In this document: positions 1 to 61,010 of the stretch, one piece after another | Position numbering within the stretch: position 1 is the stretch's first letter | Layout: each line of letters opens with the position of its first letter | Origin: a virus | IMG/VR virus record: IMGVR_UViG_3300027554_000001 | Length of the DNA: 61,010 nucleotides | Reading direction: 5' to 3' (one strand) | Notes under the pieces: model-generated | Told to the model about the DNA's origin: nothing | Seen by the model: the letters and a program-made list of their open reading frames with translations, nothing else | Database searches by the model: none | Translations under genes and position numbers: made by a program

Positions 1-127
1 CCGACGAGGACGACTGGATCGGATGGATGGAGGCGGGGCACAGCTTCGGGTGCTGCGACGTGTCGCGCTACGAGCACCCGACGCTCGCCGGGTATCAGGT
101 CCGCATCGGGAGCCACGCGTGAACGGC
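1..127. repeat. Terminal direct repeat copy 1 (= 60884..61010); circular closure of the contig
   Basis: Compared base by base: 127/127 identical to the last 127 nt. 1..122 re-reads the 3' end (stop TGA 120..122) of CDS 60736..61005. Confidence 0.95.
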
Positions 128-155
128 CGGCTGATCAACCGACAGGAGGCGGCCT

Positions 156-359
156 GTGCCTGACATCGCAATGTGCGCTGAGACCACCTGCCCGCGACGT
201 GAATCGTGCCTGCGCTACCTGCTGCCGCCTGACCGCTACATGCAGAGCTACGCAGAGCGAGACCCGGCCACGTGTGACGACTACTGGCACGATCACAGCC
301 GCTATCGGCTGCGCTCGGTGGTCGATGCGGATGCTGATAACCGCCGGGGTGAATCATGA
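156..359 (+). CDS. Small Cys-containing hypothetical protein (67 aa)
   Basis: GTG 156 lies 6 nt after AGGAGG (144..149); ORF track 156..359; 'CAETTCPRRESC...ATCDDYW'; no family recognised. Confidence 0.55.
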   Translation: MPDIAMCAETTCPRRESCLRYLLPPDRYMQSYAERDPATCDDYWHDHSRYRLRSVVDADADNRRGES

Positions 360-652
360 GCGCTGAGAAGAGCCAGCGAGCCGCCATCACGGCGGAGCAT
401 CGCGCCATCGTCGGCCAGTCGATCGGCCGTCGCCTGCGTCACGAGCGTGAGCGCCACAGGCTGAGCCGCCTGCATCTGTCGCGCCGCGCCTGCATCGCGC
501 CATCCACCATCGGGCGCATCGAGCGAGGAGAGAGCGTGCCGGATGCACGGATGCTGCTCGGGATCATGGCTGCATTCCCGGCGCTTGATCTGGTGTGGCT
601 GCTGACCGGTGTGTCGGCGCCCGTGGCCGCTGCCGGCGCGGGCTCGGCATGA
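356..652 (+). CDS. XRE/Cro-C1-type HTH transcriptional regulator
   Basis: ATG overlaps upstream stop (ATGA). 'RLSRLHLSRRACIAPSTIGRIERGESVP' is a classic XRE-type helix-turn-helix. Confidence 0.75.
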   Translation: MSAEKSQRAAITAEHRAIVGQSIGRRLRHERERHRLSRLHLSRRACIAPSTIGRIERGESVPDARMLLGIMAAFPALDLVWLLTGVSAPVAAAGAGSA

Positions 653-891
653 GCGCGCCATGCGAGCAGCTACGCCGCGAGGTGGGCGACAGGCTCAGGA
701 TGTACCGGGCGCGCATGCGGATGACGCAACCGATGACGGCGGATCGCGCAGGCATCAGCGTCGGCACGCTTGCAAAATGGGAGGCCGGCGAGAGCTTTCC
801 GCGCGCGGATCTTCTCGTGCGGCTGTGCGAGGTGATCGAGGTGGACCCGACGCGTGTGCTGATGGGCAGGGCGTGGGAGTCGACGCCGTGA
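649..891 (+). CDS. XRE/Cro-C1-type HTH transcriptional regulator (second copy)
   Basis: ATGA-coupled ATG 649 preferred over track start 595. 'MTQPMTADRAGISVGTLAKWEAGESFPRADLLVRLCEV' HTH. Confidence 0.75.
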   Translation: MSAPCEQLRREVGDRLRMYRARMRMTQPMTADRAGISVGTLAKWEAGESFPRADLLVRLCEVIEVDPTRVLMGRAWESTP

Positions 892-1355
892 GCATCGACG
901 CCATGATGATCCGCACGGCCGACGGCGCTTTCCGGCCGGCCACGCAGCACGACGCCGACGAGCTGGCCGGACTGCCGATCGGCCGGCTTATCGGCTGCAC
1001 GATGAAGCAACTGCGCAACGGACAATTTCATCGAAAGCTCTTCGCGCTGCTGGCCTACCTGTACGACGTGCTGCCGGCCAAGCGCGCTATCTACGAAGGC
1101 ACCGAGATCACACAATCCAGGAAACGCCACCGAGACGAGATGGTGATCCTGGCCGGGCACTACACCGTGGATGTGACCGGGCGCGGTGACATCCGCATGG
1201 TCGCGCAATCGCTGAGCTACAGCAAATGCAGTCAGCGGCTGGCCGAGACGATCTACAGCGACCTGATCGACAAGGCGCTTGCACTGCTGGGCGGCGACCA
1301 GACCCGCGACGGGCTGGACGACATCATCAATCAACTTGTGGGATTCGATTCATGA
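888..1355 (+). CDS. DUF1367-like phage protein
   Basis: GTGA coupling (track start 609 rejected). 'QLRNGQFHRKLFALLAYLYD' resembles the DUF1367 signature as I remember it. Confidence 0.5.
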   Translation: MSIDAMMIRTADGAFRPATQHDADELAGLPIGRLIGCTMKQLRNGQFHRKLFALLAYLYDVLPAKRAIYEGTEITQSRKRHRDEMVILAGHYTVDVTGRGDIRMVAQSLSYSKCSQRLAETIYSDLIDKALALLGGDQTRDGLDDIINQLVGFDS

Positions 1356-1768
1356 GCACGCCACGCCGAGCCGGCACCGGCTACGACAGCAAGATCACGC
1401 CGATTCACCGACCGAAGGCGGCCACGCCACTGCCGAGCGAATCCACGCTCAGGCGCCGGCACAAGCTGCGCCGTTGGTCCGTCACGGTCGGGGATCGCAC
1501 AGTGTCGGGCTGGAATGAGCACCCGGAGCAAGAGGCGGCAGCGGCACGGCAGCGTCTCGAGGCCGACATGGCGCCCGGTGACACGCTGGGAAAGCTGGCC
1601 GAGATCGTGGCGCACTTCGGCGAGCTGGAGGCGGCGACACGGATCGGCACGGCAGTGGAGACGCTGCACTCGTGGCGGCGACAGTCGAAGTACCCTAGCG
1701 CGGCATCGAAGGCGTCCATCGCTCGGGAGCACTACTCGGCCACGAATGGCCGGGCGGTGGGCGCATGA
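1352..1768 (+). CDS. Hypothetical protein (138 aa)
   Basis: ATGA coupling at both ends; same frame as track ORF 1226..1768; no domain recognised. Confidence 0.6.
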   Translation: MSTPRRAGTGYDSKITPIHRPKAATPLPSESTLRRRHKLRRWSVTVGDRTVSGWNEHPEQEAAAARQRLEADMAPGDTLGKLAEIVAHFGELEAATRIGTAVETLHSWRRQSKYPSAASKASIAREHYSATNGRAVGA

Positions 1769-1932
1769 GCGAGCAGCAGGGACGAGCGCAGTGGGAAGCG
1801 GCCGAGCAGCGACGCAAGCGACGGCACGAGGACGATGGCATGCGGGCTGTCGCGGGCATCGTCAACGGGTTTCTGATCGCGGTGCCGTGCTACGTCGTGG
1901 CTGGATTGATCGTCTGGTTGATCAGCCGATGA
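1765..1932 (+). CDS. Small membrane protein (55 aa)
   Basis: Below ORF-track cutoff; hand-translated MSEQQGRAQWEAAEQRRKRRHEDDGMRAVAGIVNGFLIAVPCYVVAGLIVWLISR; ATGA-coupled at both ends; one TM segment. Confidence 0.45.
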   Translation: MSEQQGRAQWEAAEQRRKRRHEDDGMRAVAGIVNGFLIAVPCYVVAGLIVWLISR

Positions 1933-2159
1933 GCGCGCCGAGGACGATGCCGGTGCACGAGATCGAGGCGCTGCTGATCCGATCGCGCGTGTGCGTCGAT
2001 CTGAGGCCGCCAGCACTGCTGCCCGAGCCTACGCCTGTCCAGCGTGCCAACGACGCCCTGCCGCCCGTGTGGGTGGCGGTGGTGGCAGGGCTTGCCGTTG
2101 TGACGGGCTCGGCTCTGTGGCTGTGGACGCCGGTGCTGGTGCGGGGATGTGGGGTATGA
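1929..2159 (+). CDS. Hypothetical protein with C-terminal TM segment (76 aa)
   Basis: ATGA coupling; C-terminal part of track ORF 1515..2159; 'VWVAVVAGLAVVTGSALWLW'. Confidence 0.5.
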   Translation: MSAPRTMPVHEIEALLIRSRVCVDLRPPALLPEPTPVQRANDALPPVWVAVVAGLAVVTGSALWLWTPVLVRGCGV

Positions 2160-2335
2160 GCATCAAGGCGGGTGACGTGGTGCGGCCGAAGTCGGGCGGG
2201 CAGTGCATGGTGGTAGAGCGGATCGACGAGGACGGCGCCGCACGCTGCTCGTACGACCTCTTCGGACGCGAGTACGAGTGGTGGCACGTCAACGCGCTAC
2301 GCCCGTGCCGCCGCTTCCTGTGGTGGTGGCTGTGA
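2156..2335 (+). CDS. DUF2158/YodC-like small protein
   Basis: ATGA coupling; 'MSIKAGDVVRPKSGGQCMVVERI' matches the GDVV-x-LKSGGP-x-MTV start of the YodC/DUF2158 family. Confidence 0.55.
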   Translation: MSIKAGDVVRPKSGGQCMVVERIDEDGAARCSYDLFGREYEWWHVNALRPCRRFLWWWL

Positions 2336-2919
2336 CCCCCTCGCGCGGCAAGCCACTCGCCCGCATCAGCACACGCCCCGCCCGGTGCCTGATCTGCGAG
2401 GAGGCATTCACGCGCACCCGGCCCGGCGAGCGCGTGTGCGGGGTGGCGTGCGCGATCGAGCGGGCCAAGCGCAAGGCCGTGGCGAAGGCGGTCGCGCCGA
2501 TGCTGCCGAAGCGGGGGCGACTGACGGCGCAGGTCCACGACAAGAAGCGGGCGACGCGGCTCTGTCAGAAAGCCTTCAACGCACTGGTGAGGCATCAGGA
2601 TCGCGACCGGCCGTGCGCGACATGCGGGACCACGGCGGACGTGAAGTACGATTGTGGGCACTGGCTCACGACCGGCGCGCATCCTGAGCTGAGATTCAGG
2701 CGCGAGAACGCCAGCCGTCAGTGCTCGCGATACTGCAACGTCGGGGGCAGCGGTCGCCCGGTCGAGCATCGTGCCGCCCTGGTCGAGCGATGGGGGCAGG
2801 ATGCCGTCGACTGGCTGGAAGGGCCGCACGAGATGCCGCACTGGACGATTGATGAGCTGGACGCGATGGCCTCGGCGATGCGGGCGCAACTGAGATGGGA
2901 GGTGCGCCGTGGCAAGTGA
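2332..2919 (+). CDS. ninG: NinG/Rap-like recombination endonuclease
   Basis: GTGA coupling. N-terminal 'CLICEEAF...CGVAC' plus 'CATCGTTADVKYDCGHWLTTGAHPELRFRRENASRQCSRYCNVGGSG' follows the lambda NinG family layout. Confidence 0.8.
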   Translation: MTPSRGKPLARISTRPARCLICEEAFTRTRPGERVCGVACAIERAKRKAVAKAVAPMLPKRGRLTAQVHDKKRATRLCQKAFNALVRHQDRDRPCATCGTTADVKYDCGHWLTTGAHPELRFRRENASRQCSRYCNVGGSGRPVEHRAALVERWGQDAVDWLEGPHEMPHWTIDELDAMASAMRAQLRWEVRRGK

Positions 2920-3118
2920 AGCCGCCTGCGCCCGGAAAGTGTCCTACCCCAGCCGCGCCGATGCCCAGCGTGCCGCCGACTCGGCCGGCTGCAAGCTACG
3001 CCCCTACACCTGCTCGTGCTGCAACGGCTGGCACCTCACGTCGATGAGCAAGGCGGAGGTACGGCGGCTGCGACGGGATGCGCGGAAGCGGGCGGCGTGG
3101 GCGGCGATGGTGGGCTGA
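2909..3118 (+). CDS. Small Zn-ribbon-like protein (69 aa)
   Basis: GTG start, 11-nt overlap with ninG; 'RPYTCSCCNGWHLTS' motif common in small phage proteins. Confidence 0.55.
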   Translation: MASEAACARKVSYPSRADAQRAADSAGCKLRPYTCSCCNGWHLTSMSKAEVRRLRRDARKRAAWAAMVG

Positions 3119-3218
3119 TCGCTCCCGCCTGCGCTTTCGCCCTTCGGGGGCGACGCTACGGCTTGCCTGACACGGCCCCGGCGAGGGATTGCCGGGCCTG
3201 ATCGCGCGTGCAGCGAGG

Positions 3219-3224
3219 TATAAT
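3219..3224 (+). promoter_or_regulatory. Consensus -10 hexamer TATAAT
   Basis: Perfect TATAAT in the 174-bp low-GC gap before the GIY-YIG gene; no good -35 found. Confidence 0.3.
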
Positions 3225-3291
3225 GAAAGCGGGCCGGACGGTGCTTCTACACCGTGATCCGACCCTGACCATCAACGATCTGGAGATCGAT

Positions 3292-4086
3292 ATGGCTGGA
3301 CGAAATCATACCGGACACGAGACCTATCGTGCTTACAACTCCGATGGGCAGTGCCTGTACGTCGGGATGTCGTCGAATGCGTTGCGCCGCGTTACCGACC
3401 ATGCGTACCTGTCAGGCTGGTATGGGGAGGTGTCGCGTATCGAGATCGACCGACACGACTCCCACGAATCCGCGCTGGCGCACGAAAAGCTGCTGATCGC
3501 CAGCGCTCAGCCGCGATGGAATGTCCAGCACGGTGCGGACCCCGTCGTAAGGCGATCCGCTCGAAAGCGTCGCCTTGAGTCGCTGAAAGAAAAGCTGGCG
3601 TCAGAGCCCGGCGAATGGGTGAAGCACTTCCCGCACTTCGACGAGGTCATCATGCGGATGGACCGCCTCTTCGACTTGAAGCTGGCCCTGTACTTCGTTG
3701 ATCGCGCCATCGCGCAAGGCACGACGCGGTTCCGCATGGATGACGGGCGGAAGGCGTCGATCATGCAGAGGTTCGGCGTGTCGAAGGCTTCGGTGCAGAA
3801 TGCGATCACGCGCCTTGCCGAGCCGGTCGAGCTGGGCGGAGTAGAAATCCTCGTGAAGCTGGAGCGAGGGCACTACATCATCAACCCGCGCTTCTATTTT
3901 GTGGGGCGCGAGCCTGAGCACGACAACGCGCTGGACCTGTATCACAAGCTCAAGCGCGAGCGAGCACCGGCCATCAAGGCGCGCAAGGCGGCGCGCGAGA
4001 AGCGGAAGGCTCGACCGAAGAAGGCGACCGTGACAAAGCTGCGTTCTGTTGGCTCGCCGTCGAGCGGGGCGTCATTGCCACCCTGA
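3292..4086 (+). CDS. GIY-YIG nuclease fused to RepL-like winged-helix DNA-binding domain (homing-endonuclease-like)
   Basis: GGAG 6 nt before ATG 3292 (track start 3208 would contain the TATAAT). N-term 'YRAYNSDGQCLYVGMSSNALRRVTDH...AHEKLLI...PRWN' = GIY-YIG. C-term 'ASIMQRFGVSKASVQNAITRL...HYIINPRFYFVG' is RepL-like. Locally lower GC. Confidence 0.7.
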   Translation: MAGRNHTGHETYRAYNSDGQCLYVGMSSNALRRVTDHAYLSGWYGEVSRIEIDRHDSHESALAHEKLLIASAQPRWNVQHGADPVVRRSARKRRLESLKEKLASEPGEWVKHFPHFDEVIMRMDRLFDLKLALYFVDRAIAQGTTRFRMDDGRKASIMQRFGVSKASVQNAITRLAEPVELGGVEILVKLERGHYIINPRFYFVGREPEHDNALDLYHKLKRERAPAIKARKAAREKRKARPKKATVTKLRSVGSPSSGASLPP

Positions 4087-4179
4087 CAACAACGCCAGCA
4101 CTATCCACCCTCCCAGCCCGTACCATACTCACACGGATCATGTAAAGATCCGCACGGCAACGTCGAGAGGACGTAGCGC

Positions 4180-4407
4180 ATGGCAGCACTGGACCCGGAC
4201 GGTCTGGAGGCGGCAGGGTTGCACCGCTGGTCGATCCCGGAGCTCAACGCATCGGGGTGGACTCGCGGTGATCCTGTCGAGTTTGTGGAGTTCCATCGGG
4301 CGTGCGCTCGCGGGGATACCCCGAAGGCGCTGGCGTTTCGCCGGATGGTCGAGCGCGAGCGCCGGAATGGGCTGGCTCGGATGAATGCGGGGAGGAGGCC
4401 GAAATGA
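4180..4407 (+). CDS. Hypothetical protein (75 aa)
   Basis: ORF track; GAGAGG 9 nt upstream; no domain recognised. Confidence 0.55.
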   Translation: MAALDPDGLEAAGLHRWSIPELNASGWTRGDPVEFVEFHRACARGDTPKALAFRRMVERERRNGLARMNAGRRPK

Positions 4408-4601
4408 TGCGCTGGAGCATGGCGGCGCTGATGCTGCTGTCGGGGTGCGCGGCGACGCCCGAGCCGGTGACGGTCACGTACGAAACCGACCCGTACGGCG
4501 CGGTCTACCCGGTCGTGAATGGCGACGCCTACCCGCTGACGGATGATGAGCGTCGGGTGCAGGTGCAGAAGCTCGTCGACCTGTACTGCCCGGCCGAGTA
4601 G
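4404..4601 (+). CDS. Small lipoprotein (possible o-spanin-like lysis accessory)
   Basis: GGAGGAGG upstream, ATGA coupling. 'MMRWSMAALMLLSGC' = signal peptide + lipobox; 50-aa mature part with a C-terminal Cys; sits directly before the lysin gene. Confidence 0.65.
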   Translation: MMRWSMAALMLLSGCAATPEPVTVTYETDPYGAVYPVVNGDAYPLTDDERRVQVQKLVDLYCPAE

Positions 4602-5561
4602 ATGAATTGGCTCGGCGGATTGCTCGGCGGTGCAGCCAAGCCGATCAGCGAGTACGGCCAGTCCCGGCAGGAGACCGCGCAGTGGAAGCACCGCGCCGAT
4701 GCCATCATCGCCGTGGCTGCCGCATCGTGGCGCCCGTGGCTGGCTCGCCTGCTCGGCTGGTGCATCCTGATCCACGTGGCAGGCTCGGTGCTGCTGCTGA
4801 TCGGCATGGTCTACAGCGAGACGAGCGACGCGGTGTGGAGCTTGCTCGCCACCTGGGCGCTGTGGATGGCGTACGGGCGCACGCTCTTCGATCTGACGGC
4901 GACCCTGCTGGGGCTCTACATCGGAAGCCGGGGGCTGGAGAAGGTCGCGCCGGCTATCGGCGGTCCGGCCGGGCAGGCGTTGGGCGCTGCAGCGGGGTGG
5001 GTAACCGGCAACCGTGCAGCCCCGGAGGTCCAGCGTGATGATCTTCGATCGCATGACGCGCCGCTGCAACGGCTGGACGGGATCGTGGTGCCGGGCAGGG
5101 CGCAGGGCGTCGCGGCGACGCAGGGCTGGCAATGGGGGGCGCGCTCGACGCAACGGCTTTCCCATGCGCGCCAGGAGTTGCAGGATCTCTTCGACTGGCT
5201 TCTGCCGCGAAGCCCGTACGACCTGACGATCGGCGAGACGATCCGCAGCGTCGAGGAGCAGCGCGGGTACGTCGAAGGCGGCCAGTCACGCACGATGGAC
5301 AGCCGGCATCTTGAGCGCCCGGCCGCTGCCGTCGACTTCTACATCATCGATCCGAAAACCGGCAAGGCCAGCATGGGCGCGACCGAGCGTGAGCTGGACA
5401 TGTACCGGGAAGTGCTGACGATCCTGCGCGAAGGCTCCGAGGAGCTGGGCATCCCGGTCACGTCCGGCGGGATTGACTGGGGCTGGGATTTCTTTCACGT
5501 CGAGCTTGACCGAAAGCACTACCCGCGCGGCCCGAGCGTACTGGACGGCGTGCCCGCCTGA
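4602..5561 (+). CDS. Holin-like multi-TM domain fused to peptidase M15 endolysin domain
   Basis: N-term 'MNWLGGLLGGAAKPI...SWRPWLARLLGWCILIHVAGSVLLLIGMVY...WSLLATWALWMAY...LLGLYIGS' resembles the 3-TM GTA-type holin family (DUF3154). C-term 'EEQRGYVEGGQSRTMDSRHLERPAAAVDF...GGIDWGWDFFHVELD' = M15 (VanY/T5-lysin-like) H..D..H Zn site. Confidence 0.8.
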   Translation: MNWLGGLLGGAAKPISEYGQSRQETAQWKHRADAIIAVAAASWRPWLARLLGWCILIHVAGSVLLLIGMVYSETSDAVWSLLATWALWMAYGRTLFDLTATLLGLYIGSRGLEKVAPAIGGPAGQALGAAAGWVTGNRAAPEVQRDDLRSHDAPLQRLDGIVVPGRAQGVAATQGWQWGARSTQRLSHARQELQDLFDWLLPRSPYDLTIGETIRSVEEQRGYVEGGQSRTMDSRHLERPAAAVDFYIIDPKTGKASMGATERELDMYREVLTILREGSEELGIPVTSGGIDWGWDFFHVELDRKHYPRGPSVLDGVPA

Positions 5562-5584
5562 TTTGCCCACACATCCCGAATCCC

Positions 5585-5597
5585 GCTCCTACAGTGG
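5585..5597 (+). promoter_or_regulatory. GCTCCTACAGTGG motif (putative -10 region; ATG 6 nt after TACAGT)
   Basis: Exact 13-mer; TACAGT 5590..5595, then GGGTAC, then ATG 5602; no SD for this gene. Confidence 0.35.
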
Positions 5598-5601
5598 GTA
5601 C

Positions 5602-5949
5602 ATGCACCGACACATCCTTGCCCTGATCCTTGCTCTGGCCCTGCCGATCGCGCACGCCGAGACCGTGCGCACGACGGATCTGGCGATCAATGCGCAGGTC
5701 TACATCAGCACCGACTACACCGGCGAGCAGACCGCGCACCTGGTGTGGTCGCACCCCCACAACGGCCGCACCGCGACCCGGCACACGGTCTACGTCGGCA
5801 GCAATCGCGACGGCTGGCAGGAGATCGGCACGGTGTCGAGTCCGAGCCGGTCGTTTCGCGTGATGGACCATCAACCGGGTGACCAGTATCTCGTCGCCCC
5901 ATCCACGGATGGCTACGGCTATCCCGCTGCCGAGTGGCCGCCGCGATGA
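5602..5949 (+). CDS. Secreted protein, FN3-like (115 aa)
   Basis: 'MHRHILALILALALPIAHA/ET' signal peptide; beta-rich remainder; track start 5473 rejected. Confidence 0.6.
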   Translation: MHRHILALILALALPIAHAETVRTTDLAINAQVYISTDYTGEQTAHLVWSHPHNGRTATRHTVYVGSNRDGWQEIGTVSSPSRSFRVMDHQPGDQYLVAPSTDGYGYPAAEWPPR

Positions 5950-6383
5950 CTGAATTCCTGCGATACATCCCGACGGAAAGCCGCCCCAGTCGCCTGTCCC
6001 TGCTCGAGCACGAAGCCACCGCCGAGCTGGCTCGCGCATCGGCCCGGCGCGTATCGCTCGAATCGGGCGAGGCCGCGCGTCGGCAGTCGGTGCAGAGCAA
6101 GATATTCGAGGCGAGCCAATCCGAGAAGGTGGCGCGCGAGGAGCTGGCCGCGATCATCGCCCGGCAGGACGAGCTGCGCGCCGCACGACGAGCGCCGGCC
6201 AAGGCCGCACTGGACGCCGCTGTGCCGACGCTGACCGTGCGCGCACCGGTTGCCGAGTCCGACACCGCTCCGGCACCCGTCGAGGCCGTAGAGCCCATGC
6301 CCGACCCGACCATCGAGCCTGTCGAGCCGTGGCGGCTGATACCCGACATCAACCTGGACGACCCCGAGGACACATCCGCATGA
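5946..6383 (+). CDS. Hypothetical coiled-coil/Pro-rich protein
   Basis: ATGA coupling; track ORF 5934..6383. Confidence 0.55.
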   Translation: MTEFLRYIPTESRPSRLSLLEHEATAELARASARRVSLESGEAARRQSVQSKIFEASQSEKVAREELAAIIARQDELRAARRAPAKAALDAAVPTLTVRAPVAESDTAPAPVEAVEPMPDPTIEPVEPWRLIPDINLDDPEDTSA

Positions 6384-6739
6384 CCGACCTGAAGCAACGC
6401 GCAGCTGGCGCCTATGATGACGCCCGCGAGCGAGCCGCCGATGGCCTGCGCGACGACCTGGAAGGGCTCGGCGTTGACGTGCAGGAGGTACGCGACGGCA
6501 CCGCGAGCGCATCGAAGAAGCGCCGGATCATGCGCACCGCGCTCATCATCGGCGTGCTCGTCATCGTGCTGCTCGGCATTGCCACGACCTGCGCCACGGC
6601 CGCCACGCTCTACGTGATTCAGCCGGTCGCCGAGGTCGAGTCGTGCGAGGACATCGAGGCCGAGACGCAGCGGCTGATCGACGAAGGCGTCATCACGGCC
6701 GGCACGATGACGGTCTGCTCGGACGAGTCGGGCACCTGA
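6380..6739 (+). CDS. Bitopic membrane protein (119 aa)
   Basis: ATGA coupling; central TM 'ALIIGVLVIVLLGIATTCATAATLYV'; Cys-containing C-terminal tail. Confidence 0.55.
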   Translation: MTDLKQRAAGAYDDARERAADGLRDDLEGLGVDVQEVRDGTASASKKRRIMRTALIIGVLVIVLLGIATTCATAATLYVIQPVAEVESCEDIEAETQRLIDEGVITAGTMTVCSDESGT

Positions 6740-6771
6740 TGATCAACATTCCAGCACGCGAGCACAGCTAG

Positions 6772-8940
6772 ATGGGCATCGTCGTCGACGCGAATTACCT
6801 GCGCAAATCTGCAGACGGGCTGGACGTATCCGACCCGTCCACCTTCCGCCTTGCCAGCTCGCTCATCGGGCTGGCGGCGGCATTCGATGCTTATCTGTCG
6901 GCGAATCCGGGCGCGTCGGTCAATGCGTGGATCGCAACGCTTGGCGGTGGCGCGTCGCAGAGTGATGTCGATGCGCTGACGGCCGCGCTGGGGAGTCTAG
7001 CGATCGGTGGCGTGTCGGGGCTGCAATCGGCGCTCGATAACCTGCAGACGGCGATCAACGGCGCGGCTACCAGTCAGTCCGTCACGGACGCGGTAACGGC
7101 CGAGGCGTCAGCGCGCGATGTAGCGATCACGGCCGCTGTCGGTGGCATCAAGTACGACGGCAGCTACTACAGCACCGCGTCGCTCGCAGCGGCCGTATCG
7201 AGCGGCAAGAGTAACAACCCCGACGCGCGTGCCGGTTACAGCTTCGTCGCCGTCTTCGTCGATCCTGGGGCGGCTGTCGGTGCTCAGGTGCTGCAGGCGC
7301 AGGTCTGGACGCGGGCGCGTGTGGGGGCTTCAGGGAGCGCGCTGGAGTGGGTGCTGGTGTCGGGCAGCGCTGCCGGCGTCAGGCGCGCCACGATCAGCAA
7401 CGGCGACGCCATCCCTGTCGACGCATCGAGCATCCTGATCGAGACGCCTGCCGTCGCTGGCCTGCCGGTCGATGCGGACAGCGTGCCGTACCACGCGATC
7501 ACCCTTGGGCTTCCGACAGCGACAAGCCCGACGATCCGATTCGTGCGCAACGGGCCGCTGGCCGCGCGCATCGAAGCGCCGGCCGGCACGCTGACGTCGC
7601 AAGGTGAGACAGGTGATCCGAACGGCGCGGGTGACATTCTCAACCTGCCGTTCGACTTGTACGGCGGCGAAGCGCATCCGCGCGGCGACGGGTCGGGGTG
7701 GGATCTGGTGCTGGATGTCGTGCCGGATGGCGTCACACAGCAGGAGCTGGCGGATGCGACTCAGCGTCCGGTAATCGTTGTCAACAGCGAGAGCGACGCG
7801 TTAGCGCGCACGCTGGTCGGCAATCGGACGTACCTCGCTGACACCATTTCGGGCGCTGTGACGCTCCCGCTCGGAGGCGACGTTCCTGATCTGCGAGGCG
7901 TTCGAGTCCTGCGACGCGGGCCGAATCCGGTAGTGATCGCCCCTGTTGCCGGGTACACGACCGAAGGCGTCGCTGACGGTCTCGTCATGAATTTGGATGG
8001 GACGAGCGTCGATTTATACCGGCGAGGTAGTCAGTTCTTTGTAGCTGAAGCCGTAGGGGCAGCCTTGCGTGAGCAAGTCTTCGCGCAATATCCGCGATCG
8101 GATGTCGTGAATCTTCGGTTCACGGATGCCGCTGACCTTCCGCACAGCATCACCACATCAGACGGATCGGACTACACCGCAGAGTACCCCGACGGGTCGA
8201 TCGTGACGATTTCATCAGGAGCAAGCCACGTGCAGAGCTTCGGCGCACCTACGAGTGGGCTGGTGCGAATCAGGACGGCGATTGATGTTCGCATCACCCA
8301 CCTGAAGATTGACGACGCGACATGGTCGTTCGATTTGTCTGTTCTCTCTCCGCTCACGTCGCTCGTCAACCTTAAGCTGGCTGGTCACTCGATGGATCTG
8401 ACCGGTCCCTTGGCCGCACTCTCGCCCCTCGTTCTCCTGACGAGCCTGCACATCAGCGGTCACGCAATGAGGTTGACAGGCGTCACTGACGCACTGTCAC
8501 CGCTCGTGTTGCTGGCCAATGTCTACATCGCTGGGCACAAGATGGCGATCGCTGGCGACTCCGCAGCGTTCTCGCCATTAATCGCTCTCAGGACGCTCTA
8601 TGTGATCGGCCAAGATATGACGATCGAGATGGAATTGTCGGCCTTTGCGCCGCTTCCGTTGCTGGAGGTGCTTTTCCTTATTGGCGACACTATGCAAGCG
8701 AGCCTCGTAGACACTACTTGGCGACCGTCTATGCGACAGGTTGTTGTCAAGGTCGCGCCGACAAGCGAGGCGTTTGTCGGCGCCGTGCTATCGACGCTCG
8801 CGCGTGACACGACGACCTGGCGTAACGAAAAGCAGATCGACCTGAGAGGAAGCAACCCGCCGCCGCCGATCTCGTCGCAGTCTGACATCACGACGCTTGA
8901 AGGGCTCGGTGTCGCCGTTCTCGTTGAATCTGGGGCTTGA
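6772..8940 (+). CDS. Tail-fibre-like protein with C-terminal leucine-rich-repeat domain
   Basis: 722 aa. Ala/Gly/Ser-rich fibre-like N-terminus; 5-6 tandem 22-24-aa LRRs ('LSPLxxLxxLxIxGHxMxLTG') encoded at 8335..8712. A 60-nt sample of the 3' third counted about 50% GC. Confidence 0.7.
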   Translation: MGIVVDANYLRKSADGLDVSDPSTFRLASSLIGLAAAFDAYLSANPGASVNAWIATLGGGASQSDVDALTAALGSLAIGGVSGLQSALDNLQTAINGAATSQSVTDAVTAEASARDVAITAAVGGIKYDGSYYSTASLAAAVSSGKSNNPDARAGYSFVAVFVDPGAAVGAQVLQAQVWTRARVGASGSALEWVLVSGSAAGVRRATISNGDAIPVDASSILIETPAVAGLPVDADSVPYHAITLGLPTATSPTIRFVRNGPLAARIEAPAGTLTSQGETGDPNGAGDILNLPFDLYGGEAHPRGDGSGWDLVLDVVPDGVTQQELADATQRPVIVVNSESDALARTLVGNRTYLADTISGAVTLPLGGDVPDLRGVRVLRRGPNPVVIAPVAGYTTEGVADGLVMNLDGTSVDLYRRGSQFFVAEAVGAALREQVFAQYPRSDVVNLRFTDAADLPHSITTSDGSDYTAEYPDGSIVTISSGASHVQSFGAPTSGLVRIRTAIDVRITHLKIDDATWSFDLSVLSPLTSLVNLKLAGHSMDLTGPLAALSPLVLLTSLHISGHAMRLTGVTDALSPLVLLANVYIAGHKMAIAGDSAAFSPLIALRTLYVIGQDMTIEMELSAFAPLPLLEVLFLIGDTMQASLVDTTWRPSMRQVVVKVAPTSEAFVGAVLSTLARDTTTWRNEKQIDLRGSNPPPPISSQSDITTLEGLGVAVLVESGA

Positions 8941-9194
8941 TGATGAGCGCTTTGAACCTGTTCGACCCTGCATACCCTCTGGTTGATCTAGAAGAAGCCG
9001 ATTTGCGCAGCTCTGCCGCTTTCAATGCCGCTATGGCTCGCGTCACGGGGCCGCTGTCAGCGCTCCCGGAAGGACACGAGCAGCGGTTCATGAACGGAAC
9101 CTGGGGCGATAACGCGCCGGACCACTACCCGACATCCGGCGTTGCGCTAGTTGAGCGAGCCGTCAACGGACAACTCAACTGGGTGAGAAAATGA
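8940..9194 (+). CDS. Hypothetical protein (84 aa)
   Basis: ATG 8940 (TTG 8937 also possible) overlapping the upstream stop; track ORF 8937..9194. Confidence 0.5.
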   Translation: MMSALNLFDPAYPLVDLEEADLRSSAAFNAAMARVTGPLSALPEGHEQRFMNGTWGDNAPDHYPTSGVALVERAVNGQLNWVRK

Positions 9195-11251
9195 GCACGC
9201 ACACCGATCCTAGCGTACTGCGCGCAGGCGACCCGGACGTCGATCATCCGAGCCTACTCGCGGAGAGATTATCGGCCGGTGATCTTGCTGATGCGAGTGG
9301 CTTCGAGGCCATGTCTCTGGTGCTCAGGTCGATGGGCGCATCGGGTGTTTTCGCGTCGCGACAGTACAACACCAACACCCCGCTCGACCCGGCGACTCGA
9401 AAGCACGACGGTGCTTACGCCGCGCTGAACCTGCACGACCACAGCAACTACATGCTGATGTGCGGTCTCGCTGAATTCTCGGTCATCGTCAACGGCTGGC
9501 CCTACGCGTCAAGGCATCAGGATTATCGCTGGCGCAGATCGGTTCCGGCCGATGAAGACACTCTCGGAACGGAGTACACCCGCCCGCCCGAGGTGCCCGC
9601 AAGCATCGCGTCAAAGCCTCTCGGGCTCTCCGGCAACGACGTGAATCTGACAGACGACACTCAGATGCGAGCGTTCAGTCGGATTTTCGAGGACCACCCC
9701 GAGCAGGTTGAAATGCACCTTGCTTATCTTGAGCTGTGGTGGGAAAAAACGGATGGCGAGCTTCGAGACGCAGGCGACAGCTTTCGTCATTCCGATAGCG
9801 TTGACGACCTCCACGCGCAGTACGATAAGGCGGCACGGCTCGCGGCGACAGGCGGCAAGGAGCTGACAGAGAATCTGCCGTTCGGCCCGGTCGCGAAGCG
9901 CTACATTGAAGGCGGCATCGAGAAGATCGCATATCTGAATGCTCGGATGATGACGTGCAAGGTGGGCACGATGGCTCCTTCATCGGTCCATCAGCTCGCG
10001 CCGATCGTCACGATTCAGGCGTCCGACTCGCACGGGCACATCTTGCCCACGCAGATGACGGACGAGCAGGCCCGTCAGCTCCGCGATGGAGAGGTGGGCG
10101 AGGTGATTCTCACGTCCACCGACGTCAGCCATGTCCACGAGTACCGGATTACGTGGGACGGGGATTGGTACGTCGGCGTCGACACGAACGCCACGCACCA
10201 GCACGGCGTGCTGATCGAACGTGGTTATGATGGGGCGCTGCCCTACGATCGGGCAAAGGCGCTCGCGGGAATCGTCGATGACGGAAACGTGTTTTCACTC
10301 ATCGACGATCCGATAGCACGCGGCGAGAAATCGATTGATGACTGGGAGCGTAGCCGCTGGCCTCGCTTCCGCATTCCGCAGCTCGAACGCATTTGCGAGC
10401 GCGTTCCCGGTCTTGACGGCGAGGGTTCATTTATAAACGAGGTCTCGATACTGGACCCCGGACAGATAATGGTCGACCGCGATGGCGGCGTGCTGAACGC
10501 GGCCTACTACTCGCACACATTCGGCCAGTCTGGTAGTGATGCGTCCGGTCGACGAATCATCGGTCGAGGGTACAACGACCCGGCATTTTTCCGGGCGGCG
10601 ACGAACAAGAGTTTCGTGCTTGACGGGTCGTCGTACATGGTGCCGATAGAGATGCTCGCCCTTTCGCACATCAACGGCGCGAATCCCTACAATTTCTCCG
10701 TCGCGGAGGAGGCTGTGACGCGCGCCTCCGGAAATGGCACGGCTGTCGAGCCGTACGGGACCATCAGCGAGGCGAGCTTCTGGTACATCCAGCCGGCCGG
10801 CCTGTACGTCCCGACAGGGGAAGTCGATCCGGCCGATACCGGCCCCGCACGCTACGTGAGAGATCCGGGTGGGTCGCCTCGGCTGGTCTACGCGGGCGGC
10901 ATCGCACCGCACACGCCCGACAAGCTGCACCGCATTCGATTCCCGTGTTACCCGATCTATCAGGAGTACACTTGGGAGGCGGTGCGACTCGCTCACCTTC
11001 GCCGCGAGCTGTCCGGTGGCGGCACGTCGCTCAAGGTGCATTCAGTGTCTGCTGCCGGCGAGGCGTACGGCAGCGCAGCATTGGTCGCGGCGATCAGCGA
11101 TGTGCCCGGACAGACTGGCGAGCGGCTACACGTGACAGGGATGTCTGCGCCCGCTGGCAAGCCGACGACGGCGCGCTACTACTGGGGCGCGGTGAGCGAT
11201 GGCGCAGGCGGAAGCACGCCAGGGTGGATTGATGAGAGGACGGCCGCCTGA
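9191..11251 (+). CDS. Large hypothetical protein (686 aa), His-cluster region
   Basis: ATGA coupling. No family recognised. 'DSHGHILP...SHVHEY...ATHQHGV' could be a metal site. Lower GC in the 5' part. Confidence 0.65.
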   Translation: MSTHTDPSVLRAGDPDVDHPSLLAERLSAGDLADASGFEAMSLVLRSMGASGVFASRQYNTNTPLDPATRKHDGAYAALNLHDHSNYMLMCGLAEFSVIVNGWPYASRHQDYRWRRSVPADEDTLGTEYTRPPEVPASIASKPLGLSGNDVNLTDDTQMRAFSRIFEDHPEQVEMHLAYLELWWEKTDGELRDAGDSFRHSDSVDDLHAQYDKAARLAATGGKELTENLPFGPVAKRYIEGGIEKIAYLNARMMTCKVGTMAPSSVHQLAPIVTIQASDSHGHILPTQMTDEQARQLRDGEVGEVILTSTDVSHVHEYRITWDGDWYVGVDTNATHQHGVLIERGYDGALPYDRAKALAGIVDDGNVFSLIDDPIARGEKSIDDWERSRWPRFRIPQLERICERVPGLDGEGSFINEVSILDPGQIMVDRDGGVLNAAYYSHTFGQSGSDASGRRIIGRGYNDPAFFRAATNKSFVLDGSSYMVPIEMLALSHINGANPYNFSVAEEAVTRASGNGTAVEPYGTISEASFWYIQPAGLYVPTGEVDPADTGPARYVRDPGGSPRLVYAGGIAPHTPDKLHRIRFPCYPIYQEYTWEAVRLAHLRRELSGGGTSLKVHSVSAAGEAYGSAALVAAISDVPGQTGERLHVTGMSAPAGKPTTARYYWGAVSDGAGGSTPGWIDERTAA

Positions 11252-11403
11252 TGCCGGAGCGCTCTGCATCATCTCCCGCGCCGCCCGCTGCCCGCACGCT
11301 CGCTGACGGCACGCTCTGGCTCGGCCCCGCGCCGCAGTCGGAGAAGCCGCCCGAGAAGCCGCCCGCAGCCGATAATCGACAGCCGGCAGGGGGCAGGGCG
11401 TGA
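11251..11403 (+). CDS. Small Pro-rich ORF (50 aa)
   Basis: Hand-translated; TGATG and GTGA coupling fill an otherwise 149-bp gap; contains 12-bp direct repeat GAGAAGCCGCCC x2 (EKPP-EKPP). Confidence 0.3.
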   Translation: MPERSASSPAPPAARTLADGTLWLGPAPQSEKPPEKPPAADNRQPAGGRA

Positions 11404-11780
11404 TCACCTTCACCACCCCCATCCGCGCCACCGCTACCGGCACCGCATCCACCACCGCGCTCGACGCCGCGACACTCGCCCGGATCGACGCGCTGGAAGT
11501 CCCGAAGCGCGTGCTGTTCGTCGCGAACAGCATCTCCGACCGCACGGCCATGCTCGGCAGTCCGCCGCCGGACGGGGCGGTGGCGACGACAATCGGCGGC
11601 GGCTACGCGCAGCGGCGCGTGGATACGTGGGTGACGATCACGACGGAGGAAGCGATGGCGCTCGTTGGTCAGGTCGCGGCGCTTTCTGGCAGCGTCGATC
11701 AAGCGGCGGCAGCGGCGCACATTTCGCCCGGTCGAGAATGGGCATTCGGCCTTGCGACCGACATCATTCTGGCAACGTGA
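11400..11780 (+). CDS. Hypothetical protein (126 aa)
   Basis: GTG start; ORF track; GTGA-coupled to the next gene. Confidence 0.55.
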   Translation: MITFTTPIRATATGTASTTALDAATLARIDALEVPKRVLFVANSISDRTAMLGSPPPDGAVATTIGGGYAQRRVDTWVTITTEEAMALVGQVAALSGSVDQAAAAAHISPGREWAFGLATDIILAT

Positions 11781-14032
11781 GTATCTTTCTCAGCATCGTT
11801 CTATCCAACGGCTCACGGCTGCCGCTCGGCGCGTCCAGCCCGCCCACGCCCGTCAGCGCGTTCGTGATGCACGAGCTGCGGCAAGACGGCGGCGGCACGC
11901 ACAATGCCATCGCGTTCTCGCCGGACGGCAACACCCTCGCCGCCTTCGCAGACGTCGGCGGCACGCGACACCGCACTGGGTCGCAGGGCTGGCGCTACCT
12001 GCCGACGCTGGGCGACAACGCGAGCCGGCAGGTCGCAGGCGGCTGCGCGACGGACGATGGGAAGCTGTTCCAGATCGCGGGCAACGGGACGAGCGCAGGC
12101 GTGCTGCAGGAGATCGACATCGCCACCGGCGCGGCCGTGGAGCTGGTCAGCGGGTTGTACGTCGGGGCCAACCGGTTGAGCGACGGGGACAGCGGCCCGC
12201 GCCCCAGGCCGGTTGGGTGGATGGTCACGTACGACAAAGGCCGTGACCTCGTCTACTACTGCACGGAGAAGGGTGTCGGCCGGTACAACCGGACCACGAG
12301 CACGGACGACGGCATCATCGCGCTGCCCGACGAGTCGTGCCGGGGGTTCTCGCACCGCGAGCACGCCATCGTCATCTCGCCCGGCAGTCTGGAGGTATGC
12401 ACGCACACGCAGGGCATGCAGCGCATCGACGCACCGCACGCCGGGGCAGCCGCGACACGCATCTCGCCGGCCGCGTGGGATCGATTCGAGGACGCCGCGA
12501 TTCTCGACGACGACGGGCTGCTCTGCGCAGGCCACGAGGACGGTGTGCTACTGATCCGCAGCGACGGTTCGACGCTGGACGTGACGCCGTCGCAGAACAG
12601 CGGCACGGGTGCGTCGGGCGGCACGACGCGCTGGATCGCGGTCGCGGTGCAGGGCGACATGGCAGCGCTGGGCATGATCAACCCGGACGGCCCGGAAGAA
12701 TGGATCTACCGGCACACCGACGTGAGCAATGCGACGGCTGCCACTTGGGACAACGCGACACCGACCGAGGCCGTGTTGCAACTTGGGTCCACGTACCTGT
12801 CGCCGGCAAATCGCGTGCTTGGCGCCTCGGCAGGCTCCGGCCCGGATCTCGTCGGCACCAACTGCCTCGCTTTCGACCCGAGCGATCCGACCGGCAACAC
12901 GTTGCACCTGTCGCTCGCGCTGTCGCTGTACCGCACGACGAACTTCGCCGGCTCGGCCAGCGCGATCACGTACGAGTCCGACAACGAAGGGCTGTCGATG
13001 GTGTCGATGGCCGCATCGCACATCGACGGCAACGGCACGGCGTGGCTCACGATGGCCGATCACAACGTCAGCGGCATCGAAGCAGATGGCCTGCTCACGG
13101 ACGAGCTGCACGAGCTGTCCGTGTCGGGCATCTCGGATGGGTGGGGGCTGTGGTCGGCAGGATCAGGTACGGACAACGTCGTCGTCTTCTCGGCTACATC
13201 CGATCGCGACGCCTTCGACCCGGGCGGGGATATCTACTACCGGCGCGGCACGAGCGTCACCGATGGCTGGGTATCGACCGGCTTCGCTGACGACTTTCGC
13301 GGACAGGGCTCGACAGAGGCGACCGGTGTGCCGCGTGTCGGTGGCGTTTTCGGCTGGGATAGAGGCGATGGCACTCACCGCTTCGTCGGCTGGGCGGACG
13401 GGCTGGGCTTCGTCTACTCCGATTACACGCTCGCCAGTGACTCGTGGGGGACATGGCAAGTACAGAGCAGCGGCCCGACGAGCGGACTGGTATCGGCGAA
13501 TCGCAAGAGCGAGCGCGACATCCGAGGCGCGAGTGACGGCAGCGTGATCTTTGGCATCCAACTCATTGACGGCCAGCTGTGGCGCAGCCTGAACGGGGGC
13601 GTGGACTGGACGAAAATCGCATCCAGCCTCGGCACGGATCAGGAAGTGCGCGTTGGCCGGATCGACTATCTCGAAGCGGCGGACGTGCTGATCTACTCGG
13701 ACGAGAATGGCCTGCACAAGATCGCCAACGCCTCAACCTCGGCCGATGTCGTCACCATCAGCGGCATCACGACGCCGTGCCAGGTGGCGGTCGATTCAGC
13801 CGGCCGGGCGTACGCGCATGTACGCGGCCCCGGATTGTCCGACCTGCTGCGCTGGGACGACTTCGCGAGTGCCACGTCCGCAAGTGACGCGACGCAGATC
13901 GCGACCGACGACTACCGTTCGCGCGTCGGGGATCTTGCGACGTGCATGACGATCGGCACGATCGATGGCACCGAGTACGGCCTGACGGGCTACAGCGGTT
14001 CCGGAGCGGCGGTGTGGACAGTGCCGGCGTGA
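11777..14032 (+). CDS. BNR/Asp-box-type beta-propeller protein (receptor-binding or depolymerase candidate)
   Basis: GTGA coupling (track start 11627 rejected). 751 aa rich in G/S/T/D/W. 'AFSPDGNTLA' and Asp-box-like 'SLNGGVDWTKI'. Confidence 0.65.
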   Translation: MSIFLSIVLSNGSRLPLGASSPPTPVSAFVMHELRQDGGGTHNAIAFSPDGNTLAAFADVGGTRHRTGSQGWRYLPTLGDNASRQVAGGCATDDGKLFQIAGNGTSAGVLQEIDIATGAAVELVSGLYVGANRLSDGDSGPRPRPVGWMVTYDKGRDLVYYCTEKGVGRYNRTTSTDDGIIALPDESCRGFSHREHAIVISPGSLEVCTHTQGMQRIDAPHAGAAATRISPAAWDRFEDAAILDDDGLLCAGHEDGVLLIRSDGSTLDVTPSQNSGTGASGGTTRWIAVAVQGDMAALGMINPDGPEEWIYRHTDVSNATAATWDNATPTEAVLQLGSTYLSPANRVLGASAGSGPDLVGTNCLAFDPSDPTGNTLHLSLALSLYRTTNFAGSASAITYESDNEGLSMVSMAASHIDGNGTAWLTMADHNVSGIEADGLLTDELHELSVSGISDGWGLWSAGSGTDNVVVFSATSDRDAFDPGGDIYYRRGTSVTDGWVSTGFADDFRGQGSTEATGVPRVGGVFGWDRGDGTHRFVGWADGLGFVYSDYTLASDSWGTWQVQSSGPTSGLVSANRKSERDIRGASDGSVIFGIQLIDGQLWRSLNGGVDWTKIASSLGTDQEVRVGRIDYLEAADVLIYSDENGLHKIANASTSADVVTISGITTPCQVAVDSAGRAYAHVRGPGLSDLLRWDDFASATSASDATQIATDDYRSRVGDLATCMTIGTIDGTEYGLTGYSGSGAAVWTVPA

Positions 14033-14061
14033 TGGATAGGCTTGCGTCGTCGCGCGATCCC

Positions 14062-14074
14062 GCTCCTACAATGG
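14062..14074 (+). promoter_or_regulatory. GCTCCTACAATGG motif variant (putative -10; ATG 5 nt after TACAAT)
   Basis: One mismatch to the 13-mer; TACAAT 14067..14072; ATG 14078. Confidence 0.35.
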
Positions 14075-14077
14075 CGT

Positions 14078-14317
14078 ATGACTGATGCAGATTCGCGCAT
14101 GCAAGAGCTGGCGGGCCGTGTGCGCAGACTAGAGGAGGTGACAACCGCCCAGGCGCAGGCGCTCGCCCTGAATGACCTGCGCACCGTGCATGCAACCGCG
14201 CGCTTCGACAAGATTGAGCAGACGCTGTCGCGCATCATGTGGCTGATCATCACCGGCATCGCGGGGGGCGTGATGTCTTTCATCATGCAGGGAGGGCTCA
14301 ATGCTGTTGGCGGGTAA
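14078..14317 (+). CDS. XhlA-like coiled-coil protein with C-terminal TM
   Basis: 'MTDADSRMQELAGRVRRLEEV...FDKIEQTLSRIMWLIITGIAGGVMSFIMQG' has the architecture I remember for PBSX XhlA (lysis-associated). Confidence 0.5.
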   Translation: MTDADSRMQELAGRVRRLEEVTTAQAQALALNDLRTVHATARFDKIEQTLSRIMWLIITGIAGGVMSFIMQGGLNAVGG

Positions 14318-14798
14318 CAAGCGCGGCACAGCCCTTTTCGTGCTGCTGCTGAGCCTCGTCGCGCTGCCGGCCTTCGGGGGCGTGATGCTGGGGCTCCGAG
14401 AATATCAACGCGCGTATCAGCCGGTCGTGACGGACTTCCATCTAGACCGCGTCGAGGTCGATGGGGCGGGAGACGTCACGATCAGCGGGTCATTCACCAA
14501 GCGATTCCCGGCCTACGTCTGCGAGTACGAGGACATGCAGTGGCACGCGATCCACGAAAACGGCTGGATGCCTGATGTCGATGCCGAGTACGGTGACGTG
14601 CGAAAAAGCGTCAAGGGCAATAACCGGGCAAAAGGCATACAGCGCTTCTACGACTGGAAGATCCTTGCCAGCGAGTACCCGCAGGCCCAAGGCGTCATCG
14701 GGCGCGTGCATCACGAATGCCTCGGATTCTGGCCGGCAACGACCGACTTCGACGTGATTCTGATCACGCGCGCATTCACGGACGAGACGCCACCTTGA
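14301..14798 (+). CDS. N-terminally membrane-anchored protein (165 aa)
   Basis: GGAGGG upstream; 'ALFVLLLSLVALPAFGGVMLGL' signal-anchor; no family recognised. Confidence 0.55.
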   Translation: MLLAGNKRGTALFVLLLSLVALPAFGGVMLGLREYQRAYQPVVTDFHLDRVEVDGAGDVTISGSFTKRFPAYVCEYEDMQWHAIHENGWMPDVDAEYGDVRKSVKGNNRAKGIQRFYDWKILASEYPQAQGVIGRVHHECLGFWPATTDFDVILITRAFTDETPP

Positions 14799-15745
14799 GC
14801 TACGGACCCGCCAATACCGGCCGCTCTCGTGAGCGCAACCGCGCAGGTGGTGTCGGGCTGCGTACACGATTCGCTATCCGTCCCGTCGCACCGATCACGC
14901 TGGATGACGTGGCGGGCGATAGCGGGCCGGTCGTCGTCGCCTGGGATACGGGGGGTGTGCCGTGCGACCGATTCCAGGTCACGGTATTCGATGAGACCGG
15001 CGCGGTGCTGGCCGTGTCGCCCGATCTGGTCCTGTCGTCGGGCCAGCAGTCGAAGCGGTCTTTCCAGTACACGCTCGAGTCTTTCGTGGTGCCGAATGCC
15101 GCGATCCTTGTGCGCGTGCGCTATCGCTACGGGTCGGGGGTGTGGTACTCGTCGGCGCGCGACATCGAGGTGATTCGCCCGGTAGTGGTGCCGCCGATCG
15201 GTCCACCGATTGACCCACCTGTCGATCCGCAGCCGAGCGCGGAGACCCGCCGATTCGTCGCCACGCAGGATGTGATCGACAACGGCTACCGGCTGCCATG
15301 CGTCGTGGTCGATCCGCAGGACTCGACGCTGATCGCGCACAATGCAGGCGACCGGGTTGGTGGGTACGGCATTGACTACGCCATCACCGGGGATCTGCTT
15401 GAATTTGTCGGCGACCTGAAGAGTGTCGTGTCCATCGGCAACGAATTCACGATCGAGGCGGACTGGCCGCTCGTGGTCGATGCCGATCCGGCAAGCATAG
15501 CCATTCAGGGCACGGACTGGACGGCAGAGCCTGTCGATCCTGCTAACCCGACGCCGGACCCTGCGTCGATCGCACTGCAGGGCGCGGACTGGACGACGAC
15601 ACCGGCACCCGAGCCCGATCCGCCTGCCGAGCCTGAGCCGGCGACGATCACGCTACAGGGGGCAGACTGGACAAATACACCGCCGCCCCCCGAGCCGCAA
15701 CCCGACCCTACAATAGAGGTTGAGGGCGACTGGGTCGACGCCTGA
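14795..15745 (+). CDS. Virion-associated protein with Pro-rich C-terminal repeats
   Basis: TTGA-coupled TTG start (uncertain; track start 14717). Three repeats 'ASIAIQGTDWT / ASIALQGADWT / ATITLQGADWT' separated by Pro-rich linkers (about 15488..15690). Confidence 0.5.
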   Translation: MSYGPANTGRSRERNRAGGVGLRTRFAIRPVAPITLDDVAGDSGPVVVAWDTGGVPCDRFQVTVFDETGAVLAVSPDLVLSSGQQSKRSFQYTLESFVVPNAAILVRVRYRYGSGVWYSSARDIEVIRPVVVPPIGPPIDPPVDPQPSAETRRFVATQDVIDNGYRLPCVVVDPQDSTLIAHNAGDRVGGYGIDYAITGDLLEFVGDLKSVVSIGNEFTIEADWPLVVDADPASIAIQGTDWTAEPVDPANPTPDPASIALQGADWTTTPAPEPDPPAEPEPATITLQGADWTNTPPPPEPQPDPTIEVEGDWVDA

Positions 15746-15790
15746 CACGCTCCCTATCGATCGCCGTGAGGCGACCAGGACCATGACACG

Positions 15791-16819
15791 ATGACGCTAC
15801 AGATCACAGGCTCGACAGGTGGTGCCACGGCACTGCAGGTCGGGCAATTCAGCTATCCGGTCACGGGGGCGAGCTATGACGTGACGGTGCCAGCAGCAGA
15901 CGAGGCAGCACTTGCCGATCAGGACGTGCCCGTCTCCATCGGTACCGCCTCCGAGACGATCCGGCGCACAGCTGTGGCAAGCGACTTCGGCCCGGTACAG
16001 GGTGCTAGCGCATCAGTGAGCGGCACCACGATCACGGTGAGCTGGACCGGGCAGGCGGATGCGGAGTCGTACGACATCGAGCGCAGCCTAGACGGCGGGG
16101 CCTTCGCCTACCTGGTATCGGACTCGGCATCGCCGTACACCGATTCGGGCCTTTCCGATGGCAGCTACCGCTATCGCCTGAAAGCGGTGCGCACGGTCAA
16201 CGGCACGCCCGAGATCAGCGCCGCTGGCCCTGAGAGCAGTGCCGTGACGGTCACCGCCCCCGTGGCTGCGAATTCGATCAACGCACGATCGGGCGTGAAT
16301 GACCCGGATGGGGATGACGCCGAAGAGACCATCTCCACGGGCGCGATGTCGATTGCCAGCTCGGATCTGGATCTCGGCTCGGAAGGCCCGGACCCGACTA
16401 TCGTGGGTATTCGCTTCCCGGCGCTGCAGATCCCGCAGGGCGCCAACATCACGAATGCCTACGTGCAATTCACCGCAGCGGCCCCGGCCAGCGGCACGTG
16501 CGACCTGACGATCAGTGCTCAGCGCGACGACACGGCAGGGCTCTTCACGCTCGCAGCCGGCAACCTCAGCTCGCGCCCCAGGACATCCGCGTCCGCCTCG
16601 TGGTCGGTGCCGAACTGGAACGCCGCAGGGGATGCAGCAGCAGCACAACGCACCTCCGCGCTGACGGCCATCATCCAGGAGATCGTCACCCGACCGGGCT
16701 GGGTGCCGGGCAACGCGATGGCGCTGTTCTTCACAGGCACCGGCACACGCCCTGCTGATTCGATGAACAAGGCGACAGGCCCGACGACCGGCCCCTTGCT
16801 GCGCGTCGAGTGGTCGTAG
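15791..16819 (+). CDS. Tail protein: shared N-terminal anchor + FN3 + beta-sandwich (possible carbohydrate-binding) domain
   Basis: N-terminal about 55 aa similar to the N-terminus of 40937..42742. 'TITVSWTGQADAESYDIERSLDGGAFAYL...YRYRLKAV' FN3-like. Confidence 0.65.
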   Translation: MTLQITGSTGGATALQVGQFSYPVTGASYDVTVPAADEAALADQDVPVSIGTASETIRRTAVASDFGPVQGASASVSGTTITVSWTGQADAESYDIERSLDGGAFAYLVSDSASPYTDSGLSDGSYRYRLKAVRTVNGTPEISAAGPESSAVTVTAPVAANSINARSGVNDPDGDDAEETISTGAMSIASSDLDLGSEGPDPTIVGIRFPALQIPQGANITNAYVQFTAAAPASGTCDLTISAQRDDTAGLFTLAAGNLSSRPRTSASASWSVPNWNAAGDAAAAQRTSALTAIIQEIVTRPGWVPGNAMALFFTGTGTRPADSMNKATGPTTGPLLRVEWS

Positions 16820-16884
16820 CGCACTAACCCACCATCATCATGATCCGGGCGCGGTCCAGACGGCCGCCACCCTTGGAGGATCAC

Positions 16885-17259
16885 ATGCAAGTCATCACAG
16901 GCCCGACGATCAAGCCGGGCGAGGAATGCGAACCGCTGTACGCGATGCTCGCCGATACCGTGGACAGGCGCGATGCGCGCGATGTGCTGTCGGACGTGCT
17001 GCAAGGCGCTTTCGAGCAGGGGGTGGGGCATGGGCAGGGCACAACGCCACTGCCGACCCTGAGCGCGCCTGTAGCGGCTGTGGTGCGTGGTGGGGAAAAG
17101 CCTGTCATGCCGCCCCTGCGCACGTGGGCGGAGATCGAGGCATCGGAGCCGCGAGGGGCGATCGAGAATCTCGTCTATCGGGCCGGGCTGGACACGGGCC
17201 TGCTCTTGAGCATGGTGGAGGCGGCGGCGCGGTATGCGGCGGCAAACTACGATGGGTAG
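16885..17259 (+). CDS. Hypothetical protein (124 aa)
   Basis: GGAGGA 5 nt before ATG 16885; track start 16840 rejected. Confidence 0.5.
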   Translation: MQVITGPTIKPGEECEPLYAMLADTVDRRDARDVLSDVLQGAFEQGVGHGQGTTPLPTLSAPVAAVVRGGEKPVMPPLRTWAEIEASEPRGAIENLVYRAGLDTGLLLSMVEAAARYAAANYDG

Positions 17260-17374
17260 TACAGCCCTCGGGCTGGCCGCGTATCCAGTACAATGCAATA
17301 GGCCGAACGCGATCCTTGCAGGGACCGCGCTCGGGTACGACAAGCACCGACGCGAACATACGAGGAACGCGACA

Positions 17375-18043
17375 ATGCCCGCAGCGATCATACTGGAGTT
17401 CGGCCAGCGTTTCGGCCGATGGACCTATCAGTTCGATGTAGAGTCGAAGACCACGCCGGGTGGCGTGAAGAAGCGTCAAGCACTCTTCCGGTGCGAGTGC
17501 GGCACAGTCTCGATCGTGGACACAAACATCGTCCGCAGCGGCCAATCTCAGTCTTGCGGATGCCTTCACCGCGAGAGAGTGGGCAACCGATTCAGGAAGC
17601 ACGGGGCCACAGGCTCTGAAACTCGCGGCACGCGTCATACACGGGCGTATCGCTCGTGGAGCCACATGCATGATCGCGTCCGAAACCCGAACACTTGGTC
17701 ATTCGAGCACTACGGCGGCCGGGGCATACAGGTCTGCGAGCGGTGGTCGGGGCGCGATGGCTTCAAGGCGTTTTTGTCCGACATGGGCGAGCGCCCCGAA
17801 GGGAAGACCCTAGACCGATTCCCCGATATAGACGGCGACTACGAGCCGGGAAATTGTCGTTGGGCGACTCATGATCAGCAGATGGCAAACCGCCGGTGCA
17901 GCTATCGTTGGATCGTCGGTGGCGTTGAGTACGATTCGGCGCGCAAAGCAGGCGAGGCTTGCGGGCTTTCGCTCAGCGGCATGATGTACCGATGCAGCAG
18001 CGCGAACTTTCCCGAGTTCGTGCGCGAGCGTCGGTACCCATGA
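17375..18043 (+). CDS. Homing-endonuclease-like DNA-binding protein (HNH_3/AP2-like core, C-terminal HTH)
   Basis: 'YRSWSHMHDRVRNP...YGGRGIQVCERW..F..FLSDMGERPEGKTLDRFPDIDGDYEPGNCRWATHDQQMAN' is a widespread phage HNH/AP2-like family pattern. Low-GC flank; sits right before terS. Confidence 0.55.
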   Translation: MPAAIILEFGQRFGRWTYQFDVESKTTPGGVKKRQALFRCECGTVSIVDTNIVRSGQSQSCGCLHRERVGNRFRKHGATGSETRGTRHTRAYRSWSHMHDRVRNPNTWSFEHYGGRGIQVCERWSGRDGFKAFLSDMGERPEGKTLDRFPDIDGDYEPGNCRWATHDQQMANRRCSYRWIVGGVEYDSARKAGEACGLSLSGMMYRCSSANFPEFVRERRYP

Positions 18044-18441
18044 GCGAGGGCAAGCTGACCGTCAAGCAGCGCCGCTTCGTTGCGGAATACTGCATTGATG
18101 CGAACGCCACACGCGCAGCCAAGGCGGCCGGATACAGCGAGGACACGGCCCACGCTATCGGTCACGAGAACTTGAGCAAACCTGAAGTGCGGCAGGAGAT
18201 TGACAGGCAGGAGGCCGACCGTCTGTCAGCCGCATCGTTGACTGCTGACTTCGTGCTGGCCGGCCTGATAGCCAACGTCGAGGCCGCTCGCAACGCCGAG
18301 AAATTCAGCGACGTCAACAAGGGGTTGGAGCTGCTGGGCAAGCGCTTGTCCATGTGGATCGAGAAGACGGAGAACGTCACGACGCTCAACGGTGCTACCG
18401 AGGTGCGTGTGATCGAGGTGCCGGCCAAGGGAAGCGTGTGA
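18040..18441 (+). CDS. terS: Terminase small subunit
   Basis: ATGA coupling. 'LTVKQRRFVAEYCIDANATRAAKAAGYSEDTAHAIGHENLSKPEV' = Terminase_2 signature. Confidence 0.85.
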   Translation: MSEGKLTVKQRRFVAEYCIDANATRAAKAAGYSEDTAHAIGHENLSKPEVRQEIDRQEADRLSAASLTADFVLAGLIANVEAARNAEKFSDVNKGLELLGKRLSMWIEKTENVTTLNGATEVRVIEVPAKGSV

Positions 18442-19799
18442 TCGAGCCGCGCCACGTCTGGCAGGCATCGCCCAAGCAACGGGAGTTCCTGGCCGCTGAC
18501 GAGCCGGAGGTGCTATTCGGCGGTGCGGCCGGAGGGGGCAAGTCGGATGCGCTGATTATCGATGCGCTCGGGCTGGCTCAGGGCGCGATCGAGGTCTCAA
18601 CATACAGCGCGATCATCTTCCGCCGCACCTACGCCGAGCTGGAGCAGCTGATCGAGCGATCGGCGGCGCTGTACACGCAGATCAGCCCCGGCGCCAAGTT
18701 CAACGAAACCCACAAGACGTGGACCTTTCCGTCCGGTGCCAAGATCCGGTATCGCTACCTCGAGCGCCCCGCCGATCGATTCCGTTATCAAGGCTCAGAA
18801 TTTCAGTACATCGCCTTCGACGAGCTGACGCAGCACCCGACCGATGTGGGTTACGAGTACATGCAGTCGCGGCTGCGCTCGGGCACGAATCGGCTGAATC
18901 TCTACGTGCGCGCCACGTGCAACCCTGGCGGCTTCGGGCATGAGTGGGTGCGCGATCGATGGCTGATCCCGGATGACGGGCAGGCGTCCACCAACGTGAT
19001 CGACATGGACGGTGAGCCGTGGACGCGCCGATTCATCCCGTCGCGCATCAGCGACAACGCCTATCTGGCTGGCACCGGTTACGAGAAGCGCCTGAAGATG
19101 CTGCCCGAGATGGAGCGCAAGGCGCTGCTGGAGGGCCGCTGGGACGTGATCGAGGTGGTGGGCGCGATCTATGGCGACGAGATCGCGCAGATGTACGAGG
19201 ACGGCCGGATATGCGGCGTGCCGATCGAGCCGCGCCTGCCGGTCTACACGTTCTGGGATCTGGGCAGGTCCGATGCCACGGCGGCGTGGATGATGCAGAG
19301 CGTGGGCATGGAGCGGCGGCTGATCGGCTACAAGGAGGATCGGTTCAAGTCGATCTCGTGGTGGGCCAAGGAGATGCGCGAGTGGGCCAAGGTCAAGCGC
19401 ATCGGGTACGCCGATCACTACATGCCGCACGACGTCGAGGTGCGTCAATTGAGCCTCAACAACGCCAGCCGCAAGGAGATGTTCGAGGAGGCGGGCATCA
19501 GCCCGATACAGGTGGTGCCGCGCGTGCAGTTCATCGAGGACGGCATCGACGTCACGCGCGAGTTCCTGGCGACGTGCTGGATCGATCGGCAGGGGTGCGC
19601 GGACGGGCTCAAGGCGCTCGCCAACTACCGCCGCGAGTACAACGAGGGGCAGGACGTGTACAGCCAGAAGCCGCTGCACAACTGGGCGTCCAACGGGTCG
19701 GATGCGCTCAGGCAGGCCGCGCAGGGCTTCGTGCCGCCCGAGCGGTATCGATTCGAGAAAGGCAGCTACGAGCCCGAAGCCTTCGAGGAGGTGTACTGA
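18438..19799 (+). CDS. terL: Terminase large subunit
   Basis: GTG overlapping the terS stop. 'PKQREFLAADEPEVLFGGAAGGGKSDAL' Walker A; 453 aa; typical position. Confidence 0.9.
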   Translation: MIEPRHVWQASPKQREFLAADEPEVLFGGAAGGGKSDALIIDALGLAQGAIEVSTYSAIIFRRTYAELEQLIERSAALYTQISPGAKFNETHKTWTFPSGAKIRYRYLERPADRFRYQGSEFQYIAFDELTQHPTDVGYEYMQSRLRSGTNRLNLYVRATCNPGGFGHEWVRDRWLIPDDGQASTNVIDMDGEPWTRRFIPSRISDNAYLAGTGYEKRLKMLPEMERKALLEGRWDVIEVVGAIYGDEIAQMYEDGRICGVPIEPRLPVYTFWDLGRSDATAAWMMQSVGMERRLIGYKEDRFKSISWWAKEMREWAKVKRIGYADHYMPHDVEVRQLSLNNASRKEMFEEAGISPIQVVPRVQFIEDGIDVTREFLATCWIDRQGCADGLKALANYRREYNEGQDVYSQKPLHNWASNGSDALRQAAQGFVPPERYRFEKGSYEPEAFEEVY

Positions 19800-19830
19800 G
19801 GCGGGGCGTAAAATAAGCTGCAGAAAGTGG

Positions 19831-19859
19831 TGGACATGTCGATACGTGGTGTGTAATCT
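19831..19859 (+). promoter_or_regulatory. Candidate sigma70-like promoter for the accessory island
   Basis: TGGACA (19831..19836), 17-nt spacer, TAATCT (19854..19859) inside the 105-bp low-GC gap after terL. The -10 is weak. Confidence 0.25.
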
Positions 19860-19904
19860 AGTTACCAAGGTCGCAGCAGCGGCCAACCACCTGGAAACGC
19901 CGCC

Positions 19905-20369
19905 ATGATCACTCTCTACCACGGCACGCACGAGCACTCACTGCCCGCGATCCGCACCGGCATGATCAATGGCGGACTGTTTGACGGCATCTTCGCCGGA
20001 ACCGAGCGTGACATCGCCCTGTCCCATGCGCCGAGTGTTTTCGAGATTGACGTGCCGGCTGACCGCATCGCTTCGTCATTCGATCTGGCACAGGCCGATC
20101 ACGAGGCGATCCGGGCGACGCTGCAGCGCGAGACGGGCGCGGATGACGCCGACCTGCTCGACGAGCTGTACGACGCTGTCACGAGCGACACGCCGGACGC
20201 TGACGACTTCGTCGGGCGCATCGGCACGCGCAGTTTCGCGGATGAGTTCGCCGCGACGTCGTGGGAGCTGCAGCGTCTGCGCGGTCGCATCGCTGCCGAT
20301 CTCGGCTATCTCGCGGTCGAGATGGACGACGAGCACGGGACGAGCTACCTCGTGCTCGGGATCGCCTGA
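19905..20369 (+). CDS. Hypothetical protein with ADP-ribosyltransferase-like (H-Y-E type) N-terminal motif
   Basis: 'ITLYHGTHEHSLPAIRTGMINGG...GIFAGT' resembles the [IL]YH-x-TH...L..I...G start of DarT/PolyVal-type ARTs and diphtheria toxin 'YHGT'. Assignment is tentative. Confidence 0.4.
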   Translation: MITLYHGTHEHSLPAIRTGMINGGLFDGIFAGTERDIALSHAPSVFEIDVPADRIASSFDLAQADHEAIRATLQRETGADDADLLDELYDAVTSDTPDADDFVGRIGTRSFADEFAATSWELQRLRGRIAADLGYLAVEMDDEHGTSYLVLGIA

Positions 20370-20374
20370 CCCGC

Positions 20375-20417
20375 CCCGGCGCACGGACGCACCCCAACTC
20401 ACACACGAGACGCCGCC
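20375..20417 (+). repeat. Conserved intergenic leader, copy 1
   Basis: CCCGGCGCACGGACGC (16/16 identical to 20788..20803), then CACAC-CGAGAC-GCCG, then ATG. Confidence 0.7.
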
Positions 20418-20765
20418 ATGCACACGATCTACGCAATCCACCACCCCGACGCCGACAAGCTCGCGGCCATCATCGCCGAGATGCGCGACCTGGGTGCGCC
20501 GACGATCGAGGCCGTCGACTGCAGTGACTACTTGATGGCGATCGAGGGCTCGCATCGCCTCGCCGCCGCCCACGCTTTAGGCATCGCGCCCATCGTCACG
20601 ATCCACGAGCAGGACGACGAGGTCGACGTGCACGGGTACGACTGGGACGCGAGCGACTACGGCGATTTGTTGGAGGACCGGCAGTACACGGCGGGCGAGA
20701 TCGCCGGCGCGCTGTACGACCACACGAGCGCTGTCGCGTACGCGTTCGACGAGGCGCACGACTGA
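20418..20765 (+). CDS. ParB/Srx-fold N-terminal-domain-like protein
   Basis: 'APTIEAVDCSDYLMAIEGSHRLAAAHALGIAPIVTI' fits the ParB-N 'v..idGhHRl.Aa..lG' motif. Confidence 0.55.
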   Translation: MHTIYAIHHPDADKLAAIIAEMRDLGAPTIEAVDCSDYLMAIEGSHRLAAAHALGIAPIVTIHEQDDEVDVHGYDWDASDYGDLLEDRQYTAGEIAGALYDHTSAVAYAFDEAHD

Positions 20766-20787
20766 TGCCCCACGGCATCGCCAACGA

Positions 20788-20834
20788 CCCGGCGCACGGA
20801 CGCGCTCCACTTCACACGCGAGACCGCCGACACG
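20788..20834 (+). repeat. Conserved intergenic leader, copy 2
   Basis: See 20375..20417; about 85% identity over about 45 nt by hand alignment; ends at ATG 20835. Confidence 0.7.
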
Positions 20835-21083
20835 ATGACTGCCACGACGCACGACAATGCAAACGACTATCCCTGCGAGTGCTGCCACGAAACCGGACTG
20901 ATCGGAGATCGCGGCGATTACTGCGACGGGGCATCACCTTCGCTGCACTTCTGCCACTGCGAGCGCGGCAACGAAAAGCAAGACCACGAAGAAGCACGAG
21001 AGACGCAGGCAGCTGGAAATGACTGGCCGGAGCGCGAGCGCGTCCCGCTGGTCTGGGGTGGCGATTTGGAGGAAATGCGGTGA
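20835..21083 (+). CDS. Cys-rich small protein (82 aa)
   Basis: 'YPCECCHETGLIGDRGDYCDG...LHFCHCERG' Zn-finger-like; ORF track. Confidence 0.5.
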   Translation: MTATTHDNANDYPCECCHETGLIGDRGDYCDGASPSLHFCHCERGNEKQDHEEARETQAAGNDWPERERVPLVWGGDLEEMR

Positions 21084-21337
21084 TCGCCGGCTGCTACCAC
21101 ATGGACCTCTACTGCGATGCCAGCGACAACTGCGAGGCACGTGCATTACGACGTCACGGTGGCACGGAAAAGTGGACAAGCAACGGACTGGTACAGACCG
21201 AAGCCGATGCGCGCAAGGACGCACGCGCGGACGGATGGCGCTTCGAGCGCGGCGGAGACCGCGTGCTTTGCCGTAATTGCTGGGAGTCTGGAATACGATT
21301 CGCTACGCTAGATGCCTTTGCCGAGGCGCCCGCCTGA
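21080..21337 (+). CDS. Cys-containing small protein (85 aa)
   Basis: GTGA coupling; 'CYHMDLYCD...C....GW...LCRNCW'. Confidence 0.5.
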   Translation: MIAGCYHMDLYCDASDNCEARALRRHGGTEKWTSNGLVQTEADARKDARADGWRFERGGDRVLCRNCWESGIRFATLDAFAEAPA

Positions 21338-21540
21338 TGCCCCGAGGACAAGCAGCAGACCCGACCAAGGACGGCCGACGCGGAGACGGCCCGCCGTTGC
21401 GTGACACGGGCGATCGGCTGCAACTGCTGCTGCCGGCTGGCACGAAACAACGCTGGAAGGCCGAGGCAAGGCGGCGCCGCATGTCAATTACCGCGCTCGT
21501 GCAAGAGCGAATGGACCAACCAAACAGGAGAGACACATGA
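21337..21540 (+). CDS. Ribbon-helix-helix-like protein (67 aa)
   Basis: TGATG coupling; 'RLQLLLPAGTKQRWKAEARRRRMSITALVQERM' strand-helix-helix pattern. Confidence 0.45.
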   Translation: MPRGQAADPTKDGRRGDGPPLRDTGDRLQLLLPAGTKQRWKAEARRRRMSITALVQERMDQPNRRDT

Positions 21541-21758
21541 CACGCACCTTCTACCTGGACGACGCCATGCGCGCCGAAGGCGAGGACTTCCGCAACGTAT
21601 CCCCGTCCTATCGCTTCAGCAACGGGCGGGAGTTTCGCGACGAGGCCCCGCGAGCGGCCGCACCGATCGCACCGTACGTGGCGCCCACCGTGCTGCCGTA
21701 CGTGGAGCCTGTGACGCCTGCCAGCGTGGTGGTGGCGGGGGATTGGGAGCCATCATGA
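21537..21758 (+). CDS. Hypothetical protein (73 aa)
   Basis: ATGA coupling both ends; ORF track. Confidence 0.5.
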   Translation: MTRTFYLDDAMRAEGEDFRNVSPSYRFSNGREFRDEAPRAAAPIAPYVAPTVLPYVEPVTPASVVVAGDWEPS

Positions 21759-22063
21759 GCACCCTAACCCGACGGGGCTTCATCCGACTCGGCGCCGCTG
21801 GCCTTGTCATGGCTGCAGCGCCTGCGATCGTGCGGGCTGACTCGCTGATGCCGGTGCGTGCGGTGCCGGAGTGGCATCGTGTCCGGGTGGCGCTGATGCC
21901 GGATGGAACATTTGAGTGGAAGGTATGGGACGATCAGCCGGTAATGAGGCAAGCGGACAGGGATCAAGCCATTCACGAGGCGTTTCGCAAGGCGGCGATG
22001 AATATGGATTTCACGCGTCTGCGCGCGCACATGGCGCGCTGCTGCGTGGTAGCTCCATCATGA
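21755..22063 (+). CDS. Twin-arginine (Tat) signal-peptide protein (102 aa)
   Basis: 'MSTLTRRGFIRLGAAGLVMAAAPAIVRA/DS' = S/T-R-R-x-F-[LI]-[KR] Tat motif + h-region + AxA site. Track start 21401 rejected. Confidence 0.6.
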   Translation: MSTLTRRGFIRLGAAGLVMAAAPAIVRADSLMPVRAVPEWHRVRVALMPDGTFEWKVWDDQPVMRQADRDQAIHEAFRKAAMNMDFTRLRAHMARCCVVAPS

Positions 22064-22407
22064 AGCCCCTACCCCTCGCCCTCGCATCCCTCGCCCTGCT
22101 GGCGGGCACGGCCGATGCATCTTTCTACAACGGTAACGACCTGCACGGATGGTGCGGCACTACCCCTGCCGAGCCGGGCTACAACAGCGACCGTGCACAG
22201 TGCATGGGCTACGTCGTCGGGCTGGTCGATGGGCTAACCGGCATCGGCACGGCGGGCGACGCGCTGTGCCTGGAGGGCAAGACGGCTGCGCAGGTCACGG
22301 ACGTGGTGGCGAAGAATCTGCGCGACCATCCTGCGGGGCGCGACCGACTGGGCGTGGATGTGGTCTTCTTCGCGCTGCTGCAGGCGTTTCCTTGCGATGA
22401 CGACTAG
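22060..22407 (+). CDS. Rap1a/Tai4-like periplasmic immunity-type protein
   Basis: Signal peptide 'MKPLPLALASLALLAGTADA'. 'NGNDLHGWC...CMGYVVGLVDG...LC..GKTAAQVTDVVAKNLRDHP....VVFFALLQAFPC' follows the Rap1a family pattern as I remember it. Confidence 0.6.
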   Translation: MKPLPLALASLALLAGTADASFYNGNDLHGWCGTTPAEPGYNSDRAQCMGYVVGLVDGLTGIGTAGDALCLEGKTAAQVTDVVAKNLRDHPAGRDRLGVDVVFFALLQAFPCDDD

Positions 22408-22457
22408 CTGACGATTCACTACGGGCCTTTTCATGCCCGCAACACACGCCACAAACC

Positions 22458-22470
22458 GCTCCTACAGTGG
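22458..22470 (+). promoter_or_regulatory. GCTCCTACAGTGG motif (putative -10; ATG 6 nt after TACAGT)
   Basis: Exact 13-mer; TACAGT 22463..22468, then GGTCGT, then ATG 22475; no SD. Confidence 0.35.
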
Positions 22471-22474
22471 TCGT

Positions 22475-22825
22475 ATGGCGAAACAATACCGCACGGCCGA
22501 CCCGGTCCTGATCCGCGCTCTGTGCGCCGACATCGCAGGCATAGCGCAGCGCGAGTACCCGTGGTACGCGTGGGGCGTGCGAGCCACGGCCGATGGCTCG
22601 ATGATCGAGATGATCTGTGACGTGCCGGGGCTTGCGACGACCGAGGGCTGGATGTTTTCCACCGAGCGCATCCAGCAGGTCAGCGGACGCACGCGCATGA
22701 TCCGGGCCGCCTGCGGCGAGATCCTGGAGCGCTTCGGCCTGTCTCGCGAGCGCAAGACGCCGCTGGCTGATGTCGCCGCCCACCTGTACCGCGACACGCG
22801 CGGCGAGCTGCACGCGCGCCACTGA
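22475..22825 (+). CDS. Hypothetical protein (116 aa)
   Basis: Track ORF 22433..22825 trimmed to the ATG after the motif; TGATG-coupled to portal. Confidence 0.55.
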   Translation: MAKQYRTADPVLIRALCADIAGIAQREYPWYAWGVRATADGSMIEMICDVPGLATTEGWMFSTERIQQVSGRTRMIRAACGEILERFGLSRERKTPLADVAAHLYRDTRGELHARH

Positions 22826-25056
22826 TGCGCCACGGGGATGCGGTAGGGCTGTCGTACAACCTGTCGGACGGGACGGACCCGGCCGACGGGGCGAATGGGG
22901 CGAGCGGTGACCCGACCGTGGAGCAGGCGCCGTCTGATGATCCGTTTGCGGTGCTGGGCGGCATAGGGGCGCTCCTGCAGCTATCCGAGCAGTGCCTTGT
23001 GGACTCGACGCACTACCTCGACAGCAATGTCAGGCGACAGATCGAGACCAACCTAGCCAACTTCCAGTCGCGCCACCCGGCAGGCTCGAAGTACCACAGC
23101 CCGACCTACAAGCACCGCTCGCGCCTTTTCGTGCCCCGTACGCGCTCCGTGGCGCTGCGCACCGAGGCCGCTGGTGCTGCCGCCTTCTTCAGCACGCGCG
23201 AGGCCACCTTCGTCGAGCCACGCAGCCAGGACGACCCGGCGCAGGTCGCAGGGGCAGCGCTGCACCACAAGCTGCTCGAGCACCGGCTCAAGCACAGCAT
23301 CAAGTGGTTTCAGACCGCGATCGGGGCAATCCAGGATTGCTTCGTGCAGGGCGTGTGCATCAGCCGCCAAGGCTGGGACTACCGTGTGGACTCGGACGGC
23401 GAGGTCATCGCCGATCAGCCCACCGTGACGCTGATCCCGATCGAACACCTGAGATGGCAAGCCTCGGCGGACTGGTGCGACCCGTTGGCCGATTCGGAGT
23501 ACCTGATCGAGATCATGCCGATGACGGTGGCGCGCGTGATGGAGCGCATGCGGCCCGTTGGGGAGGAGCCGCCCGAGTGGCGCCCGGCCTCCTGGTCGGC
23601 CATCGCCACCGCTGCCCGCACGCCCGACAGCCTGCAGTCGGCACGCGAGAGCAATCGAGGCGCCCCGGACGACAACGAAACCGTACCGCTGCATCGGATC
23701 GTCTACGTGTACCGGCTTATCGTGCGCCGCGAGGGCATCGACTACACGTGGTACTCGCTCGGCACCGATCACCTGCTGACCGCTCCCGCGCGGTTGAAGG
23801 ACATCAACCCGCAGGGTAGGCGCCTGTACCGCATGGGCGCGATGAATATCGAGAGCCACCGCGCGGTGCCGCAATCGACCGCCGAGCACTTGATGGGGCT
23901 GCAGGCGGACGTCAACCACACGCGCAACGATCGAAAGGACAACGTCGCGCTCGCGCTCAACAAACGCTATCTGGTGAGCCGCAACGGCCGCGTCGACATG
24001 CCCGCGCTGATGCGCAACGTGCCGGGCGGGTCGATCTCGGTCAACGACGTCAACTCGTCGGTCAAGGAGATCCAGACCAATGACGTGACCGCGTCGAGCT
24101 GGCGCGAGGAGGAGAGCACCAACGCCGCCTTCGACGAGATGGCGGGCAGCTTCTCGCAATCGTCCGTCAACACCAACCGCCGCATGAGCGAGACGGCGGC
24201 CGGCATGGAGCTGATCGCAGCCGATGCCAACGTCATCACGGAGTACCACCTGGAGGTCTTCGCGACGACCTGGTACGAGCCGGTGCTGCAAGACCTGTTG
24301 GCGCTGCAGCAGGCATTCGAGAGCGACGAGACGGTCATCGCCTTGGCAGCCGAGCAGATGGAGTTGGCCGCCGAATACGGGCTCGGCATGCCCACCGAGG
24401 AGATCATGAGCGCACCGGTGACGCTGAGCGTATCGGTGGGTGTGGATGCGACCAACCCGACGCGGAGATTCGAGCGGCTGCAGGCGCTGGGGCAGTCCGG
24501 GGCGGCACTGGGTCTGGAGCCGAACGGTCCGGAGCTGTACCGCGAGATGGCGGGCTCCTTGGGATTCGACAATGGCGATCGCTTCATCATCCAGCCCGAT
24601 CCGAATGCCCAGCCCGCACCGGACCCTGTCGCCGAGCAGGCCGCGATGCAGCAGGAGGCCGAAGACATGAAGGCGCAGGTCATGCAGGCGAAGATGGAGC
24701 AGGACGGCCAGATCGCCATGCAGCGCATGCAGCTGGACGCCGAGCGATTGCAGGCTGATGCGACCCGTGCGCAGCAGCAATACGAGATCGCGATGGCGAA
24801 GATGCAGATCGATGCCGAGAGTCGCATCCAGCAGGGCGAGCAGAATGCGATGGATGAGCAGGCAGCGCTCCAGTCACGCGAGGAGATCGCGCTGATGCAG
24901 GACTCGACCACGCGCGAGATCGCCGGGCTCAACGCCGAGTCGGCACGTCAGCAGAAGCTGCTCGACGGGGAGATCATGCTGCAGCGTGAGGCGATGAAGC
25001 CGCAGCCCCAGCCCGTACAATCGGGGGGTGATTCCAATGGGGGGTACTTGTCGTGA
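22825..25056 (+). CDS. Portal protein
   Basis: 743 aa, directly upstream of scaffold and capsid genes. C-terminal about 150 aa is Q/A/E/M-rich coiled coil, reminiscent of P22-type portal barrels. No profile run. Confidence 0.65.
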   Translation: MRHGDAVGLSYNLSDGTDPADGANGASGDPTVEQAPSDDPFAVLGGIGALLQLSEQCLVDSTHYLDSNVRRQIETNLANFQSRHPAGSKYHSPTYKHRSRLFVPRTRSVALRTEAAGAAAFFSTREATFVEPRSQDDPAQVAGAALHHKLLEHRLKHSIKWFQTAIGAIQDCFVQGVCISRQGWDYRVDSDGEVIADQPTVTLIPIEHLRWQASADWCDPLADSEYLIEIMPMTVARVMERMRPVGEEPPEWRPASWSAIATAARTPDSLQSARESNRGAPDDNETVPLHRIVYVYRLIVRREGIDYTWYSLGTDHLLTAPARLKDINPQGRRLYRMGAMNIESHRAVPQSTAEHLMGLQADVNHTRNDRKDNVALALNKRYLVSRNGRVDMPALMRNVPGGSISVNDVNSSVKEIQTNDVTASSWREEESTNAAFDEMAGSFSQSSVNTNRRMSETAAGMELIAADANVITEYHLEVFATTWYEPVLQDLLALQQAFESDETVIALAAEQMELAAEYGLGMPTEEIMSAPVTLSVSVGVDATNPTRRFERLQALGQSGAALGLEPNGPELYREMAGSLGFDNGDRFIIQPDPNAQPAPDPVAEQAAMQQEAEDMKAQVMQAKMEQDGQIAMQRMQLDAERLQADATRAQQQYEIAMAKMQIDAESRIQQGEQNAMDEQAALQSREEIALMQDSTTREIAGLNAESARQQKLLDGEIMLQREAMKPQPQPVQSGGDSNGGYLS

Positions 25057-25367
25057 TAGACCGCTACGGCACACGCCCCGACCCCATCGACGACGATCCC
25101 GCAGCGCAGCGCCATATCCTGCAGGAGCGCGAGGAGCGGCAGGTGGCCGAGGAATTCGCTGCGTTTTCCACTACCCGCGCCTTCAAACTGCTCCTACAGT
25201 GGGCAGAAGAGGACGAAAAGTCAGCCATCGAGGTGCTGATCGAATCAGGTGTGCCGCATGAGCATGATCACGCCCGATCGGTGATCAGCGCGACGCGTTA
25301 CTTCAGGCACTACATCAACACCATGCACGAGCGGCTCAAGCAAGAGGACACCGAGCCGCCCGTGTAG
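25053..25367 (+). CDS. Hypothetical protein (104 aa)
   Basis: GTGA coupling; contains an intragenic GCTCCTACAGTGG copy (25190..25202). Confidence 0.55.
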   Translation: MIDRYGTRPDPIDDDPAAQRHILQEREERQVAEEFAAFSTTRAFKLLLQWAEEDEKSAIEVLIESGVPHEHDHARSVISATRYFRHYINTMHERLKQEDTEPPV

Positions 25368-25424
25368 TACCCGAGCACCACCGCGTCGTGAGACGCGGCC
25401 CCTTCCCCATGCTGGAATCTATTC

Positions 25425-26489
25425 ATGGACACTGCCACCCACGAGGGCGCAGAGCAAGGCCAGGCCGAGCAGGAATCGGCACAGATCCGCCAAGCCGAGG
25501 CGCTGAATACGCCGGTACAGCCCAGCGCGCCCGCCCCTGCCGAGCAGACACCGGTCGTGCCGCCTGTCGCCGAGCTGCCCGCGCCCGAGCTGTCGGTATC
25601 GGACCAGCGTCGTGAGGCGCTGAATGCACGCTCGCGCCGCAGCCGTGCCGAGAATGGGCAGTTTGCGCCCGAGAAGCGCACCGCGCCCGAGCAGGTCGCA
25701 CCCGAGCCTGTCGCACCGGCCCCCGAGGCGCTGCCCGACTACGTGCGCCGTCGCGAGGATGGCTCGCTGTACGTGGTGCAGAAGGTGGACGGCACCGAGC
25801 AGGAAGAGTCGCTGGCGGATCTGATCGCCAACGCACAAAAATACAAGACGGGCTCGAAGCGGCTGGAAGAGGCGGCAGCGGCGAGACGTCAATTGACCGA
25901 GTCAGGCGTGACTCGGGTGCAGCCATCCCAGGACGCTGCACAGCACGGCCCATCCCCAACGGACGGCCGGCAGGGCATCACCGAGGAGATGATCAATTCG
26001 ATGATCTTCGATGGCGATGAGAAGGGCACAGAGGCACGGCGAGCCATTGCCGAGCGGCTGTCGAGAGAGTCACCGAGCGTCAACCCGGACGAGATTGCAT
26101 CGCGCACGACCGAGCAGGTCTTGCAGCAACTCGAAGTCCGGCAGGCGCAGGCACGGGTATCGGAAGACCCCGCGTCCAAGGCGATCCTCGATGACCCGTT
26201 TACCCGGCAGATGGCTAACGACTACTCGGCGCAGCTTGCCGAATCGGGCATGACCAATCCGTCTGAGAATATCAGCGAGGCGGTCCGCCTGACACGCGAG
26301 CACTTGGCGAGATTCGCACCGGCCCCCGTCGCCCCTCCTCCCCTGTCGCAGCGCGCGCCGGGCAAGCAGGCTCATGCGGCATCCGCCGCCGTGGCCCCGT
26401 CTGCCCGCGCGCCCCTGACCGCACCCCCGCAGCAGCGGGACACGCAGTCAACGCTGAATCGCATGCGCGCATCTCGCGGCAGCGGTTGA
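25425..26489 (+). CDS. Scaffolding protein (putative)
   Basis: 354 aa, acidic, Ala/Glu/Pro/Gln-rich, low complexity, immediately before the capsid gene. Confidence 0.5.
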   Translation: MDTATHEGAEQGQAEQESAQIRQAEALNTPVQPSAPAPAEQTPVVPPVAELPAPELSVSDQRREALNARSRRSRAENGQFAPEKRTAPEQVAPEPVAPAPEALPDYVRRREDGSLYVVQKVDGTEQEESLADLIANAQKYKTGSKRLEEAAAARRQLTESGVTRVQPSQDAAQHGPSPTDGRQGITEEMINSMIFDGDEKGTEARRAIAERLSRESPSVNPDEIASRTTEQVLQQLEVRQAQARVSEDPASKAILDDPFTRQMANDYSAQLAESGMTNPSENISEAVRLTREHLARFAPAPVAPPPLSQRAPGKQAHAASAAVAPSARAPLTAPPQQRDTQSTLNRMRASRGSG

Positions 26490-26521
26490 TACCCCCATCC
26501 GACATAGGAAACGAATGACAC

Positions 26522-27508
26522 ATGCCAACACTGGCTGATCTGGGCGCCAACGCGCCCGCCGAGGGAGCCGGCCAGCTCTGGGTCGCCGATGAAATCGGTG
26601 GCTACATGTACTCGGACAACCTGTCCGACAAGCTGCGGATTCTGGTGCAGGCACGCTGCCGGTACCGTCAATTCTGCGAGCTGCCCGAGCCGACGATGTC
26701 GGGGACGGGCAAGGGCGCCATGTTCCACTGGAATGTGTACGGCGATGTCGAGACGCAAGGCCGTGCACTGCTCGAAACCGAGCGCATGCCGTCCACGCGC
26801 CTGCAGGCCAAGCAAGGCACCCTGACGGTGACCGAGTACGGCAACAGCGTGCCCTACAGCGGCAAGCTGGATGACCTGTCCGCGCACCCCGTGTACGAGA
26901 TCATCAAGAAGGCGATGGAGCGCGATGCGGCTCAGACCTTCGACTACGACGCGTACCTGCAATTCAGGAAGACCCCGTTGAAAGTGGTGCCGCAGGGTGG
27001 CAACAGTGCGACCGCCATCACGATCACCGAAAACGGCACGCCCGCCGCTGCCAATGGTGCCGCCCTGACCACCGACCACGTCAAGGAGATCGCCCTCCAG
27101 ATGCGTGAGCGCAACATCCCGACCCACAGCCACGGCGACTACTACTGCATCGCCCGACCCACCACGTACCGGGTGGTCGAGAAGAATCTGGAAAACATCC
27201 AGCAGTACACCGCTGATGGCTTCCAGATGATCCGCAACGGCGAGAAGGGGCGCCACGCAGGCGTACGCTTCGTCGAGCAGACCAACGTGGCCGCATCGGG
27301 CGACTTCACCGGCAACAACGGCGACGAGGCGTTCTTCTTCGGCGATGACGTGGTCGTGGAAGGCTGCGTACTGCCCGAGGAGATTCGCGGCAAGATCCCC
27401 GACGACTACGGTCGCGGCAAGGGTGTCGCGTGGTACGCGCTGCTCGGCTTCGCACCGGCTCGCCTGGATGCAGCGGATGCGCGATGCGTCCACTGGACAT
27501 CCGTCTGA
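26522..27508 (+). CDS. Major capsid protein
   Basis: 328 aa after the scaffold. Composition and length fit HK97-fold capsid proteins; resembles the N4-gp56-type family from memory. Confidence 0.7.
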   Translation: MPTLADLGANAPAEGAGQLWVADEIGGYMYSDNLSDKLRILVQARCRYRQFCELPEPTMSGTGKGAMFHWNVYGDVETQGRALLETERMPSTRLQAKQGTLTVTEYGNSVPYSGKLDDLSAHPVYEIIKKAMERDAAQTFDYDAYLQFRKTPLKVVPQGGNSATAITITENGTPAAANGAALTTDHVKEIALQMRERNIPTHSHGDYYCIARPTTYRVVEKNLENIQQYTADGFQMIRNGEKGRHAGVRFVEQTNVAASGDFTGNNGDEAFFFGDDVVVEGCVLPEEIRGKIPDDYGRGKGVAWYALLGFAPARLDAADARCVHWTSV

Positions 27509-27537
27509 TCCCCCACCACCACAGGAGCACATGAGCG

Positions 27538-27756
27538 ATGAGTGACGCAAAAGAAAGCGAGTGGATGAAGCACGGCCGACCGGAGGGCCCGATGGGTCAG
27601 ACCAAGGGGCCGAGTCTGGCGTCCGGTCTGTCCGAGCACTACCAGATCAAGAATAGCCTGGAGAGCATGGGTCAAGGCCACGGTCAGGGCGAGCGGCCGA
27701 AAGCCAACGCCAAGACCACAGTCAAGTCCAAGGGCAAGACGTACCGCTTCGTCTAA
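27538..27756 (+). CDS. Small basic Gly/Lys-rich protein (72 aa)
   Basis: ORF track; follows the capsid gene; possible decoration or minor head protein. Confidence 0.45.
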   Translation: MSDAKESEWMKHGRPEGPMGQTKGPSLASGLSEHYQIKNSLESMGQGHGQGERPKANAKTTVKSKGKTYRFV

Positions 27757-27782
27757 ACCGGCAGGTCTAGGAGGTGATCAGC

Positions 27783-27807
27783 GGGGCCGGCCATTCGCGT
27801 CGGCCCC
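27783..27807 (+). terminator. GC-rich hairpin after the capsid block (no U-tract)
   Basis: GGGGCCG (27783..27789) pairs with CGGCCCC (27801..27807), 11-nt loop. Preceded by an orphan 11-nt perfect SD, AGGAGGTGATC (27769..27779). Confidence 0.3.
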
Positions 27808-27829
27808 GTCTACATGGGACACATGAGAA

Positions 27830-28045
27830 ATGCAGCGAGACAGCGTACGGATCGAGGATGGCACGGAGTACGGCGAGATCCGGTTCACGGGCAAGAGCGC
27901 GGCCACGTCGGGCAGCCTGAAGACCGGCATCGTCGAGCGCGAGCCGCTGGTGGGCTATCGATGGAAGTCGGAAGGGGCTCGTAACGAGTATCGGCCGGGC
28001 TCGGCCGGGTGCGAGGCCATGTCGGTGACGGGGGACGAGACGTGA
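27830..28045 (+). CDS. Hypothetical protein (71 aa)
   Basis: High GC3 in this frame (hand-checked) versus the alternative ATGs 27814/27823. Confidence 0.5.
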   Translation: MQRDSVRIEDGTEYGEIRFTGKSAATSGSLKTGIVEREPLVGYRWKSEGARNEYRPGSAGCEAMSVTGDET

Positions 28046-28512
28046 GCCTGTCGAGCGAGCAATTCGCCGAGCGCCAGATCCGTCAGGCCGCGACACGAAA
28101 GCGGCTGATGATGGAAGGCTACGCGCAGATGTCGCCGGCGATGGGCGAGGCGGTGTACGTCCGGGGCGATGAGTACCTGGACCGCAACGGCGAGCCGTGC
28201 GAGGCCACCGAGCAGGTCGAGGCCCGCGAGGATGGCGTGGTCGATGACAACGAGCTTGCCACGCTGCGCCGAGAGGCCGCCGAGGGCCTGACGCTGGGCG
28301 AGGTGATGAAGATCCTCATGGGCAACGACATCAAGCAGGACTTGCTCGTGCGCGCATTGAGCGAGACCACGGCGGCCGATGCGCTGTCGGAGTACACCGT
28401 GCCGGAAGTGACCGAGTACATCGAGTCGCATGATGTCGATGTCAAATCCAACCTGAAGCGGGCCGAGGTGCTGGCGCTCGTGGACACGATGCACGCAACT
28501 GACGAGGGCTGA
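28042..28512 (+). CDS. Hypothetical head/connector-region protein (156 aa)
   Basis: GTGA coupling; acidic; C-terminal 'TVPEVTEYIESHDVDVKSNLKRAEVLALV' HeH/SAP-like motif. Confidence 0.5.
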   Translation: MSLSSEQFAERQIRQAATRKRLMMEGYAQMSPAMGEAVYVRGDEYLDRNGEPCEATEQVEAREDGVVDDNELATLRREAAEGLTLGEVMKILMGNDIKQDLLVRALSETTAADALSEYTVPEVTEYIESHDVDVKSNLKRAEVLALVDTMHATDEG

Positions 28513-28515
28513 GAG

Positions 28516-28830
28516 ATGAGTAACGAAACCGACGTAGAGCAGGAGATTCAGGACAAGGGCCTGACCGCGCCACGCTTGACCCCGGCGCTGATCGACGAGC
28601 TGGCCGATGGCGCCGTGGCCGAATTCGCGGTGCTGCATGGCGTGCTGACCGTGTGCGCCCTGAAGGTCCGCAATGGCTTCACGGTGACCGGCATCAGCGC
28701 GTGCGCCAGCCCGGAGAATTTCGACAAGGAGCTAGGGGAGAAGATCGCCCGCGCCAATGCTCGCGGCAAGCTGTGGGAGCTGGAAGGCTACCTGCTGCGC
28801 GAGAAGCTGGCGACCGCCGACGACGCATGA
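28516..28830 (+). CDS. N4 Gp49 / Sf6 gp66 family protein
   Basis: 'TVCALKVRNGFTVTGISACASPENFDKELGEKIARANARGKLWELEGYLL' matches that family's signature. Confidence 0.7.
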   Translation: MSNETDVEQEIQDKGLTAPRLTPALIDELADGAVAEFAVLHGVLTVCALKVRNGFTVTGISACASPENFDKELGEKIARANARGKLWELEGYLLREKLATADDA

Positions 28831-29528
28831 CCTACCTCGCGCTCTGTCAGGAGGTCGTCAGACGCGCAGGCGTGGCCGGGGCCAACCGAGGCGCCCCCGA
28901 CACGCTACAGGGCGCCACAGGGCGTCTGGCGCAGATCGCCGACTTCGTGCAGGAGGCGTGCTTGCTGGTCGAATCCGAGTGGACCGACTGGACATACCGA
29001 TCGGTCGACATCGACATGGACGTACCACCGGGTGCTGATCGCATCGACCCGCGCGACACCGGCAGTGATGTCGAGCGCATCAGCGCGCACGCGGTATTCG
29101 CCCGCGACGAGGTCGAGCGCCGGCAGCTGGTGGCGATGAGCTGGGCAAGCATGCGCCGGCTGATCAATGCGCAAGGCCCGGCTGTGACGACCGACCTGCC
29201 CACGCAATTCGCGATCGACCCAGCCGGCGTGATCCATTTCGCGTCGGTACGCGACGAGGACTGGCTGCTGCGCGCCGAGTGCGTGCTGCGCCCGACCACG
29301 CTGCGCCTCGATGACGACGAGCCGCTGATCCCTGCCGACTTCCACGACTTGATCGTGCACGGCGCGCTGGTGCGCTACCACGAGTCCGAAGAAGCCTTCG
29401 ACCTGATGAGCCGCGCCGAGTCCGCCTATCAGGCATGGATGACCCGCCTGGAGGCTGCATGCCTGCCGGGCAGCGACTACAGCCGCACCTACTCGCCCGA
29501 GGTGCCGCTGATCATGCGGACCTACTGA
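28827..29528 (+). CDS. Head-to-tail adaptor / tail-tubular-A-like protein (putative)
   Basis: ATGA coupling; 233 aa; position before a 594-aa protein mirrors podovirus gp11/gp12-type pairs. Function inferred from position only. Confidence 0.45.
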   Translation: MTYLALCQEVVRRAGVAGANRGAPDTLQGATGRLAQIADFVQEACLLVESEWTDWTYRSVDIDMDVPPGADRIDPRDTGSDVERISAHAVFARDEVERRQLVAMSWASMRRLINAQGPAVTTDLPTQFAIDPAGVIHFASVRDEDWLLRAECVLRPTTLRLDDDEPLIPADFHDLIVHGALVRYHESEEAFDLMSRAESAYQAWMTRLEAACLPGSDYSRTYSPEVPLIMRTY

Positions 29529-31313
29529 ATGGACCGCGTCGAGACGATTCTCTTTGCCGGCGGGCTGGACGAGGCATCGAGCGCATCGGATGCCGCCCCC
29601 GGCAGCATCGCGCGCAGCCTGAATTACGAGGTGATCGCAAGCGGCGGGTACCGGCGCATCGGCGGCATGCGTCGATGGTCGGGCGGGGACGTGTCGGTCA
29701 GCCCCGATGCCGTTGTCGTACTGTCAGTGAGTGGGCGACTGACGATGCCGATCGGCACCTTCGTCACGTCCAGCAATGGGGTGCGCGGGCGGGTCGTGGC
29801 GAGTAAGTTCCAGGCCGCCGATGCGGACTCTTTTCTCGTGGCGATCGAGCGCGACCGGGCGACGGATCAGTACGAGGTCGGCGCCGAGTGGACGCCGTAC
29901 TTCCTGCCCGGGTCGGTCGTGCTGGATCTGGCGCCGACGATGAGGGCCGTCACAAGAGACAGCATTCGCGAGACATTCAGCACCAACCCCGGATCGATCG
30001 CGCAGGCGGCGCCCGGCGATGGCCCGGTCGTGCTGCTCGCGCAGATCGGCCCCTCGCTGGTGGCGATCCGCACGGACGGCGAGGATGCCGGCGTGTACCG
30101 CGCCGAGCTTGACGCCTCCCCGCTGGCGCGTGGCTGGTCGCTTATCGGGCGCATCGCCGATGTGGGCGCCGGCCAATGGGCGTCGGTGCGCTACCGATTC
30201 GCCAGCGACCCGGAGGCGATCTATGTGGTCAACGGGCGCATCACGCCGCATCGGATCACGCTGCAGGCGGTGACGATCGTACCGGCCCCCTCCGGCGCGA
30301 CCCACATCACCGCGCATCAAGAGTCGCTGTTTCTCGGCTTCGATGCGGGCAACGTGCTGCACTCCAAGCCGGGCGAGCCGGACAACTTCGATGCAAGCCA
30401 GGGCGCGGGAGACATCCAGGTGGGCGCTGCCGTCACCGGATTCGCCATCGTGCCGGGGGATGCGCTCGCGATCTTCTGCGCCGAGCGTATCCGCGTGCTG
30501 CAGGGCTCGAATGTGGACGACTGGACGCTGCAGGACTGGTCGGACCGAGCGGGCGCGATCCCCGGCACGATCGCCAATCTCCCCACTACTGTCTTCGCCG
30601 ATCGTCGCGGCATCTCGACCTTTGCAGCGTCCGACACCTTCGGCAATTTCACGAGCAAGACGCTATCCCAGCGCTTCGACGCCACGTACCAGCGCATCGT
30701 GCGCTCGGCCAAGGTCTACGCCACCACCAGCCGGGAGAAAAGCCAGTACCGGCTATTCAACCAAGACGGCCGGGCGTTGTATCTCACCTTCGGCGCCGAG
30801 GGCATGGCAGGCGCTGCCGAGGTGGACCTGGGCGTGGACATCACATCCGTGTGCAGCGTGAATGACGACGAGGAGCAGCAATTCATCGGCACCGCTGACG
30901 GGTGGGTGTATCGGCTGGATGTGGGCAACGACCTGGACGGGCGCGCAATCGGTGCATTCCTGCAGACCCCGCCCTACGATTACGGGACGAGTCGGTCACG
31001 CAAGCGGTTTTCGCACATGGAGATCGAGCTGACGGGGGACCCGGGGCTGCAGATGAGCGTTGCCAACATCATCGACGGTGGCGGGGCCGAGCAGTCCGGC
31101 ACCGTGCCTGTCGAGACGGACGAGATCGACGTGGACGCGGTGTCGTTTCGTGACGAGCTGCTGAACCGCTTCAGTCGCCGCTTCTACCTGCTCGCAGACC
31201 TGGTCGGATCGGGGCTCAGGCAGGCGATCCGTCTTGATCCGACGAGTGATCACAGCCACGAGCTGCACGCCATGACCGTCCACACACGCAAGCGAGGCCA
31301 GCGTCGCCGATGA
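29529..31313 (+). CDS. Tail-tubular-B / nozzle-like protein (putative)
   Basis: 594 aa, beta-rich; positional inference. Confidence 0.45.
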   Translation: MDRVETILFAGGLDEASSASDAAPGSIARSLNYEVIASGGYRRIGGMRRWSGGDVSVSPDAVVVLSVSGRLTMPIGTFVTSSNGVRGRVVASKFQAADADSFLVAIERDRATDQYEVGAEWTPYFLPGSVVLDLAPTMRAVTRDSIRETFSTNPGSIAQAAPGDGPVVLLAQIGPSLVAIRTDGEDAGVYRAELDASPLARGWSLIGRIADVGAGQWASVRYRFASDPEAIYVVNGRITPHRITLQAVTIVPAPSGATHITAHQESLFLGFDAGNVLHSKPGEPDNFDASQGAGDIQVGAAVTGFAIVPGDALAIFCAERIRVLQGSNVDDWTLQDWSDRAGAIPGTIANLPTTVFADRRGISTFAASDTFGNFTSKTLSQRFDATYQRIVRSAKVYATTSREKSQYRLFNQDGRALYLTFGAEGMAGAAEVDLGVDITSVCSVNDDEEQQFIGTADGWVYRLDVGNDLDGRAIGAFLQTPPYDYGTSRSRKRFSHMEIELTGDPGLQMSVANIIDGGGAEQSGTVPVETDEIDVDAVSFRDELLNRFSRRFYLLADLVGSGLRQAIRLDPTSDHSHELHAMTVHTRKRGQRRR

Positions 31314-32398
31314 ATCAGCAGCCACAGGGCCTGTTGCAGCAGCAGACCAATGTACGCGACCGCTCAACCGTCGAGAATCGCCTGACGGGCCTGTTGGGGC
31401 GTGATAGCCGCTACATGCGCCAAGCGCAGGCATCGGGCGAGCGGCAGGCTCAGTCACGCGGGCTGCTCAACAGCACGATGGGCGTGCAGGCCGCCGAGGG
31501 CGCGCGCATCCAGGCCGCGCTCCCGATCGCGCAGCAGGACGCGCAGACCTACGCACAAGCTGACTTCCAGGATGCAGCGTACCGGCAACAGGGCGGATTG
31601 CAGCAGCAGCAAAGCGGTTTCGTGATCCGGCAGCAGGACAATCAGGGCGGCATCAACTCGCGGCTCCAATCCGAGCAGGGCGTCATCCAGGGTCGGCTGC
31701 AGGGACAGCAGGGCGATATCAACAGCCGACTCCAGCGCGAGCAGTCCGGCTACGTGATCGGCCAGCAAAACAACCAGGGCACGATCAACAGCCGGCTTCA
31801 GTCCGAGCAGGGCGTCATCCAGGGGCGCCTGCAGGGGCAGCAGGGCGATATCAACTCGCGCCTGCAGACCGAGCAGGGGCGTATCAACGCCGGGCTGCAG
31901 CGCGATCAGAATGGCTTCGTGATCCAGCAGCAGGGCAACCAGGGAGATATCAACTCACGCCTCCAGGGCGAGCAGGGCGACATCAACGGCCGGCTGCAGT
32001 TCGAGAATTCGCAGCAGCAGCAGGACGCTGCGCGCCTGAATGCCGGGCTGAATAGCCAGCAGGCGGGGCGTGATCAGATCGCGCAAATACGCATCAACAG
32101 CCAAGCCCAGATAGCCGCCCTGTACGCCAACCCCAATATCGGCCCCAATCGTCGGCAGGCGGGCATTCAGGAGATAGAGCGCAATGAGCGCAACAGCACC
32201 CGCGCGATCGAGGATGCGAATGGTATCCCGCCCGGTGATTTCACTTTCACCAACGCGCGCGGAGAGCAACAGGAAAACTTCGGAGACTGGGATTACAACA
32301 GTCCGCATCCCCCGCCGCAGGGTGTGAACTTCGGGGTGGAGGGTCGTCAGTATCGCTGGACCTGGAACGGCTCGCGATGGGTGGCGGGGCCGGTGTGA
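31310..32398 (+). CDS. Gln-rich tandem-repeat virion/ejection protein
   Basis: ATGA coupling; 362 aa. 11-aa periodicity 'QGxINSRLQxE' nested in 44-aa (132-bp) repeats. Confidence 0.65.
   Translation: MNQQPQGLLQQQTNVRDRSTVENRLTGLLGRDSRYMRQAQASGERQAQSRGLLNSTMGVQAAEGARIQAALPIAQQDAQTYAQADFQDAAYRQQGGLQQQQSGFVIRQQDNQGGINSRLQSEQGVIQGRLQGQQGDINSRLQREQSGYVIGQQNNQGTINSRLQSEQGVIQGRLQGQQGDINSRLQTEQGRINAGLQRDQNGFVIQQQGNQGDINSRLQGEQGDINGRLQFENSQQQQDAARLNAGLNSQQAGRDQIAQIRINSQAQIAALYANPNIGPNRRQAGIQEIERNERNSTRAIEDANGIPPGDFTFTNARGEQQENFGDWDYNSPHPPPQGVNFGVEGRQYRWTWNGSRWVAGPV
31613..32010 (+). repeat. Coding tandem repeat, 132-bp units (33-bp sub-period)
   Basis: Unit 1 starts 31613 (SGFVIRQQDNQGGINSRLQSEQGVIQGRLQGQQGDINSRLQREQ). 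Unit 2 starts 31745 (SGYVIGQQNNQGTINSRLQSEQGVIQGRLQGQQGDINSRLQTEQ). A degenerate third unit follows. Confidence 0.85.
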
Positions 32399-32826
32399 TC
32401 CGACGAGCCACCCTTGCAGACTCGGCAAGCCTGCGCCGCATCGTCGCGCGCGCATGGGAGGAGGTGTACCCGAGCCTGCCCGTGGACGAGATGCGACTGA
32501 TCAAGACCACGCAGCGCTGGCTCGGGCACCAGCAGTGCGAGTGTTTCGTGTCGGTGATCGACGACAAGATCCGGGGCGTGCTGGCGTGCTCGGTGTCGCC
32601 GCTGGACATCCACGCAGGGCTTGTCGCCTCCGATCATTGCTTCTGGTGCGACTCGGGCGAAGGTATGGCGTTGATCCGTGCCTACAGTGGGTGGGCAAGG
32701 TCGAAAGGCGCGGTGCTGATCGGCATGGACGTGCAGTCCGGGTCGGCACGGGCTGCAAGGTTGATCGAGCGTGCCGGATTCAGGAAAACAGGCGGGATGT
32801 ACATGCTGGAAGCAAGCGATGAGTGA
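32395..32826 (+). CDS. GNAT-family N-acetyltransferase
   Basis: GTG overlapping the upstream stop. 'IRRATLADSASLRRIV...', 'GEGMALIRAYSGWARSKGA', 'RLIERAGFRKTG' fit GNAT motifs A/B. Confidence 0.7.
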   Translation: MIRRATLADSASLRRIVARAWEEVYPSLPVDEMRLIKTTQRWLGHQQCECFVSVIDDKIRGVLACSVSPLDIHAGLVASDHCFWCDSGEGMALIRAYSGWARSKGAVLIGMDVQSGSARAARLIERAGFRKTGGMYMLEASDE

Positions 32827-33484
32827 CGCGAAGAAGACCTTCAAGAAGGTGGTGAAAGCGGTTGTGATCGTCGCAGCCGTTGCAGCCGTTGTCTACGTCG
32901 GATGGGCGCTGCTGGCATCGGGCGCCGCAGCCGGGGCCGGCACGGGCGCTGTCGCCACCTCGGCTGCATCCGCCAGCGCATCGGGGAGCATGACCGCTGC
33001 AGCGGCGGGGGCTGCGAATTCGGCAGCGGCGGCGGGGGCCGCGACTGCGGGCTCTGCCACCACGCTCGGCAGCGCAGCCGCCACGGCTGGAAAAGCGATC
33101 GTGACCGGAGCCAAGGCGGTCGGCGGGGCCTTCGCGAATGCGGCGCCCCTGACGCAAGCTGCGATCCTCAACACCGGCACACAGATGGCGGCAGGCGCCA
33201 TGCAGCCATCGGCCGAGGATATCGCGCGAGAGCAGGTCAAGGCACAGGCCGAGGCGGACCGCAAAGCCTACGAGCTGCGAGACAGCGGATTCGAGGGCGA
33301 GATCGGCCCGCGCGCACCGCAGCCGCAGCGCATGGCCGCGCAGACGATCGCCGCGCCGACCATCGAGGCACCGCAGGCGCAGCGCATGACCGGCTACCTG
33401 CCGGGCGCGTCCGCCACCGCGTACGGCACGTTCCGGCGCGCACAGGCGCAGCCGATCGGGCCGCGACAGGGATACCTAAACTGA
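32819..33484 (+). CDS. Ala/Gly-rich membrane-anchored internal virion protein (putative)
   Basis: 'VVKAVVIVAAVAAVVYVGWALLA' TM, then an Ala/Gly/Ser-rich low-complexity region. Track start 32771 trimmed. Confidence 0.55.
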   Translation: MSDAKKTFKKVVKAVVIVAAVAAVVYVGWALLASGAAAGAGTGAVATSAASASASGSMTAAAAGAANSAAAAGAATAGSATTLGSAAATAGKAIVTGAKAVGGAFANAAPLTQAAILNTGTQMAAGAMQPSAEDIAREQVKAQAEADRKAYELRDSGFEGEIGPRAPQPQRMAAQTIAAPTIEAPQAQRMTGYLPGASATAYGTFRRAQAQPIGPRQGYLN

Positions 33485-34338
33485 TGGAGCTGTCACGTAC
33501 AGGGGGCGGGCTGATTCACTCGGGCCGATCAAAGCCGGATAGCGATCTGCCGATGGCGCGCTCGATCAAGCCGATGCGCGCACCGACACCGGCGCAGGGC
33601 GCGAGCACCGGGCAGGCACCGCAATCGGCGCCGCAGGGTGCGCAGCCGCCCATGCCGCAGCAGGCACCGCCACAGCCCGCACAGGCGCCCATGCCCGCAC
33701 AAGGGATGCTCGGCCCGGCCGGCGGGCAGCCTATGCCGCAGGGCGGGGCAGGCGCCATGCCGGGCGAGGACATGGGGGCGCCGGGGGGGGTGAATGATGT
33801 CGCATCCAACGCACTTCGCATCCTGCACGACGACAACGCCAGTCAGCGTTTCGACGACATGATCTCGCAAGGCCCCGTCGTCGCGGGGCAGGTCGCCGAG
33901 ATCATCTACTCGCAGGTCATGCAGCTGCATAGCCAGAATGGCAGCCCGGTCAACGAGGACAATGCCGCGCAGGCGATCGACGAGATAACGCAGGACATCG
34001 CCGACATCGGCCTGTCGATGGGGTCATTCCCGGCCGAGCCGCTTGTGGGTGGCGTGCCGGCGAGCGTTTACGAATTCCAGATGGAGGCATTCCGGCGCAT
34101 CGGCGAGATGGACCCGAATATCAAAGCGGCGATCGAGCAGATGTCGACCGAGGCCACGCCCGAGCAGCACGAGCAAGGCAAGTCGGTCGTGGACTACATG
34201 CAGCAACGATACGCCGACCCGGAAGCCGGGCAGGCCCCACAGGGCGCACCGCAGGGCCAGGGGATGATCGGCCCGGCTGGCGGTCAGCCGATGCCGCAGG
34301 GACAACCGCCGCAAGGCGTACAGGGGATGCTCGGCTAG
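33484..34338 (+). CDS. Pro/Gln-rich internal virion protein (putative)
   Basis: TGATG coupling. Track ORF 32902..34338 trimmed (its 5' part overlaps the previous gene in another frame). 'GPAGGQPMPQG' occurs near both termini. Confidence 0.55.
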   Translation: MELSRTGGGLIHSGRSKPDSDLPMARSIKPMRAPTPAQGASTGQAPQSAPQGAQPPMPQQAPPQPAQAPMPAQGMLGPAGGQPMPQGGAGAMPGEDMGAPGGVNDVASNALRILHDDNASQRFDDMISQGPVVAGQVAEIIYSQVMQLHSQNGSPVNEDNAAQAIDEITQDIADIGLSMGSFPAEPLVGGVPASVYEFQMEAFRRIGEMDPNIKAAIEQMSTEATPEQHEQGKSVVDYMQQRYADPEAGQAPQGAPQGQGMIGPAGGQPMPQGQPPQGVQGMLG

Positions 34339-36465
34339 ATGCCATTTTTCACACATGTAGGGCCGCCGCCGCCCGACATTCCGGGGCTGTTGCCCACCTT
34401 TGATTCCGATTTCTCAAGGGGCGAAAGCGTGCTCACTGAGGGCCAGTGGCCACTGAGAGGGTACCCATGGCTGTACAACGCCAAGGGCGGCACGTCGCCA
34501 AATCCGGGCACGGTCCCGACCGAGCTGCGCGACGATAATGGTGGATGGTCAGCTGTAGCGCAGATCCCGATCGGCATCGGCGCACAGACCGTCATCAACA
34601 GTGAGGGCCAATACTACTGCCGCGACTACGAGCTGACTGAGTTCGGCGAGCCGCCGCTGACCCGCGTTGTGGACGGCGTGCTACAGGTAGAGGCGCGTCG
34701 CACGCCCGACTCGATGCTGGATCGCGCCCGGTGTGATTTTGGTTTCAACTTCCGATCGCAGAATGTCGACGAGGCCGCTCGCACGTTCCAGGTGAAAGGA
34801 GAGCGCTACAAGCCGAAAGTGCCGTCATCCAACGGGCATTACCTCTGGGACCGCGAGCACGTCGGCGTCGAGCGCTACCTGCGCGATGAGCTGATCGGCG
34901 ACACCGAGCTATTCCAGGAGACGAAATACAGGCAGTACCCCTACACGTGGGTCCGGCTTCATTCGGATGTCGGCGGCATCTATCGGTACGTGAGGATTGA
35001 CCAGATTATTGACCCGTCTGGCGACAACGACCCGATCGCGGCGTATGACGCAAGCGGATGGATCGACCCCGTCGCGATGCACACGCTGCGCATCATGGAC
35101 GGCGAGTTGACGCCTGCTGAGTGGGAATTCTTCCGACAGGGTGCGACGATCAAGATGGTCCGCCACCTGCCGTGGATCTCGCAGATGCTCGACACCGGAG
35201 GCGGCTTCTCGCAGCGCTTCGGCATGTGGGAGTTCGACATGCAGCTCCCCGATCACCGCGACAATTTCGTGGCCCTGTGGGGCTGGGCAAACGCGCGCGA
35301 GATGTTCAACGTGCCGGGGTTCCCGACGCACAATTTCGCGCAGCGCTGGGGCAACGCCACCGAGGTCGACTACACGGAATGGCCGGGCGGCGGTGCGGTG
35401 TACAACAAGCACCACAACATGCATGCCGCAAGGCTTACCGAGAATCGAGACGGCGAGTTCGATGTCTTCGATGCGGTGCTGCCGAAAGATGCCAACGGCA
35501 ATTACACGATGGAGGACTACGCCGCCTTCAACGGGCTGGACCCGGTCGTGGCACACCCGGAATGGGCGCGCTCGGTGCAGCACGGCACGCAGATCGCGGT
35601 GCCGATCGGCGGCGAGGGGTACGTCGACTACGGCCAACGGCACACGCTGCGCGTGTACCACCACGGCCCGAATGCGGCCGACTACGGCAAGATCCCGAAT
35701 ACCGTCGAGTGGTACACGAAACAGGGTGCCGCCGATGGGCCGGGCGAATTCCGGCGCGTGGCAGGCTGTCACGCGCCGCCGTGGTGGGCGGACGATCCGG
35801 GTGCGCCGAAGCGGCTTTTCGTCAACATGGCCGTGCTCGGCGACTTCGTGACCAACAGCCGGCATTCGTACACCAAGGGCCAAGGCTCGACATTGACTGG
35901 CGACAGCATGATGCTGCAGCTCTGGAGCGCCAAGTGCTACCAGATGCCGGGCCTCGAGGCGGGCGGTGGCGGCTTCCCGGACGAGACCGGCTATCACTCG
36001 CGCGGCATGCTGCCGACACCGAATGATCCGACCGGCAACAGCGGGTCCGGTATCGTGCCGGGCGGAGGCACCACCACGCCTGTCGATCCCAACCCCGATC
36101 CCGATCCTGACCCGACCGTCACGCCACCATCCACGCCGGCCGTCAGCGGTCTCAAGGTCTCTCTGAGGCGCGACAAGTCGACCCGCCTGGACGCCGACGA
36201 GGCCGACGAGTCCCTGATCCACCTGTCCGGCTGGCAGACGATCACGGTCAACACGCAGCTCAACACGGGCGGGCGCTACATCGTGTCCGGCAACGTGCGC
36301 GTCGTGCTGCCGACCGATGGCAACTGCTTCGACCTGCTGGTGGTATCAGGCGCCGCGACGATCGAGGGCACCGTGGACGGCATCGTCGATCCGGTCGTGA
36401 ATGCAGGCTCGGCACGCTCGCACGTGCTGGTCGGTACCGAATGGCGCACGGTCTCCTGGAACTGA
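34339..36465 (+). CDS. Virion protein with GH16/ConA-like glycoside-hydrolase domain
   Basis: 'FGMWEFDMQLPDHRDNFVALWGWANA...WGNATEVDYTEWPGGG' resembles the GH16 'yG..E.r.klp...WpAfW....GEiDi.E' core (E-x-D-x-x-E at 35362..35379). A Pro/Asp linker precedes the C-terminal beta domain. Confidence 0.6.
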   Translation: MPFFTHVGPPPPDIPGLLPTFDSDFSRGESVLTEGQWPLRGYPWLYNAKGGTSPNPGTVPTELRDDNGGWSAVAQIPIGIGAQTVINSEGQYYCRDYELTEFGEPPLTRVVDGVLQVEARRTPDSMLDRARCDFGFNFRSQNVDEAARTFQVKGERYKPKVPSSNGHYLWDREHVGVERYLRDELIGDTELFQETKYRQYPYTWVRLHSDVGGIYRYVRIDQIIDPSGDNDPIAAYDASGWIDPVAMHTLRIMDGELTPAEWEFFRQGATIKMVRHLPWISQMLDTGGGFSQRFGMWEFDMQLPDHRDNFVALWGWANAREMFNVPGFPTHNFAQRWGNATEVDYTEWPGGGAVYNKHHNMHAARLTENRDGEFDVFDAVLPKDANGNYTMEDYAAFNGLDPVVAHPEWARSVQHGTQIAVPIGGEGYVDYGQRHTLRVYHHGPNAADYGKIPNTVEWYTKQGAADGPGEFRRVAGCHAPPWWADDPGAPKRLFVNMAVLGDFVTNSRHSYTKGQGSTLTGDSMMLQLWSAKCYQMPGLEAGGGGFPDETGYHSRGMLPTPNDPTGNSGSGIVPGGGTTTPVDPNPDPDPDPTVTPPSTPAVSGLKVSLRRDKSTRLDADEADESLIHLSGWQTITVNTQLNTGGRYIVSGNVRVVLPTDGNCFDLLVVSGAATIEGTVDGIVDPVVNAGSARSHVLVGTEWRTVSWN

Positions 36466-36466
36466 C

Positions 36467-37255
36467 ATGGGCACGCTCGCGGTCGGCGATGGATTCGTCT
36501 ACACGATCGAGGGCGGTCGCGTCATCCGGCGCGCACAGGCTACGCTCGACACGCTCGACCCGATAGCACCGCCGCCCGAGCTTCCGGTCGGTGTCGGGTC
36601 CAGTGACGAGCGGCTGTATGTCTACGGCGCGCAAGGGCTGTACTCGCGCTCGCGCCTGTCGCCCGCCTGGGAGCGCATCATCGCCCCGCCCGGCATCACA
36701 TCGGTGTCGATCGCGGGCGATGAGATCAGCATCACCGCGCGTGGCGTGATCTACAGCCGCAATCTGGTCGAGCCCGCCTTCACGCAACTTCCCGGTGATA
36801 GCGCGCTTTCGGGTGTCGTACAGGTCGATCATGACACCGAGAATGTCTATGCACGCCTGGGCGACGGGTCGCTGTACGTGCGCCCGATCGAGCGACTGGC
36901 CGCGTGGGTGCAGATCGCGCCGAAGTCGAGCATCGTGCAGATCGCGATCAGCGCGGAGTACGTGTACGCGCTTCTCACGGACGGCTCCACGCGCCGCACG
37001 ATGGTCGACAGGCGCAGTGGCTGGGAGGTGTATTCGTACATGGCCTCGGCGCTCGGGATCGCATCCAGCGTGGCCCTGCCGAGCCGTTTGTGGATTCACG
37101 AGACGGGCGCCAATCCACGACCGATCAGGCCGCCGACCGAGCCGATCGATCCGGGCGAGCTGCCGCCGATCGTGATGCCGCCTGTCGGCCCTCCTACAGT
37201 GGACGCATGGGTCGTCACCGACTGGGCGAACGACTGGGCAACCGAGAGCGCATAG
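36467..37255 (+). CDS. Hypothetical virion protein (262 aa)
   Basis: ATG 1 nt after the upstream stop; repetitive beta-strand pattern ('VYGAQGLYSR', 'VIYSRNL', 'VYARLGDGSLYVR', 'VYALLTDGS'). Confidence 0.55.
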   Translation: MGTLAVGDGFVYTIEGGRVIRRAQATLDTLDPIAPPPELPVGVGSSDERLYVYGAQGLYSRSRLSPAWERIIAPPGITSVSIAGDEISITARGVIYSRNLVEPAFTQLPGDSALSGVVQVDHDTENVYARLGDGSLYVRPIERLAAWVQIAPKSSIVQIAISAEYVYALLTDGSTRRTMVDRRSGWEVYSYMASALGIASSVALPSRLWIHETGANPRPIRPPTEPIDPGELPPIVMPPVGPPTVDAWVVTDWANDWATESA

Positions 37256-38230
37256 ATGGGCATCAACTGGGCAGGAGCGGCCGCTGGTGCTGCCGCTGGC
37301 GTGAATCAGTACACGCAGGCGATCATCGAGGACAGCGTCTCGGCAAGGCGCGAGAAGCGCATGGCGCAGTATCGGTCCGAGGAGCAGGGCGTACAGTTTG
37401 CCCAGCAGGACGCGGTGCAGGCGCGTGGATTCGAGCACGATGCCGCGATACGTGAAGCGGACGCTGAGCGGCAGACGCTGGGGGCGCAGGCGAAGATCGA
37501 GCGTGAGGATGCGCTACTGGCCGACGAGCGGCGCTATACGGAGGGCCAGAAAGAAGTCGACCACCGGCGCAAGATAGACGGCGAGCTGGTTCTGGAGAAC
37601 TTCAAGGCTCAGAACAACCCGCAAGGCGTCAACATCGTCAACAACATGGGCGGCTCCAACGAGTTTACGGACAAGTTGGACGCAGCTGATGGCGAGGAAT
37701 TCGTAAGGATGCGCAATGCCGCAGTGTCCGCAGGCCGGGCCGAAGCCACGCTCGACGTGCTGGAGCAGATCGGCGCGTCCACCGATACCGGCAAGGTCCC
37801 CGCGTTGCTGGCGAAAGCGGGCGAGTACCTTGGCACCGAGGCCGGCGCGTCGATGCAAGCGTATCAGGCGGCCGTTGTCCCTATGATCCTTGAGCAAACG
37901 TCTAAACTGGAGGGCGTCATATCCGACAAAGACATGTCGGTAATCGAGTCCAGCATGCCCAGTTTTTCCACCGACCCGCGCGCCAACAAGATTATTCTCG
38001 GAATCCTCCGGCGGGGTATGAATGACGCCAAGCTGATGTACAACGAGGCTAATGAGCACCTGAAGAGCATTCCCGAAGGCGAGCACTTCGGTCTGCGCAA
38101 CTGGACGCCGAGTCTGTCAAGGATGACCACGCCGACAGCAGAGGCACAGAGCAGCTTGGATGCCGCCGCAAACCCCGCCGCCGTGTTGAGCGACTTCGAG
38201 AAGTGGGAGGCATCGCGTGGCGGGAATTGA
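37256..38230 (+). CDS. Internal virion/ejection protein (putative)
   Basis: 324 aa, helical, charged; positional inference. GCTCCTACAGTGG-like copy 65 nt upstream (37191..37202). Confidence 0.5.
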   Translation: MGINWAGAAAGAAAGVNQYTQAIIEDSVSARREKRMAQYRSEEQGVQFAQQDAVQARGFEHDAAIREADAERQTLGAQAKIEREDALLADERRYTEGQKEVDHRRKIDGELVLENFKAQNNPQGVNIVNNMGGSNEFTDKLDAADGEEFVRMRNAAVSAGRAEATLDVLEQIGASTDTGKVPALLAKAGEYLGTEAGASMQAYQAAVVPMILEQTSKLEGVISDKDMSVIESSMPSFSTDPRANKIILGILRRGMNDAKLMYNEANEHLKSIPEGEHFGLRNWTPSLSRMTTPTAEAQSSLDAAANPAAVLSDFEKWEASRGGN

Positions 38231-40412
38231 GCTTTTCCTGGAGCAGAACCCGGAGCTTCGCGGCAAGGATAGGCAGGCCGTTGCCGACTACGTGTACGAA
38301 ACGCAGATCCAGAAGTCCGGCAAGGATCGCGACACGTTCAACGAATACTTCCTGGGCGCCCCTGCCGCGCCCGCCGAAAAGCCCGGTTTCGTCTCGCGCA
38401 TGATGCCCGACTTCATCGAGAAGCCCGCGCGCGCGCTGGGCGGCATGATCGCGGGCGATGCCGAGTACCCCGACATGCCGGACGCCGCCGAAGCCGGGCT
38501 CAACAAGTCGCTGTCCGGGCTTGCGTCGGCAGCCTTCGGTGACGATAAGGACTGGATGAAGACCCTGCTGGAGAATCACCCGGATCTCTCAGCCGGCGAG
38601 GACGCCAACGGCAACGCGATGCTGATGCGCGACGGCAAGCCCGTGGCGTATGTCAACCGCCCCGGCCTGGACACCGCCGATGTCGCACGCTTCACCGCCA
38701 AGGCCGGCGCATTCATCCCGGCAGGCCGTGCCGCTCAGGCCGTGGGTCGCTTCGGCATGGCGGCACGGGCGAGCATGGGGGCCGCCGCATCGGGTGCCAC
38801 GGATGCCGGCATGCAGATGGCCGCAGGGCGCGACGAGATCGACGCACAGCAGGTGATCCTGACCGGTGCCCTGGGGGCAGGCTCCGAGGCCGTGGCGCCC
38901 GTGCTGGGGCGTGCGGTCGGGGCCGTGGCGAAGAAGTTCGGCGTGGACAAGTGGTCGCGCATGACGCAGGCCGAGCGATACGCCGAGATGGCCCGCCAGC
39001 TCGATGCGGACGAGCTGCCGATGGGCGACCTGACGGGCATGACTCGTGAGCAGGCCATCGAGTTCGCCACCAAGCGAGTGCACCGGGCCGATGTCGAGAC
39101 GCCGGGCGCTGCGATGGCGCGCGATGAATTCGGCTTCGAGGTGTCGCGCGGCCGGGCGATGCCTGCGCGCAACGTGGACGAGATCAAGGCGCAGGAAACC
39201 CAGCTCAACCGCGAGGAGGCGCTACGATCCCTGCCCGATGGCGAGGGCGCGCGCATCCTGCAGTCCGAGCGCAACAACGCCGACAACATCGAGCGGTTGG
39301 TGGATGACTTCGGCGCAGGCTTCTCGGGAGGGCGGGCGCAGGGAGCAACCCGCAACCAGTCCGCCCAGGTGGCGCACGAGGGCCTGTTGCGCGCTCGTGC
39401 GGCCTCTCAGCGCGAAGTGGACGATGCGTACAGGGTGGCCGAGTCGTTCGACGGCGAGTTTGCCGACGAGGTGATGCTGGAACTGCCGAATCGGGTCAAG
39501 GGCGCGCTTGAGCGGGCAGGGGTGCTGACGGATGATCTCAACAGCCCGGTTCAATCCCTGACCCCAGCAGCGTTGCGCGTGATCAAGGAGCTGGACGCTA
39601 ACCCGCGCACAACGATCAGCCAGGTGGAAAACACACGCCGGAAGATCAACAACCTGCTCGACGACACGAAGCGCAATCCGACCGACCACCGGGCGATGAC
39701 GATCGTCAAGCAGGAGTTCGACAAGTCGATCAGCGAGGCGATCGATGCGAATCTGTTCCGAGGCGATCCCAGTGCAATGGAGGCTCTGAAGAAGGCGCGG
39801 GGGATCTACGCCCAGCACGCGCGAAAGTTCAACACCGACGACGGGGCGGGCAAGATCATCAAACAGATGCTCGACGAGGACGCCGAGCCGCACGAGATCG
39901 CACGCTTCGTCTTCGGGTCCACCGGGCTGTCGAAGAATGGCGCGGGGCGTGTCGTCAAGCAATACGCGGAAGCGGTGGGCGGCAAGAATACGCAGGAGTT
40001 CAACGCGCTGCGTGAGACCTACCTGTATTCGATCGCCCGGCGCAAGAATACGGACGCCAAGGGCATGCAGGCGATGGTGTCGGACCTGAAGGCGGCACTT
40101 GGCGACGGCGGCGAGGCGGTCACGCGCGAGCTGTACACGCCGGCCGAGATCGGCAAGCTCAAGCGATTCGTGACGGCGATGGATGCGATCATGCTCAAGG
40201 GCGATCGGGCGAGATCATCCGGCACCGCCGAGCGGCTGGCGAGAATGGCATCGACCGGGTACGGCAGCGTGCCGGGCGTAGCGAAGCTGATCGAGATCGC
40301 GCAGGGCATCGAGAATGGCCGCCTGATCGGGCAGTCGTTGCGAGCATCGCCCACACCTGCCGGCGCGCTCTCCCCGCTCCCCGTCGTGGCAGGCGGCTAC
40401 GCGGCTCAGTAA
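38217..40412 (+). CDS. Large internal virion/ejection protein (putative)
   Basis: GTG 6 nt after GGGAGG; 731 aa; Ala/Gly-rich hydrophobic stretch; no lysozyme or transglycosylase motif recognised. Confidence 0.55.
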   Translation: MAGIELFLEQNPELRGKDRQAVADYVYETQIQKSGKDRDTFNEYFLGAPAAPAEKPGFVSRMMPDFIEKPARALGGMIAGDAEYPDMPDAAEAGLNKSLSGLASAAFGDDKDWMKTLLENHPDLSAGEDANGNAMLMRDGKPVAYVNRPGLDTADVARFTAKAGAFIPAGRAAQAVGRFGMAARASMGAAASGATDAGMQMAAGRDEIDAQQVILTGALGAGSEAVAPVLGRAVGAVAKKFGVDKWSRMTQAERYAEMARQLDADELPMGDLTGMTREQAIEFATKRVHRADVETPGAAMARDEFGFEVSRGRAMPARNVDEIKAQETQLNREEALRSLPDGEGARILQSERNNADNIERLVDDFGAGFSGGRAQGATRNQSAQVAHEGLLRARAASQREVDDAYRVAESFDGEFADEVMLELPNRVKGALERAGVLTDDLNSPVQSLTPAALRVIKELDANPRTTISQVENTRRKINNLLDDTKRNPTDHRAMTIVKQEFDKSISEAIDANLFRGDPSAMEALKKARGIYAQHARKFNTDDGAGKIIKQMLDEDAEPHEIARFVFGSTGLSKNGAGRVVKQYAEAVGGKNTQEFNALRETYLYSIARRKNTDAKGMQAMVSDLKAALGDGGEAVTRELYTPAEIGKLKRFVTAMDAIMLKGDRARSSGTAERLARMASTGYGSVPGVAKLIEIAQGIENGRLIGQSLRASPTPAGALSPLPVVAGGYAAQ

Positions 40413-40561
40413 TCCCACCCATCCGGCGCAAACAGCCACCCCAGCACCAGGCACACCACCAGCCACACCATCACACCCGGCAGCCCCCATAGCGCATTGA
40501 CCGCCAGCCCCGACCCGCCAGCAACCGCATAGCAGCACATCATCAGTATCGCTCGACCCAT
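40406..40561 (-). CDS. Small two-TM membrane protein (51 aa), only antisense gene in the late block
   Basis: 'MGRAILMMCCYAVAGGSGLAVNALWGLPGVMVWLVVCLVLGWLFAPDGWDY'. High GC3 by hand. Fills an otherwise 225-bp gap; its 3' end overlaps the stop of 38217..40412 by 7 nt. Confidence 0.45.
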   Translation of the reverse strand: MGRAILMMCCYAVAGGSGLAVNALWGLPGVMVWLVVCLVLGWLFAPDGWDY

Positions 40562-40637
40562 GCCCCGATCATAGCCCGCCCTACACTGATCAGACACGCC
40601 GTGAGGCGTCACCATTCCCCTAGACAGGAGCCAGACA

Positions 40638-40940
40638 ATGCCCGAGCGCTACAGCACGTCCCGATACTTCGGCAAGATCCTGCCGTCCATCTCCGTCTCC
40701 GAGCCCGTCACCGAGGGCGTGCTGCCGGCCACCGCGCTGGCCGAGGTGCAGCAGTCGCTGGCGGACTATCGCGAGCGCACCGATGATCGCGTGTCGACCT
40801 ACTCGATCGCCCTGGAAGAAGGCGACACGCGCATCCGCATCACGCGCACTGATAATGGCGACAACGACCCGACCACCGCCACGTCCGAAGCCACAGACCC
40901 GCATAGCGATAGCTGGGAAGCGCAGGCACTGTCCGCGTGA
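40638..40940 (+). CDS. Hypothetical protein (100 aa), coupled to tailspike
   Basis: AGGAG 7 nt upstream; TACACT -10-like hexamer in 'CCCGCCCTACACTGAT' about 60 nt upstream. Confidence 0.55.
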   Translation: MPERYSTSRYFGKILPSISVSEPVTEGVLPATALAEVQQSLADYRERTDDRVSTYSIALEEGDTRIRITRTDNGDNDPTTATSEATDPHSDSWEAQALSA

Positions 40941-42742
40941 CCCTGCGCGTTCGAGGGCTGACAGGCGGCGAGACGGAGCTTATCGTCGGGCCGCACACGA
41001 TCCCGATCAGCGGCGCCGATTACGATGTGACGCTGACGGCGGCGCAGGAAGATGCGCTCGATGTGGCGCTGACGACGATCACGGTCGGTGGCGTGTCACG
41101 CGCTGTGAAGTTGTTCGTGGCGCCGCCGTCTGTGCCCGTGCTGCTGTTCGATGGCTCGCCGCTCGAAGGTGCCACGCTCGAAGCCGGGCAGCGCGCAATC
41201 GGTTGGCTGCATGACAACGCACCCGACGACATGCGATGGGATCTGTGGATCGGTGACGTGGATCAAGGGCCGAGCGTGACCGGTTCGACGCGCAGCATCG
41301 CCGCATCGCTCAGTGCCGGGACGCGTATCGCACGCTTGTACTTCTGGCGCGACAGCGTCGGGTACGATCCGGATCAGTTCGTGGAGGCGTCGTTCACGGT
41401 CGAGGGTGCCAGCGGCGCAACGACATTCGCGCAGATCCGCTCCGGGGTGACCGGGCTCACCGCCGTGCCCAACTTCCCATTGGCGGGCGAGAATCGGTAC
41501 GGCGAATATCACCTCGCGGAATGGCTGATCCAGAACCCGGATGCGCGGTACTGGACGGTCGATGAGTCGGCGGAGACGGTCACGCTTGTGGCCCGTCCGC
41601 AGAAGCCTGGCAATTCGGTAGTGCTGCCGTCGCCGTCAGGCGGTGATGACACCTCGGCGATCCGGGCAATGCTGGACGCCAATGTAGGGGCATCTTTCGA
41701 CGGCCAAGGGCGCTTGTACCAGATAAATGCGTTGTCTTTAAATGGCGCATGCGATCTATTCGACATGCGCGTCTCGCCGCGCGGTGCGGATACGTTCCGG
41801 GTCTTCGGCGACAATGTCAGATTCTTTGATATTCGCATCGATGGCGCCGGACGATCAGACGTAGAGTACGGCTGGGTTCTCTACAACACATCGAACGGAT
41901 GCGAGATCATCGACTGCGAAATTAAGGACTGCCGCACGACGACTGGCAGAAACTTTTCGGCTGTGCGCAGTCGCGGCGCGACCAACTGGCGAGCGGTCGG
42001 CAATACATTCGAAAATCTTCTCGGCGACCGCGAAGGAGATAACAGCTCGCCGTTCTCCGCGCAGGCCAATTCATTCATCGTCAACTCGTCAGATGATCAC
42101 CCTGCCGGAAACGGCTTGCTGGCGCTTAACACGGTCACAAACTTACAGAGCAACGGCGCACGCGATGACGCCGAGTTCATCAAGCTGCAGGACTGCACGA
42201 GCTACACGAGAGACGCATTCAAGATATTCGCGAACCGCTGCATCAATGCAGGAAAGCGATTTATCAAAGCGCAGGGTGTTGGTGGCGTGCTTGCAATCGC
42301 GAATCACTACGACTGGACAGAAGACGCCGGCGCGCTCGGCACGCGTAAGAAGAACACGCTGCTCAGCGTGCAATTCAACGACACCAGCGATGTGCATCTA
42401 GCGCACACGCGCTCACGGTTCGAAGTGACCGCTAATTACGACGGCGCGTTCCTGACAATGGCGAACGGCGGCACGGGCGAGCGACGCATCGAGATCATCT
42501 CGAACGACCTGTACATCAGCGGCCAGATCCCGGACGATCGCTTCAAGACATCACTTATCAGGGTGGCGGGCAGCGGCAGCAGCTCGCCGAGTCACGGTCA
42601 TGCATTTCAGCGAAACCGCGTGTACGGGCCGGGCGAATTGCCTTATCTATATAATATAGAAGACCCCGGATGGGCTCTGGAAGATTTCAACCCGGAGGGC
42701 AATGTGATAGAGATTTCCGTCGGAGTGCGGGACGTCAGGTAA
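40937..42742 (+). CDS. Tailspike, right-handed beta-helix (pectate-lyase-like) depolymerase candidate
   Basis: GTGA coupling; 601 aa. 'GGDDTSAIRAMLDANVG' plus Asn/Gly-rich coils. N-terminus shared with 15791..16819. A 60-nt sample of the 3' half counted about 47% GC. Confidence 0.75.
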   Translation: MTLRVRGLTGGETELIVGPHTIPISGADYDVTLTAAQEDALDVALTTITVGGVSRAVKLFVAPPSVPVLLFDGSPLEGATLEAGQRAIGWLHDNAPDDMRWDLWIGDVDQGPSVTGSTRSIAASLSAGTRIARLYFWRDSVGYDPDQFVEASFTVEGASGATTFAQIRSGVTGLTAVPNFPLAGENRYGEYHLAEWLIQNPDARYWTVDESAETVTLVARPQKPGNSVVLPSPSGGDDTSAIRAMLDANVGASFDGQGRLYQINALSLNGACDLFDMRVSPRGADTFRVFGDNVRFFDIRIDGAGRSDVEYGWVLYNTSNGCEIIDCEIKDCRTTTGRNFSAVRSRGATNWRAVGNTFENLLGDREGDNSSPFSAQANSFIVNSSDDHPAGNGLLALNTVTNLQSNGARDDAEFIKLQDCTSYTRDAFKIFANRCINAGKRFIKAQGVGGVLAIANHYDWTEDAGALGTRKKNTLLSVQFNDTSDVHLAHTRSRFEVTANYDGAFLTMANGGTGERRIEIISNDLYISGQIPDDRFKTSLIRVAGSGSSSPSHGHAFQRNRVYGPGELPYLYNIEDPGWALEDFNPEGNVIEISVGVRDVR

Positions 42743-42853
42743 CTCGGCGCATGCCTCGTACGCGCCGGTGTCCGGCGACCACTTTATCCGGCTGGCGGAC
42801 GCCGCCTGCGGGCCGATCTGAACCGCTCACCACAACACGCCCAGGAGAACCCC

Positions 42854-44092
42854 ATGGTCACCCCCACCACCATCACCGGCACGATCGATGTCGACCAGAA
42901 ATCCGGCACCGTCCGGATCGACTTTCAGCTACCGGATGCGCTGCTGTCGGGCGTCTCGCCGGACCCCGCACCGGCACCGCCGCCGCCCACGCCCCCGCCG
43001 CCCGTGCCCGCCCCCGGCCCGGTGCCGGGCACGGCGCCTGCCGCCGAACTGCAGCCCATCGGCACCGACGCGGTCGGCGACTGGGGCGTCGTCGGCGAAG
43101 TGCACCGTGTGCTCGTTGCTGGTGACATGCTCTACGTCGGCGGCGAGTTCGAGCAGATCGTGCACCTCGGGGGCGAGATGAAGAGGCGCCGGAACTTCGC
43201 GACTTTCGACCGGCGCACCGGCGAGCCGACCAATTTCGCGCCCGATTTCGACGGCGACGTACGCGCGCTGGCGCTGGCGCCGGACGGGCGCACGCTGTAC
43301 GTCGGCGGCGCGTTCAAGAGCGTCAACGGCGAGCCGCGGTCGCGCGTCGCCGCGCTCGACATCATCGACGGCGAGCTGACGGGCTGGAGTGCCGGCACGA
43401 TCAACCGCCCGCTCCGGGCGATCGCGGTCGGCGAAAGCCGGGTGTTCATCGGCGGGATGTTCAGCCTTGTTGGCGGGCATGCCGTGTCGCACCTCGCTGC
43501 GCTCGATACAGGCACCGGCGCAACCTTCACCGGCTTCGATGCCCGACTGGACGACGACGTGAAAGCCCTCGTGCTGACAGGCGCCGGGCTGTGGGCCGGC
43601 GGCACGTTCGGATCGGCCGGCGGGCGGCGGCAGCGCGGGCTCGTGCTGCTGGATCCGTTCAGCGGCGCGCGCCTCGACAGCGCCGACGCATCGCACGACG
43701 TGATCGACCTCGCCGCCGATGCCGCCCAGCTGTACGTCGCGATCGGCGGGCCGGGCGGGCGGATGGCGGCTGTGAATCTCGTCAGCGGCGAGCAGGTGTG
43801 GGAGGTCGAAACGGACGGCAACGCGCAAGCCGTGGCTGTGGCCAAAGGGCGGCACGTCTACTTCGGCGGGCACTACGAGATAGTCGCAGGAAACAAGGAT
43901 GCCGACCGGCTGACCCGGCACGACAAGCGTACTGGCAAGATGGATGTGTCGTGGCTTCCGAAGGTGGACGGCATGCGCTCGATCAACGCGATCGACGTGA
44001 CGGCGGACGGGCTGTACGTCGGCGGCGACTTCAACCGCGTGGGCGGCGAGCCGCATCCGAAGCTGGCGATTCTGCCGGGCACGACGGGCTGA
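42854..44092 (+). CDS. Beta-propeller tail protein with Pro-rich linker
   Basis: AGGAG upstream. About 40-aa 'PAPAPPPPTPPPPVPAPGPVPG' linker, then repeated 'YVGGxFxxVxGxxRxxLAALD' blades. Confidence 0.65.
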   Translation: MVTPTTITGTIDVDQKSGTVRIDFQLPDALLSGVSPDPAPAPPPPTPPPPVPAPGPVPGTAPAAELQPIGTDAVGDWGVVGEVHRVLVAGDMLYVGGEFEQIVHLGGEMKRRRNFATFDRRTGEPTNFAPDFDGDVRALALAPDGRTLYVGGAFKSVNGEPRSRVAALDIIDGELTGWSAGTINRPLRAIAVGESRVFIGGMFSLVGGHAVSHLAALDTGTGATFTGFDARLDDDVKALVLTGAGLWAGGTFGSAGGRRQRGLVLLDPFSGARLDSADASHDVIDLAADAAQLYVAIGGPGGRMAAVNLVSGEQVWEVETDGNAQAVAVAKGRHVYFGGHYEIVAGNKDADRLTRHDKRTGKMDVSWLPKVDGMRSINAIDVTADGLYVGGDFNRVGGEPHPKLAILPGTTG

Positions 44093-44107
44093 CGAGCGAT
44101 CGGGCGG

Positions 44108-44320
44108 TTACGGCTGGACCCTCGGTGAGCACAGAAACAGCCACGTCACCGCCGAGGCCCCATCGCGCATCCGCGTGATCTGCCGCCAGCAGCGTATGCG
44201 TGTGTCGTGTCGGCGCATCATGTAGGCAGGCAGGCCGCGCTCACGGCTCAAGCATCGGCCAGAGTACAGCGCCAGGTCCGGGTCGCGGATGCGTTGCAGG
44301 TGGAAGTGGCGGGCGCTCAC
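44108..44320 (-). CDS. Hypothetical protein (70 aa)
   Basis: GTGA-coupled GTG 44320; high GC3 by hand; last gene of the leftward operon, converging on 42854..44092 with a 15-bp gap. Confidence 0.45.
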   Translation of the reverse strand: MSARHFHLQRIRDPDLALYSGRCLSRERGLPAYMMRRHDTRIRCWRQITRMRDGASAVTWLFLCSPRVQP

Positions 44321-44610
44321 CGGTCCGGCTCCCGCAACAGCACACGCATGCAGCGCCGCAGCCAGCACCGCCACGGCTGGTCGCTTCGCTTCTCGACGAT
44401 AGGCGTCTCCATTCGCGACTGTCGGCGCGACCAGTCGTTGTGGCTGGCGCTGTCCGGGAAATGGAAGCTCATGTAAGTGGTCTCATCAATGCTGCAAACG
44501 CTGTCGATAACGCCGCCGCTCGCCTTGAGCGTCGAGCAGAATGCGGCGTACTGACAGCGAGGAATGCGGTGGCCGCGACACTGGACGGCGGGACGAGATT
44601 GAAGGCTCAC
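44317..44610 (-). CDS. Hypothetical Cys-containing protein (97 aa)
   Basis: GTGA-coupled GTG 44610; high GC3 by hand; no family recognised. Confidence 0.45.
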   Translation of the reverse strand: MSLQSRPAVQCRGHRIPRCQYAAFCSTLKASGGVIDSVCSIDETTYMSFHFPDSASHNDWSRRQSRMETPIVEKRSDQPWRCWLRRCMRVLLREPDR

Positions 44611-44915
44611 CGGCCCGACTCCCGCCCCTTCACCGCAATCCAGTCGATCTCATCGACTGTCCACGACGCGCACGGATTATTGACCTCTCCTCTCCCCTTC
44701 ACCGCAATCCAGTCGATCTCATCGACTGTCCACGACGCGCACGGATTATTGACCTCTCCTCTCCCCTTCACCGCAATCCAGTCGATCTCATCGCGGATAG
44801 CCGATCCGATGACGTAGGGACTCCCCCAGCGGCCCGGCCGCGCAACGCTCACCGCTCTCTCCGGCATCCGCCAGCCTTTCGTGCGCTTTCGCTGGATGCG
44901 CTTCGGAGCGCTCAC
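44607..44915 (-). CDS. DUF4326-like protein carrying an in-frame 23-aa tandem duplication
   Basis: 'KRIQRKRTKGWRMPERAVSVARPGRWGSPYVIG' = DUF4326 N-terminal signature. Then 'DEIDWIAVKGRGEVNNPCASWTV' x2 plus a partial copy. Confidence 0.55.
   Translation of the reverse strand: MSAPKRIQRKRTKGWRMPERAVSVARPGRWGSPYVIGSAIRDEIDWIAVKGRGEVNNPCASWTVDEIDWIAVKGRGEVNNPCASWTVDEIDWIAVKGRESGR
44625..44793. repeat. Perfect 69-bp tandem repeat, 2.45 copies
   Basis: Unit CCCCTTCACCGCAATCCAGTCGATCTCATCGACTGTCCACGACGCGCACGGATTATTGACCTCTCCTCT at 44625, 44694 and (31 nt) 44763. No mismatches seen. Confidence 0.9.
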
Positions 44916-45166
44916 CGGACCGGCCCACGGCCCGCCAGCTCATCCGGCACGACCACGTACCAGTCCGGTGGGCGCAGATCACCGAGGCCCTGGCCGACCC
45001 AGCGCACGGGCTGGTCGCCTACTGCATCGATACGGTAGACAGGCGCGAAGTGCCGGCGATACCAGCCGTGCACGATGACGCTCTCGTCGTACCGGCCGTG
45101 CTCGTCGTCGTGCTGGCGTGCGACGGGTGGGGGCGTGGCGGCGGGGTGGGTGGCGAGGGTGGTCAT
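44912..45166 (-). CDS. Hypothetical protein (84 aa)
   Basis: ATGA coupling, AGGAG upstream; starts MTTLATHP (start cassette shared with 45855). Confidence 0.5.
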   Translation of the reverse strand: MTTLATHPAATPPPVARQHDDEHGRYDESVIVHGWYRRHFAPVYRIDAVGDQPVRWVGQGLGDLRPPDWYVVVPDELAGRGPVR

Positions 45167-45537
45167 AGGGTTGGCTCCTGGCCCGCATGCCATGCGTTCG
45201 ATGCTGTAATAAGCTCCTGAATCCGTCCAGACAGGCGCATGCCCTGCGCGGCGTCGCGGCCCATGACGAGCTGCATGAGCAGGCCGGATATCTCGTGCTC
45301 GCGGTCGTGCTGCTCGCGGTCGTCGGTAGCGTCGACGGGCTCAGCGGCAGGCGCGGGGCTGCCCGCACGGTTGGCCGCCTGCATCAGCCCGTCCAGTCGC
45401 AGGTGGTCGACCTCTCGCATGTTCGCGATGTTGTAGCCGTGCTGCTCGCTGGAGCGGCCGTCGTACAGGGTGTAGCCGGTGGCGTGCTTTTCGTAGCTGT
45501 AGCGGTCGGTCATGGCGGTGGTCTCGGTGGTGGTCAT
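45163..45537 (-). CDS. Hypothetical protein (124 aa)
   Basis: ORF track; starts MTTTETT after the conserved cassette CCACCCCCGAGCAATCCCC. Confidence 0.55.
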   Translation of the reverse strand: MTTTETTAMTDRYSYEKHATGYTLYDGRSSEQHGYNIANMREVDHLRLDGLMQAANRAGSPAPAAEPVDATDDREQHDREHEISGLLMQLVMGRDAAQGMRLSGRIQELITASNAWHAGQEPTL

Positions 45538-45570
45538 GGGGATTGCTCGGGGGTGGTATGCATTGCGTGG

Positions 45571-46092
45571 CTACTCGCCTGCCTCGTACAGGTCGAGCGC
45601 GTGTAGCTCATCGGACAGTCCCGACCAGTAGCTCGGGTCGTCAACGCGGTCAGGATCGAGGCGCCGCTCGAAGTCGGGCTCGTCATCCTCGTTCTCGCAC
45701 AGCAGCCACGCGCACAGCAGCACGTCGTCGCCTTCGAGGCGTACTGACATCGCCTCGCAGCCGACTGCGGAACCAGCCTGCAGCCACAGCGGCGCAATGG
45801 TCCGGGCATCGGGCGGGTTCGTGTCGGTGGTGGCGTGGATGGGGAGGGTGGTCATGGGGATTGCTCCGGGGGTGGGGGCAGGGATTGAATCGTACACATC
45901 CGGCAGCAGCGCCTGCAGCCGCTCCCGAATCCCGCGTGCACCGTCCTGCACGTCGCACACGCGGTTGAGCAGCGACCGGTGCTCGTCAGCCGGCGTCATC
46001 GCCCCGAGCGAGCCGTACGCCTCGCGCAGTGCCGTCTCTGCCACCACGACGAGCGTCAGCGCGCGGATGGTGTGGTGCTCGTCGCGAGTCAT
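45571..46092 (-). CDS. Hypothetical protein (173 aa), possibly two fused genes
   Basis: ATGA-coupled ATG 46092. An internal in-frame ATG 45855 is preceded by the same cassette (CCACCCCCGGAGCAATCCCC) that precedes gene 45537. Confidence 0.45.
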   Translation of the reverse strand: MTRDEHHTIRALTLVVVAETALREAYGSLGAMTPADEHRSLLNRVCDVQDGARGIRERLQALLPDVYDSIPAPTPGAIPMTTLPIHATTDTNPPDARTIAPLWLQAGSAVGCEAMSVRLEGDDVLLCAWLLCENEDDEPDFERRLDPDRVDDPSYWSGLSDELHALDLYEAGE

Positions 46093-46316
46093 GTTGCGCG
46101 AGCGCATCGCGGGTCGATCAGGCAGCCGGCGCGCGTCCGGATCATCTCCTCAGTCGCATCGGCCCGATCAGGAATGACGTCCAGTACAGCGGCCAGCCCC
46201 ATCTCCGCAGCCTCGATAGTCTTCCGCCGCTTCGTCGGTGTCAGTTTCATGCAGGCGATTTCCTTGTGCAGTCTGACGAGCAGTCGCGCCACTTCGTGTG
46301 TCTTTTCGGGAGTCAC
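46089..46316 (-). CDS. Hypothetical protein (75 aa)
   Basis: GTGA-coupled GTG 46316 within track ORF 46089..46391. Confidence 0.45.
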   Translation of the reverse strand: MTPEKTHEVARLLVRLHKEIACMKLTPTKRRKTIEAAEMGLAAVLDVIPDRADATEEMIRTRAGCLIDPRCARAT

Positions 46317-46600
46317 GACCCAACCTCCGGCAGCGCCACCAGCTCGCGCCAGCCGATGACGCGATCCTCGGTGCACCAGCGGCCGCCCCACCAGCCGACC
46401 AGGGCGCGGTCGACGTCATCGTCCGCCGTGACGATCGCAACCTCGTACTGGTCGTCGCGCTCCGGCTCATCCGTGCGCCAGCGGGCCATGTGCTCAGCGT
46501 AGGCCATGGCCGATTGCATACCGACCTGCTGCGGCGTTATCGGCCTGCTACGGGCCAGATCACACACGTACTCGCGCAGCCACTTCACATCGTGCTTCAC
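46313..46600 (-). CDS. Hypothetical protein, DUF551-like C-terminus
   Basis: GGAGG upstream of GTG 46600. 'ALVGWWGGRWCTEDRVIGWRELVALPE' resembles DUF551. Confidence 0.45.
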   Translation of the reverse strand: MKHDVKWLREYVCDLARSRPITPQQVGMQSAMAYAEHMARWRTDEPERDDQYEVAIVTADDDVDRALVGWWGGRWCTEDRVIGWRELVALPEVGS

Positions 46601-46809
46601 AACCTCACCTCCATCGCTCGTATTCGCTCTACCAGATCGGTCGCCGCGTCCGCCGCCTTGCCGCGCGTCTCTCGCTCCACATCACGCGCCAGCAGCCGCA
46701 GCGCACGCCGCACGATGGCGAGCTTCTCCGCGCTGCCGACGATGCCCAGCTCGCCGATCAGGATGTCCCCGGCTTGTATCAGCACGGGGTCGTCTTCGTT
46801 GATGCTCAT
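46597..46809 (-). CDS. Hypothetical protein (70 aa)
   Basis: ATGA coupling both ends; ORF track. Confidence 0.5.
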   Translation of the reverse strand: MSINEDDPVLIQAGDILIGELGIVGSAEKLAIVRRALRLLARDVERETRGKAADAATDLVERIRAMEVRL

Positions 46810-47375
46810 TCGCTCGCCTCCGCCAGCAACCGCTGCACACGCTCGATCTCATCCTGCGTATGCACCGTGCCGCCCGTGTTGAAGTCCAGGTAGTGCTGCA
46901 GCACCGCTGCCCGCGTCCGGTGTGAGTAGATCGCCACGCGAAAGCGCGAGATCGTGATGCGCGGCGTGTACGGCGTGCCGGCAAGATCGTCGACATGCAG
47001 CCCGAAAGGGCGCACCTCACCGTCCATGAATCCCATGACGGCCGTGATTCGCTGCAGCCCGTCCAGGCACACCAGGTCGGTCGTCAGGTCGGTCGGCTCG
47101 CGGGCGCGATGCGGGTCCCAGTCGGGCGCGTTGAATTGCACCGACATCGCGCTCGACGGCAGGATGCCGCGCAGGTGGTTCTCCAGAAACAGCCGCTGCT
47201 GATCGCTGGTCCACACGTGCCCGCGCTGGAAGTCGGGGTTCATGATCAGGCTGCCGCCTTCGCCGCACATGCCCCGCAGTTGCTCAAGAAAGCCCGACCA
47301 AGACGAATCGACCTCGTATGTCGATCGCACTACCGGCCGGATCAGCGCGTCCAGCGCCTCGCGCTTGTCACTCAC
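46806..47375 (-). CDS. Stand-alone DUF262 (GmrSD N-terminal / ParB-fold) protein
   Basis: 'NPDFQRGHVWTSDQQRLFLENHLRG' and 'VCLDGLQRITAVMGF' = DUF262 FQR..VW and DGxQR motifs. No DUF1524/HNH part. Confidence 0.7.
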   Translation of the reverse strand: MSDKREALDALIRPVVRSTYEVDSSWSGFLEQLRGMCGEGGSLIMNPDFQRGHVWTSDQQRLFLENHLRGILPSSAMSVQFNAPDWDPHRAREPTDLTTDLVCLDGLQRITAVMGFMDGEVRPFGLHVDDLAGTPYTPRITISRFRVAIYSHRTRAAVLQHYLDFNTGGTVHTQDEIERVQRLLAEASE

Positions 47376-47584
47376 AACGCCACCCCCAGCCGCTCGCACA
47401 TCTCCGCCACCGTGTACGCCTTCGGCTTCTCGTGACCTGCCGGCCTAAACCGCACCGCGCCGTCGTGATCCAGGCGGCAGGAGTAGTCCTGCTCCTCGGC
47501 TGCCAGGGCGGCGCAGAAACGCTCCACGCTCGTCTCGGGCGGCGCGTCGGCACCGCGGCCCTCGTGCATGTATCGGGTATTCAT
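47372..47584 (-). CDS. Hypothetical protein (70 aa)
   Basis: ATGA coupling; ORF track. Confidence 0.5.
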   Translation of the reverse strand: MNTRYMHEGRGADAPPETSVERFCAALAAEEQDYSCRLDHDGAVRFRPAGHEKPKAYTVAEMCERLGVAL

Positions 47585-47892
47585 TCGCTTGCCTCCTCGG
47601 TCGGCCTGTCAATCCACGTCTCGCCCACAAGCTGCTCCTCCATCGCCTCCATCCCGCCGATCAGCCAGCCGACGTACGGCTCCTCGTGCTCGCCGCCGTC
47701 TGACTCGATCCAGACAGTCGCGCCGATGCAGTCGTGCTCCGGATCATCCGGGTACACGCTGTCGGGCGATCGCATGTACACGTATCGGCTGCGGCGTGAC
47801 CCGTAGTAGTCCAGCCCCGGCTCGATGGCCGGATGGGATGTGGCCGCGTCGCGCCACGCCAGCGGGGCGGTGGCGGGGATGGCGGCGCTCAC
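47581..47892 (-). CDS. Hypothetical protein (103 aa)
   Basis: GTGA-coupled GTG 47892 within track ORF 47581..48009. Confidence 0.5.
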   Translation of the reverse strand: MSAAIPATAPLAWRDAATSHPAIEPGLDYYGSRRSRYVYMRSPDSVYPDDPEHDCIGATVWIESDGGEHEEPYVGWLIGGMEAMEEQLVGETWIDRPTEEASE

Positions 47893-48230
47893 GATTCGAC
47901 CTCGCGCGGCTCGATGCTGTCTATATGGCAGTCGCGGACATCCTTGCCAGGCGAGCCGTCCTTCTTCTCGATTCGATAGGCCGGACGCGCTCTGTAGCCA
48001 GCCATCCACCCCGCAAAAAACGCGGGCTTGCGCGCATCGTCTACACGGCTATAGGCGCGCGCGACGATCCAGACCGGATCGCCTTCCTTATAGCCGTGCT
48101 CGGCTTCCGCGATCTCGACTTGCAGCGAAGCCACGCGCCGCTCAGCCTCGCCAAGCGACCCACGCAGCTGCCCGGCCTTGCCTTTCGCCTGCTCCAGCTG
48201 GCGCTGCAGCTCTTCGATGTGCTTGGTCAT
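47889..48230 (-). CDS. Hypothetical coiled-coil protein (113 aa)
   Basis: ORF track; ATGA coupling. Confidence 0.55.
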   Translation of the reverse strand: MTKHIEELQRQLEQAKGKAGQLRGSLGEAERRVASLQVEIAEAEHGYKEGDPVWIVARAYSRVDDARKPAFFAGWMAGYRARPAYRIEKKDGSPGKDVRDCHIDSIEPREVES

Positions 48231-48505
48231 GCCGGCATCTCCATTTCCTCGAAAACGTGCCAGACGAAAGCCCCGTCTGGCGTCATGGCAGTGCCGACGT
48301 ACTCGGCGCGCGGATGCACGGGATGGCCCGTGCCGTAGACCCTGAGCCAGCGGGAGTGGCTATTCCTAGCGGTATCGCCGTCGACCCATACACACACCGC
48401 GTCCACCTGCATGCCAACGTGCACGATGCGGGCACCCATCGGAATCGCGATTTCTTGCGTGACGCCGAAGTCGATGGAGAACTTGTAGATGCGTCGGCTA
48501 CTCAT
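48227..48505 (-). CDS. Conserved phage hypothetical protein (92 aa)
   Basis: ATGA-coupled ATG 48505. 'IYKFSIDFGVTQEIAIPMGARIVHVGMQ...VWHVFEE' beta-rich family seen in many phages. Confidence 0.55.
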   Translation of the reverse strand: MSSRRIYKFSIDFGVTQEIAIPMGARIVHVGMQVDAVCVWVDGDTARNSHSRWLRVYGTGHPVHPRAEYVGTAMTPDGAFVWHVFEEMEMPA

Positions 48506-48828
48506 TCGCCCATCTCCCGCACATGCTCGATCGCCTGCCCATCCGGCACGTCCCGCCAGTCCGGCCACGTGCGCTGTCGATTGCGTGCCAGCTTTGCCCA
48601 CAGCGCCGCCTCGATCTCGTCCGGGCTGAATCCGGCACGCCATGCGCCGTCGAGCGCGAGAATCATCACGTCGACCCATTCGTACAGCAGGTCCTCGCCC
48701 TCGGCCGACTCGACCTCGACAAGCTCCTTTCGGATGTGCTGCAGGATGCCGGCGCGTCGCTTGCCAGGGCCGAAGGTCTCGCGGGAGAATGCGCGCTGCT
48801 CGGCGGCGTAGGCTGATATCGGGCGCAT
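48502..48828 (-). CDS. DUF550 / MazG-like dNTP pyrophosphohydrolase
   Basis: 'ILQHIRKELVEVESAEGEDLLYEWVDVMILALDGAWRAGFSPDEIEAALWAKLARNRQRTW' matches the DUF550 pattern. Confidence 0.65.
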   Translation of the reverse strand: MRPISAYAAEQRAFSRETFGPGKRRAGILQHIRKELVEVESAEGEDLLYEWVDVMILALDGAWRAGFSPDEIEAALWAKLARNRQRTWPDWRDVPDGQAIEHVREMGE

Positions 48829-49172
48829 CAGAAAGGCGGTTCTTCGAAGGCGTCGGCCGGCGCGGACTGCTGCGGTGCGGGCGCAACCCCGGCCCGGTCG
48901 ATCTTCCAGGCCTGCAAGCTCGTGAATACCTTGCCCTGGTCCGTCTGCTTTCCGCGCAGGTTGAACCGGACGCGCACCTCGTCGCCCACCGCGAAGTCAT
49001 TCAACAGATCGCACTTGTCCTGCGTCGTTTCCATCTTCGCGAGTTGAGGGTAGTTGCCATCTTCCAGCTCGATGACGAACTCGCGCACGCGGAAGGTGGC
49101 GCTGATCTCCCGCGCAGCTTTCGCCAGGTGAGTGATGCGGCCGGTGGCCTCGAAGTTGTTGCCGTTGCTCAT
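48828..49172 (-). CDS. DUF3127 OB-fold (SSB-like) protein
   Basis: GGAG upstream. 'FRVREFVIELEDGNYPQLAKMETTQDKCDLLNDFAVGDEVRVRFNLRGKQ...FTSLQAWKI' = DUF3127 signature. Confidence 0.7.
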   Translation of the reverse strand: MSNGNNFEATGRITHLAKAAREISATFRVREFVIELEDGNYPQLAKMETTQDKCDLLNDFAVGDEVRVRFNLRGKQTDQGKVFTSLQAWKIDRAGVAPAPQQSAPADAFEEPPF

Positions 49173-49801
49173 GCTGCGTTCTCCAGTTGTTCGATGCCGG
49201 ACATCCGGCGAAGTCGTTCCAGCATCACGTCGCGCGCTTTCAGGCACGCATCGATGCCGGCCTGCATCAGCGCCTCGGCCTCGGCGTCGCGCTCCAGCCT
49301 TGCAACCGCCAGCGGTGCGCCGGGGTAGTGCACGACGCAATCCCACCAGGCGCGATCCGTGACCATCAGGCTCAGCCGGCACTGCGCGATGTAGGCGCTC
49401 GGCACGGTGCCGTGCTCGTCGATGTGCTCGGCGGCCTCGGTGTAGCCGTTGACGAGCGGGTTTTTGATCTCGACGCCGCCGTCCGCGCCCACCAGTCCGT
49501 CCGGGCTGCACCCGATCTGGCCGGATGCGATGAAGCCGGACTCGATCACCTCGACCAGCCGCTCCGCTTCGTATTCAGTGCGTGCGACCGCTTCGAGTTC
49601 GATCCCTCGCTCCATCGCCCACGTCGATCCGGACTCATCGATCCAGCGACCCAGGTGGACCTCAAGTGCGAGCCGCCTGCCGAGCGACGCGGCCGATGCC
49701 GATACCTTTCCGGTCTTCGGCATCACCAACTGATCGGCGCGCGACGCGGTGATGAGTCCGTGCCGAGACAGCCGCCACGCTTCACTCAGTTGCTCGCTCA
49801 T
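49169..49801 (-). CDS. YqaJ-type (lambda Exo-like, PD-(D/E)xK) recombination exonuclease
   Basis: 'SEAWRLSRHGLITASRADQL...AMERGIELEAVARTEYE...CSPDGLV...GVEIKNP'. Only the 3' 633 nt of track ORF 49169..50674 used. Confidence 0.8.
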   Translation of the reverse strand: MSEQLSEAWRLSRHGLITASRADQLVMPKTGKVSASAASLGRRLALEVHLGRWIDESGSTWAMERGIELEAVARTEYEAERLVEVIESGFIASGQIGCSPDGLVGADGGVEIKNPLVNGYTEAAEHIDEHGTVPSAYIAQCRLSLMVTDRAWWDCVVHYPGAPLAVARLERDAEAEALMQAGIDACLKARDVMLERLRRMSGIEQLENAA

Positions 49802-50589
49802 TCGGGCGCCTCCGCTGCCGGCAGCTTCGCGGACAGCGCCTGCGCCGCCTTCGCCACGGCTTGAGCGGGCAGGGCCACGCCGATGCCGTTGTCGGCCGCC
49901 CCGTACTTCTTCACGTAGGCCGCGACGAATGCCGCCTTCGTGCCGGGCGTTGCCGTTTCCGCCTTGTCTATCAGCGCGGACAGTTCCGTGATCTGCCGCT
50001 CCGTGGCCGGCACCACCTCGGGTGCAGCCTGGATCGTCTGCGCATCGTTGTCGCCCTCGGCCGCGATCCCCAGCGCCGCCGACAGCGCGTACCGGCGGGC
50101 GTACGCCGACGAGATGCCCCACGCTTGCGCTGCGTTGATGCCCTTGCCCTGCTCGACGGGCACGCCGAACTCGGTGCGCTCCTCGTGCCCGTCGCGGTGG
50201 CTGACGATGCATACCGCCGTGGTCCATGCCGGGTCGCGCTCTTGGCGCTGCTCCCAGCGCACCGTCAGACCGTTCGACGACAGCGGGGCGCGCGCAGCGT
50301 TGAGCAGGTCGTCGATCGTTGCGTACTTGCTGCGCAGGTGCGTGTTGCTGCCCGAGCGCCCGGTCGGCCCTACGTCTCGACGAAACCTCGTCATGGCCGC
50401 CATCCACTCGCGGCGGGCCACGAATCGGCGCTCCTGGTGCTCGGCGTCCAGCAGCTTCTGCAGCGCGTCGGGATTGATGTTCGGCTGCGCTCGCACGATC
50501 TGCAGCACCGGCGACACGTCGCTCGCCTGCAGGCCACTGTGCGGCGTCATCGTGCCGGCTGCGTCGTCGATCAGGGTCATGTCGTTCAT
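49798..50589 (-). CDS. erf: ERF-family single-strand annealing protein
   Basis: 'SKYATIDDLLNAARAPLSSNGL...SHRDGH...AQAWGISSAYARRYALSAALGIAAEGDNDA'. Confidence 0.75.
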   Translation of the reverse strand: MNDMTLIDDAAGTMTPHSGLQASDVSPVLQIVRAQPNINPDALQKLLDAEHQERRFVARREWMAAMTRFRRDVGPTGRSGSNTHLRSKYATIDDLLNAARAPLSSNGLTVRWEQRQERDPAWTTAVCIVSHRDGHEERTEFGVPVEQGKGINAAQAWGISSAYARRYALSAALGIAAEGDNDAQTIQAAPEVVPATERQITELSALIDKAETATPGTKAAFVAAYVKKYGAADNGIGVALPAQAVAKAAQALSAKLPAAEAPE

Positions 50590-50825
50590 GTGTTCTCTCC
50601 AAGGTCAGTAAATCCGATGATCGGCTCGCCCCCATCCGCCTCAATCCGCACCGCCGGCAGCGAGCGCACCGCATGCAACGCGCACACGCGATCGATGGTG
50701 TTGACGACGACGGTCTCGGTCATGTCGCGTGCTGCCTCGTCGCGCTGGCGGTCGGGACGGCCGCCGGGTGCTTCCTGGCGGATGGCGATACCGGAGTCGG
50801 CCGGCATCTGGCGATGGGCGGTCAC
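50586..50825 (-). CDS. Hypothetical protein (79 aa)
   Basis: ATGA coupling both ends; ORF track. Confidence 0.5.
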   Translation of the reverse strand: MTAHRQMPADSGIAIRQEAPGGRPDRQRDEAARDMTETVVVNTIDRVCALHAVRSLPAVRIEADGGEPIIGFTDLGENT

Positions 50826-51325
50826 GACTGCGACTCCCGGTTGGCTCGGCCGTAGGCGGCGATGGCTTCATCGGCGGTGCCCTTCATCGGCCCTTCTGCC
50901 GAACAGGCATTGCAGTGCAGCCACGCGCTAGATTCGTCGCTGTCCACGGCCACGTCATTGCTGCCACAGTGAACGCACGCCGGCAGCACCGGCTCGACAG
51001 CGGGCAGGGCGTCGCGCAAACCCTGCATTTCATCCTCAATGTCTAGCACTGCGCCAGTCCGATCGGCAATTCCGATGACAGCACGCCCCGCCACCACCAA
51101 CGCATCGTGCCGGGCCTGCAGCTCGTCCAGCTCCTCGCGCAGCTTGTCCCGCTCCTGCTCGGCGGCCTCGGCGCGGGCGTGCAGGTGGTTCATGTCAGCG
51201 GCAAGAATGCTTGCCTGCAGCACGTCCGATCCGCACGTCGTGCGATCGTGATCCTTCCTCGTGATCCAGTACAGCGGGCCTCCTCCTCCGACGAAGTAGG
51301 GGCCACCCCGCTCCTCGCCGCTCAT
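50822..51325 (-). CDS. Coiled-coil protein with C-terminal Lar-like (restriction-alleviation) Zn ribbon
   Basis: ATGA-coupled ATG 51325. 'CVHCGSNDVAVDSDESSAWLHCNACSAEGPMKGTADEAIAAYGR' fits the Lar family 'CPFCG...v.C..C.a.gp....eAi.aWN'. Confidence 0.6.
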   Translation of the reverse strand: MSGEERGGPYFVGGGGPLYWITRKDHDRTTCGSDVLQASILAADMNHLHARAEAAEQERDKLREELDELQARHDALVVAGRAVIGIADRTGAVLDIEDEMQGLRDALPAVEPVLPACVHCGSNDVAVDSDESSAWLHCNACSAEGPMKGTADEAIAAYGRANRESQS

Positions 51326-51597
51326 GCCGGCCACCCCTGCTGCACCGCGTGCTCATCCAGCTCGTCGCCATCCTCGGAGTACCATTCGCACCATTCGCCA
51401 TCTTCAAACACGTTCAGCCCTCCGGCATTGCAGTAGTCAGGCTTGATGTTGTGCTCAAGCTGGAAAAGGTCGTATTGAGCGAGAGCGTTGGTCAGCACCC
51501 ATCCTTCCTTGGCGCTGTCGACAGGGAATTGGAAAGCCTTGCACGGCACTTGCGGCACCCACCAGACGCGCAGGTCACCTTCCCTCGGGCCGCTCAT
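51322..51597 (-). CDS. Conserved phage hypothetical protein (91 aa)
   Basis: 'LRVWWVPQVPCKAFQFPV...LAQYDLFQLEHNIKPDYCNAGGL' is a widespread phage family of unknown function. Confidence 0.55.
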   Translation of the reverse strand: MSGPREGDLRVWWVPQVPCKAFQFPVDSAKEGWVLTNALAQYDLFQLEHNIKPDYCNAGGLNVFEDGEWCEWYSEDGDELDEHAVQQGWPA

Positions 51598-51821
51598 GCC
51601 CGCGCTCCCGCGCCACACGGCCGCACAGCCAGCAACTGCTCACGCGTCAGCCCGCCGTACATCGCCCAGGCATCGGCCATCGCCTCGTCGTGGCACGCCG
51701 CGCACTGCGTCTCGCCCTCGCTCTCGTGCGTGCAGTCGCTGCACGTGAGTGCGTCGCAGCTGCAGCAGCCGGACAGCTCGTCGTGGCTGCAGCGGTGGCA
51801 GCACAGGTCGCAGGCGCTCAT
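51594..51821 (-). CDS. Cys-rich Zn-binding-like protein (75 aa)
   Basis: Five CxxC-type pairs in 40 aa: 'CDLCCHRCSHDELSGCCSCDALTCSDCTHESEGETQCAACH'. Confidence 0.5.
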   Translation of the reverse strand: MSACDLCCHRCSHDELSGCCSCDALTCSDCTHESEGETQCAACHDEAMADAWAMYGGLTREQLLAVRPCGAGARA

Positions 51822-52078
51822 GCTGCGCGCTCCTGCACGGCTTGCTGCCCACCGATCCGCCTGACCAGTCGATCGGCCATCATGTCGCGCACCCTGGTCG
51901 CGGCAGCGATGCGCGCCGATTCGCTGGCATCGGCGTACGCCATGGCGGTGGCTACATCTGCCCATACGTCCCGCCCAACCTGCATTTCGATGGCGCGCTC
52001 AAGCGTTGACGGGTACTCGCGCAGCGCCAGCGCCTCGGCTTGAAACGTGATGTGCATCCACTCGCATCGCTTGTTCAT
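51818..52078 (-). CDS. Hypothetical protein (86 aa)
   Basis: ATGA coupling; ORF track. Confidence 0.5.
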   Translation of the reverse strand: MNKRCEWMHITFQAEALALREYPSTLERAIEMQVGRDVWADVATAMAYADASESARIAAATRVRDMMADRLVRRIGGQQAVQERAA

Positions 52079-52353
52079 ACCTGCTCCTCAAAATCGTCAA
52101 CGATTGCCACGACGCGAGCGCGCCGGTGGGCGATGTACAGCGTGCGCAGCGGCTCGGCCATGCTCGCCACCTGCGCCTGCTCGTCGTCGTCCCAGTCGGT
52201 GAGCTCCCGGATCGACATCTCGCCGACTCGGGCCACGGTGCTGGCGCGGCGCTCCGTGTCGGCGGGCGGCTCAATGTCGGTGTAGTGACGCTCGATGGCG
52301 TCGGTGCGGGCGTACTCGGCGGCGCGGTCAGCCTGCTGCTCGTAGATGCTCAT
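52075..52353 (-). CDS. Hypothetical acidic protein (92 aa)
   Basis: ATGA-coupled ATG 52353 within track ORF 52075..52404. Confidence 0.5.
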   Translation of the reverse strand: MSIYEQQADRAAEYARTDAIERHYTDIEPPADTERRASTVARVGEMSIRELTDWDDDEQAQVASMAEPLRTLYIAHRRARVVAIVDDFEEQV

Positions 52354-53054
52354 GCCGAGCGATCCAATTTGGCCTTCTCGACGGCTGCGCGCTGCTCCGC
52401 CCACATCCGCTCGTCGCCCGCCTCGGCATCGGTCTGCTCGCGATCGGCCGACCAGTCATGTCGCGCCAAGTGGGCCCGGCACAGCGCGATCAGCGCGCGG
52501 TACTCGTCGCGACATCGCTCGCTGATCGCGCTGTGCCAGCCGTGTGCGCTCTCGTGCTCGATGCGCTCCGATAGCTCGTCGAGCGAGCCGGTCCAGCAGC
52601 CGCAGTGCAGCGCCTCGCTGCCGTCCGCCAGCCGGTACATCGTGACGTACCGATCCTCCGAGCCGATCGGGCCGTAATGCAGGGCGTCGGTGCAGCGCGT
52701 GATGCGGGCGGCCGAGCCGATATAGGCACCCGAGTCGATGCGAGCGTACGAGCCGACACGGGCACCCGAAGCGACTCGGGCGTGCGAGCCGATGTGGGCA
52801 CCCAAGCCGATGTGGGCGGCCGAGCCGACGCTGGCGTACAAGCCGACGCTGGCGCACGAGTCGATGCGAGCGTACAAGCCGACGCTGGCGTACGAGCCGA
52901 TGCGAGCGTACGAACCGACGCTGGCGTCCGCGCCGATGCGGGCAAACGAGCCGACGCGCGCGTAAGAGTCGACGCTGGCGTACGGGCCGATGCGGGCATC
53001 CGAAACAGTAGCACTCGGCGCGATCCTGGCCGTATCTGCGATGCGGGCGCTCAT
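52350..53054 (-). CDS. Hexapeptide-repeat (left-handed beta-helix-like) protein with Cys/His C-terminal domain
   Basis: About 20 consecutive hexads '[IV]G[SL]YA[RS]' (aa 1-125; DNA 52680..53054, 18-bp periodicity). Then 'YGPIGSEDRYVTMYRLADGSEALHCGCWTGSLDEL'. Confidence 0.65.
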   Translation of the reverse strand: MSARIADTARIAPSATVSDARIGPYASVDSYARVGSFARIGADASVGSYARIGSYASVGLYARIDSCASVGLYASVGSAAHIGLGAHIGSHARVASGARVGSYARIDSGAYIGSAARITRCTDALHYGPIGSEDRYVTMYRLADGSEALHCGCWTGSLDELSERIEHESAHGWHSAISERCRDEYRALIALCRAHLARHDWSADREQTDAEAGDERMWAEQRAAVEKAKLDRSA

Positions 53055-53284
53055 GCCGCTACCTGCGCGGCACGGTACTCAGCGGCGAGCAGCAGGGCGT
53101 ACGTCGGCTCGTCGAGCCACACGCGGCACTCGCGGTAGCTGGGCAGGTGCGGCAGGCGCAGGGTGTGCGTGGCGTTGATGGCGCAGCAGACGGCGCACTG
53201 AGCGAGGGCGTCGGTCTCGCCGGTGAGGATGGTCACCTCGTGGCGGCTGGCGTAGTTGTTGGTGCGGGGGTCGTATGCGGCCAT
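53051..53284 (-). CDS. Hypothetical protein (77 aa), first gene of leftward operon
   Basis: ORF track; ATGA-coupled to the next gene; no HTH recognised. Confidence 0.5.
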   Translation of the reverse strand: MAAYDPRTNNYASRHEVTILTGETDALAQCAVCCAINATHTLRLPHLPSYRECRVWLDEPTYALLLAAEYRAAQVAA

Positions 53285-53445
53285 GTGAGGTTCCGTGTTG
53301 TTGGCGTGAGACAGAAGTTACGGTAAGCCGTGCGTCGTGTCAACCGTCGCCCGTAAATATATTTCGGCAGTTCCGTAACGGACTTGAGTAGACATTGGGC
53401 GCCAACACTGGTACGGTTGCCGGCAACTGAACCGGAGCACGTCAC
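53285..53445. promoter_or_regulatory. Divergent early control region
   Basis: Only sizeable AT-rich gap between oppositely oriented operons. Palindromes: TTACGGTAA (53318..53326), AAATATATTT (53355..53364; TATATT readable on both strands), TCCGTAACGGA (53372..53382), GTTGCCGGCAAC (53416..53427). Confidence 0.55.
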
Positions 53446-53685
53446 ATGCCATCCCCACGTATTGACATCGAGAGCGTCACGCGATCTGCGCTGATCGCCG
53501 CCCACGACGGCAATGTCGCCGACGCTGCGGCCACCATGCGGATCAAGCCATCGACGCTGTACGGCTGGCCGGATCTGCCCAACTACAGATTCCAGTGCGC
53601 GATCGTGACGGCGTGCGATGCTGTCGGCAAGGGCGCGGCGTTGCGTCGGGCCGTATCCGATTCCGCGCAGCCGAAAGCAGCATGA
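53446..53685 (+). CDS. Cro/CII-like HTH protein (79 aa)
   Basis: GGAG upstream; 'NVADAAATMRIKPSTLYGW' HTH-like; first gene of the rightward operon. Confidence 0.5.
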   Translation: MPSPRIDIESVTRSALIAAHDGNVADAAATMRIKPSTLYGWPDLPNYRFQCAIVTACDAVGKGAALRRAVSDSAQPKAA

Positions 53686-54038
53686 TCGACCGCGACGCCC
53701 TCGGCCTCATCCTCGCCGCTCCCGTGCTCGGCGCCGTCATCCCGGCCTCGCGCATCGTGCTCGAGACTGCCGGTGCTGGCCTCGCGCTGCTGCCGATCGC
53801 CGCCGCTCTGACTCTCGCCATCGCTGCCGCAACACCCGGCGTGCGCCTGCTCGCGTGCTCGGTGGCATCTTCCATGCACGGCCGCCTCGCAATGCCCGCC
53901 ACGACGCTTGGCAGCGTGATCGCCATGGCCGCGGCGACGAGCGTCATCGCCAGTCATGCACCGGCATCCAGCGTGGTCGTCGTGCCGGGCGGCTGGGCTG
54001 CCACTTTCACCAACACCGAGAAGGAGCAACTTCGATGA
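53682..54038 (+). CDS. Multi-TM membrane protein (118 aa)
   Basis: ATGA coupling; three hydrophobic Ala/Leu-rich segments. Confidence 0.5.
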   Translation: MIDRDALGLILAAPVLGAVIPASRIVLETAGAGLALLPIAAALTLAIAAATPGVRLLACSVASSMHGRLAMPATTLGSVIAMAAATSVIASHAPASSVVVVPGGWAATFTNTEKEQLR

Positions 54039-54385
54039 AGATCCAGTGCATCACTGATGACGGCCGGAAGTTCGACAACGAGCCGGACGCGCGCATCTGG
54101 GAGCAGCGCCTCGCTTGGGCGAACGCCTACCTCGCCGAGCACGGCCAGTTCACGACCGACGTGCGCCGTGAGAACGCGGCGCGCCGTCTCGCGCTCGGGA
54201 TCGAGGTGTGGGATGCGGAGCGCGACGCCGGGCTCGTCGACGGCAGCGTGGATGCCATGCGCGCCGGTGTCGATTCGCTGGCCGCGGCGCGACGTGGTCC
54301 GCCGGATGCGCCGGATGCCGAGCCCGACGAGACGCCCGAAGACAACGAAGCGCTGCCGATCGCTGCCGAGACGCGCGCGGCGTGA
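54035..54385 (+). CDS. Hypothetical protein (116 aa)
   Basis: ATGA coupling; C-terminal part of track ORF 53618..54385. Confidence 0.5.
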   Translation: MKIQCITDDGRKFDNEPDARIWEQRLAWANAYLAEHGQFTTDVRRENAARRLALGIEVWDAERDAGLVDGSVDAMRAGVDSLAAARRGPPDAPDAEPDETPEDNEALPIAAETRAA

Positions 54386-54444
54386 CCGCTCGCCGATCCC
54401 GCCGCACCCCGTCCACCACCCCGTCCACCACCGAGACCACTTCC

Positions 54445-54726
54445 ATGGCCAAGACCGCCCGCAAGACCAGCGCCGCCCCGAAGGCGAAGCCCGTCCCGAA
54501 GCTTGCGTCGGTACCGACCCGCCTCGACCGGGTTGCCGGTCTCGAGGTCGGCCGGCGATTCAGTGAGCCGGTGCCGGCCGGTCGCGATCCGGTGCGCGTG
54601 CGTGCTGGCGTCGCGTCCAGCATCACGAAGTGGAAGTCCGCCGGCGGCGAGGCCGTGGCCGATCGGACGTTCGCGGTGACGCTGACGCACAGCGATACGC
54701 GCGTGCAGGTCAAGCGGACGGCGTGA
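54445..54726 (+). CDS. Basic protein with Lys/Ala/Pro-rich N-terminus (93 aa)
   Basis: 'MAKTARKTSAAPKAKPVPK' histone-like tail. Preceded by a 12-bp direct repeat CCCGTCCACCAC x2 (54408..54431). Confidence 0.5.
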   Translation: MAKTARKTSAAPKAKPVPKLASVPTRLDRVAGLEVGRRFSEPVPAGRDPVRVRAGVASSITKWKSAGGEAVADRTFAVTLTHSDTRVQVKRTA

Positions 54727-55358
54727 TCGCCACGCCCAGGCTGGCCGCTCGATACGTCGGGCGGCCCGACGATCCGCGCACCACGCCGCGGCGCGCGTCG
54801 CTCGTGACGTGTGGCGAGAGAATCGGCGCGATCTGGATCCGCTCAGGCATCGCGCACGTCATCACGCGCGACGACCGGCCCGTACGAATGCTTTCCGTGC
54901 ACGAGCGCGGATCGTGGGTGCTGCCCGAAGTGGCGCTGCTGGGCCTGCCGTCGCCGTATGAAGTGATCGCCCACACGGGCGTCGAGTGGCATCACTGGCC
55001 CGTGGATCGCCTGTCGGACGAGGCGAGAAGCGGCTTAGCCCGCGCGGCGTTTGCCGAGTCTCTGCGCCGCGCCGAGCTCATGGCCGGCAGCCCGCATGTG
55101 CCCGTCGCCGATCGCGTCTTGGTGGCGCTGAAATACCTCGCCAGCCAGCCATCGGCGATGACCCACCCGGACGGCATGCAGATCCGCGTGTCGCGCCGGC
55201 TGATTGCGCAAATGGTCGGCTGCTCGCGAGAGATGGTCGGCCGCGTGCTGACCAACGGCGAGCTGAGCGATGTGGTCCAAATCCCGAAGCGATCGGGCAG
55301 GGCAATGGTCGTGCTCGATCCGGAGCGCCGCCTGGTGCGCGATCAGGTGGCCGCATGA
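54723..55358 (+). CDS. Crp/Fnr-family transcriptional regulator
   Basis: GTGA coupling. Beta-barrel-like N-half; 'VADRVLVALKYLAS....IRVSRRLIAQMVGCSREMVGRVLTNGELSDVV' = Crp-type C-terminal HTH. Confidence 0.7.
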   Translation: MIATPRLAARYVGRPDDPRTTPRRASLVTCGERIGAIWIRSGIAHVITRDDRPVRMLSVHERGSWVLPEVALLGLPSPYEVIAHTGVEWHHWPVDRLSDEARSGLARAAFAESLRRAELMAGSPHVPVADRVLVALKYLASQPSAMTHPDGMQIRVSRRLIAQMVGCSREMVGRVLTNGELSDVVQIPKRSGRAMVVLDPERRLVRDQVAA

Positions 55359-55430
55359 ATCACGACCGAGCCGGGCGGTTCCCGGTAGCGATCCGGCCGG
55401 CTGTCAGGCACGGATCGCGATAGAATAGGG

Positions 55431-55460
55431 GCGGCGCACCGATGCAACCCGGTGCGCCGC
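55431..55460 (+). other. Perfect 11-bp-stem hairpin / 30-bp palindrome
   Basis: GCGGCGCACCG (55431..55441), loop ATGCAACC, CGGTGCGCCGC (55450..55460). No U-tract. TAGAAT hexamer just upstream (55421..55426). Confidence 0.7.
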
Positions 55461-55489
55461 GCATCACATCACTCACCAAGAGCACTGAT

Positions 55490-55675
55490 ATGACGAATCG
55501 ACATTCTACACCAGCCGCGCGCCCGGCCGAGAAACGCGCCGCTGCCGTGGCCGTGCTGAACAGCCACGAGATGACGACCAGACTTCGGCGGCTGGCAGCG
55601 GAGTTCGGGGTGCCCGCGTTCCCGGCTCGGCTGGATAGGTGCGAGCGGATGGCGGATCGAGGGGCGTCGGCATGA
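55490..55675 (+). CDS. Hypothetical protein (61 aa)
   Basis: Track ORF 55442..55675. ATG 55442 lies in the hairpin loop, so ATG 55490 is preferred. Weak support. Confidence 0.4.
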   Translation: MTNRHSTPAARPAEKRAAAVAVLNSHEMTTRLRRLAAEFGVPAFPARLDRCERMADRGASA

Positions 55676-56277
55676 TCGCCTGCCGCAAGGGATACGTCTA
55701 CGTCCTGTCGAACCCGAGCATGCCCGGCATCGTGAAGATCGGGCGATCAATGCACGGCGGCACCGGGCGCGCCGAAGCCTTCTACCGGAACGACACGGGG
55801 CTGCCAACGCCGTTCGATCTGGAGTTCGAGGTGCTAGTGGATGACTGCCACGCGCTGGAGCGCGACGTGCACGTGGAGCTCGCTGACTGGCGCGCGAACC
55901 CGCAGCGCGAGTTCTTCAGGCTGGACGCCGATTCGGCGCGCCACTTCATCCTGCAGCGCTGGAATCTGGTCATCGGGGCGATCGACTCGCCCGAGCCGCG
56001 CACGCACGCCTACATCGAGTACGCGCAGGACTTCTGTCGGCCGCAGGTCGAAGACCGCCTCGGCCTGACGCGCGGCTGCATTGGCCATTCCGCGTTCAAC
56101 GATGCGGTCGAATGGGTCTCTCGGCAAGCGGGCTTGATGGCGATCGCTTACTCAGAAATGCGTGCCGAGCGGGAGTGGCTCGCGAACTCGAAGCCGCCCC
56201 GTGAGCCGGAGGCGGCACCCGAGCTAGCCGCCAACCCCGCAGCGACGCCCAGCGTCACAGACGGGGTGTTGCACTGA
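55672..56277 (+). CDS. T5orf172/MUG113-type GIY-YIG-like domain protein
   Basis: 'KGYVYVLSNPSMPGIVKIGRSMHGGTGRAEAFYRNDTGLPTPFDLEFE...ALERDVHVELADWRANPQREFF'. Confidence 0.7.
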   Translation: MIACRKGYVYVLSNPSMPGIVKIGRSMHGGTGRAEAFYRNDTGLPTPFDLEFEVLVDDCHALERDVHVELADWRANPQREFFRLDADSARHFILQRWNLVIGAIDSPEPRTHAYIEYAQDFCRPQVEDRLGLTRGCIGHSAFNDAVEWVSRQAGLMAIAYSEMRAEREWLANSKPPREPEAAPELAANPAATPSVTDGVLH

Positions 56278-57131
56278 TGAGCAACCGCGCCACAACCTGG
56301 GCCTGGGATCAGTGCGTCCGCTCGCCTATGAGAAAATTGATTCTGTTGAAGCTGGCCGACAACGCCGACGAGATCTCTGGCGACTGCTGGCCGTCCGTTT
56401 CCCACATCGCAACGATGTGCGAGTGTGACCAGCGCACCGTGCGGCGACACCTGCGCGGGCTTGAAGCTGCCGGCCTGCTGCGAGTCATTGTGCGCGGCGG
56501 AATCTCTTCGGAAGGCACGCGCTACGCCAACCGATACCGCGTGGTCGGAGACTGGGAAAGGCCCGTATCCGGGCCGGGTCCGGCACCGGCGCCGATGCCT
56601 GGGAGCGCCATTCCTGAAGGGGGGGCAGATCGCCCCCCTATGGGGGGCAGAGAGTCCGGAAGGGGGGCAGAGAGTCCGAAGGGGGGGGCACAGTGCCCGC
56701 CTAATCCTTCAGTTAACCCTTCAAGAGCTGCGCAGGGGGCGGGCGATGCCGCGAGCCAGCAGCAGGCGGTCCCGAGCACGCCCGGCGCGTGGGCGCAGCA
56801 CTTCGTGCAAGCGCACGGCTACGACTGGAGTCAGGCGAAGTCGGCGAAGTCCATGGCGATGTATCGCCAGTGGTCGACCGACCTGGCCACCGTCGCGGTG
56901 ATCGATGAGGCGATGGAGATCGCGACCGCGAAGCTCGGCGAGCAGCCCGGCTCGCCGGTGTTTCTGCGCGGCATTGTGGCGGACATCCAAGCCGAGGCCG
57001 ATCGTCCAGCGCCGACCGGTAGGGCGAAGAGGTCCTCAGGAAATTCGACGCCATCCAACCACACCGGTTTCGCTAATCGCGATTACACCGCCGGCACCGA
57101 GGGCTGGAACGTCGCCGGAGGTGTCGCATGA
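56277..57131 (+). CDS. Replication initiator (lambda O-like role), N-terminal HTH_36-type domain
   Basis: 'TTWAWDQ....KLILLKLADNADEISGDCWPSVSHIATMCECDQRTVRRHLRGLEAAGLL'. Contains iterons; followed by the DnaC-like gene. Confidence 0.7.
   Translation: MSNRATTWAWDQCVRSPMRKLILLKLADNADEISGDCWPSVSHIATMCECDQRTVRRHLRGLEAAGLLRVIVRGGISSEGTRYANRYRVVGDWERPVSGPGPAPAPMPGSAIPEGGADRPPMGGRESGRGAESPKGGAQCPPNPSVNPSRAAQGAGDAASQQQAVPSTPGAWAQHFVQAHGYDWSQAKSAKSMAMYRQWSTDLATVAVIDEAMEIATAKLGEQPGSPVFLRGIVADIQAEADRPAPTGRAKRSSGNSTPSNHTGFANRDYTAGTEGWNVAGGVA
56619..56699 (+). repeat. Iteron array (candidate replication origin) inside the initiator gene
   Basis: GGGGGGGCAGATCGCCCCCC (56619..56638), GGGGGGCAGAGAGTCCG x2 (56642..56658, 56662..56678), GGGGGGGGCACAGTGCCCG (56681..56699). 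Followed by a relatively AT-rich stretch CTAATCCTTCAGTTAACCCTTCAAGAG. Confidence 0.6.
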
Positions 57132-57934
57132 TTGGCCCGCTGCCGCTGGCCGGCGACGATGATCTGTTTGCCCGGCCCGAAGGCGCGGCCGACACCGTGT
57201 CTGGAGAGTGTCCGCAGCACGGCGGGTACACGGTCGGCTCGATGTGGTTGACGGGCAAGCTGCGCAACGAAGATCCGACGTGTCCACAGTGCTCGACGCT
57301 GGCCACCGAGGCCGGGGAGCGCGCCGAGCGACGCGAACAGGACGAGCGGCGCGCGCGTCTTCGCGAGAAGCGAATCCTGCGCATCGGCATCCCGGCGCGA
57401 GTCCTGAGTGCGAAGCCGTTCGATCCGCCCACGCCGCGAGCGGTGGCGAATCTGGCCGCGATCAAGGCCTACGCCGAGGCGTTCGAGGAGCACATGGGTA
57501 CCGGGGCATCGCTGATCTTGTGCGGCCGGCCCGGCACCGGCAAGACGCACCTTGCCTGTCGCATGGCGCTGTCGCTGTCCGATCGCGGGGCGAGCGTGCT
57601 GTACGCCACTGCCACCGCAATGATGCGCTACGTGCGCGGTGCCTACGGAAAGACGGCCGAGTACACCGAGCTGCAGGCGATCAACCGGTTCGCCGGAGTC
57701 GACCTGCTGGTGCTCGACGAACTGGGGGTAAAGCTGGCGAGCGATCACGATCGGGCGACGCTGTTCGAGATCATCGACGAGCGATACCAAGAACAGCGCC
57801 CGACGGTTGTCATCTCGAACCTGTCGCTCGGCGAGCTGGCGTCGGCGACCGACGAGCGCATGATCGATCGGCTAAGACACAGCGGCACGGCGCTGGTTTT
57901 CGACTGGGATAGCTATCGCGGGTCTTCGTCATGA
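57128..57934 (+). CDS. DnaC/IstB-like AAA+ helicase loader
   Basis: ATGA coupling. N-terminal 'CPQHGGY...CPQC' Zn motif; 'LILCGRPGTGKTHLA' Walker A; 'DLLVLDELG' Walker B. Confidence 0.8.
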   Translation: MIGPLPLAGDDDLFARPEGAADTVSGECPQHGGYTVGSMWLTGKLRNEDPTCPQCSTLATEAGERAERREQDERRARLREKRILRIGIPARVLSAKPFDPPTPRAVANLAAIKAYAEAFEEHMGTGASLILCGRPGTGKTHLACRMALSLSDRGASVLYATATAMMRYVRGAYGKTAEYTELQAINRFAGVDLLVLDELGVKLASDHDRATLFEIIDERYQEQRPTVVISNLSLGELASATDERMIDRLRHSGTALVFDWDSYRGSSS

Positions 57935-58248
57935 CGCCGCTGATCCGAGAGCGACAGGCCCTCGCCGCCCGGCTGGTAGCCGAGAAGCCGAAGCCGTCAT
58001 GCGGGACTCGCAGCACCGAGGCCGATTGTCCGACGCGCGTCGTGATGGCGATCGTCGATGCCCTGATCCGCGACACGAGCCGGTACGAGGCGCGCGTCGC
58101 CCTGGGGGTATCGCTGCGCACGCTCGACGGCTGGCGGCGCGGGCAGACCCGTCCGCTGGGCGTGAATCTGGATACGTTGCTGCGCGTGTCGCGGGCGCGG
58201 CTCGGGTCTGGCCGGGTTCGGGAGTTGATCGGTGGGGTGTTCCCATGA
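57931..58248 (+). CDS. Hypothetical protein, possible HTH (105 aa)
   Basis: ATGA coupling; 'YEARVALGVSLRTLDGWRRG'. Confidence 0.5.
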   Translation: MTPLIRERQALAARLVAEKPKPSCGTRSTEADCPTRVVMAIVDALIRDTSRYEARVALGVSLRTLDGWRRGQTRPLGVNLDTLLRVSRARLGSGRVRELIGGVFP

Positions 58249-58451
58249 AGACCATCAGCCTGCAACCCGTAGCCATCGCTCTGGCAGACCTGCCCTGCGG
58301 CCACACCCGGCGTGAGCTGCTGGCCGCGATTCGCAAGCACGGCACGGCGCCCGAGGCGGACGCGCTGACCGCCGAGACTCGCGCGCAGTACCGCATCCGT
58401 CACATGCCGTGGACGCCCGAGGCGATGGCGGCACGAGGAGAAACGTCATGA
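58245..58451 (+). CDS. Hypothetical protein (68 aa)
   Basis: ATGA coupling; C-terminal part of track ORF 57999..58451. Confidence 0.45.
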   Translation: MKTISLQPVAIALADLPCGHTRRELLAAIRKHGTAPEADALTAETRAQYRIRHMPWTPEAMAARGETS

Positions 58452-59047
58452 CTACCGACTACCGACTCGCCCCGATCGACGCCGCCGTCCTGCTGTCGAT
58501 GTGCGAGTCCAGCACCGAGGACATGGCCGCCACCTTCGCCGATCTGTTCGGCGACCGGCTGAACGGCGATGGCGCGGCACTGCTGGGGAACGTCGTCGCG
58601 CTTGCTCGATCGGTGATCGCGAATCACGACGAGATGATGCGCACGGTCTGTCTGATCGAGGGCGGATCCGAGCGCGATGCGGACATGCTGAACCTACCGA
58701 GCCTGCGCGGCGCGCTGTCCGGCGTGGTGCTGGCCGATGGCGTGGCGGCGACTGCGGTGTGCGATGGCTGCGCGTTCCGCCTGGGCTCGTGCGCGAATCA
58801 GTCCGCGAGCACGACGTCGGACGCCACCGAGCAGATGGTCTACACGCTCGCAGGATCGGATGCGCGATTCTGCTGCCACGAGTGGGATGGCCACGTCGAC
58901 ACGTCGAGCATGACCGTGCAGCTGATGGCCGATCGCGAAGGCGCCGAGGAGGGTGCACCGACGTGCCGAGGGTTCGCGCTGAAATTGCGGCAGGCTCGGG
59001 CGGATGGGGATCACAAGCGGCTGATGGCCGGGCTGGGGGCGTTGTGA
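58448..59047 (+). CDS. Hypothetical protein (199 aa)
   Basis: ATGA coupling; 'CDGCAFRLGSC...FCCHEW' Cys cluster; no family recognised. Confidence 0.55.
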   Translation: MTTDYRLAPIDAAVLLSMCESSTEDMAATFADLFGDRLNGDGAALLGNVVALARSVIANHDEMMRTVCLIEGGSERDADMLNLPSLRGALSGVVLADGVAATAVCDGCAFRLGSCANQSASTTSDATEQMVYTLAGSDARFCCHEWDGHVDTSSMTVQLMADREGAEEGAPTCRGFALKLRQARADGDHKRLMAGLGAL

Positions 59048-59208
59048 GCGCCGTTAAAGCGGGCGTTTGCACGGAGTGCGGCAAGACGGTCGCAGCCGTC
59101 GAGCGTGCGCACCGACTGATCGCCATCGCGCACACCAACGCCCCCGGCATCCGCTGCTCAGGAAGTGGCGGCCCCGTCCATCCAGCGCCGAAAGGAGCGA
59201 AGCCATGA
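59044..59208 (+). CDS. Small Zn-ribbon-like protein (54 aa)
   Basis: GTGA coupling; 'CTECGKTV...CSGSG'; below track cutoff as a separate gene. Confidence 0.4.
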   Translation: MSAVKAGVCTECGKTVAAVERAHRLIAIAHTNAPGIRCSGSGGPVHPAPKGAKP

Positions 59209-59423
59209 TCGCCACGTTGCCGGCGCCTGATCCTGAATTGACAGAGGCGGCCATTCGCCTGTGGCTATCCATGCCGCCTACTACAGTAAAGCCGTCGACA
59301 CTTGCTCGCGGCGCGCGGACTCGCCGATGGGTGTACGCGCAGCTCTGCTTGCTCACGCGCCATGGATTCGTGCGCCGCGTGCCGGGCGGCTTTGTGACGA
59401 ATCAGATGGAGCTGATTCGATGA
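59205..59423 (+). CDS. Hypothetical protein (72 aa)
   Basis: AAAGGAG upstream, ATGA coupling. Confidence 0.45.
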   Translation: MIATLPAPDPELTEAAIRLWLSMPPTTVKPSTLARGARTRRWVYAQLCLLTRHGFVRRVPGGFVTNQMELIR

Positions 59424-59521
59424 CCACCGACACCCACTTTCACCTCGCCACCGCCATCGCCTGGCCGCTCGCCCTCGCCGTGCTGGCTTGGTGCTGGTGG
59501 CCGACAGGAGCACTCGCATGA
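59420..59521 (+). CDS. Very small TM peptide (33 aa)
   Basis: ATGA-coupled at both ends; 'HLATAIAWPLALAVLAWCWW'. Confidence 0.35.
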   Translation: MTTDTHFHLATAIAWPLALAVLAWCWWPTGALA

Positions 59522-59736
59522 CCGACATGACCGAGCTACGCGCCCGCCTGCGCAGCGCCTGCGATCAGCTACAGCGCGCGGACGACATCGCCGTGGGCGC
59601 GCAGGTTGCGGCCAACGACAAGCAGCGCGCCTACGTGCTGGAAGTCGCTTGCGAGGATGCGCGCATCGCGATGAGGCGCATCGAGGGCGTGCTGGCGGAC
59701 TGGCCGGCCGATCAACCCAACGGAGACGACTCATGA
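59518..59736 (+). CDS. Hypothetical coiled-coil protein (72 aa)
   Basis: CAGGAG upstream, ATGA coupling. Confidence 0.5.
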   Translation: MTDMTELRARLRSACDQLQRADDIAVGAQVAANDKQRAYVLEVACEDARIAMRRIEGVLADWPADQPNGDDS

Positions 59737-60743
59737 CCACTGAAATGATCAAGTACCCGAAGATCGGCCAATTCCGTGACGCCGCGCACGAGATCAAGCG
59801 CCGCGCATCGTTTCAAGGGCTGGACGAGGCCGGCGAGCCGATCATGCGCGAGCCGAAACGGCTGCCCGAGCTGACATTCCAGGGCGCCGTGAAGCTGCAC
59901 GGCACCAACGGCGGCGTGGTCTGTCGCCCGGACGGCGCGGTCCACTATCAGTCGCGCAATCGCATCCTGACGCCTACTGATGACAACAACGGCTTCGCAT
60001 CGTTTGCGGCAACCGTCGACTGGTCAGTGATGGCGGCCGAGGCGCGCAGCATGGCTAGCGATCTTGCCGACGACACGGTGGCGATTTACGGCGAGTGGTG
60101 TGGGCGGGGCATCCAGAAAGGCGTCGGGATCAGCGAGCTGCCGAAGCAGTTTTTCATCTTCGGCATTCGCGCTGGCGGCGAGTGGCTAAACCTTCGGCTC
60201 TTCGATACGCCGGACGATCGCGTCCACTTCATCGTGGATTTCCCAACCTTTGAGCTCGTCGTGGATCTCAATGCATCCGAGCGCGACCGCAACCGCATGA
60301 TCGAGATGACTGATCGCGTCGAGGCCGAGTGTCCGGTGGCGAAGGCGTTCGGTGTCAGCGGCATTGGTGAGGGCATCGTGTGGCGCTGCATGGACGATGG
60401 CTACCGGGATATCGCATTCAAGGTCAAGGGCGAGAAGCACAGCAAGGCGAAGGTCCGGACGCTCGCGCCGGCCGATGCGGAGCGCGCCGAGCGACTGCGC
60501 GCGCTGGGCGAATTGCTGATGACCGAAGAGCGGATGAAGCAAGGCATCGATTACTTGGACGAGCACAAGCTGGACGTGTCGCGCCGCAATCTCGGCGCGT
60601 ACCTGAGCTACGTGGTGTCGGACTGCTGCGTGGAGGAAAACCTGACGATCCATGAACAGGGATTCGAGCCGAAAGATGTCAAGCGCCACCTGTCGGATGT
60701 GGCGCGGCGCTGGTTTTTCGAGAGGGAGGCGGCTAGTGCCTGA
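59733..60743 (+). CDS. Rnl2-family (T4 Rnl2-like) ATP-dependent RNA ligase
   Basis: Nucleotidyltransferase motifs in order: 'KLHGTN' (I), 'YGEWCGRGIQKGV' (III-like), 'GEGIVWR' (IV), 'IAFKVKGEKH' (V). The helical C-terminal domain parallels T4 Rnl2 as I remember it. Confidence 0.85.
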   Translation: MTTEMIKYPKIGQFRDAAHEIKRRASFQGLDEAGEPIMREPKRLPELTFQGAVKLHGTNGGVVCRPDGAVHYQSRNRILTPTDDNNGFASFAATVDWSVMAAEARSMASDLADDTVAIYGEWCGRGIQKGVGISELPKQFFIFGIRAGGEWLNLRLFDTPDDRVHFIVDFPTFELVVDLNASERDRNRMIEMTDRVEAECPVAKAFGVSGIGEGIVWRCMDDGYRDIAFKVKGEKHSKAKVRTLAPADAERAERLRALGELLMTEERMKQGIDYLDEHKLDVSRRNLGAYLSYVVSDCCVEENLTIHEQGFEPKDVKRHLSDVARRWFFEREAASA

Positions 60744-61005
60744 CAGCGACGAAATCGACATGCCCGAAACCGATTACATTCGAATCTGGCGATTCCACGA
60801 TGCACCGGCCGACCTGCGCGCCCTGAGCAACAACGGCGGCGACGAGGACTGGCTCGCCGTCATCCCGCCATCGATATTCCACGCCGACGAGGACGACTGG
60901 ATCGGATGGATGGAGGCGGGGCACAGCTTCGGGTGCTGCGACGTGTCGCGCTACGAGCACCCGACGCTCGCCGGGTATCAGGTCCGCATCGGGAGCCACG
61001 CGTGA
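60736..61005 (+). CDS. Conserved hypothetical protein (89 aa; ATG 60760 alternative)
   Basis: GTG overlapping the ligase stop. 'YIRIWRFHDAP...GGDEDWLAVIPP...WIGWMEAGHSFGCCDV'. The 3' end is duplicated at 1..122. Confidence 0.55.
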   Translation: MPDSDEIDMPETDYIRIWRFHDAPADLRALSNNGGDEDWLAVIPPSIFHADEDDWIGWMEAGHSFGCCDVSRYEHPTLAGYQVRIGSHA

Positions 61006-61010
61006 ACGGC
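60884..61010. repeat. Terminal direct repeat copy 2 (= 1..127)
   Basis: 127/127 identity with the first 127 nt. Confidence 0.95.

Follow-up and report, generated by a model that had tools for sequence, protein, structure and literature searches.

In Mu-like Pseudomonas phages, anti-CRISPR (acr) loci are known to lie among the head genes. AcrIF11, a phage-carried anti-CRISPR, is highly specific for Csy1, and its family shows little conservation in the helical region that was proposed to recognise the target (PMC12421852). The regulators of the acr-aca type include the RHH protein Aca14 (PMC13551039). In the case of the Rap1a/Tai4 T6SS immunity proteins, which are small and carry an N-terminal signal peptide implying a periplasmic location, peptidoglycan amidases of the Ssp1/Tae4 type are neutralised. 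Phages also encode stand-alone proteins of the ParB/Srx fold (ParB-like nuclease domain).

The window analysed here is a stretch of viral DNA of 61,010 nucleotides, and the features between its large terminase subunit (TerL) and portal genes are shown in Table 1. As in acr-aca operons and moron hotspots, the series starts with an acr-family gene and continues with several small unknown genes, at a variable insertion position in the structural-gene block and behind a non-coding spacer. Unlike in acr-aca operons, an inverted-repeat operator is absent, the promoter is weak and no regulator is verified. We consider it likely that the TerL–portal interval is a plasticity zone of phages with an SU10-type portal, and that two sets of accessory genes were inserted here. 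The backbone order would be TerL, the small 'YxFSNGR' gene o6, the partner o9 of about 115 residues joined to the portal start, and the portal. The first insert (19800–21540) would lie directly after TerL behind the spacer and hold o1–o4, and the second (21755–22407) would lie between o6 and o9 and hold o7 and o8, both predicted to be exported. These accessory genes (morons) would be mutually unrelated, gathered separately at a permissive site and not parts of one machine.

Table 1. Features of the TerL–portal interval and its borders (positions in the window)
Feature	Position	Strand	Remarks
TerS	18040–18441		Terminase_2, 86.5 bits
TerL	18438–19799	+	Left boundary; 453 aa; tblastn to annotated large terminases
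Spacer	19800–19904	+	105 bp; 56% GC, about 65% around
Promoter-like pair TGGACA-17-TAATCT	19831–19859	+	Hexamers 19831–19836 and 19854–19859
o1	19905–20369	+	154 aa; AcrIF11-family ADP-ribosyltransferase, candidate anti-CRISPR
Leader repeat copy 1	20372–20411	+	Between o1 and o2
o2	20418–20765	+	115 aa; minimal ParB/Srx-fold protein
Uncalled ORF	20765–21022		Doubtful, non-coding-looking; GC3 0.55
Leader repeat copy 2	20785–20824	+	Between o2 and o3, inside ORF 20765–21022
o3	20835–21083	+	82 aa; Cys/His-rich; called by gene callers; GC3 0.69
o4	21080–21337	+	85 aa; Cys-rich; phrog_926, E = 4.5e-10; GC3 0.66
o5	21337–21540	+	Doubtful 67-aa ORF or non-coding 200-bp gap; no gene caller
o6	21537–21758	+	73 aa; conserved backbone gene; N-terminal 'FxLDxxM...YxFSNGR' motif
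o7	21755–22063	+	102 aa; Tat-like leader; phage family; GC3 0.69
o8	22060–22407	+	115 aa; Rap1a/Tai4-family predicted periplasmic protein
GCTCCTACAGTGG motif	22458–22470	+	4 nt upstream of ATG 22475 (o9)
o9	22475–22825	+	SU10-type portal partner gene, conserved; right boundary of accessory region
Portal protein, SU10 type	22825–25056	+	PF23899 SU10_portal; 29 homologues

The borders of the interval were placed correctly in the original prediction, according to tblastn for TerL and PF23899 for the portal. TerL shows 58% identity to TerL of the relative L007, and its precomputed Terminase_6N match is weak. The premise that TerL and portal genes normally adjoin is wrong for this lineage, where conserved small genes, spanning about 560 bp or more, always separate the two. 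In the subsample of 23 relatives, out of about 86, in which TerL was detected, the gap is 557–2479 bp with a median of 670; the gap of 3029 bp found here is larger than all of these. The same slots in other relatives hold different extra genes. Thus, the junction is a variable hotspot among the relatives.

Relatives carrying the same genes as conserved components were found for o6 and o9 alone, and o1–o4, o7 and o8 are missing from all relatives examined. An o9 homologue is located directly 5' of an SU10-type portal in 77 of 80 IMG/VR viral loci, and it abuts or overlaps the portal start in 6/6 close relatives (L003, L005, L007, L009, L010 and L011). The o9 product has 116 residues from ATG 22475, the form called by JGI, or 130 residues if read from 22433. 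It matched Bas95_0009 of the cultured E. coli phage HelliStehle (E = 4e-18), where the homologue likewise lies directly 5' of the portal, and no match was detected in Pfam, PHROG or PDB. o6 is homologous to the protein b69 of L005 (E = 1.7e-5), to an 88-aa protein of L010 and, in two large proteins (a465 of L003 and c585 of L007), to the C-terminal tail. Its motif is also observed in small ORFs 5' of the o9 homologue in six loci (L154, L196, L203, L218, L223 and L230). o6 and o9 are core genes of the lineage and not accessory. The original prediction that none of the products looks like a morphogenesis protein agrees with the domain searches, in which no morphogenesis domain was detected in o1–o8.

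The gene behind the spacer, o1, was predicted to be ART-like, and it belongs to the AcrIF11 family. It matched the NCBIfam equivalog NF052490 at 90.1 bits (cut-off 50) over model positions 2–142 of 142, and it is also assigned to PF26151 (precomputed) and phrog_11282. In PDB it matched 6KYF (AcrIF11Pae1, E = 1.8e-13) and 8DWQ (AcrIF11Pae2, E = 1e-4), and the likeness extends over the full family model and both structures. o1 retains an N-terminal H-G motif as well as the D-E pair of 'MDDEHGT', and H6 and D142/E143 align with AcrIF11 residues whose mutation abolishes activity. Phages of Moraxella, Erwinia and Yersinia encode further homologues. Unlike the AcrIF11 members, o1 stands in the TerL–portal interval of an uncultured phage of high GC content. 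By homology, o1 most likely would use NAD+ to ADP-ribosylate Cas8f/Csy1 of the type I-F surveillance complex, and binding of target DNA would then be blocked. It is unlikely, though conceivable, that an active o1 transferase modifies another host protein such as RNA polymerase, a translation factor or a component of another defence system. o1 is only about 35–40% identical to characterised AcrIF11 in the best-aligned stretches, and the helical region mentioned above is poorly conserved. Against such a target stand the score well over the cut-off of an equivalog model built for AcrIF11 and the specificity of AcrIF11 for Csy1.

Early production would be expected of an anti-CRISPR. The accessory genes stand in the late (packaging/head) block with only a weak promoter-like site before them, and this counts against the proposed reading. 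The two hexamers with their 17-nt gap are present as originally described, but they agree with the consensus at 8 of 12 positions, and a σ70 scan of 17–26 kb gave no σ70-like site. The low GC content of the spacer is real. No inverted repeat of the operator kind was detected in 19800–19904, and the RNA fold of the spacer is not significant (z = -0.64). No aca gene or Aca-type regulator was verified beside o1.

The second product, o2, was predicted to be ParB/Srx-like, which stands at the level of the fold; a Pfam ParBc match was not detected. The AF2 model has a pLDDT of 89, and all the top Foldseek matches are ParB, Noc, Spo0J, sulfiredoxin, SerK or SbnI, with probability up to 0.96 but weak E-values of 0.15–0.6 over about 57 residues, approximately half of the protein. 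The structural neighbours include viral ParB/Srx proteins. In 88 homologues of about 107 residues, GAP and G.HR..AA..LG are invariant, and the flanking residues are nearly so, reading GAPTI and EGSHRLAAAxxLG. Thus, o2 shares the fold core and the Gly-x-x-Arg (EGSHR) of the stand-alone phage ParB/Srx proteins, whereas the HTH and dimerisation domains of ParB are missing from these proteins of about 107–115 residues. Some homologues are labelled ParB-like at source, and several are encoded close to terminase genes: in 8 loci the distance from the TerL gene is about 0.2–4.5 kb, mostly <2 kb, and in one of the loci (L050) the homologue is directly downstream of TerL.

By position, o2, o3 and o4 are candidates for further anti-defence or host-takeover proteins. 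Guilt by association is unsupported for them, because no co-occurrence is observed in the loci with o1 or o2 homologues elsewhere. Family searches gave no match for o3, and the sole match of o4 among cultured phages is in Agrobacterium phage 7-7-1 (34%). The count of ten ORFs is too high, as public gene callers from three sources call eight in the region. ORFs 20765–21022 and 21337–21540 (o5) are probably no genes, or unverified, and both are absent from a collection of 15 billion proteins. The assignment of o5 as an RHH protein was not upheld: searches of Pfam, NCBIfam and PDB gave no match, and the single-sequence AF2 model has a pLDDT of 59 with one helix only (36–59). In its 5' part, o5 is similar to both the leader repeat and the junction repeat. 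On the other hand, the stop/start overlaps at both ends of o5 argue for a real gene.

In the second insert, the Rap1a/Tai4 assignment of o8 was borne out by a match to PF18602 at 62.6 bits (cut-off 27.7) over the whole model (positions 1–90 of 90), together with phrog_3870 (E = 5e-13). Like Rap1a/Tai4, o8 is a small protein and has a signal peptide at its N-terminus, MKPLPLALASLALLAGTADA (read by eye). phmmer against the solved Rap1a/Tai4 sequences gave no match, and close relatives are absent from 50,697 cultured-phage records and the IMG/VR contigs. By homology, o8, with its Sec signal, would bind and neutralise a Tae4/Ssp1-type amidase in the periplasm. The infected or lysogenic cell may thus be protected from T6SS attack, or an incoming or premature cell-wall hydrolase may be blocked. 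No integrase was detected in the phage genome, so benefits that depend on lysogeny are uncertain. For the neighbouring o7, a Tat leader motif is present as predicted, but the TIGR01409 score of 13.6 is below the cut-off of 16.7. An exhaustive search gave 16 matches at E ≤ 1e-3, of which about ten small ones align mainly over the first 40–70 residues or so, and tblastn gave no match in cultured phages. The o7 family shows a conserved leader, found in 66 viral loci, and a hypervariable C-terminus.

T4 Spackle provides an analogy for periplasmic hydrolase inhibition and superinfection exclusion. In a similar manner o8, possibly with o7, may inhibit a phage-associated cell-wall hydrolase instead of conferring T6SS immunity, so that superinfecting phages are excluded or the phage's own lysis enzyme is restrained; we regard this as a less probable but serious possibility. 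Unlike the Rap1a/Tai4 proteins, o8 is a phage-encoded orphan, and no cognate amidase effector or T6SS gene lies beside it. A long-lived lysogen meeting T6SS attackers is not assured, as no integrase was detected, and a hypervariable exported phage family such as that of o7 is typical of arms-race functions. However, immunity to T6SS amidases is what defines the Rap1a family, no phage hydrolase target was found here, and o7-family genes elsewhere are not adjacent to Rap1a homologues.

The export signals of o7 and o8 also bear on whether the small genes encode ordinary but unrecognised proteins of head morphogenesis, packaging or the virion interior, for example products packaged and injected with the DNA. 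Such signals are incompatible with a capsid location, the families of o1 and o8 have non-structural roles, and o1–o4, o7 and o8 have no counterpart in the relatives examined. We consider a virion role improbable, although the genes lie between TerL and portal in the late operon with no convincing promoter of their own, o6 and o9 are conserved next to the portal, and ParB-like proteins are often encoded near terminases, as are the o2 homologues of 8 loci. The accessory and non-morphogenetic nature of most of the interval is supported.

The original prediction treated the 3 kb as one coherent, undescribed cassette, the ten products of which act jointly in host manipulation, counter-defence or lysogenic conversion. 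The AcrIF11 anti-defence and Rap1a T6SS-immunity families sustain its functional part, but they are families already described, as is the case for the best-identified parts in general, and a single ten-gene cassette is very improbable. The genes are tightly packed on the same strand behind the spacer, stop/start overlaps are confirmed at o3/o4, o4/o5, o5/o6, o6/o7, o7/o8 and o9/portal, and no morphogenesis domain, as mentioned, was detected in o1–o8. However, joint action already fails for the core genes o6 and o9, two of the ORFs are called nowhere, and the accessory genes are split between two slots. Other island genes are found in none of the 21 loci with o1 homologues, the 52 with o2 homologues or the 66 with the o7 leader (139/139 loci). 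As homologues of o1, o2 and o7 are encoded elsewhere with none of the others, nothing indicates joint action of the ORFs. The slot is a fresh case of the known phage accessory-gene hotspot and not a new type of system.

The codon-position GC is heterogeneous, which also speaks against a single cassette: GC3 is 0.66–0.69 in o3, o4 and o7, and 0.81–0.93 in o1, o2, o6, o8, o9, TerL and portal. The lower values are a sign of separate acquisition or of a separate unit. The predicted duplicated leader is real, with two copies of 85% identity; a degenerate 36-nt leader pattern matched at the two leader sites only (0 expected), and copy 1 shows no significant RNA structure. The leaders and the CTGATGC[CG]CC junction repeats stand at gene boundaries, which is consistent with separate gathering of the genes. 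The GCTCCTACAGTGG motif is present in the island, as predicted, and the window holds seven copies with two or fewer mismatches against 0.93 expected, four of which have an ATG 3–4 nt downstream. Among all fetched loci, the motif is found in the contigs of this phage only. The o8–o9 intergenic RNA fold has z = -2.86, and this structured spacer, together with the over-represented phage-specific motif 5' of o9, is a further sign of separate acquisition or of a separate unit.

The TerL–portal interval of the window is a plasticity zone built around a constant set of backbone genes. Six loci, the portals of which are 37–49% identical to the window portal, were compared using all-against-all BLAST and small HMMs. 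IMG/VR was also scanned with an alignment as the query, which confirmed at least 567 relatives among the first 600 pattern matches; 80 of them were kept. In the 23 relatives with a detectable TerL on the same strand, TerL and the portal are separated by 557–2479 bp (median 670 bp), and the window gap of 3029 bp is larger than in all of them. The two genes had been regarded as normally adjacent; in this lineage they are never neighbours. The shortest gaps have room for little more than an o9-like gene and a small ORF. The longer gaps hold unrelated extras, which by eye include an HslV-like ORF, an SIS-like ORF, membrane proteins and Zn-ribbon-like ORFs. In the phage HelliStehle_Bas95, head-fibre and tail-fibre genes occupy the slot.

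The order in the window is TerL, o1–o4 (possibly with o5), o6, o7–o8, o9 and the portal, where o1–o9 are the ORFs of the interval. The junction comparison proposed with the original prediction thus revealed a variable hotspot, and the feature is a real, mosaic one containing members of described families. Conserved and variable genes alternate, and the accessory genes are distributed independently. The positions of TerL and the portal and the 105-bp spacer (56% GC) are as described originally, and the domain guesses were largely right. The count of ten ORFs was too high, as three sources of gene callers give eight. The ORF 20765–21022 has a GC3 of 0.55, and both this ORF and o5 are missing from a collection of 15 billion proteins. 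The interval had also been proposed to be an island devoid of morphogenesis genes. This holds for o1–o4 and o7–o8, which are accessory, but not for o6 and o9, which are conserved core genes. No island protein matched the PADLOC defence models. The insertion hotspot and its backbone (o6 and o9) are now defined in a large group of SU10-type-portal phages, most of them uncultured, and searching the slot could give accessory and anti-defence genes. The results reveal no new mechanism and overturn nothing in the current understanding. As a separate observation, two extra genes separate the portal of L003 from the conserved gene that follows it in the relatives, and one of them encodes a 102-aa protein with a Tat-like leader and an unrelated mature part. 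These genes indicate a second small insertion slot directly after the portal.

Coordinates of the features in the window and in related loci (L-numbers, fetched loci)
Feature	Sequence	Position	Strand	Remark
TerL gene	window	18438–19799
o1	window	19905–20369	+	insert 1
o2	window	20418–20765	+	insert 1
o3	window	20835–21083	+	insert 1
o4	window	21080–21337	+	insert 1
o5	window	21337–21540	+	possibly insert 1
o6	window	21537–21758	+	backbone
o7	window	21755–22063	+	insert 2
o8	window	22060–22407	+	insert 2
o9	window	22475–22825	+	backbone
Portal gene	window	22825–25056
o6 N-terminal module	window	21537–21656
o6 module	L003	9451–9567		C-terminal tail of 465-aa protein
o6 module	L007	6379–6504		C-terminal tail of 585-aa protein
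o9 homologue Bas95_0009	L259	3900–4268		HelliStehle_Bas95
22-nt junction repeat	window	20754–20775		o2 end
22-nt junction repeat	window	21326–21347		o4 end
22-nt junction repeat	window	22814–22835		o9/portal
Similar gene ends	window	20742–20771; 21314–21343		o2; o4
GCTCCTACAGTGG copies	window	5585, 14062, 22458, 25190, 32678, 37190	+
GCTCCTACAGTGG copy	window	41679	−
ATG 3–4 nt downstream of GCTCCTACAGTGG	window	5604, 14078, 22475, 37206
SIS/GmhA-like 167-aa ORF	L230	3216–3719		between o9 and portal; by eye only
HslV/Ntn-hydrolase-like 154-aa ORF	L203	2903–3367		after TerL; by eye only
HExxH-containing 145-aa ORF and membrane protein	L223	3545–4245		after o6-like gene; by eye only
Two extra genes	L003	12336–12964		after portal
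Intein-containing TerL gene	L007	2240–4459
CRP-like protein gene	window	54630–55358
Terminal direct repeat	window	1–127; 60884–61010

Both o9 and o6 show the conserved presence and position beside the portal, across relatives, of a head-morphogenesis core. The o9 homologue overlaps or abuts the portal start in all six close relatives (pairwise E = 1e-16 to 1e-23). Of the 80 IMG/VR loci, 77 have it directly before the portal; in the other three the portal lies at the contig edge. A homologue is also present in HelliStehle_Bas95, a cultured E. coli phage (E = 4e-18). The family shares the pattern 'YP.Y.WGV...DGSMI...GEILER' (o9, L154–L233 and L259) and is an almost universal, uncharacterised partner gene directly upstream of SU10-type portals. 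It has no match in PHROG or Pfam; the best hit of the PDB profile search, PepSY, is non-significant (E = 0.096), and a word-index homology search with o9 returned the self-match alone. The family is widespread and easy to test. The 36 N-terminal residues of o6 ('FxLDxxM...YxFSNGR') form a free-standing small gene in L005 and L010 and the C-terminal tail of larger proteins in L003 and L007. The motif was found in at least 12 relatives, and inspection of the gaps showed short ORFs with 'YxFSNGR' in several of them. This arrangement suggests that the module is an anchoring or targeting peptide able to carry cargo. The 465-aa protein of L003 contains an EIDIFE-like motif that by eye resembles a GH16/lectin domain. 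A third small family, fam1 ('DDPPFR...PFVRVD'), follows TerL in four close relatives, but no copy was found when the island was read in all six frames. Comparison with these fam1 proteins ruled out o5 as a homologue.

The first gene of insert 1, predicted originally as ART-like, belongs to the AcrIF11 family according to its sequence. The o1 protein matches the equivalog model NF052490 with 90.1 bits (cut-off 50) over model positions 2–142 of 142, and the precomputed annotation gives PF26151. Against solved structures, phmmer detected 6KYF (E = 1.8e-13) and 8DWQ (E = 1e-4). In these alignments His6 ('LYHGT') and Asp142/Glu143 ('MDDEHGT') of o1 correspond to the ART catalytic residues of 6KYF and 8DWQ. 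Mutation of these residues in AcrIF11Pae1 and AcrIF11Pae2 abolishes the activity; the acidic ones are D115 in Pae1 and D146/E147 in Pae2 (PMC12421852). We infer that o1 is an ADP-ribosyltransferase that would modify Cas8f/Csy1 of the type I-F complex and act as an anti-CRISPR. Homologues with 36–43% identity are present in Moraxella, Erwinia and Yersinia phages and in 21 IMG/VR proviruses; no other island gene is carried by any of these phages or proviruses. The o1 gene is a divergent, high-GC AcrIF11 homologue in a new genomic context, and its three small uncharacterised neighbours are cheap candidates for anti-defence screens.

The first of these neighbours is o2. Its AF2 model (pLDDT 89) is assigned to the ParB/Srx fold, in agreement with the original prediction at the fold level. 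All of the top 24 nearest PDB structures have this fold (probability up to 0.96, about 57 aligned residues), with weak E-values of 0.15–1, and the viral structural neighbours are annotated ParB/Srx. Among 88 homologues of about 107 aa, GAP and G.HR..AA..LG are invariant and their flanks near-invariant (GAPTI, EGSHRLAAAxxLG); in the EGSHR motif, with its conserved Arg, the G.HR core is invariant and E and S are near-invariant in 36 homologues. Pfam ParBc (PF02195) is blind to o2: it matched none of 36 family members, and o2 of the window has no Pfam match at all. In the 52 viral loci with o2 homologues, none of the other island genes was found together with them; eight of these loci have a TerL gene about 0.2–4.5 kb away. 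The o3 and o4 proteins are Cys-rich, and o4 is a member of phrog_926. By position, o2–o4 are candidates for further counter-defence. The ORF o5 had been described as an RHH protein, and an RHH-type Aca, Aca14, is known (PMC13551039). No gene caller predicts o5, it has no match in Pfam, NCBIfam or PDB, and its single-sequence AF2 model (pLDDT 59) is one long helix only, so that the RHH assignment is without support.

In insert 2, the Rap1a/Tai4-like protein predicted originally was confirmed as a Rap1a-family member by a whole-domain match. Residues 24–112 of o8 cover positions 1–90 of the 90 of PF18602 with 62.6 bits (gathering score 27.7), and o8 also matches phrog_3870. Its N-terminus reads by eye as a Sec-type signal peptide, MKPLPLALASLALLAGTADA|S. 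The protein would be exported and would then neutralize a Tae4/Ssp1-type amidase, which may be a T6SS effector or else a hydrolase associated with phages. The neighbours of o8 are o7 and o9, and no amidase or T6SS family is present in the flanks according to the precomputed Pfam annotation. Thus, o8 would be an orphan immunity gene. No close relatives were found in cultured phages (tblastn) or IMG/VR, and we found nothing directly relevant on phage-borne Rap1a/Tai4 in the literature. If functional, o8 would link phage infection to interbacterial warfare through a phage-borne T6SS immunity homologue.

The o7 protein begins with a Tat-like leader, which reads T-R-R-G-F-I-R, an Ala-rich h-region and V-R-A. 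The TIGR01409 score is 13.6 bits, under the cut-off of 16.7, and Pfam TAT_signal matches two of 12 family members. In an exhaustive HMMER search, the first 40–70 or so residues matched about ten small proteins, and the tail matched no other small protein. A leader scan of IMG/VR yielded 66 loci (L088–L153, 36–66% GC) that encode proteins of about 80–170 aa with unrelated tails. The leader is near-invariant ('RRxF...AAPAIVRA(S/G/A/D)SLMPV') and conserved past the predicted cleavage site, and the C-terminal tails of about 50–100 aa are hypervariable across at least 66 viral contigs. The genes are found directly upstream of P22-type portals, beside coat genes and in replication modules, and they occur as tandem copies in some loci (L104, L112 and L122). 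In none of the 66 loci is the leader gene flanked by an o8 homologue. In cultured phages, tblastn gave no match for o7, nor for the leader consensus, for which the low-complexity filter may have interfered. We found no description of this Tat-leader moron family in the literature; it is widespread, uncharacterised and easy to test. A joint reading of o7 and o8 as a phage-delivered envelope module is considered unlikely. According to this reading, the o7 family would be a so far unrecognised class of exported, polymorphic proteins of phages that remodel or shield the periplasm during infection, and the pairing of o7 with a captured T6SS immunity protein would let infected cells outlive the attack of neighbours until burst. 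As a further part, separate from o7 and o8, o2–o4 might be new anti-defence proteins that accompany AcrIF11.

Promoter-like hexamers are present in the spacer where the original prediction placed them, but the promoter is weak (8 of 12 consensus positions). A σ70 scan at the threshold of the tool found no site anywhere in 17–26 kb, and no operator-like inverted repeat was found in 19795–19910. The promoter with an inverted-repeat operator expected of an acr–aca operon was thus not found upstream of o1. The duplicated leader in the island is real; as RNA structures, its copies are not significant (z = 0.11 and −1.46). In addition, a 22-nt repeat (CTGATGC[CG]CC...) is present at three stop/start boundaries, and o2 and o4 share 83% identity over their last 30 or so nucleotides. 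The boundary repeats and the duplicated leader may reflect cassette insertion by recombination at short repeats.

The single GCTCCTACAGTGG copy in the island is also real, and it lies 4 nt ahead of the o9 start. The window has seven copies against 0.93 expected; three are exact, six are on the + strand, and four are followed by an ATG 3–4 nt downstream. The TACAGT/TACAAT within the motif may serve as the −10 element of transcripts that are late and perhaps leaderless. The o8–o9 spacer is structured as RNA (z = −2.86). This structure, together with the motif before o9, suggests a separate late unit that starts with o9 and the portal. The motif is absent from the relatives; of the 259 loci fetched, only the contigs of this phage (L001, L002 and L014) contain it.

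The window is a metagenomic phage genome of 61,010 bp with about 65% GC, and ENA also has a 60,955-bp contig of the same phage. The 127-nt exact terminal direct repeat indicates a circular assembly, probably a complete genome of about 60.9 kb. A search of the window for tRNA genes gave none, and near-identical DNA was not detected among 50,697 cultured-phage records. The precomputed Pfam annotation assigns the portal to the SU10 type (PF23899) and shows an adaptor of the same type downstream of it. With ERF, YqaJ, NinG, HTH_3 regulators and an IstB-like loader, the early region resembles that of lambdoid phages. A 242-aa protein has a C-terminal CRP-family HTH (Pfam Crp, 26.7 bits; NCBIfam CRP, partial match), a regulator unusual for a phage early region. 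The ORF 4602–5561 was guessed by eye to be an M15-type endolysin, which Pfam did not support. Neither the precomputed annotation nor an extra Pfam scan of the genome revealed an integrase, which makes a part in lysogenic conversion doubtful. Scanning IMG/VR and GTDB genomes with a single portal sequence gave no match, whereas alignment-based scans did find relatives. More distant portal relatives sit inside bacterial contigs of 4.65 and 0.76 Mb, and the bins with relatives are mostly Beta- and Gammaproteobacteria. The window TerL shares 58% identity with that of L007, and BLAST found no similarity between it and the large terminases of L003 and L005. Terminases thus differ among relatives with similar portals, which indicates that the TerL/portal boundary is also a module-exchange point. 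The L007 TerL has 739 residues and contains an intein (Intein_splicing).

Follow-up and report, generated by a model that had tools for sequence, protein, structure and literature searches.

Rap1a (SMA2260) of Serratia marcescens is an immunity protein against the T6SS DL-endopeptidase Ssp1, and is the founder of both the 'Tai4a' fold and the family PF18602 (PMC3852654). AtTai4 of Agrobacterium tumefaciens (PDB 6IJE/6IJF) is the immunity protein to AtTae4 (PMC6277958). Each contains an intramolecular disulfide, C78-C122 in Rap1a and C80-C124 in AtTai4 (PMC3852654, PMC6277958), and interface residues differ even among validated Rap1a/Tai4a members (PMC3852654). The proteins of the main Tai4 family (EcTai4, StTai4, Rap2a, Rap1b and Rap2b) do the same job, as periplasmic, dimeric, disulfide-containing helical inhibitors of Tae4, but their fold differs from that of the Rap1a-like protein described here. 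T6SS orphan immunity genes on mobile elements are reported as islets and arrays and as acquired interbacterial defence.

Phage genes of this kind are already known, as a few other phages carry them: DSL-LC04, Cronobacter phage ENT47670, DARTUKUTA_59, the Microcystis phages Mwe-JY25 and Mwe-JY07, and those of PHROG 3870. The DSL-LC04 protein (WJZ48091) is annotated in GenBank as 'Tai4 (type VI amidase)' and its gene goes unmentioned in the DSL-LC04 paper; the ENT47670 homologue is an unannotated ORF. Like the protein described here, they belong to this family, are small and have a signal peptide, and their genes are likewise carried by tailed phages. However, they are of a 2-Cys type, are ~30% identical to one another and to our protein, and are encoded at different genome positions, none with a Tat-signal neighbour.

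A tailed-phage genome with a terminase-to-portal accessory cluster

The window, by which we mean the whole stretch of DNA analysed (61,010 nucleotides, 66% GC), holds a genome of ~61 kb with a 127-bp direct repeat at its termini (circular assembly, ~60.9 kb). This ~60.9 kb stretch is a complete tailed-phage genome, its identity and completeness following from the presence of TerL, an SU10-type portal, the major capsid protein and an SU10-type adaptor together with the terminal repeat; the first three of these proteins bear out the phage context claimed in the original prediction. The phage is previously unseen and its host is a Gram-negative bacterium. Its closest cultured relatives are only ~30-33% identical in portal and TerL, no relatives were recovered when IMG/VR and metagenomes were scanned with its portal protein, and blastn of 7 kb against phages gave no match. 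Other assemblies of the same phage were identical base for base over 20 kb. No integrase was detected among the phage proteins scanned and no promoter or terminator between 17.5 and 23.5 kb, PADLOC and Rfam gave no match, and no tRNA was found. The lysin at 4602-5561, claimed to be of the M15 type, does contain an M15C domain.

The interval from terminase to portal is occupied by co-directional small accessory genes, the first of which encodes an AcrIF11-type anti-CRISPR homologue. The cluster ends with orf73, a Tat-signal gene, the Rap1a-like gene and orf130, followed by the portal gene; all features given below are on the plus strand. The product of orf73 (21537..21758, 73 aa; codon score 0.27 per codon, GC3 0.81) has neither a signal peptide nor a family match, and the TGA that ends this ORF forms an ATGA overlap with the start codon of the Tat-signal gene (21755..22063, 102 aa). 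A second ATGA joins the Tat-signal ORF to the Rap1a-like ORF (22060..22407, 115 aa). The orf130 product (22433..22825, 130 aa) has no family match, and the stop codon of orf130 and the start codon of the portal gene share 1 nt. Two ATGA-coupled genes with export-type N-termini had been predicted at 21755-22407, and their coordinates, sequences and coupling were as described.

Family, fold and orphan status of the Rap1a-like protein

The product of 22060..22407 is a genuine member of the Rap1a/Tai4a family. It matched PF18602 over model positions 1-90 of 90 (62.6 bits against a cut-off of 27.7, E 5.1e-17), in concurrence with precomputed annotation, and it matched phrog_3870 with E 5e-13. A subfamily profile searched against the PDB identified A. 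tumefaciens Tai4 (6IJE/6IJF, E 1.6e-7), which was the best sequence-profile match among solved structures, and Serratia Rap1a (3ZFI/4BI8, E 2e-4), the latter not being found when the single sequence was searched. The AlphaFold model (pLDDT 87.5, pTM 0.75) gave a similar picture, as the best seven Foldseek matches in the PDB were all to 4BI8, 3ZFI, 6IJE and 6IJF (probability 1.00, target-normalised TM 0.67-0.77), and the first match beyond Rap1a/Tai4 had a probability of 0.15. Rap1a was the best of these (target-normalised TM 0.75-0.77, rmsd 2.9 Å). Structures of the main Tai4 family were absent both among 40 Foldseek matches and among the PDB profile matches. Identity to the two distant validated members was 18-25% in structural alignments. 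The family call, down to the accession PF18602, is thus confirmed by Pfam, by the PDB profile and by AlphaFold with Foldseek; the profile and structure comparison with Rap1a and Tai4 had been suggested along with that call, and yielded the two E values above.

The N-terminus of the Rap1a-like protein (MKPLPLALASLALLAGTADA, followed by SFYNGN) has the n-, h- and c-regions and the AxA site of a classical Sec type I signal. From these sequence features, the signal peptide is predicted to comprise residues 1-20 (22060..22119), with cleavage after A-D-A leaving a mature part of 95 aa with a pI of 4.4. Homologues have signal peptides at the equivalent position in the alignment. The Rap1a domain (residues 24-112, 22129..22395) contains C70 and C112, the pair C32/C48, and an invariant Q78. 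In the profile alignment C70 and C112 align with the disulfide cysteines of both Rap1a and AtTai4. The Sec signal, Cys pattern and helices of the original prediction have their counterparts in these signal features, in the C70/C112 pair and in the all-helical fold.

The phage protein therefore shares with Rap1a a cleavable N-terminal signal peptide (predicted in the phage protein), a mature all-α domain of ~95 aa, the disulfide-pair cysteines (C70-C112, equivalent to C78-C122) and the scaffold motifs GY..G..D, P..R and FPC. With AtTai4 it shares the five-helix fold and the same disulfide position (C80-C124). It is, however, only ~19% identical to Rap1a, is phage-encoded, has no ssp1-like effector or T6SS cluster adjacent to its gene, and lacks Gln84 while having the C32/C48 pair and the subfamily-invariant Gln78. 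Identity to AtTai4 is 22-25%. AtTai4 lacks the extra cysteines, and its gene adjoins that of its effector in the T6SS cluster, in contrast to the orphan gene of the phage.

That the phage copy stands alone, without an effector, is clear from its surroundings. The neighbouring genes are the homologue-less Tat-signal ORF, orf73, orf130 and the portal gene, none of which encodes a cognate effector, and those phage proteins that were scanned revealed no Tae4-type effector, NlpC/P60 domain or T6SS gene. About 30 homologue loci were likewise stand-alone. Integrases, resolvases and transposases often adjoin these, DndB and GmrSD are also among their neighbours, and no T6SS family was among the commonest neighbour domains. 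Some homologues lie within housekeeping operons, such as one located between purS and purQ. The phage gene resembles the T6SS orphan immunity genes described above in being an immunity-type gene without its effector on a mobile element, and its close homologues resemble them in adjoining integrases, resolvases and transposases; it differs in that its carrier is a complete phage genome, in which the proteins scanned included no detected integrase and in which it lies between terminase and portal.

The protein belongs to a very large 4-Cys subfamily of Rap1a proteins, with at least 1,600 sequence-cluster representatives, which almost always stand alone. A phmmer search recovered 1,613 representatives of sequence clusters (E<=1e-3); these relatives were all ~105-130 aa long, with a best identity of 44-45% among the matches listed. 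Cys 32, 48, 70 and 112 are 96-99% conserved in an alignment of 71 sequences, the extra pair C32/C48 being typical of the 4-Cys subfamily, and residues G25, N26, Q78 and P91 are subfamily-invariant. A pattern scan based on one alignment found 0 loci in IMG/VR, 3 in genomes and 32 in metagenomes. Results for even one member of this subfamily would bear on how thousands of proteins labelled 'Rap1a/Tai family immunity proteins' are annotated.

Candidate targets of the Rap1a-like protein

What might an orphan of this type do for a phage? The reading we favour, and whose chances we judge to be evenly balanced, is that it would act as a periplasmic inhibitor of Tae4/Ssp1-class peptidoglycan DL-endopeptidases and so guard the phage's host cell. 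By analogy with Rap1a-Ssp1 and AtTai4-AtTae4, from which export, dimerisation, target enzyme and phage benefit are all drawn, the infected or carrier cell would synthesise the protein and then export it through Sec to the periplasm. There it would form a disulfide-stabilised, all-helical homodimer that would sterically block the active site of an incoming Tae4/Ssp1-class enzyme, leaving the host cell intact under T6SS attack. No effector or T6SS gene lies near the gene or near its closest relatives, so that a function in immunity is an extrapolation from Rap1a and AtTai4, which are validated but distant members of the family. On this analogy, protection from T6SS attack by the phage gene is plausible. 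The location of the gene in the morphogenesis region counts against immunity, and Gln84 of Rap1a, which plugs the active site of Ssp1, aligns with T75 of the phage protein and is not conserved. If immunity is nevertheless its function, the phage would shield the cell in which it resides from interbacterial T6SS attack. This would link phage cargo genes with contact-dependent bacterial warfare, two fields that are usually separate, and phages would count among the carriers by which orphan immunity genes spread.

The strongest competitor, which we consider unlikely but worth serious attention, is that the 4-Cys subfamily, the phage copy included, uses the Rap1a scaffold to bind some other conserved partner or ligand in the periplasm, for an envelope purpose other than T6SS immunity. 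With its own Gln78 and extra Cys pair, features absent from Rap1a and AtTai4, the subfamily may, judging from its sequences, bind a different partner; the invariant G25, N26 and P91, also missing from Rap1a and AtTai4, point in the same direction. So do the size of this nearly always stand-alone subfamily and the occurrence of some members in housekeeping operons. Moreover, immunity interfaces diverge as a rule, yet the loop corresponding to the segment that occludes the effector (G-V-T-x-G-Q) is conserved to an unusual degree even among diverse members. Set against this, Pfam and NCBI both assign these proteins to the Rap1a/Tai family, the recurrent neighbours suggest no alternative partner, and mobile elements are already documented as carriers of orphan T6SS immunity genes.

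A target among phage-derived peptidoglycan hydrolases, either the phage's own lysin (to set lysis timing) or the enzyme of a superinfecting phage (as a means of exclusion), appears improbable. Known Rap1a/Tai4a members do block cell-wall hydrolases, and the phage protein is predicted to be periplasmic. It is also phage-encoded, and the homologue in Cronobacter phage ENT47670 similarly lies in a head-gene region. However, homologues are found mostly in non-phage contexts, and no NlpC/P60, CHAP or Tae4 domain was present in the large virion proteins and the proteins of unknown function that were scanned. A single wall hydrolase was detected in the genome, the M15C lysin encoded 17 kb away. It is a zinc L-Ala-D-Glu peptidase whose mechanism is unrelated to that of the papain-like Tae4/Ssp1 enzymes, the known targets of the family. 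The own lysin was rejected as lead target for being an M15C metallopeptidase, and the suggestion in the original prediction that the Rap1a-like protein modulates it is unlikely on the same grounds.

The Tat-signal gene and its relation to the Rap1a-like gene

The small protein encoded by 21755..22063 is probably sent to the periplasm via the Tat pathway, as suggested by its N-terminus (MSTLTRRGFIRLGAAGLVMAAAPAIVRA, then DS, the predicted cleavage leaving Asp28 as the next residue). The predicted Tat signal peptide comprises residues 1-27 (21755..21835), identified from sequence features, and leaves a mature part of 74 aa with a pI of 8.1. Its TRRGFIR motif (residues 5-11, 21767-21787) fits [ST]RRxF[LIVM][KR] exactly. 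By inspection, the h-region (LGAAGLVMAAAPAIV) is Ala/Gly-rich and weakly hydrophobic (mean Kyte-Doolittle ~1.7), the cleavage site, V-R-A followed by D, is of the AxA type, and the c-region contains a basic residue. The 'textbook' twin-arginine leader that had been claimed is thus real at the level of the motif. Among 2,095 candidate starts in six frames of the whole stretch, the strict Tat pattern occurred in this ORF alone (as two nested starts), and is therefore not a by-product of the 66% GC composition.

We regard it as doubtful that the ORF instead encodes something other than a Tat substrate, be it a protein started at Met19, a Sec substrate with a chance RR, or nothing at all for want of expression, which would leave one exported protein only. 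This reading draws on the family models, as TIGR01409 scored below threshold (13.6 bits, E 0.069, cut-off 16.7) and Pfam TAT_signal (PF10518) was unreported at E<=10. It also draws on composition: GC3 is 0.69 (0.81-0.87 in neighbours), and the codon score is marginally positive, near zero and below the threshold used for gene calling. Database gene calls differ, and one of them, of 84 aa, begins at Met19 and so removes the signal. In favour of the full-length ORF, a second, independent call gives 102 aa, its frame scores highest of the six, and it spans precisely the two ATGA junctions. A Shine-Dalgarno-like GGGAG (21745..21749) is well placed 5 nt upstream of ATG 21755, but no such site precedes the internal ATG 21809. 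The exact consensus, its uniqueness among the candidate starts and the features of the h-region, c-region and cleavage site also argue for Tat export.

Nor is there a homologue to show conservation of the Tat-signal ORF. Word-index searches with this protein and with the Rap1a-like protein each returned the query alone, and for the Tat-signal protein tblastn against phages and a scan of IMG/VR were both empty. An exhaustive phmmer search with both proteins concatenated gave at least 150 matches down to E 4e-8, and among the matches listed there were no relatives of the Tat-signal protein apart from itself, although relatives scoring below ~49 bits could be hidden in this search. No Pfam, PHROG, NCBIfam or PADLOC family matched. 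Its AlphaFold model, from a single sequence, was of low confidence (pLDDT 53.5), and the Foldseek matches of this model were noise, with no fold match. Until export is shown, the gene is a minor curiosity. Tae4/Ssp1 effectors have an NlpC/P60-like domain (~160 aa) whose catalytic residues are a Cys-His pair, and have no signal peptide. The Tat-signal protein was rejected as an effector of this class, being too small in its mature form for that fold and having no family or fold match.

Nothing beyond ATGA coupling in one genome links the Tat-signal and Rap1a-like genes functionally. The proteins encoded directly beside the Rap1a-like gene were read at eight other loci, and none was an exported or Tat-type partner; nor did such a partner recur in the domain listings of the remaining homologue loci. 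Of the exported pair originally proposed, the coupling and the two signals stand, and the functional link is not supported, with neither a recurrent partner elsewhere nor a homologue of the Tat-signal protein to uphold it. It is very improbable that the virus deploys the two as an effector-immunity-like pair, in which the cell envelope would be the site of action of the Tat-signal protein, whether toxin, exclusion factor or wall-enzyme modulator, and the Rap1a-type protein would serve as its dedicated neutraliser or partner. Similarly far-fetched is a self-contained periplasmic toxin/antidote or exclusion module with the small Tat-exported protein as active agent, given the size of that protein and the absence of such a partner from every other Rap1a-like locus examined. 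The order of the genes, with an upstream agent ATGA-coupled to a downstream Rap1a-type protein, does resemble that of effector-immunity operons (PMC3533786), and the mature proteins are oppositely charged (pI 8.1 and 4.4); were the pair to function in this way, it would be an envelope module delivered via Tat instead of T6SS.

The Rap1a-like protein

The 115-aa ORF at 22060-22407 encodes a protein with the features expected of the Rap1a/'Tai4a' family. It matched Pfam PF18602 along the whole model, at 62.6 bits against a cut-off of 27.7, and PHROG 3870, a phage protein family of unknown function, at 5e-13. With E<=1e-3 as the limit, an exhaustive phmmer search retrieved 1,613 cluster representatives; they are small proteins throughout (~105-130 aa), and the best reaches only 44-45% identity. 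In an alignment of 71 sequences every member has a signal peptide, C32, C48, C70 and C112 are almost invariant, and G25, Q78 and P91 are invariant. The profile of this alignment matched the solved Tai4 of A. tumefaciens (6IJE/6IJF, E 1.6e-7) and Serratia Rap1a (3ZFI/4BI8, E 2e-4), and placed C70 and C112 on the cysteines that form the disulfides of Rap1a (C78-C122) and AtTai4 (C80-C124; PMC3852654, PMC6277958).

An AlphaFold model built from an 18-sequence alignment was confident (pLDDT 87.5). When Foldseek compared it with the PDB, confident matches were limited to Rap1a and AtTai4 (probability 1.00, target-normalised TM 0.67-0.77); the best remaining match had a probability of 0.15, and the other Tai4 fold (EcTai4, StTai4, Rap2a) was not matched in this search. 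As sequence, fold, disulfide cysteines and signal peptide all agree, membership of the family is established, and the original prediction of a Rap1a/Tai4-like protein, with its cysteine pattern, is borne out.

Genomic setting and the Tat-signal neighbour

The window is a phage genome, with genes for a large terminase (18438-19799), an SU10-type portal (22825-25056), a major capsid protein (26522-27508) and an SU10 adaptor (28827-29528). An exact 127-bp terminal direct repeat (1-127 = 60884-61010) indicates that the assembly is circular, and hence complete at ~60.9 kb. Base-identical copies of the phage are present in two further public assemblies, and no close relatives were found in INPHARED, IMG/VR or JGI metagenomes. 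The genome also encodes an M15C endolysin and lambdoid-type recombination proteins (ERF, NinB, NinG and an exonuclease). The recombination genes lie with those for a hexapeptide-repeat transferase, a T5orf172 domain protein and an RNA ligase at 873-2919, 49169-50589, 52350-53054, 55672-56277 and 59745-60743. The proteins that were scanned did not include an integrase.

The accessory cluster that includes the Rap1a-like gene starts immediately behind the terminase gene with a 154-aa homologue of the AcrIF11 family of anti-CRISPR ADP-ribosyltransferases (19905-20369, + strand). This homologue matched AcrF11 (PDB 6KYF, E 1.8e-13) as well as the precomputed PF26151 and phrog_11282; its presence suggests that the host may carry a type I-F CRISPR system. 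Further along are two short Cys-rich ORFs of 82 and 85 aa that overlap (20835-21083 and 21080-21337, + strand); they have CxxC-like motifs, weak codon scores and no family match, and from their sequences may be zinc-binding accessory proteins.

Within 21537-22825 the Rap1a-like gene is the third of four co-directional ORFs, after orf73 (21537-21758) and the 102-aa Tat-signal ORF (21755-22063) and before orf130 (22433-22825), whose stop shares one base with the portal start. ATGA stop/start overlaps chain the first three. The predicted coordinates of the pair and the quoted peptide match the sequence exactly. The two ATGA junctions (21750-21770 and 22055-22075) have a common 21-nt sequence at 81% identity (CCATCATGAGCACCCTAACCC, CCATCATGAAGCCCCTACCCC), perhaps a coupling signal common to both, perhaps a remnant of the way in which the genes came together.

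The twin-arginine leader proposed for the upstream protein stood in part. Its N-terminus, MSTLTRRGFIRLGAAGLVMAAAPAIVRA followed by D, contains a motif that fits the S/T-R-R-x-F-L-K type exactly; the h-region is rich in Ala and Gly, the c-region has a basic residue, and the predicted cleavage site is of AxA type. This ORF alone showed the pattern among 2,095 candidate starts, a null set drawn from all six frames of this GC-rich genome. A GGGAG site also precedes ATG 21755, and no such site precedes the internal ATG 21809. Against a Tat signal, TIGR01409 scored 13.6 bits, under its 16.7-bit cut-off, codon bias is weak (GC3 0.69), and one database gene call starts the ORF at Met19. We think it unlikely, independently of how the Rap1a-like protein acts, that the upstream ORF encodes something other than a Tat substrate.

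Beyond the ATGA coupling, the idea of an exported pair acting as a unit found no support. The Tat-signal protein had no family match, no confident fold (predicted model and fold search), no homologue above ~49 bits among the matches listed (phmmer, 1.84 billion representatives) and none in phages or IMG/VR. As, in addition, no exported or Tat-type partner was seen among the immediate neighbours read at eight other Rap1a-like loci, the pair is confined to this genome.

Orphan status and possible function

What defines the Rap1a/Tai4a family functionally is that its members neutralise a cognate Tae4/Ssp1 DL-endopeptidase whose gene is adjacent. No such effector adjoins the window gene: neither its neighbours nor the larger phage proteins scanned contained Tae4, NlpC/P60 or T6SS domains. 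Relatives also stood alone at the ~30 loci examined, nine by gene tables and precomputed domains and the others by a 128-ORF neighbour census. Of the 81 families in that census the 25 commonest are covered, and a single Tae4 neighbour could lie outside them. The commonest neighbours were phage integrase, Crp-type HTH regulators, resolvase, DUF4238, methyltransferases and a second Rap1a copy; a DDE transposase occurred once.

In some cases the gene forms part of an ordinary operon. At one locus (ENA ERZ22864804; locus-internal 4451-4843) it lies between purS and purQ with stop/start overlaps on both flanks, which makes it a stable part of a purine-biosynthesis operon. At a separate locus (Logan SRR19514070; locus-internal 3168-4641) a Rap1a-family gene shares 8 nt with the end of its neighbour, which encodes an M14/AstE-AspA-type zinc carboxypeptidase-like protein; this was the only peptidase-type neighbour seen.

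The reading with the most support, to which we give an even chance, is that the window protein is an orphan, immunity-type cargo product that blocks Tae4-class enzymes. It would be exported by Sec, form its disulfides and dimerise, and the dimer would block incoming Tae4-class peptidoglycan endopeptidases, thereby shielding the phage's cell against T6SS attack. This reading agrees with the association of relatives with mobile elements, and with the placement of the gene in a cluster opened by an anti-CRISPR homologue.

Compared with Rap1a and AtTai4, the two validated proteins, the window subfamily has an additional Cys pair. Its invariant Gln78 falls in the segment matching the effector-occluding alpha2-alpha3 region of Rap1a, whose own plug residue, Gln84, aligns with T75. 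That this four-cysteine subfamily has a different, conserved partner is the main rival to orphan immunity, and a somewhat unlikely one. Inhibition of a phage lysin is less probable still, since the one lysin that could be detected belongs to the M15C zinc peptidases. The two proteins might also make up a self-contained toxin/antidote pair, a reading that is unsupported and highly improbable.

The 319-aa endolysin and the ORF before it occupy 4404-5561 (+ strand). An N-terminal region of ~170 aa with several hydrophobic segments is fused to a C-terminal M15C L-Ala-D-Glu peptidase domain (PDB matches include ChiX). The small preceding ORF carries a lipobox (LLSGC) and looks like an outer-membrane spanin.

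Other phage copies

The Rap1a family is not new, and standard pipelines pick it up. Homologues are present in a few phage genomes, one of them labelled 'Tai4' in GenBank and left undiscussed in that phage's paper, and we found no published tests of a phage-encoded Rap1a/Tai4a protein. The window gene thus belongs to a known family but has an uncommon carrier, and it stands beside an uncharacterised Tat-signal neighbour.

In Phage DSL-LC04 (OR003939; 6983-7309 of the extracted locus) WJZ48091 is annotated 'type VI amidase / Tai4'. Its sequence is that of a signal-peptide Rap1a-like protein, and so of immunity type and not that of an amidase, which suggests that the product is misnamed. Cronobacter phage ENT47670 (HQ201308 34292-34615; locus-internal 4959-5285) has an unannotated 108-aa Rap1a-like ORF, which lies on the opposite strand in the head region, flanked by genes for a 466-aa hypothetical protein and head morphogenesis.
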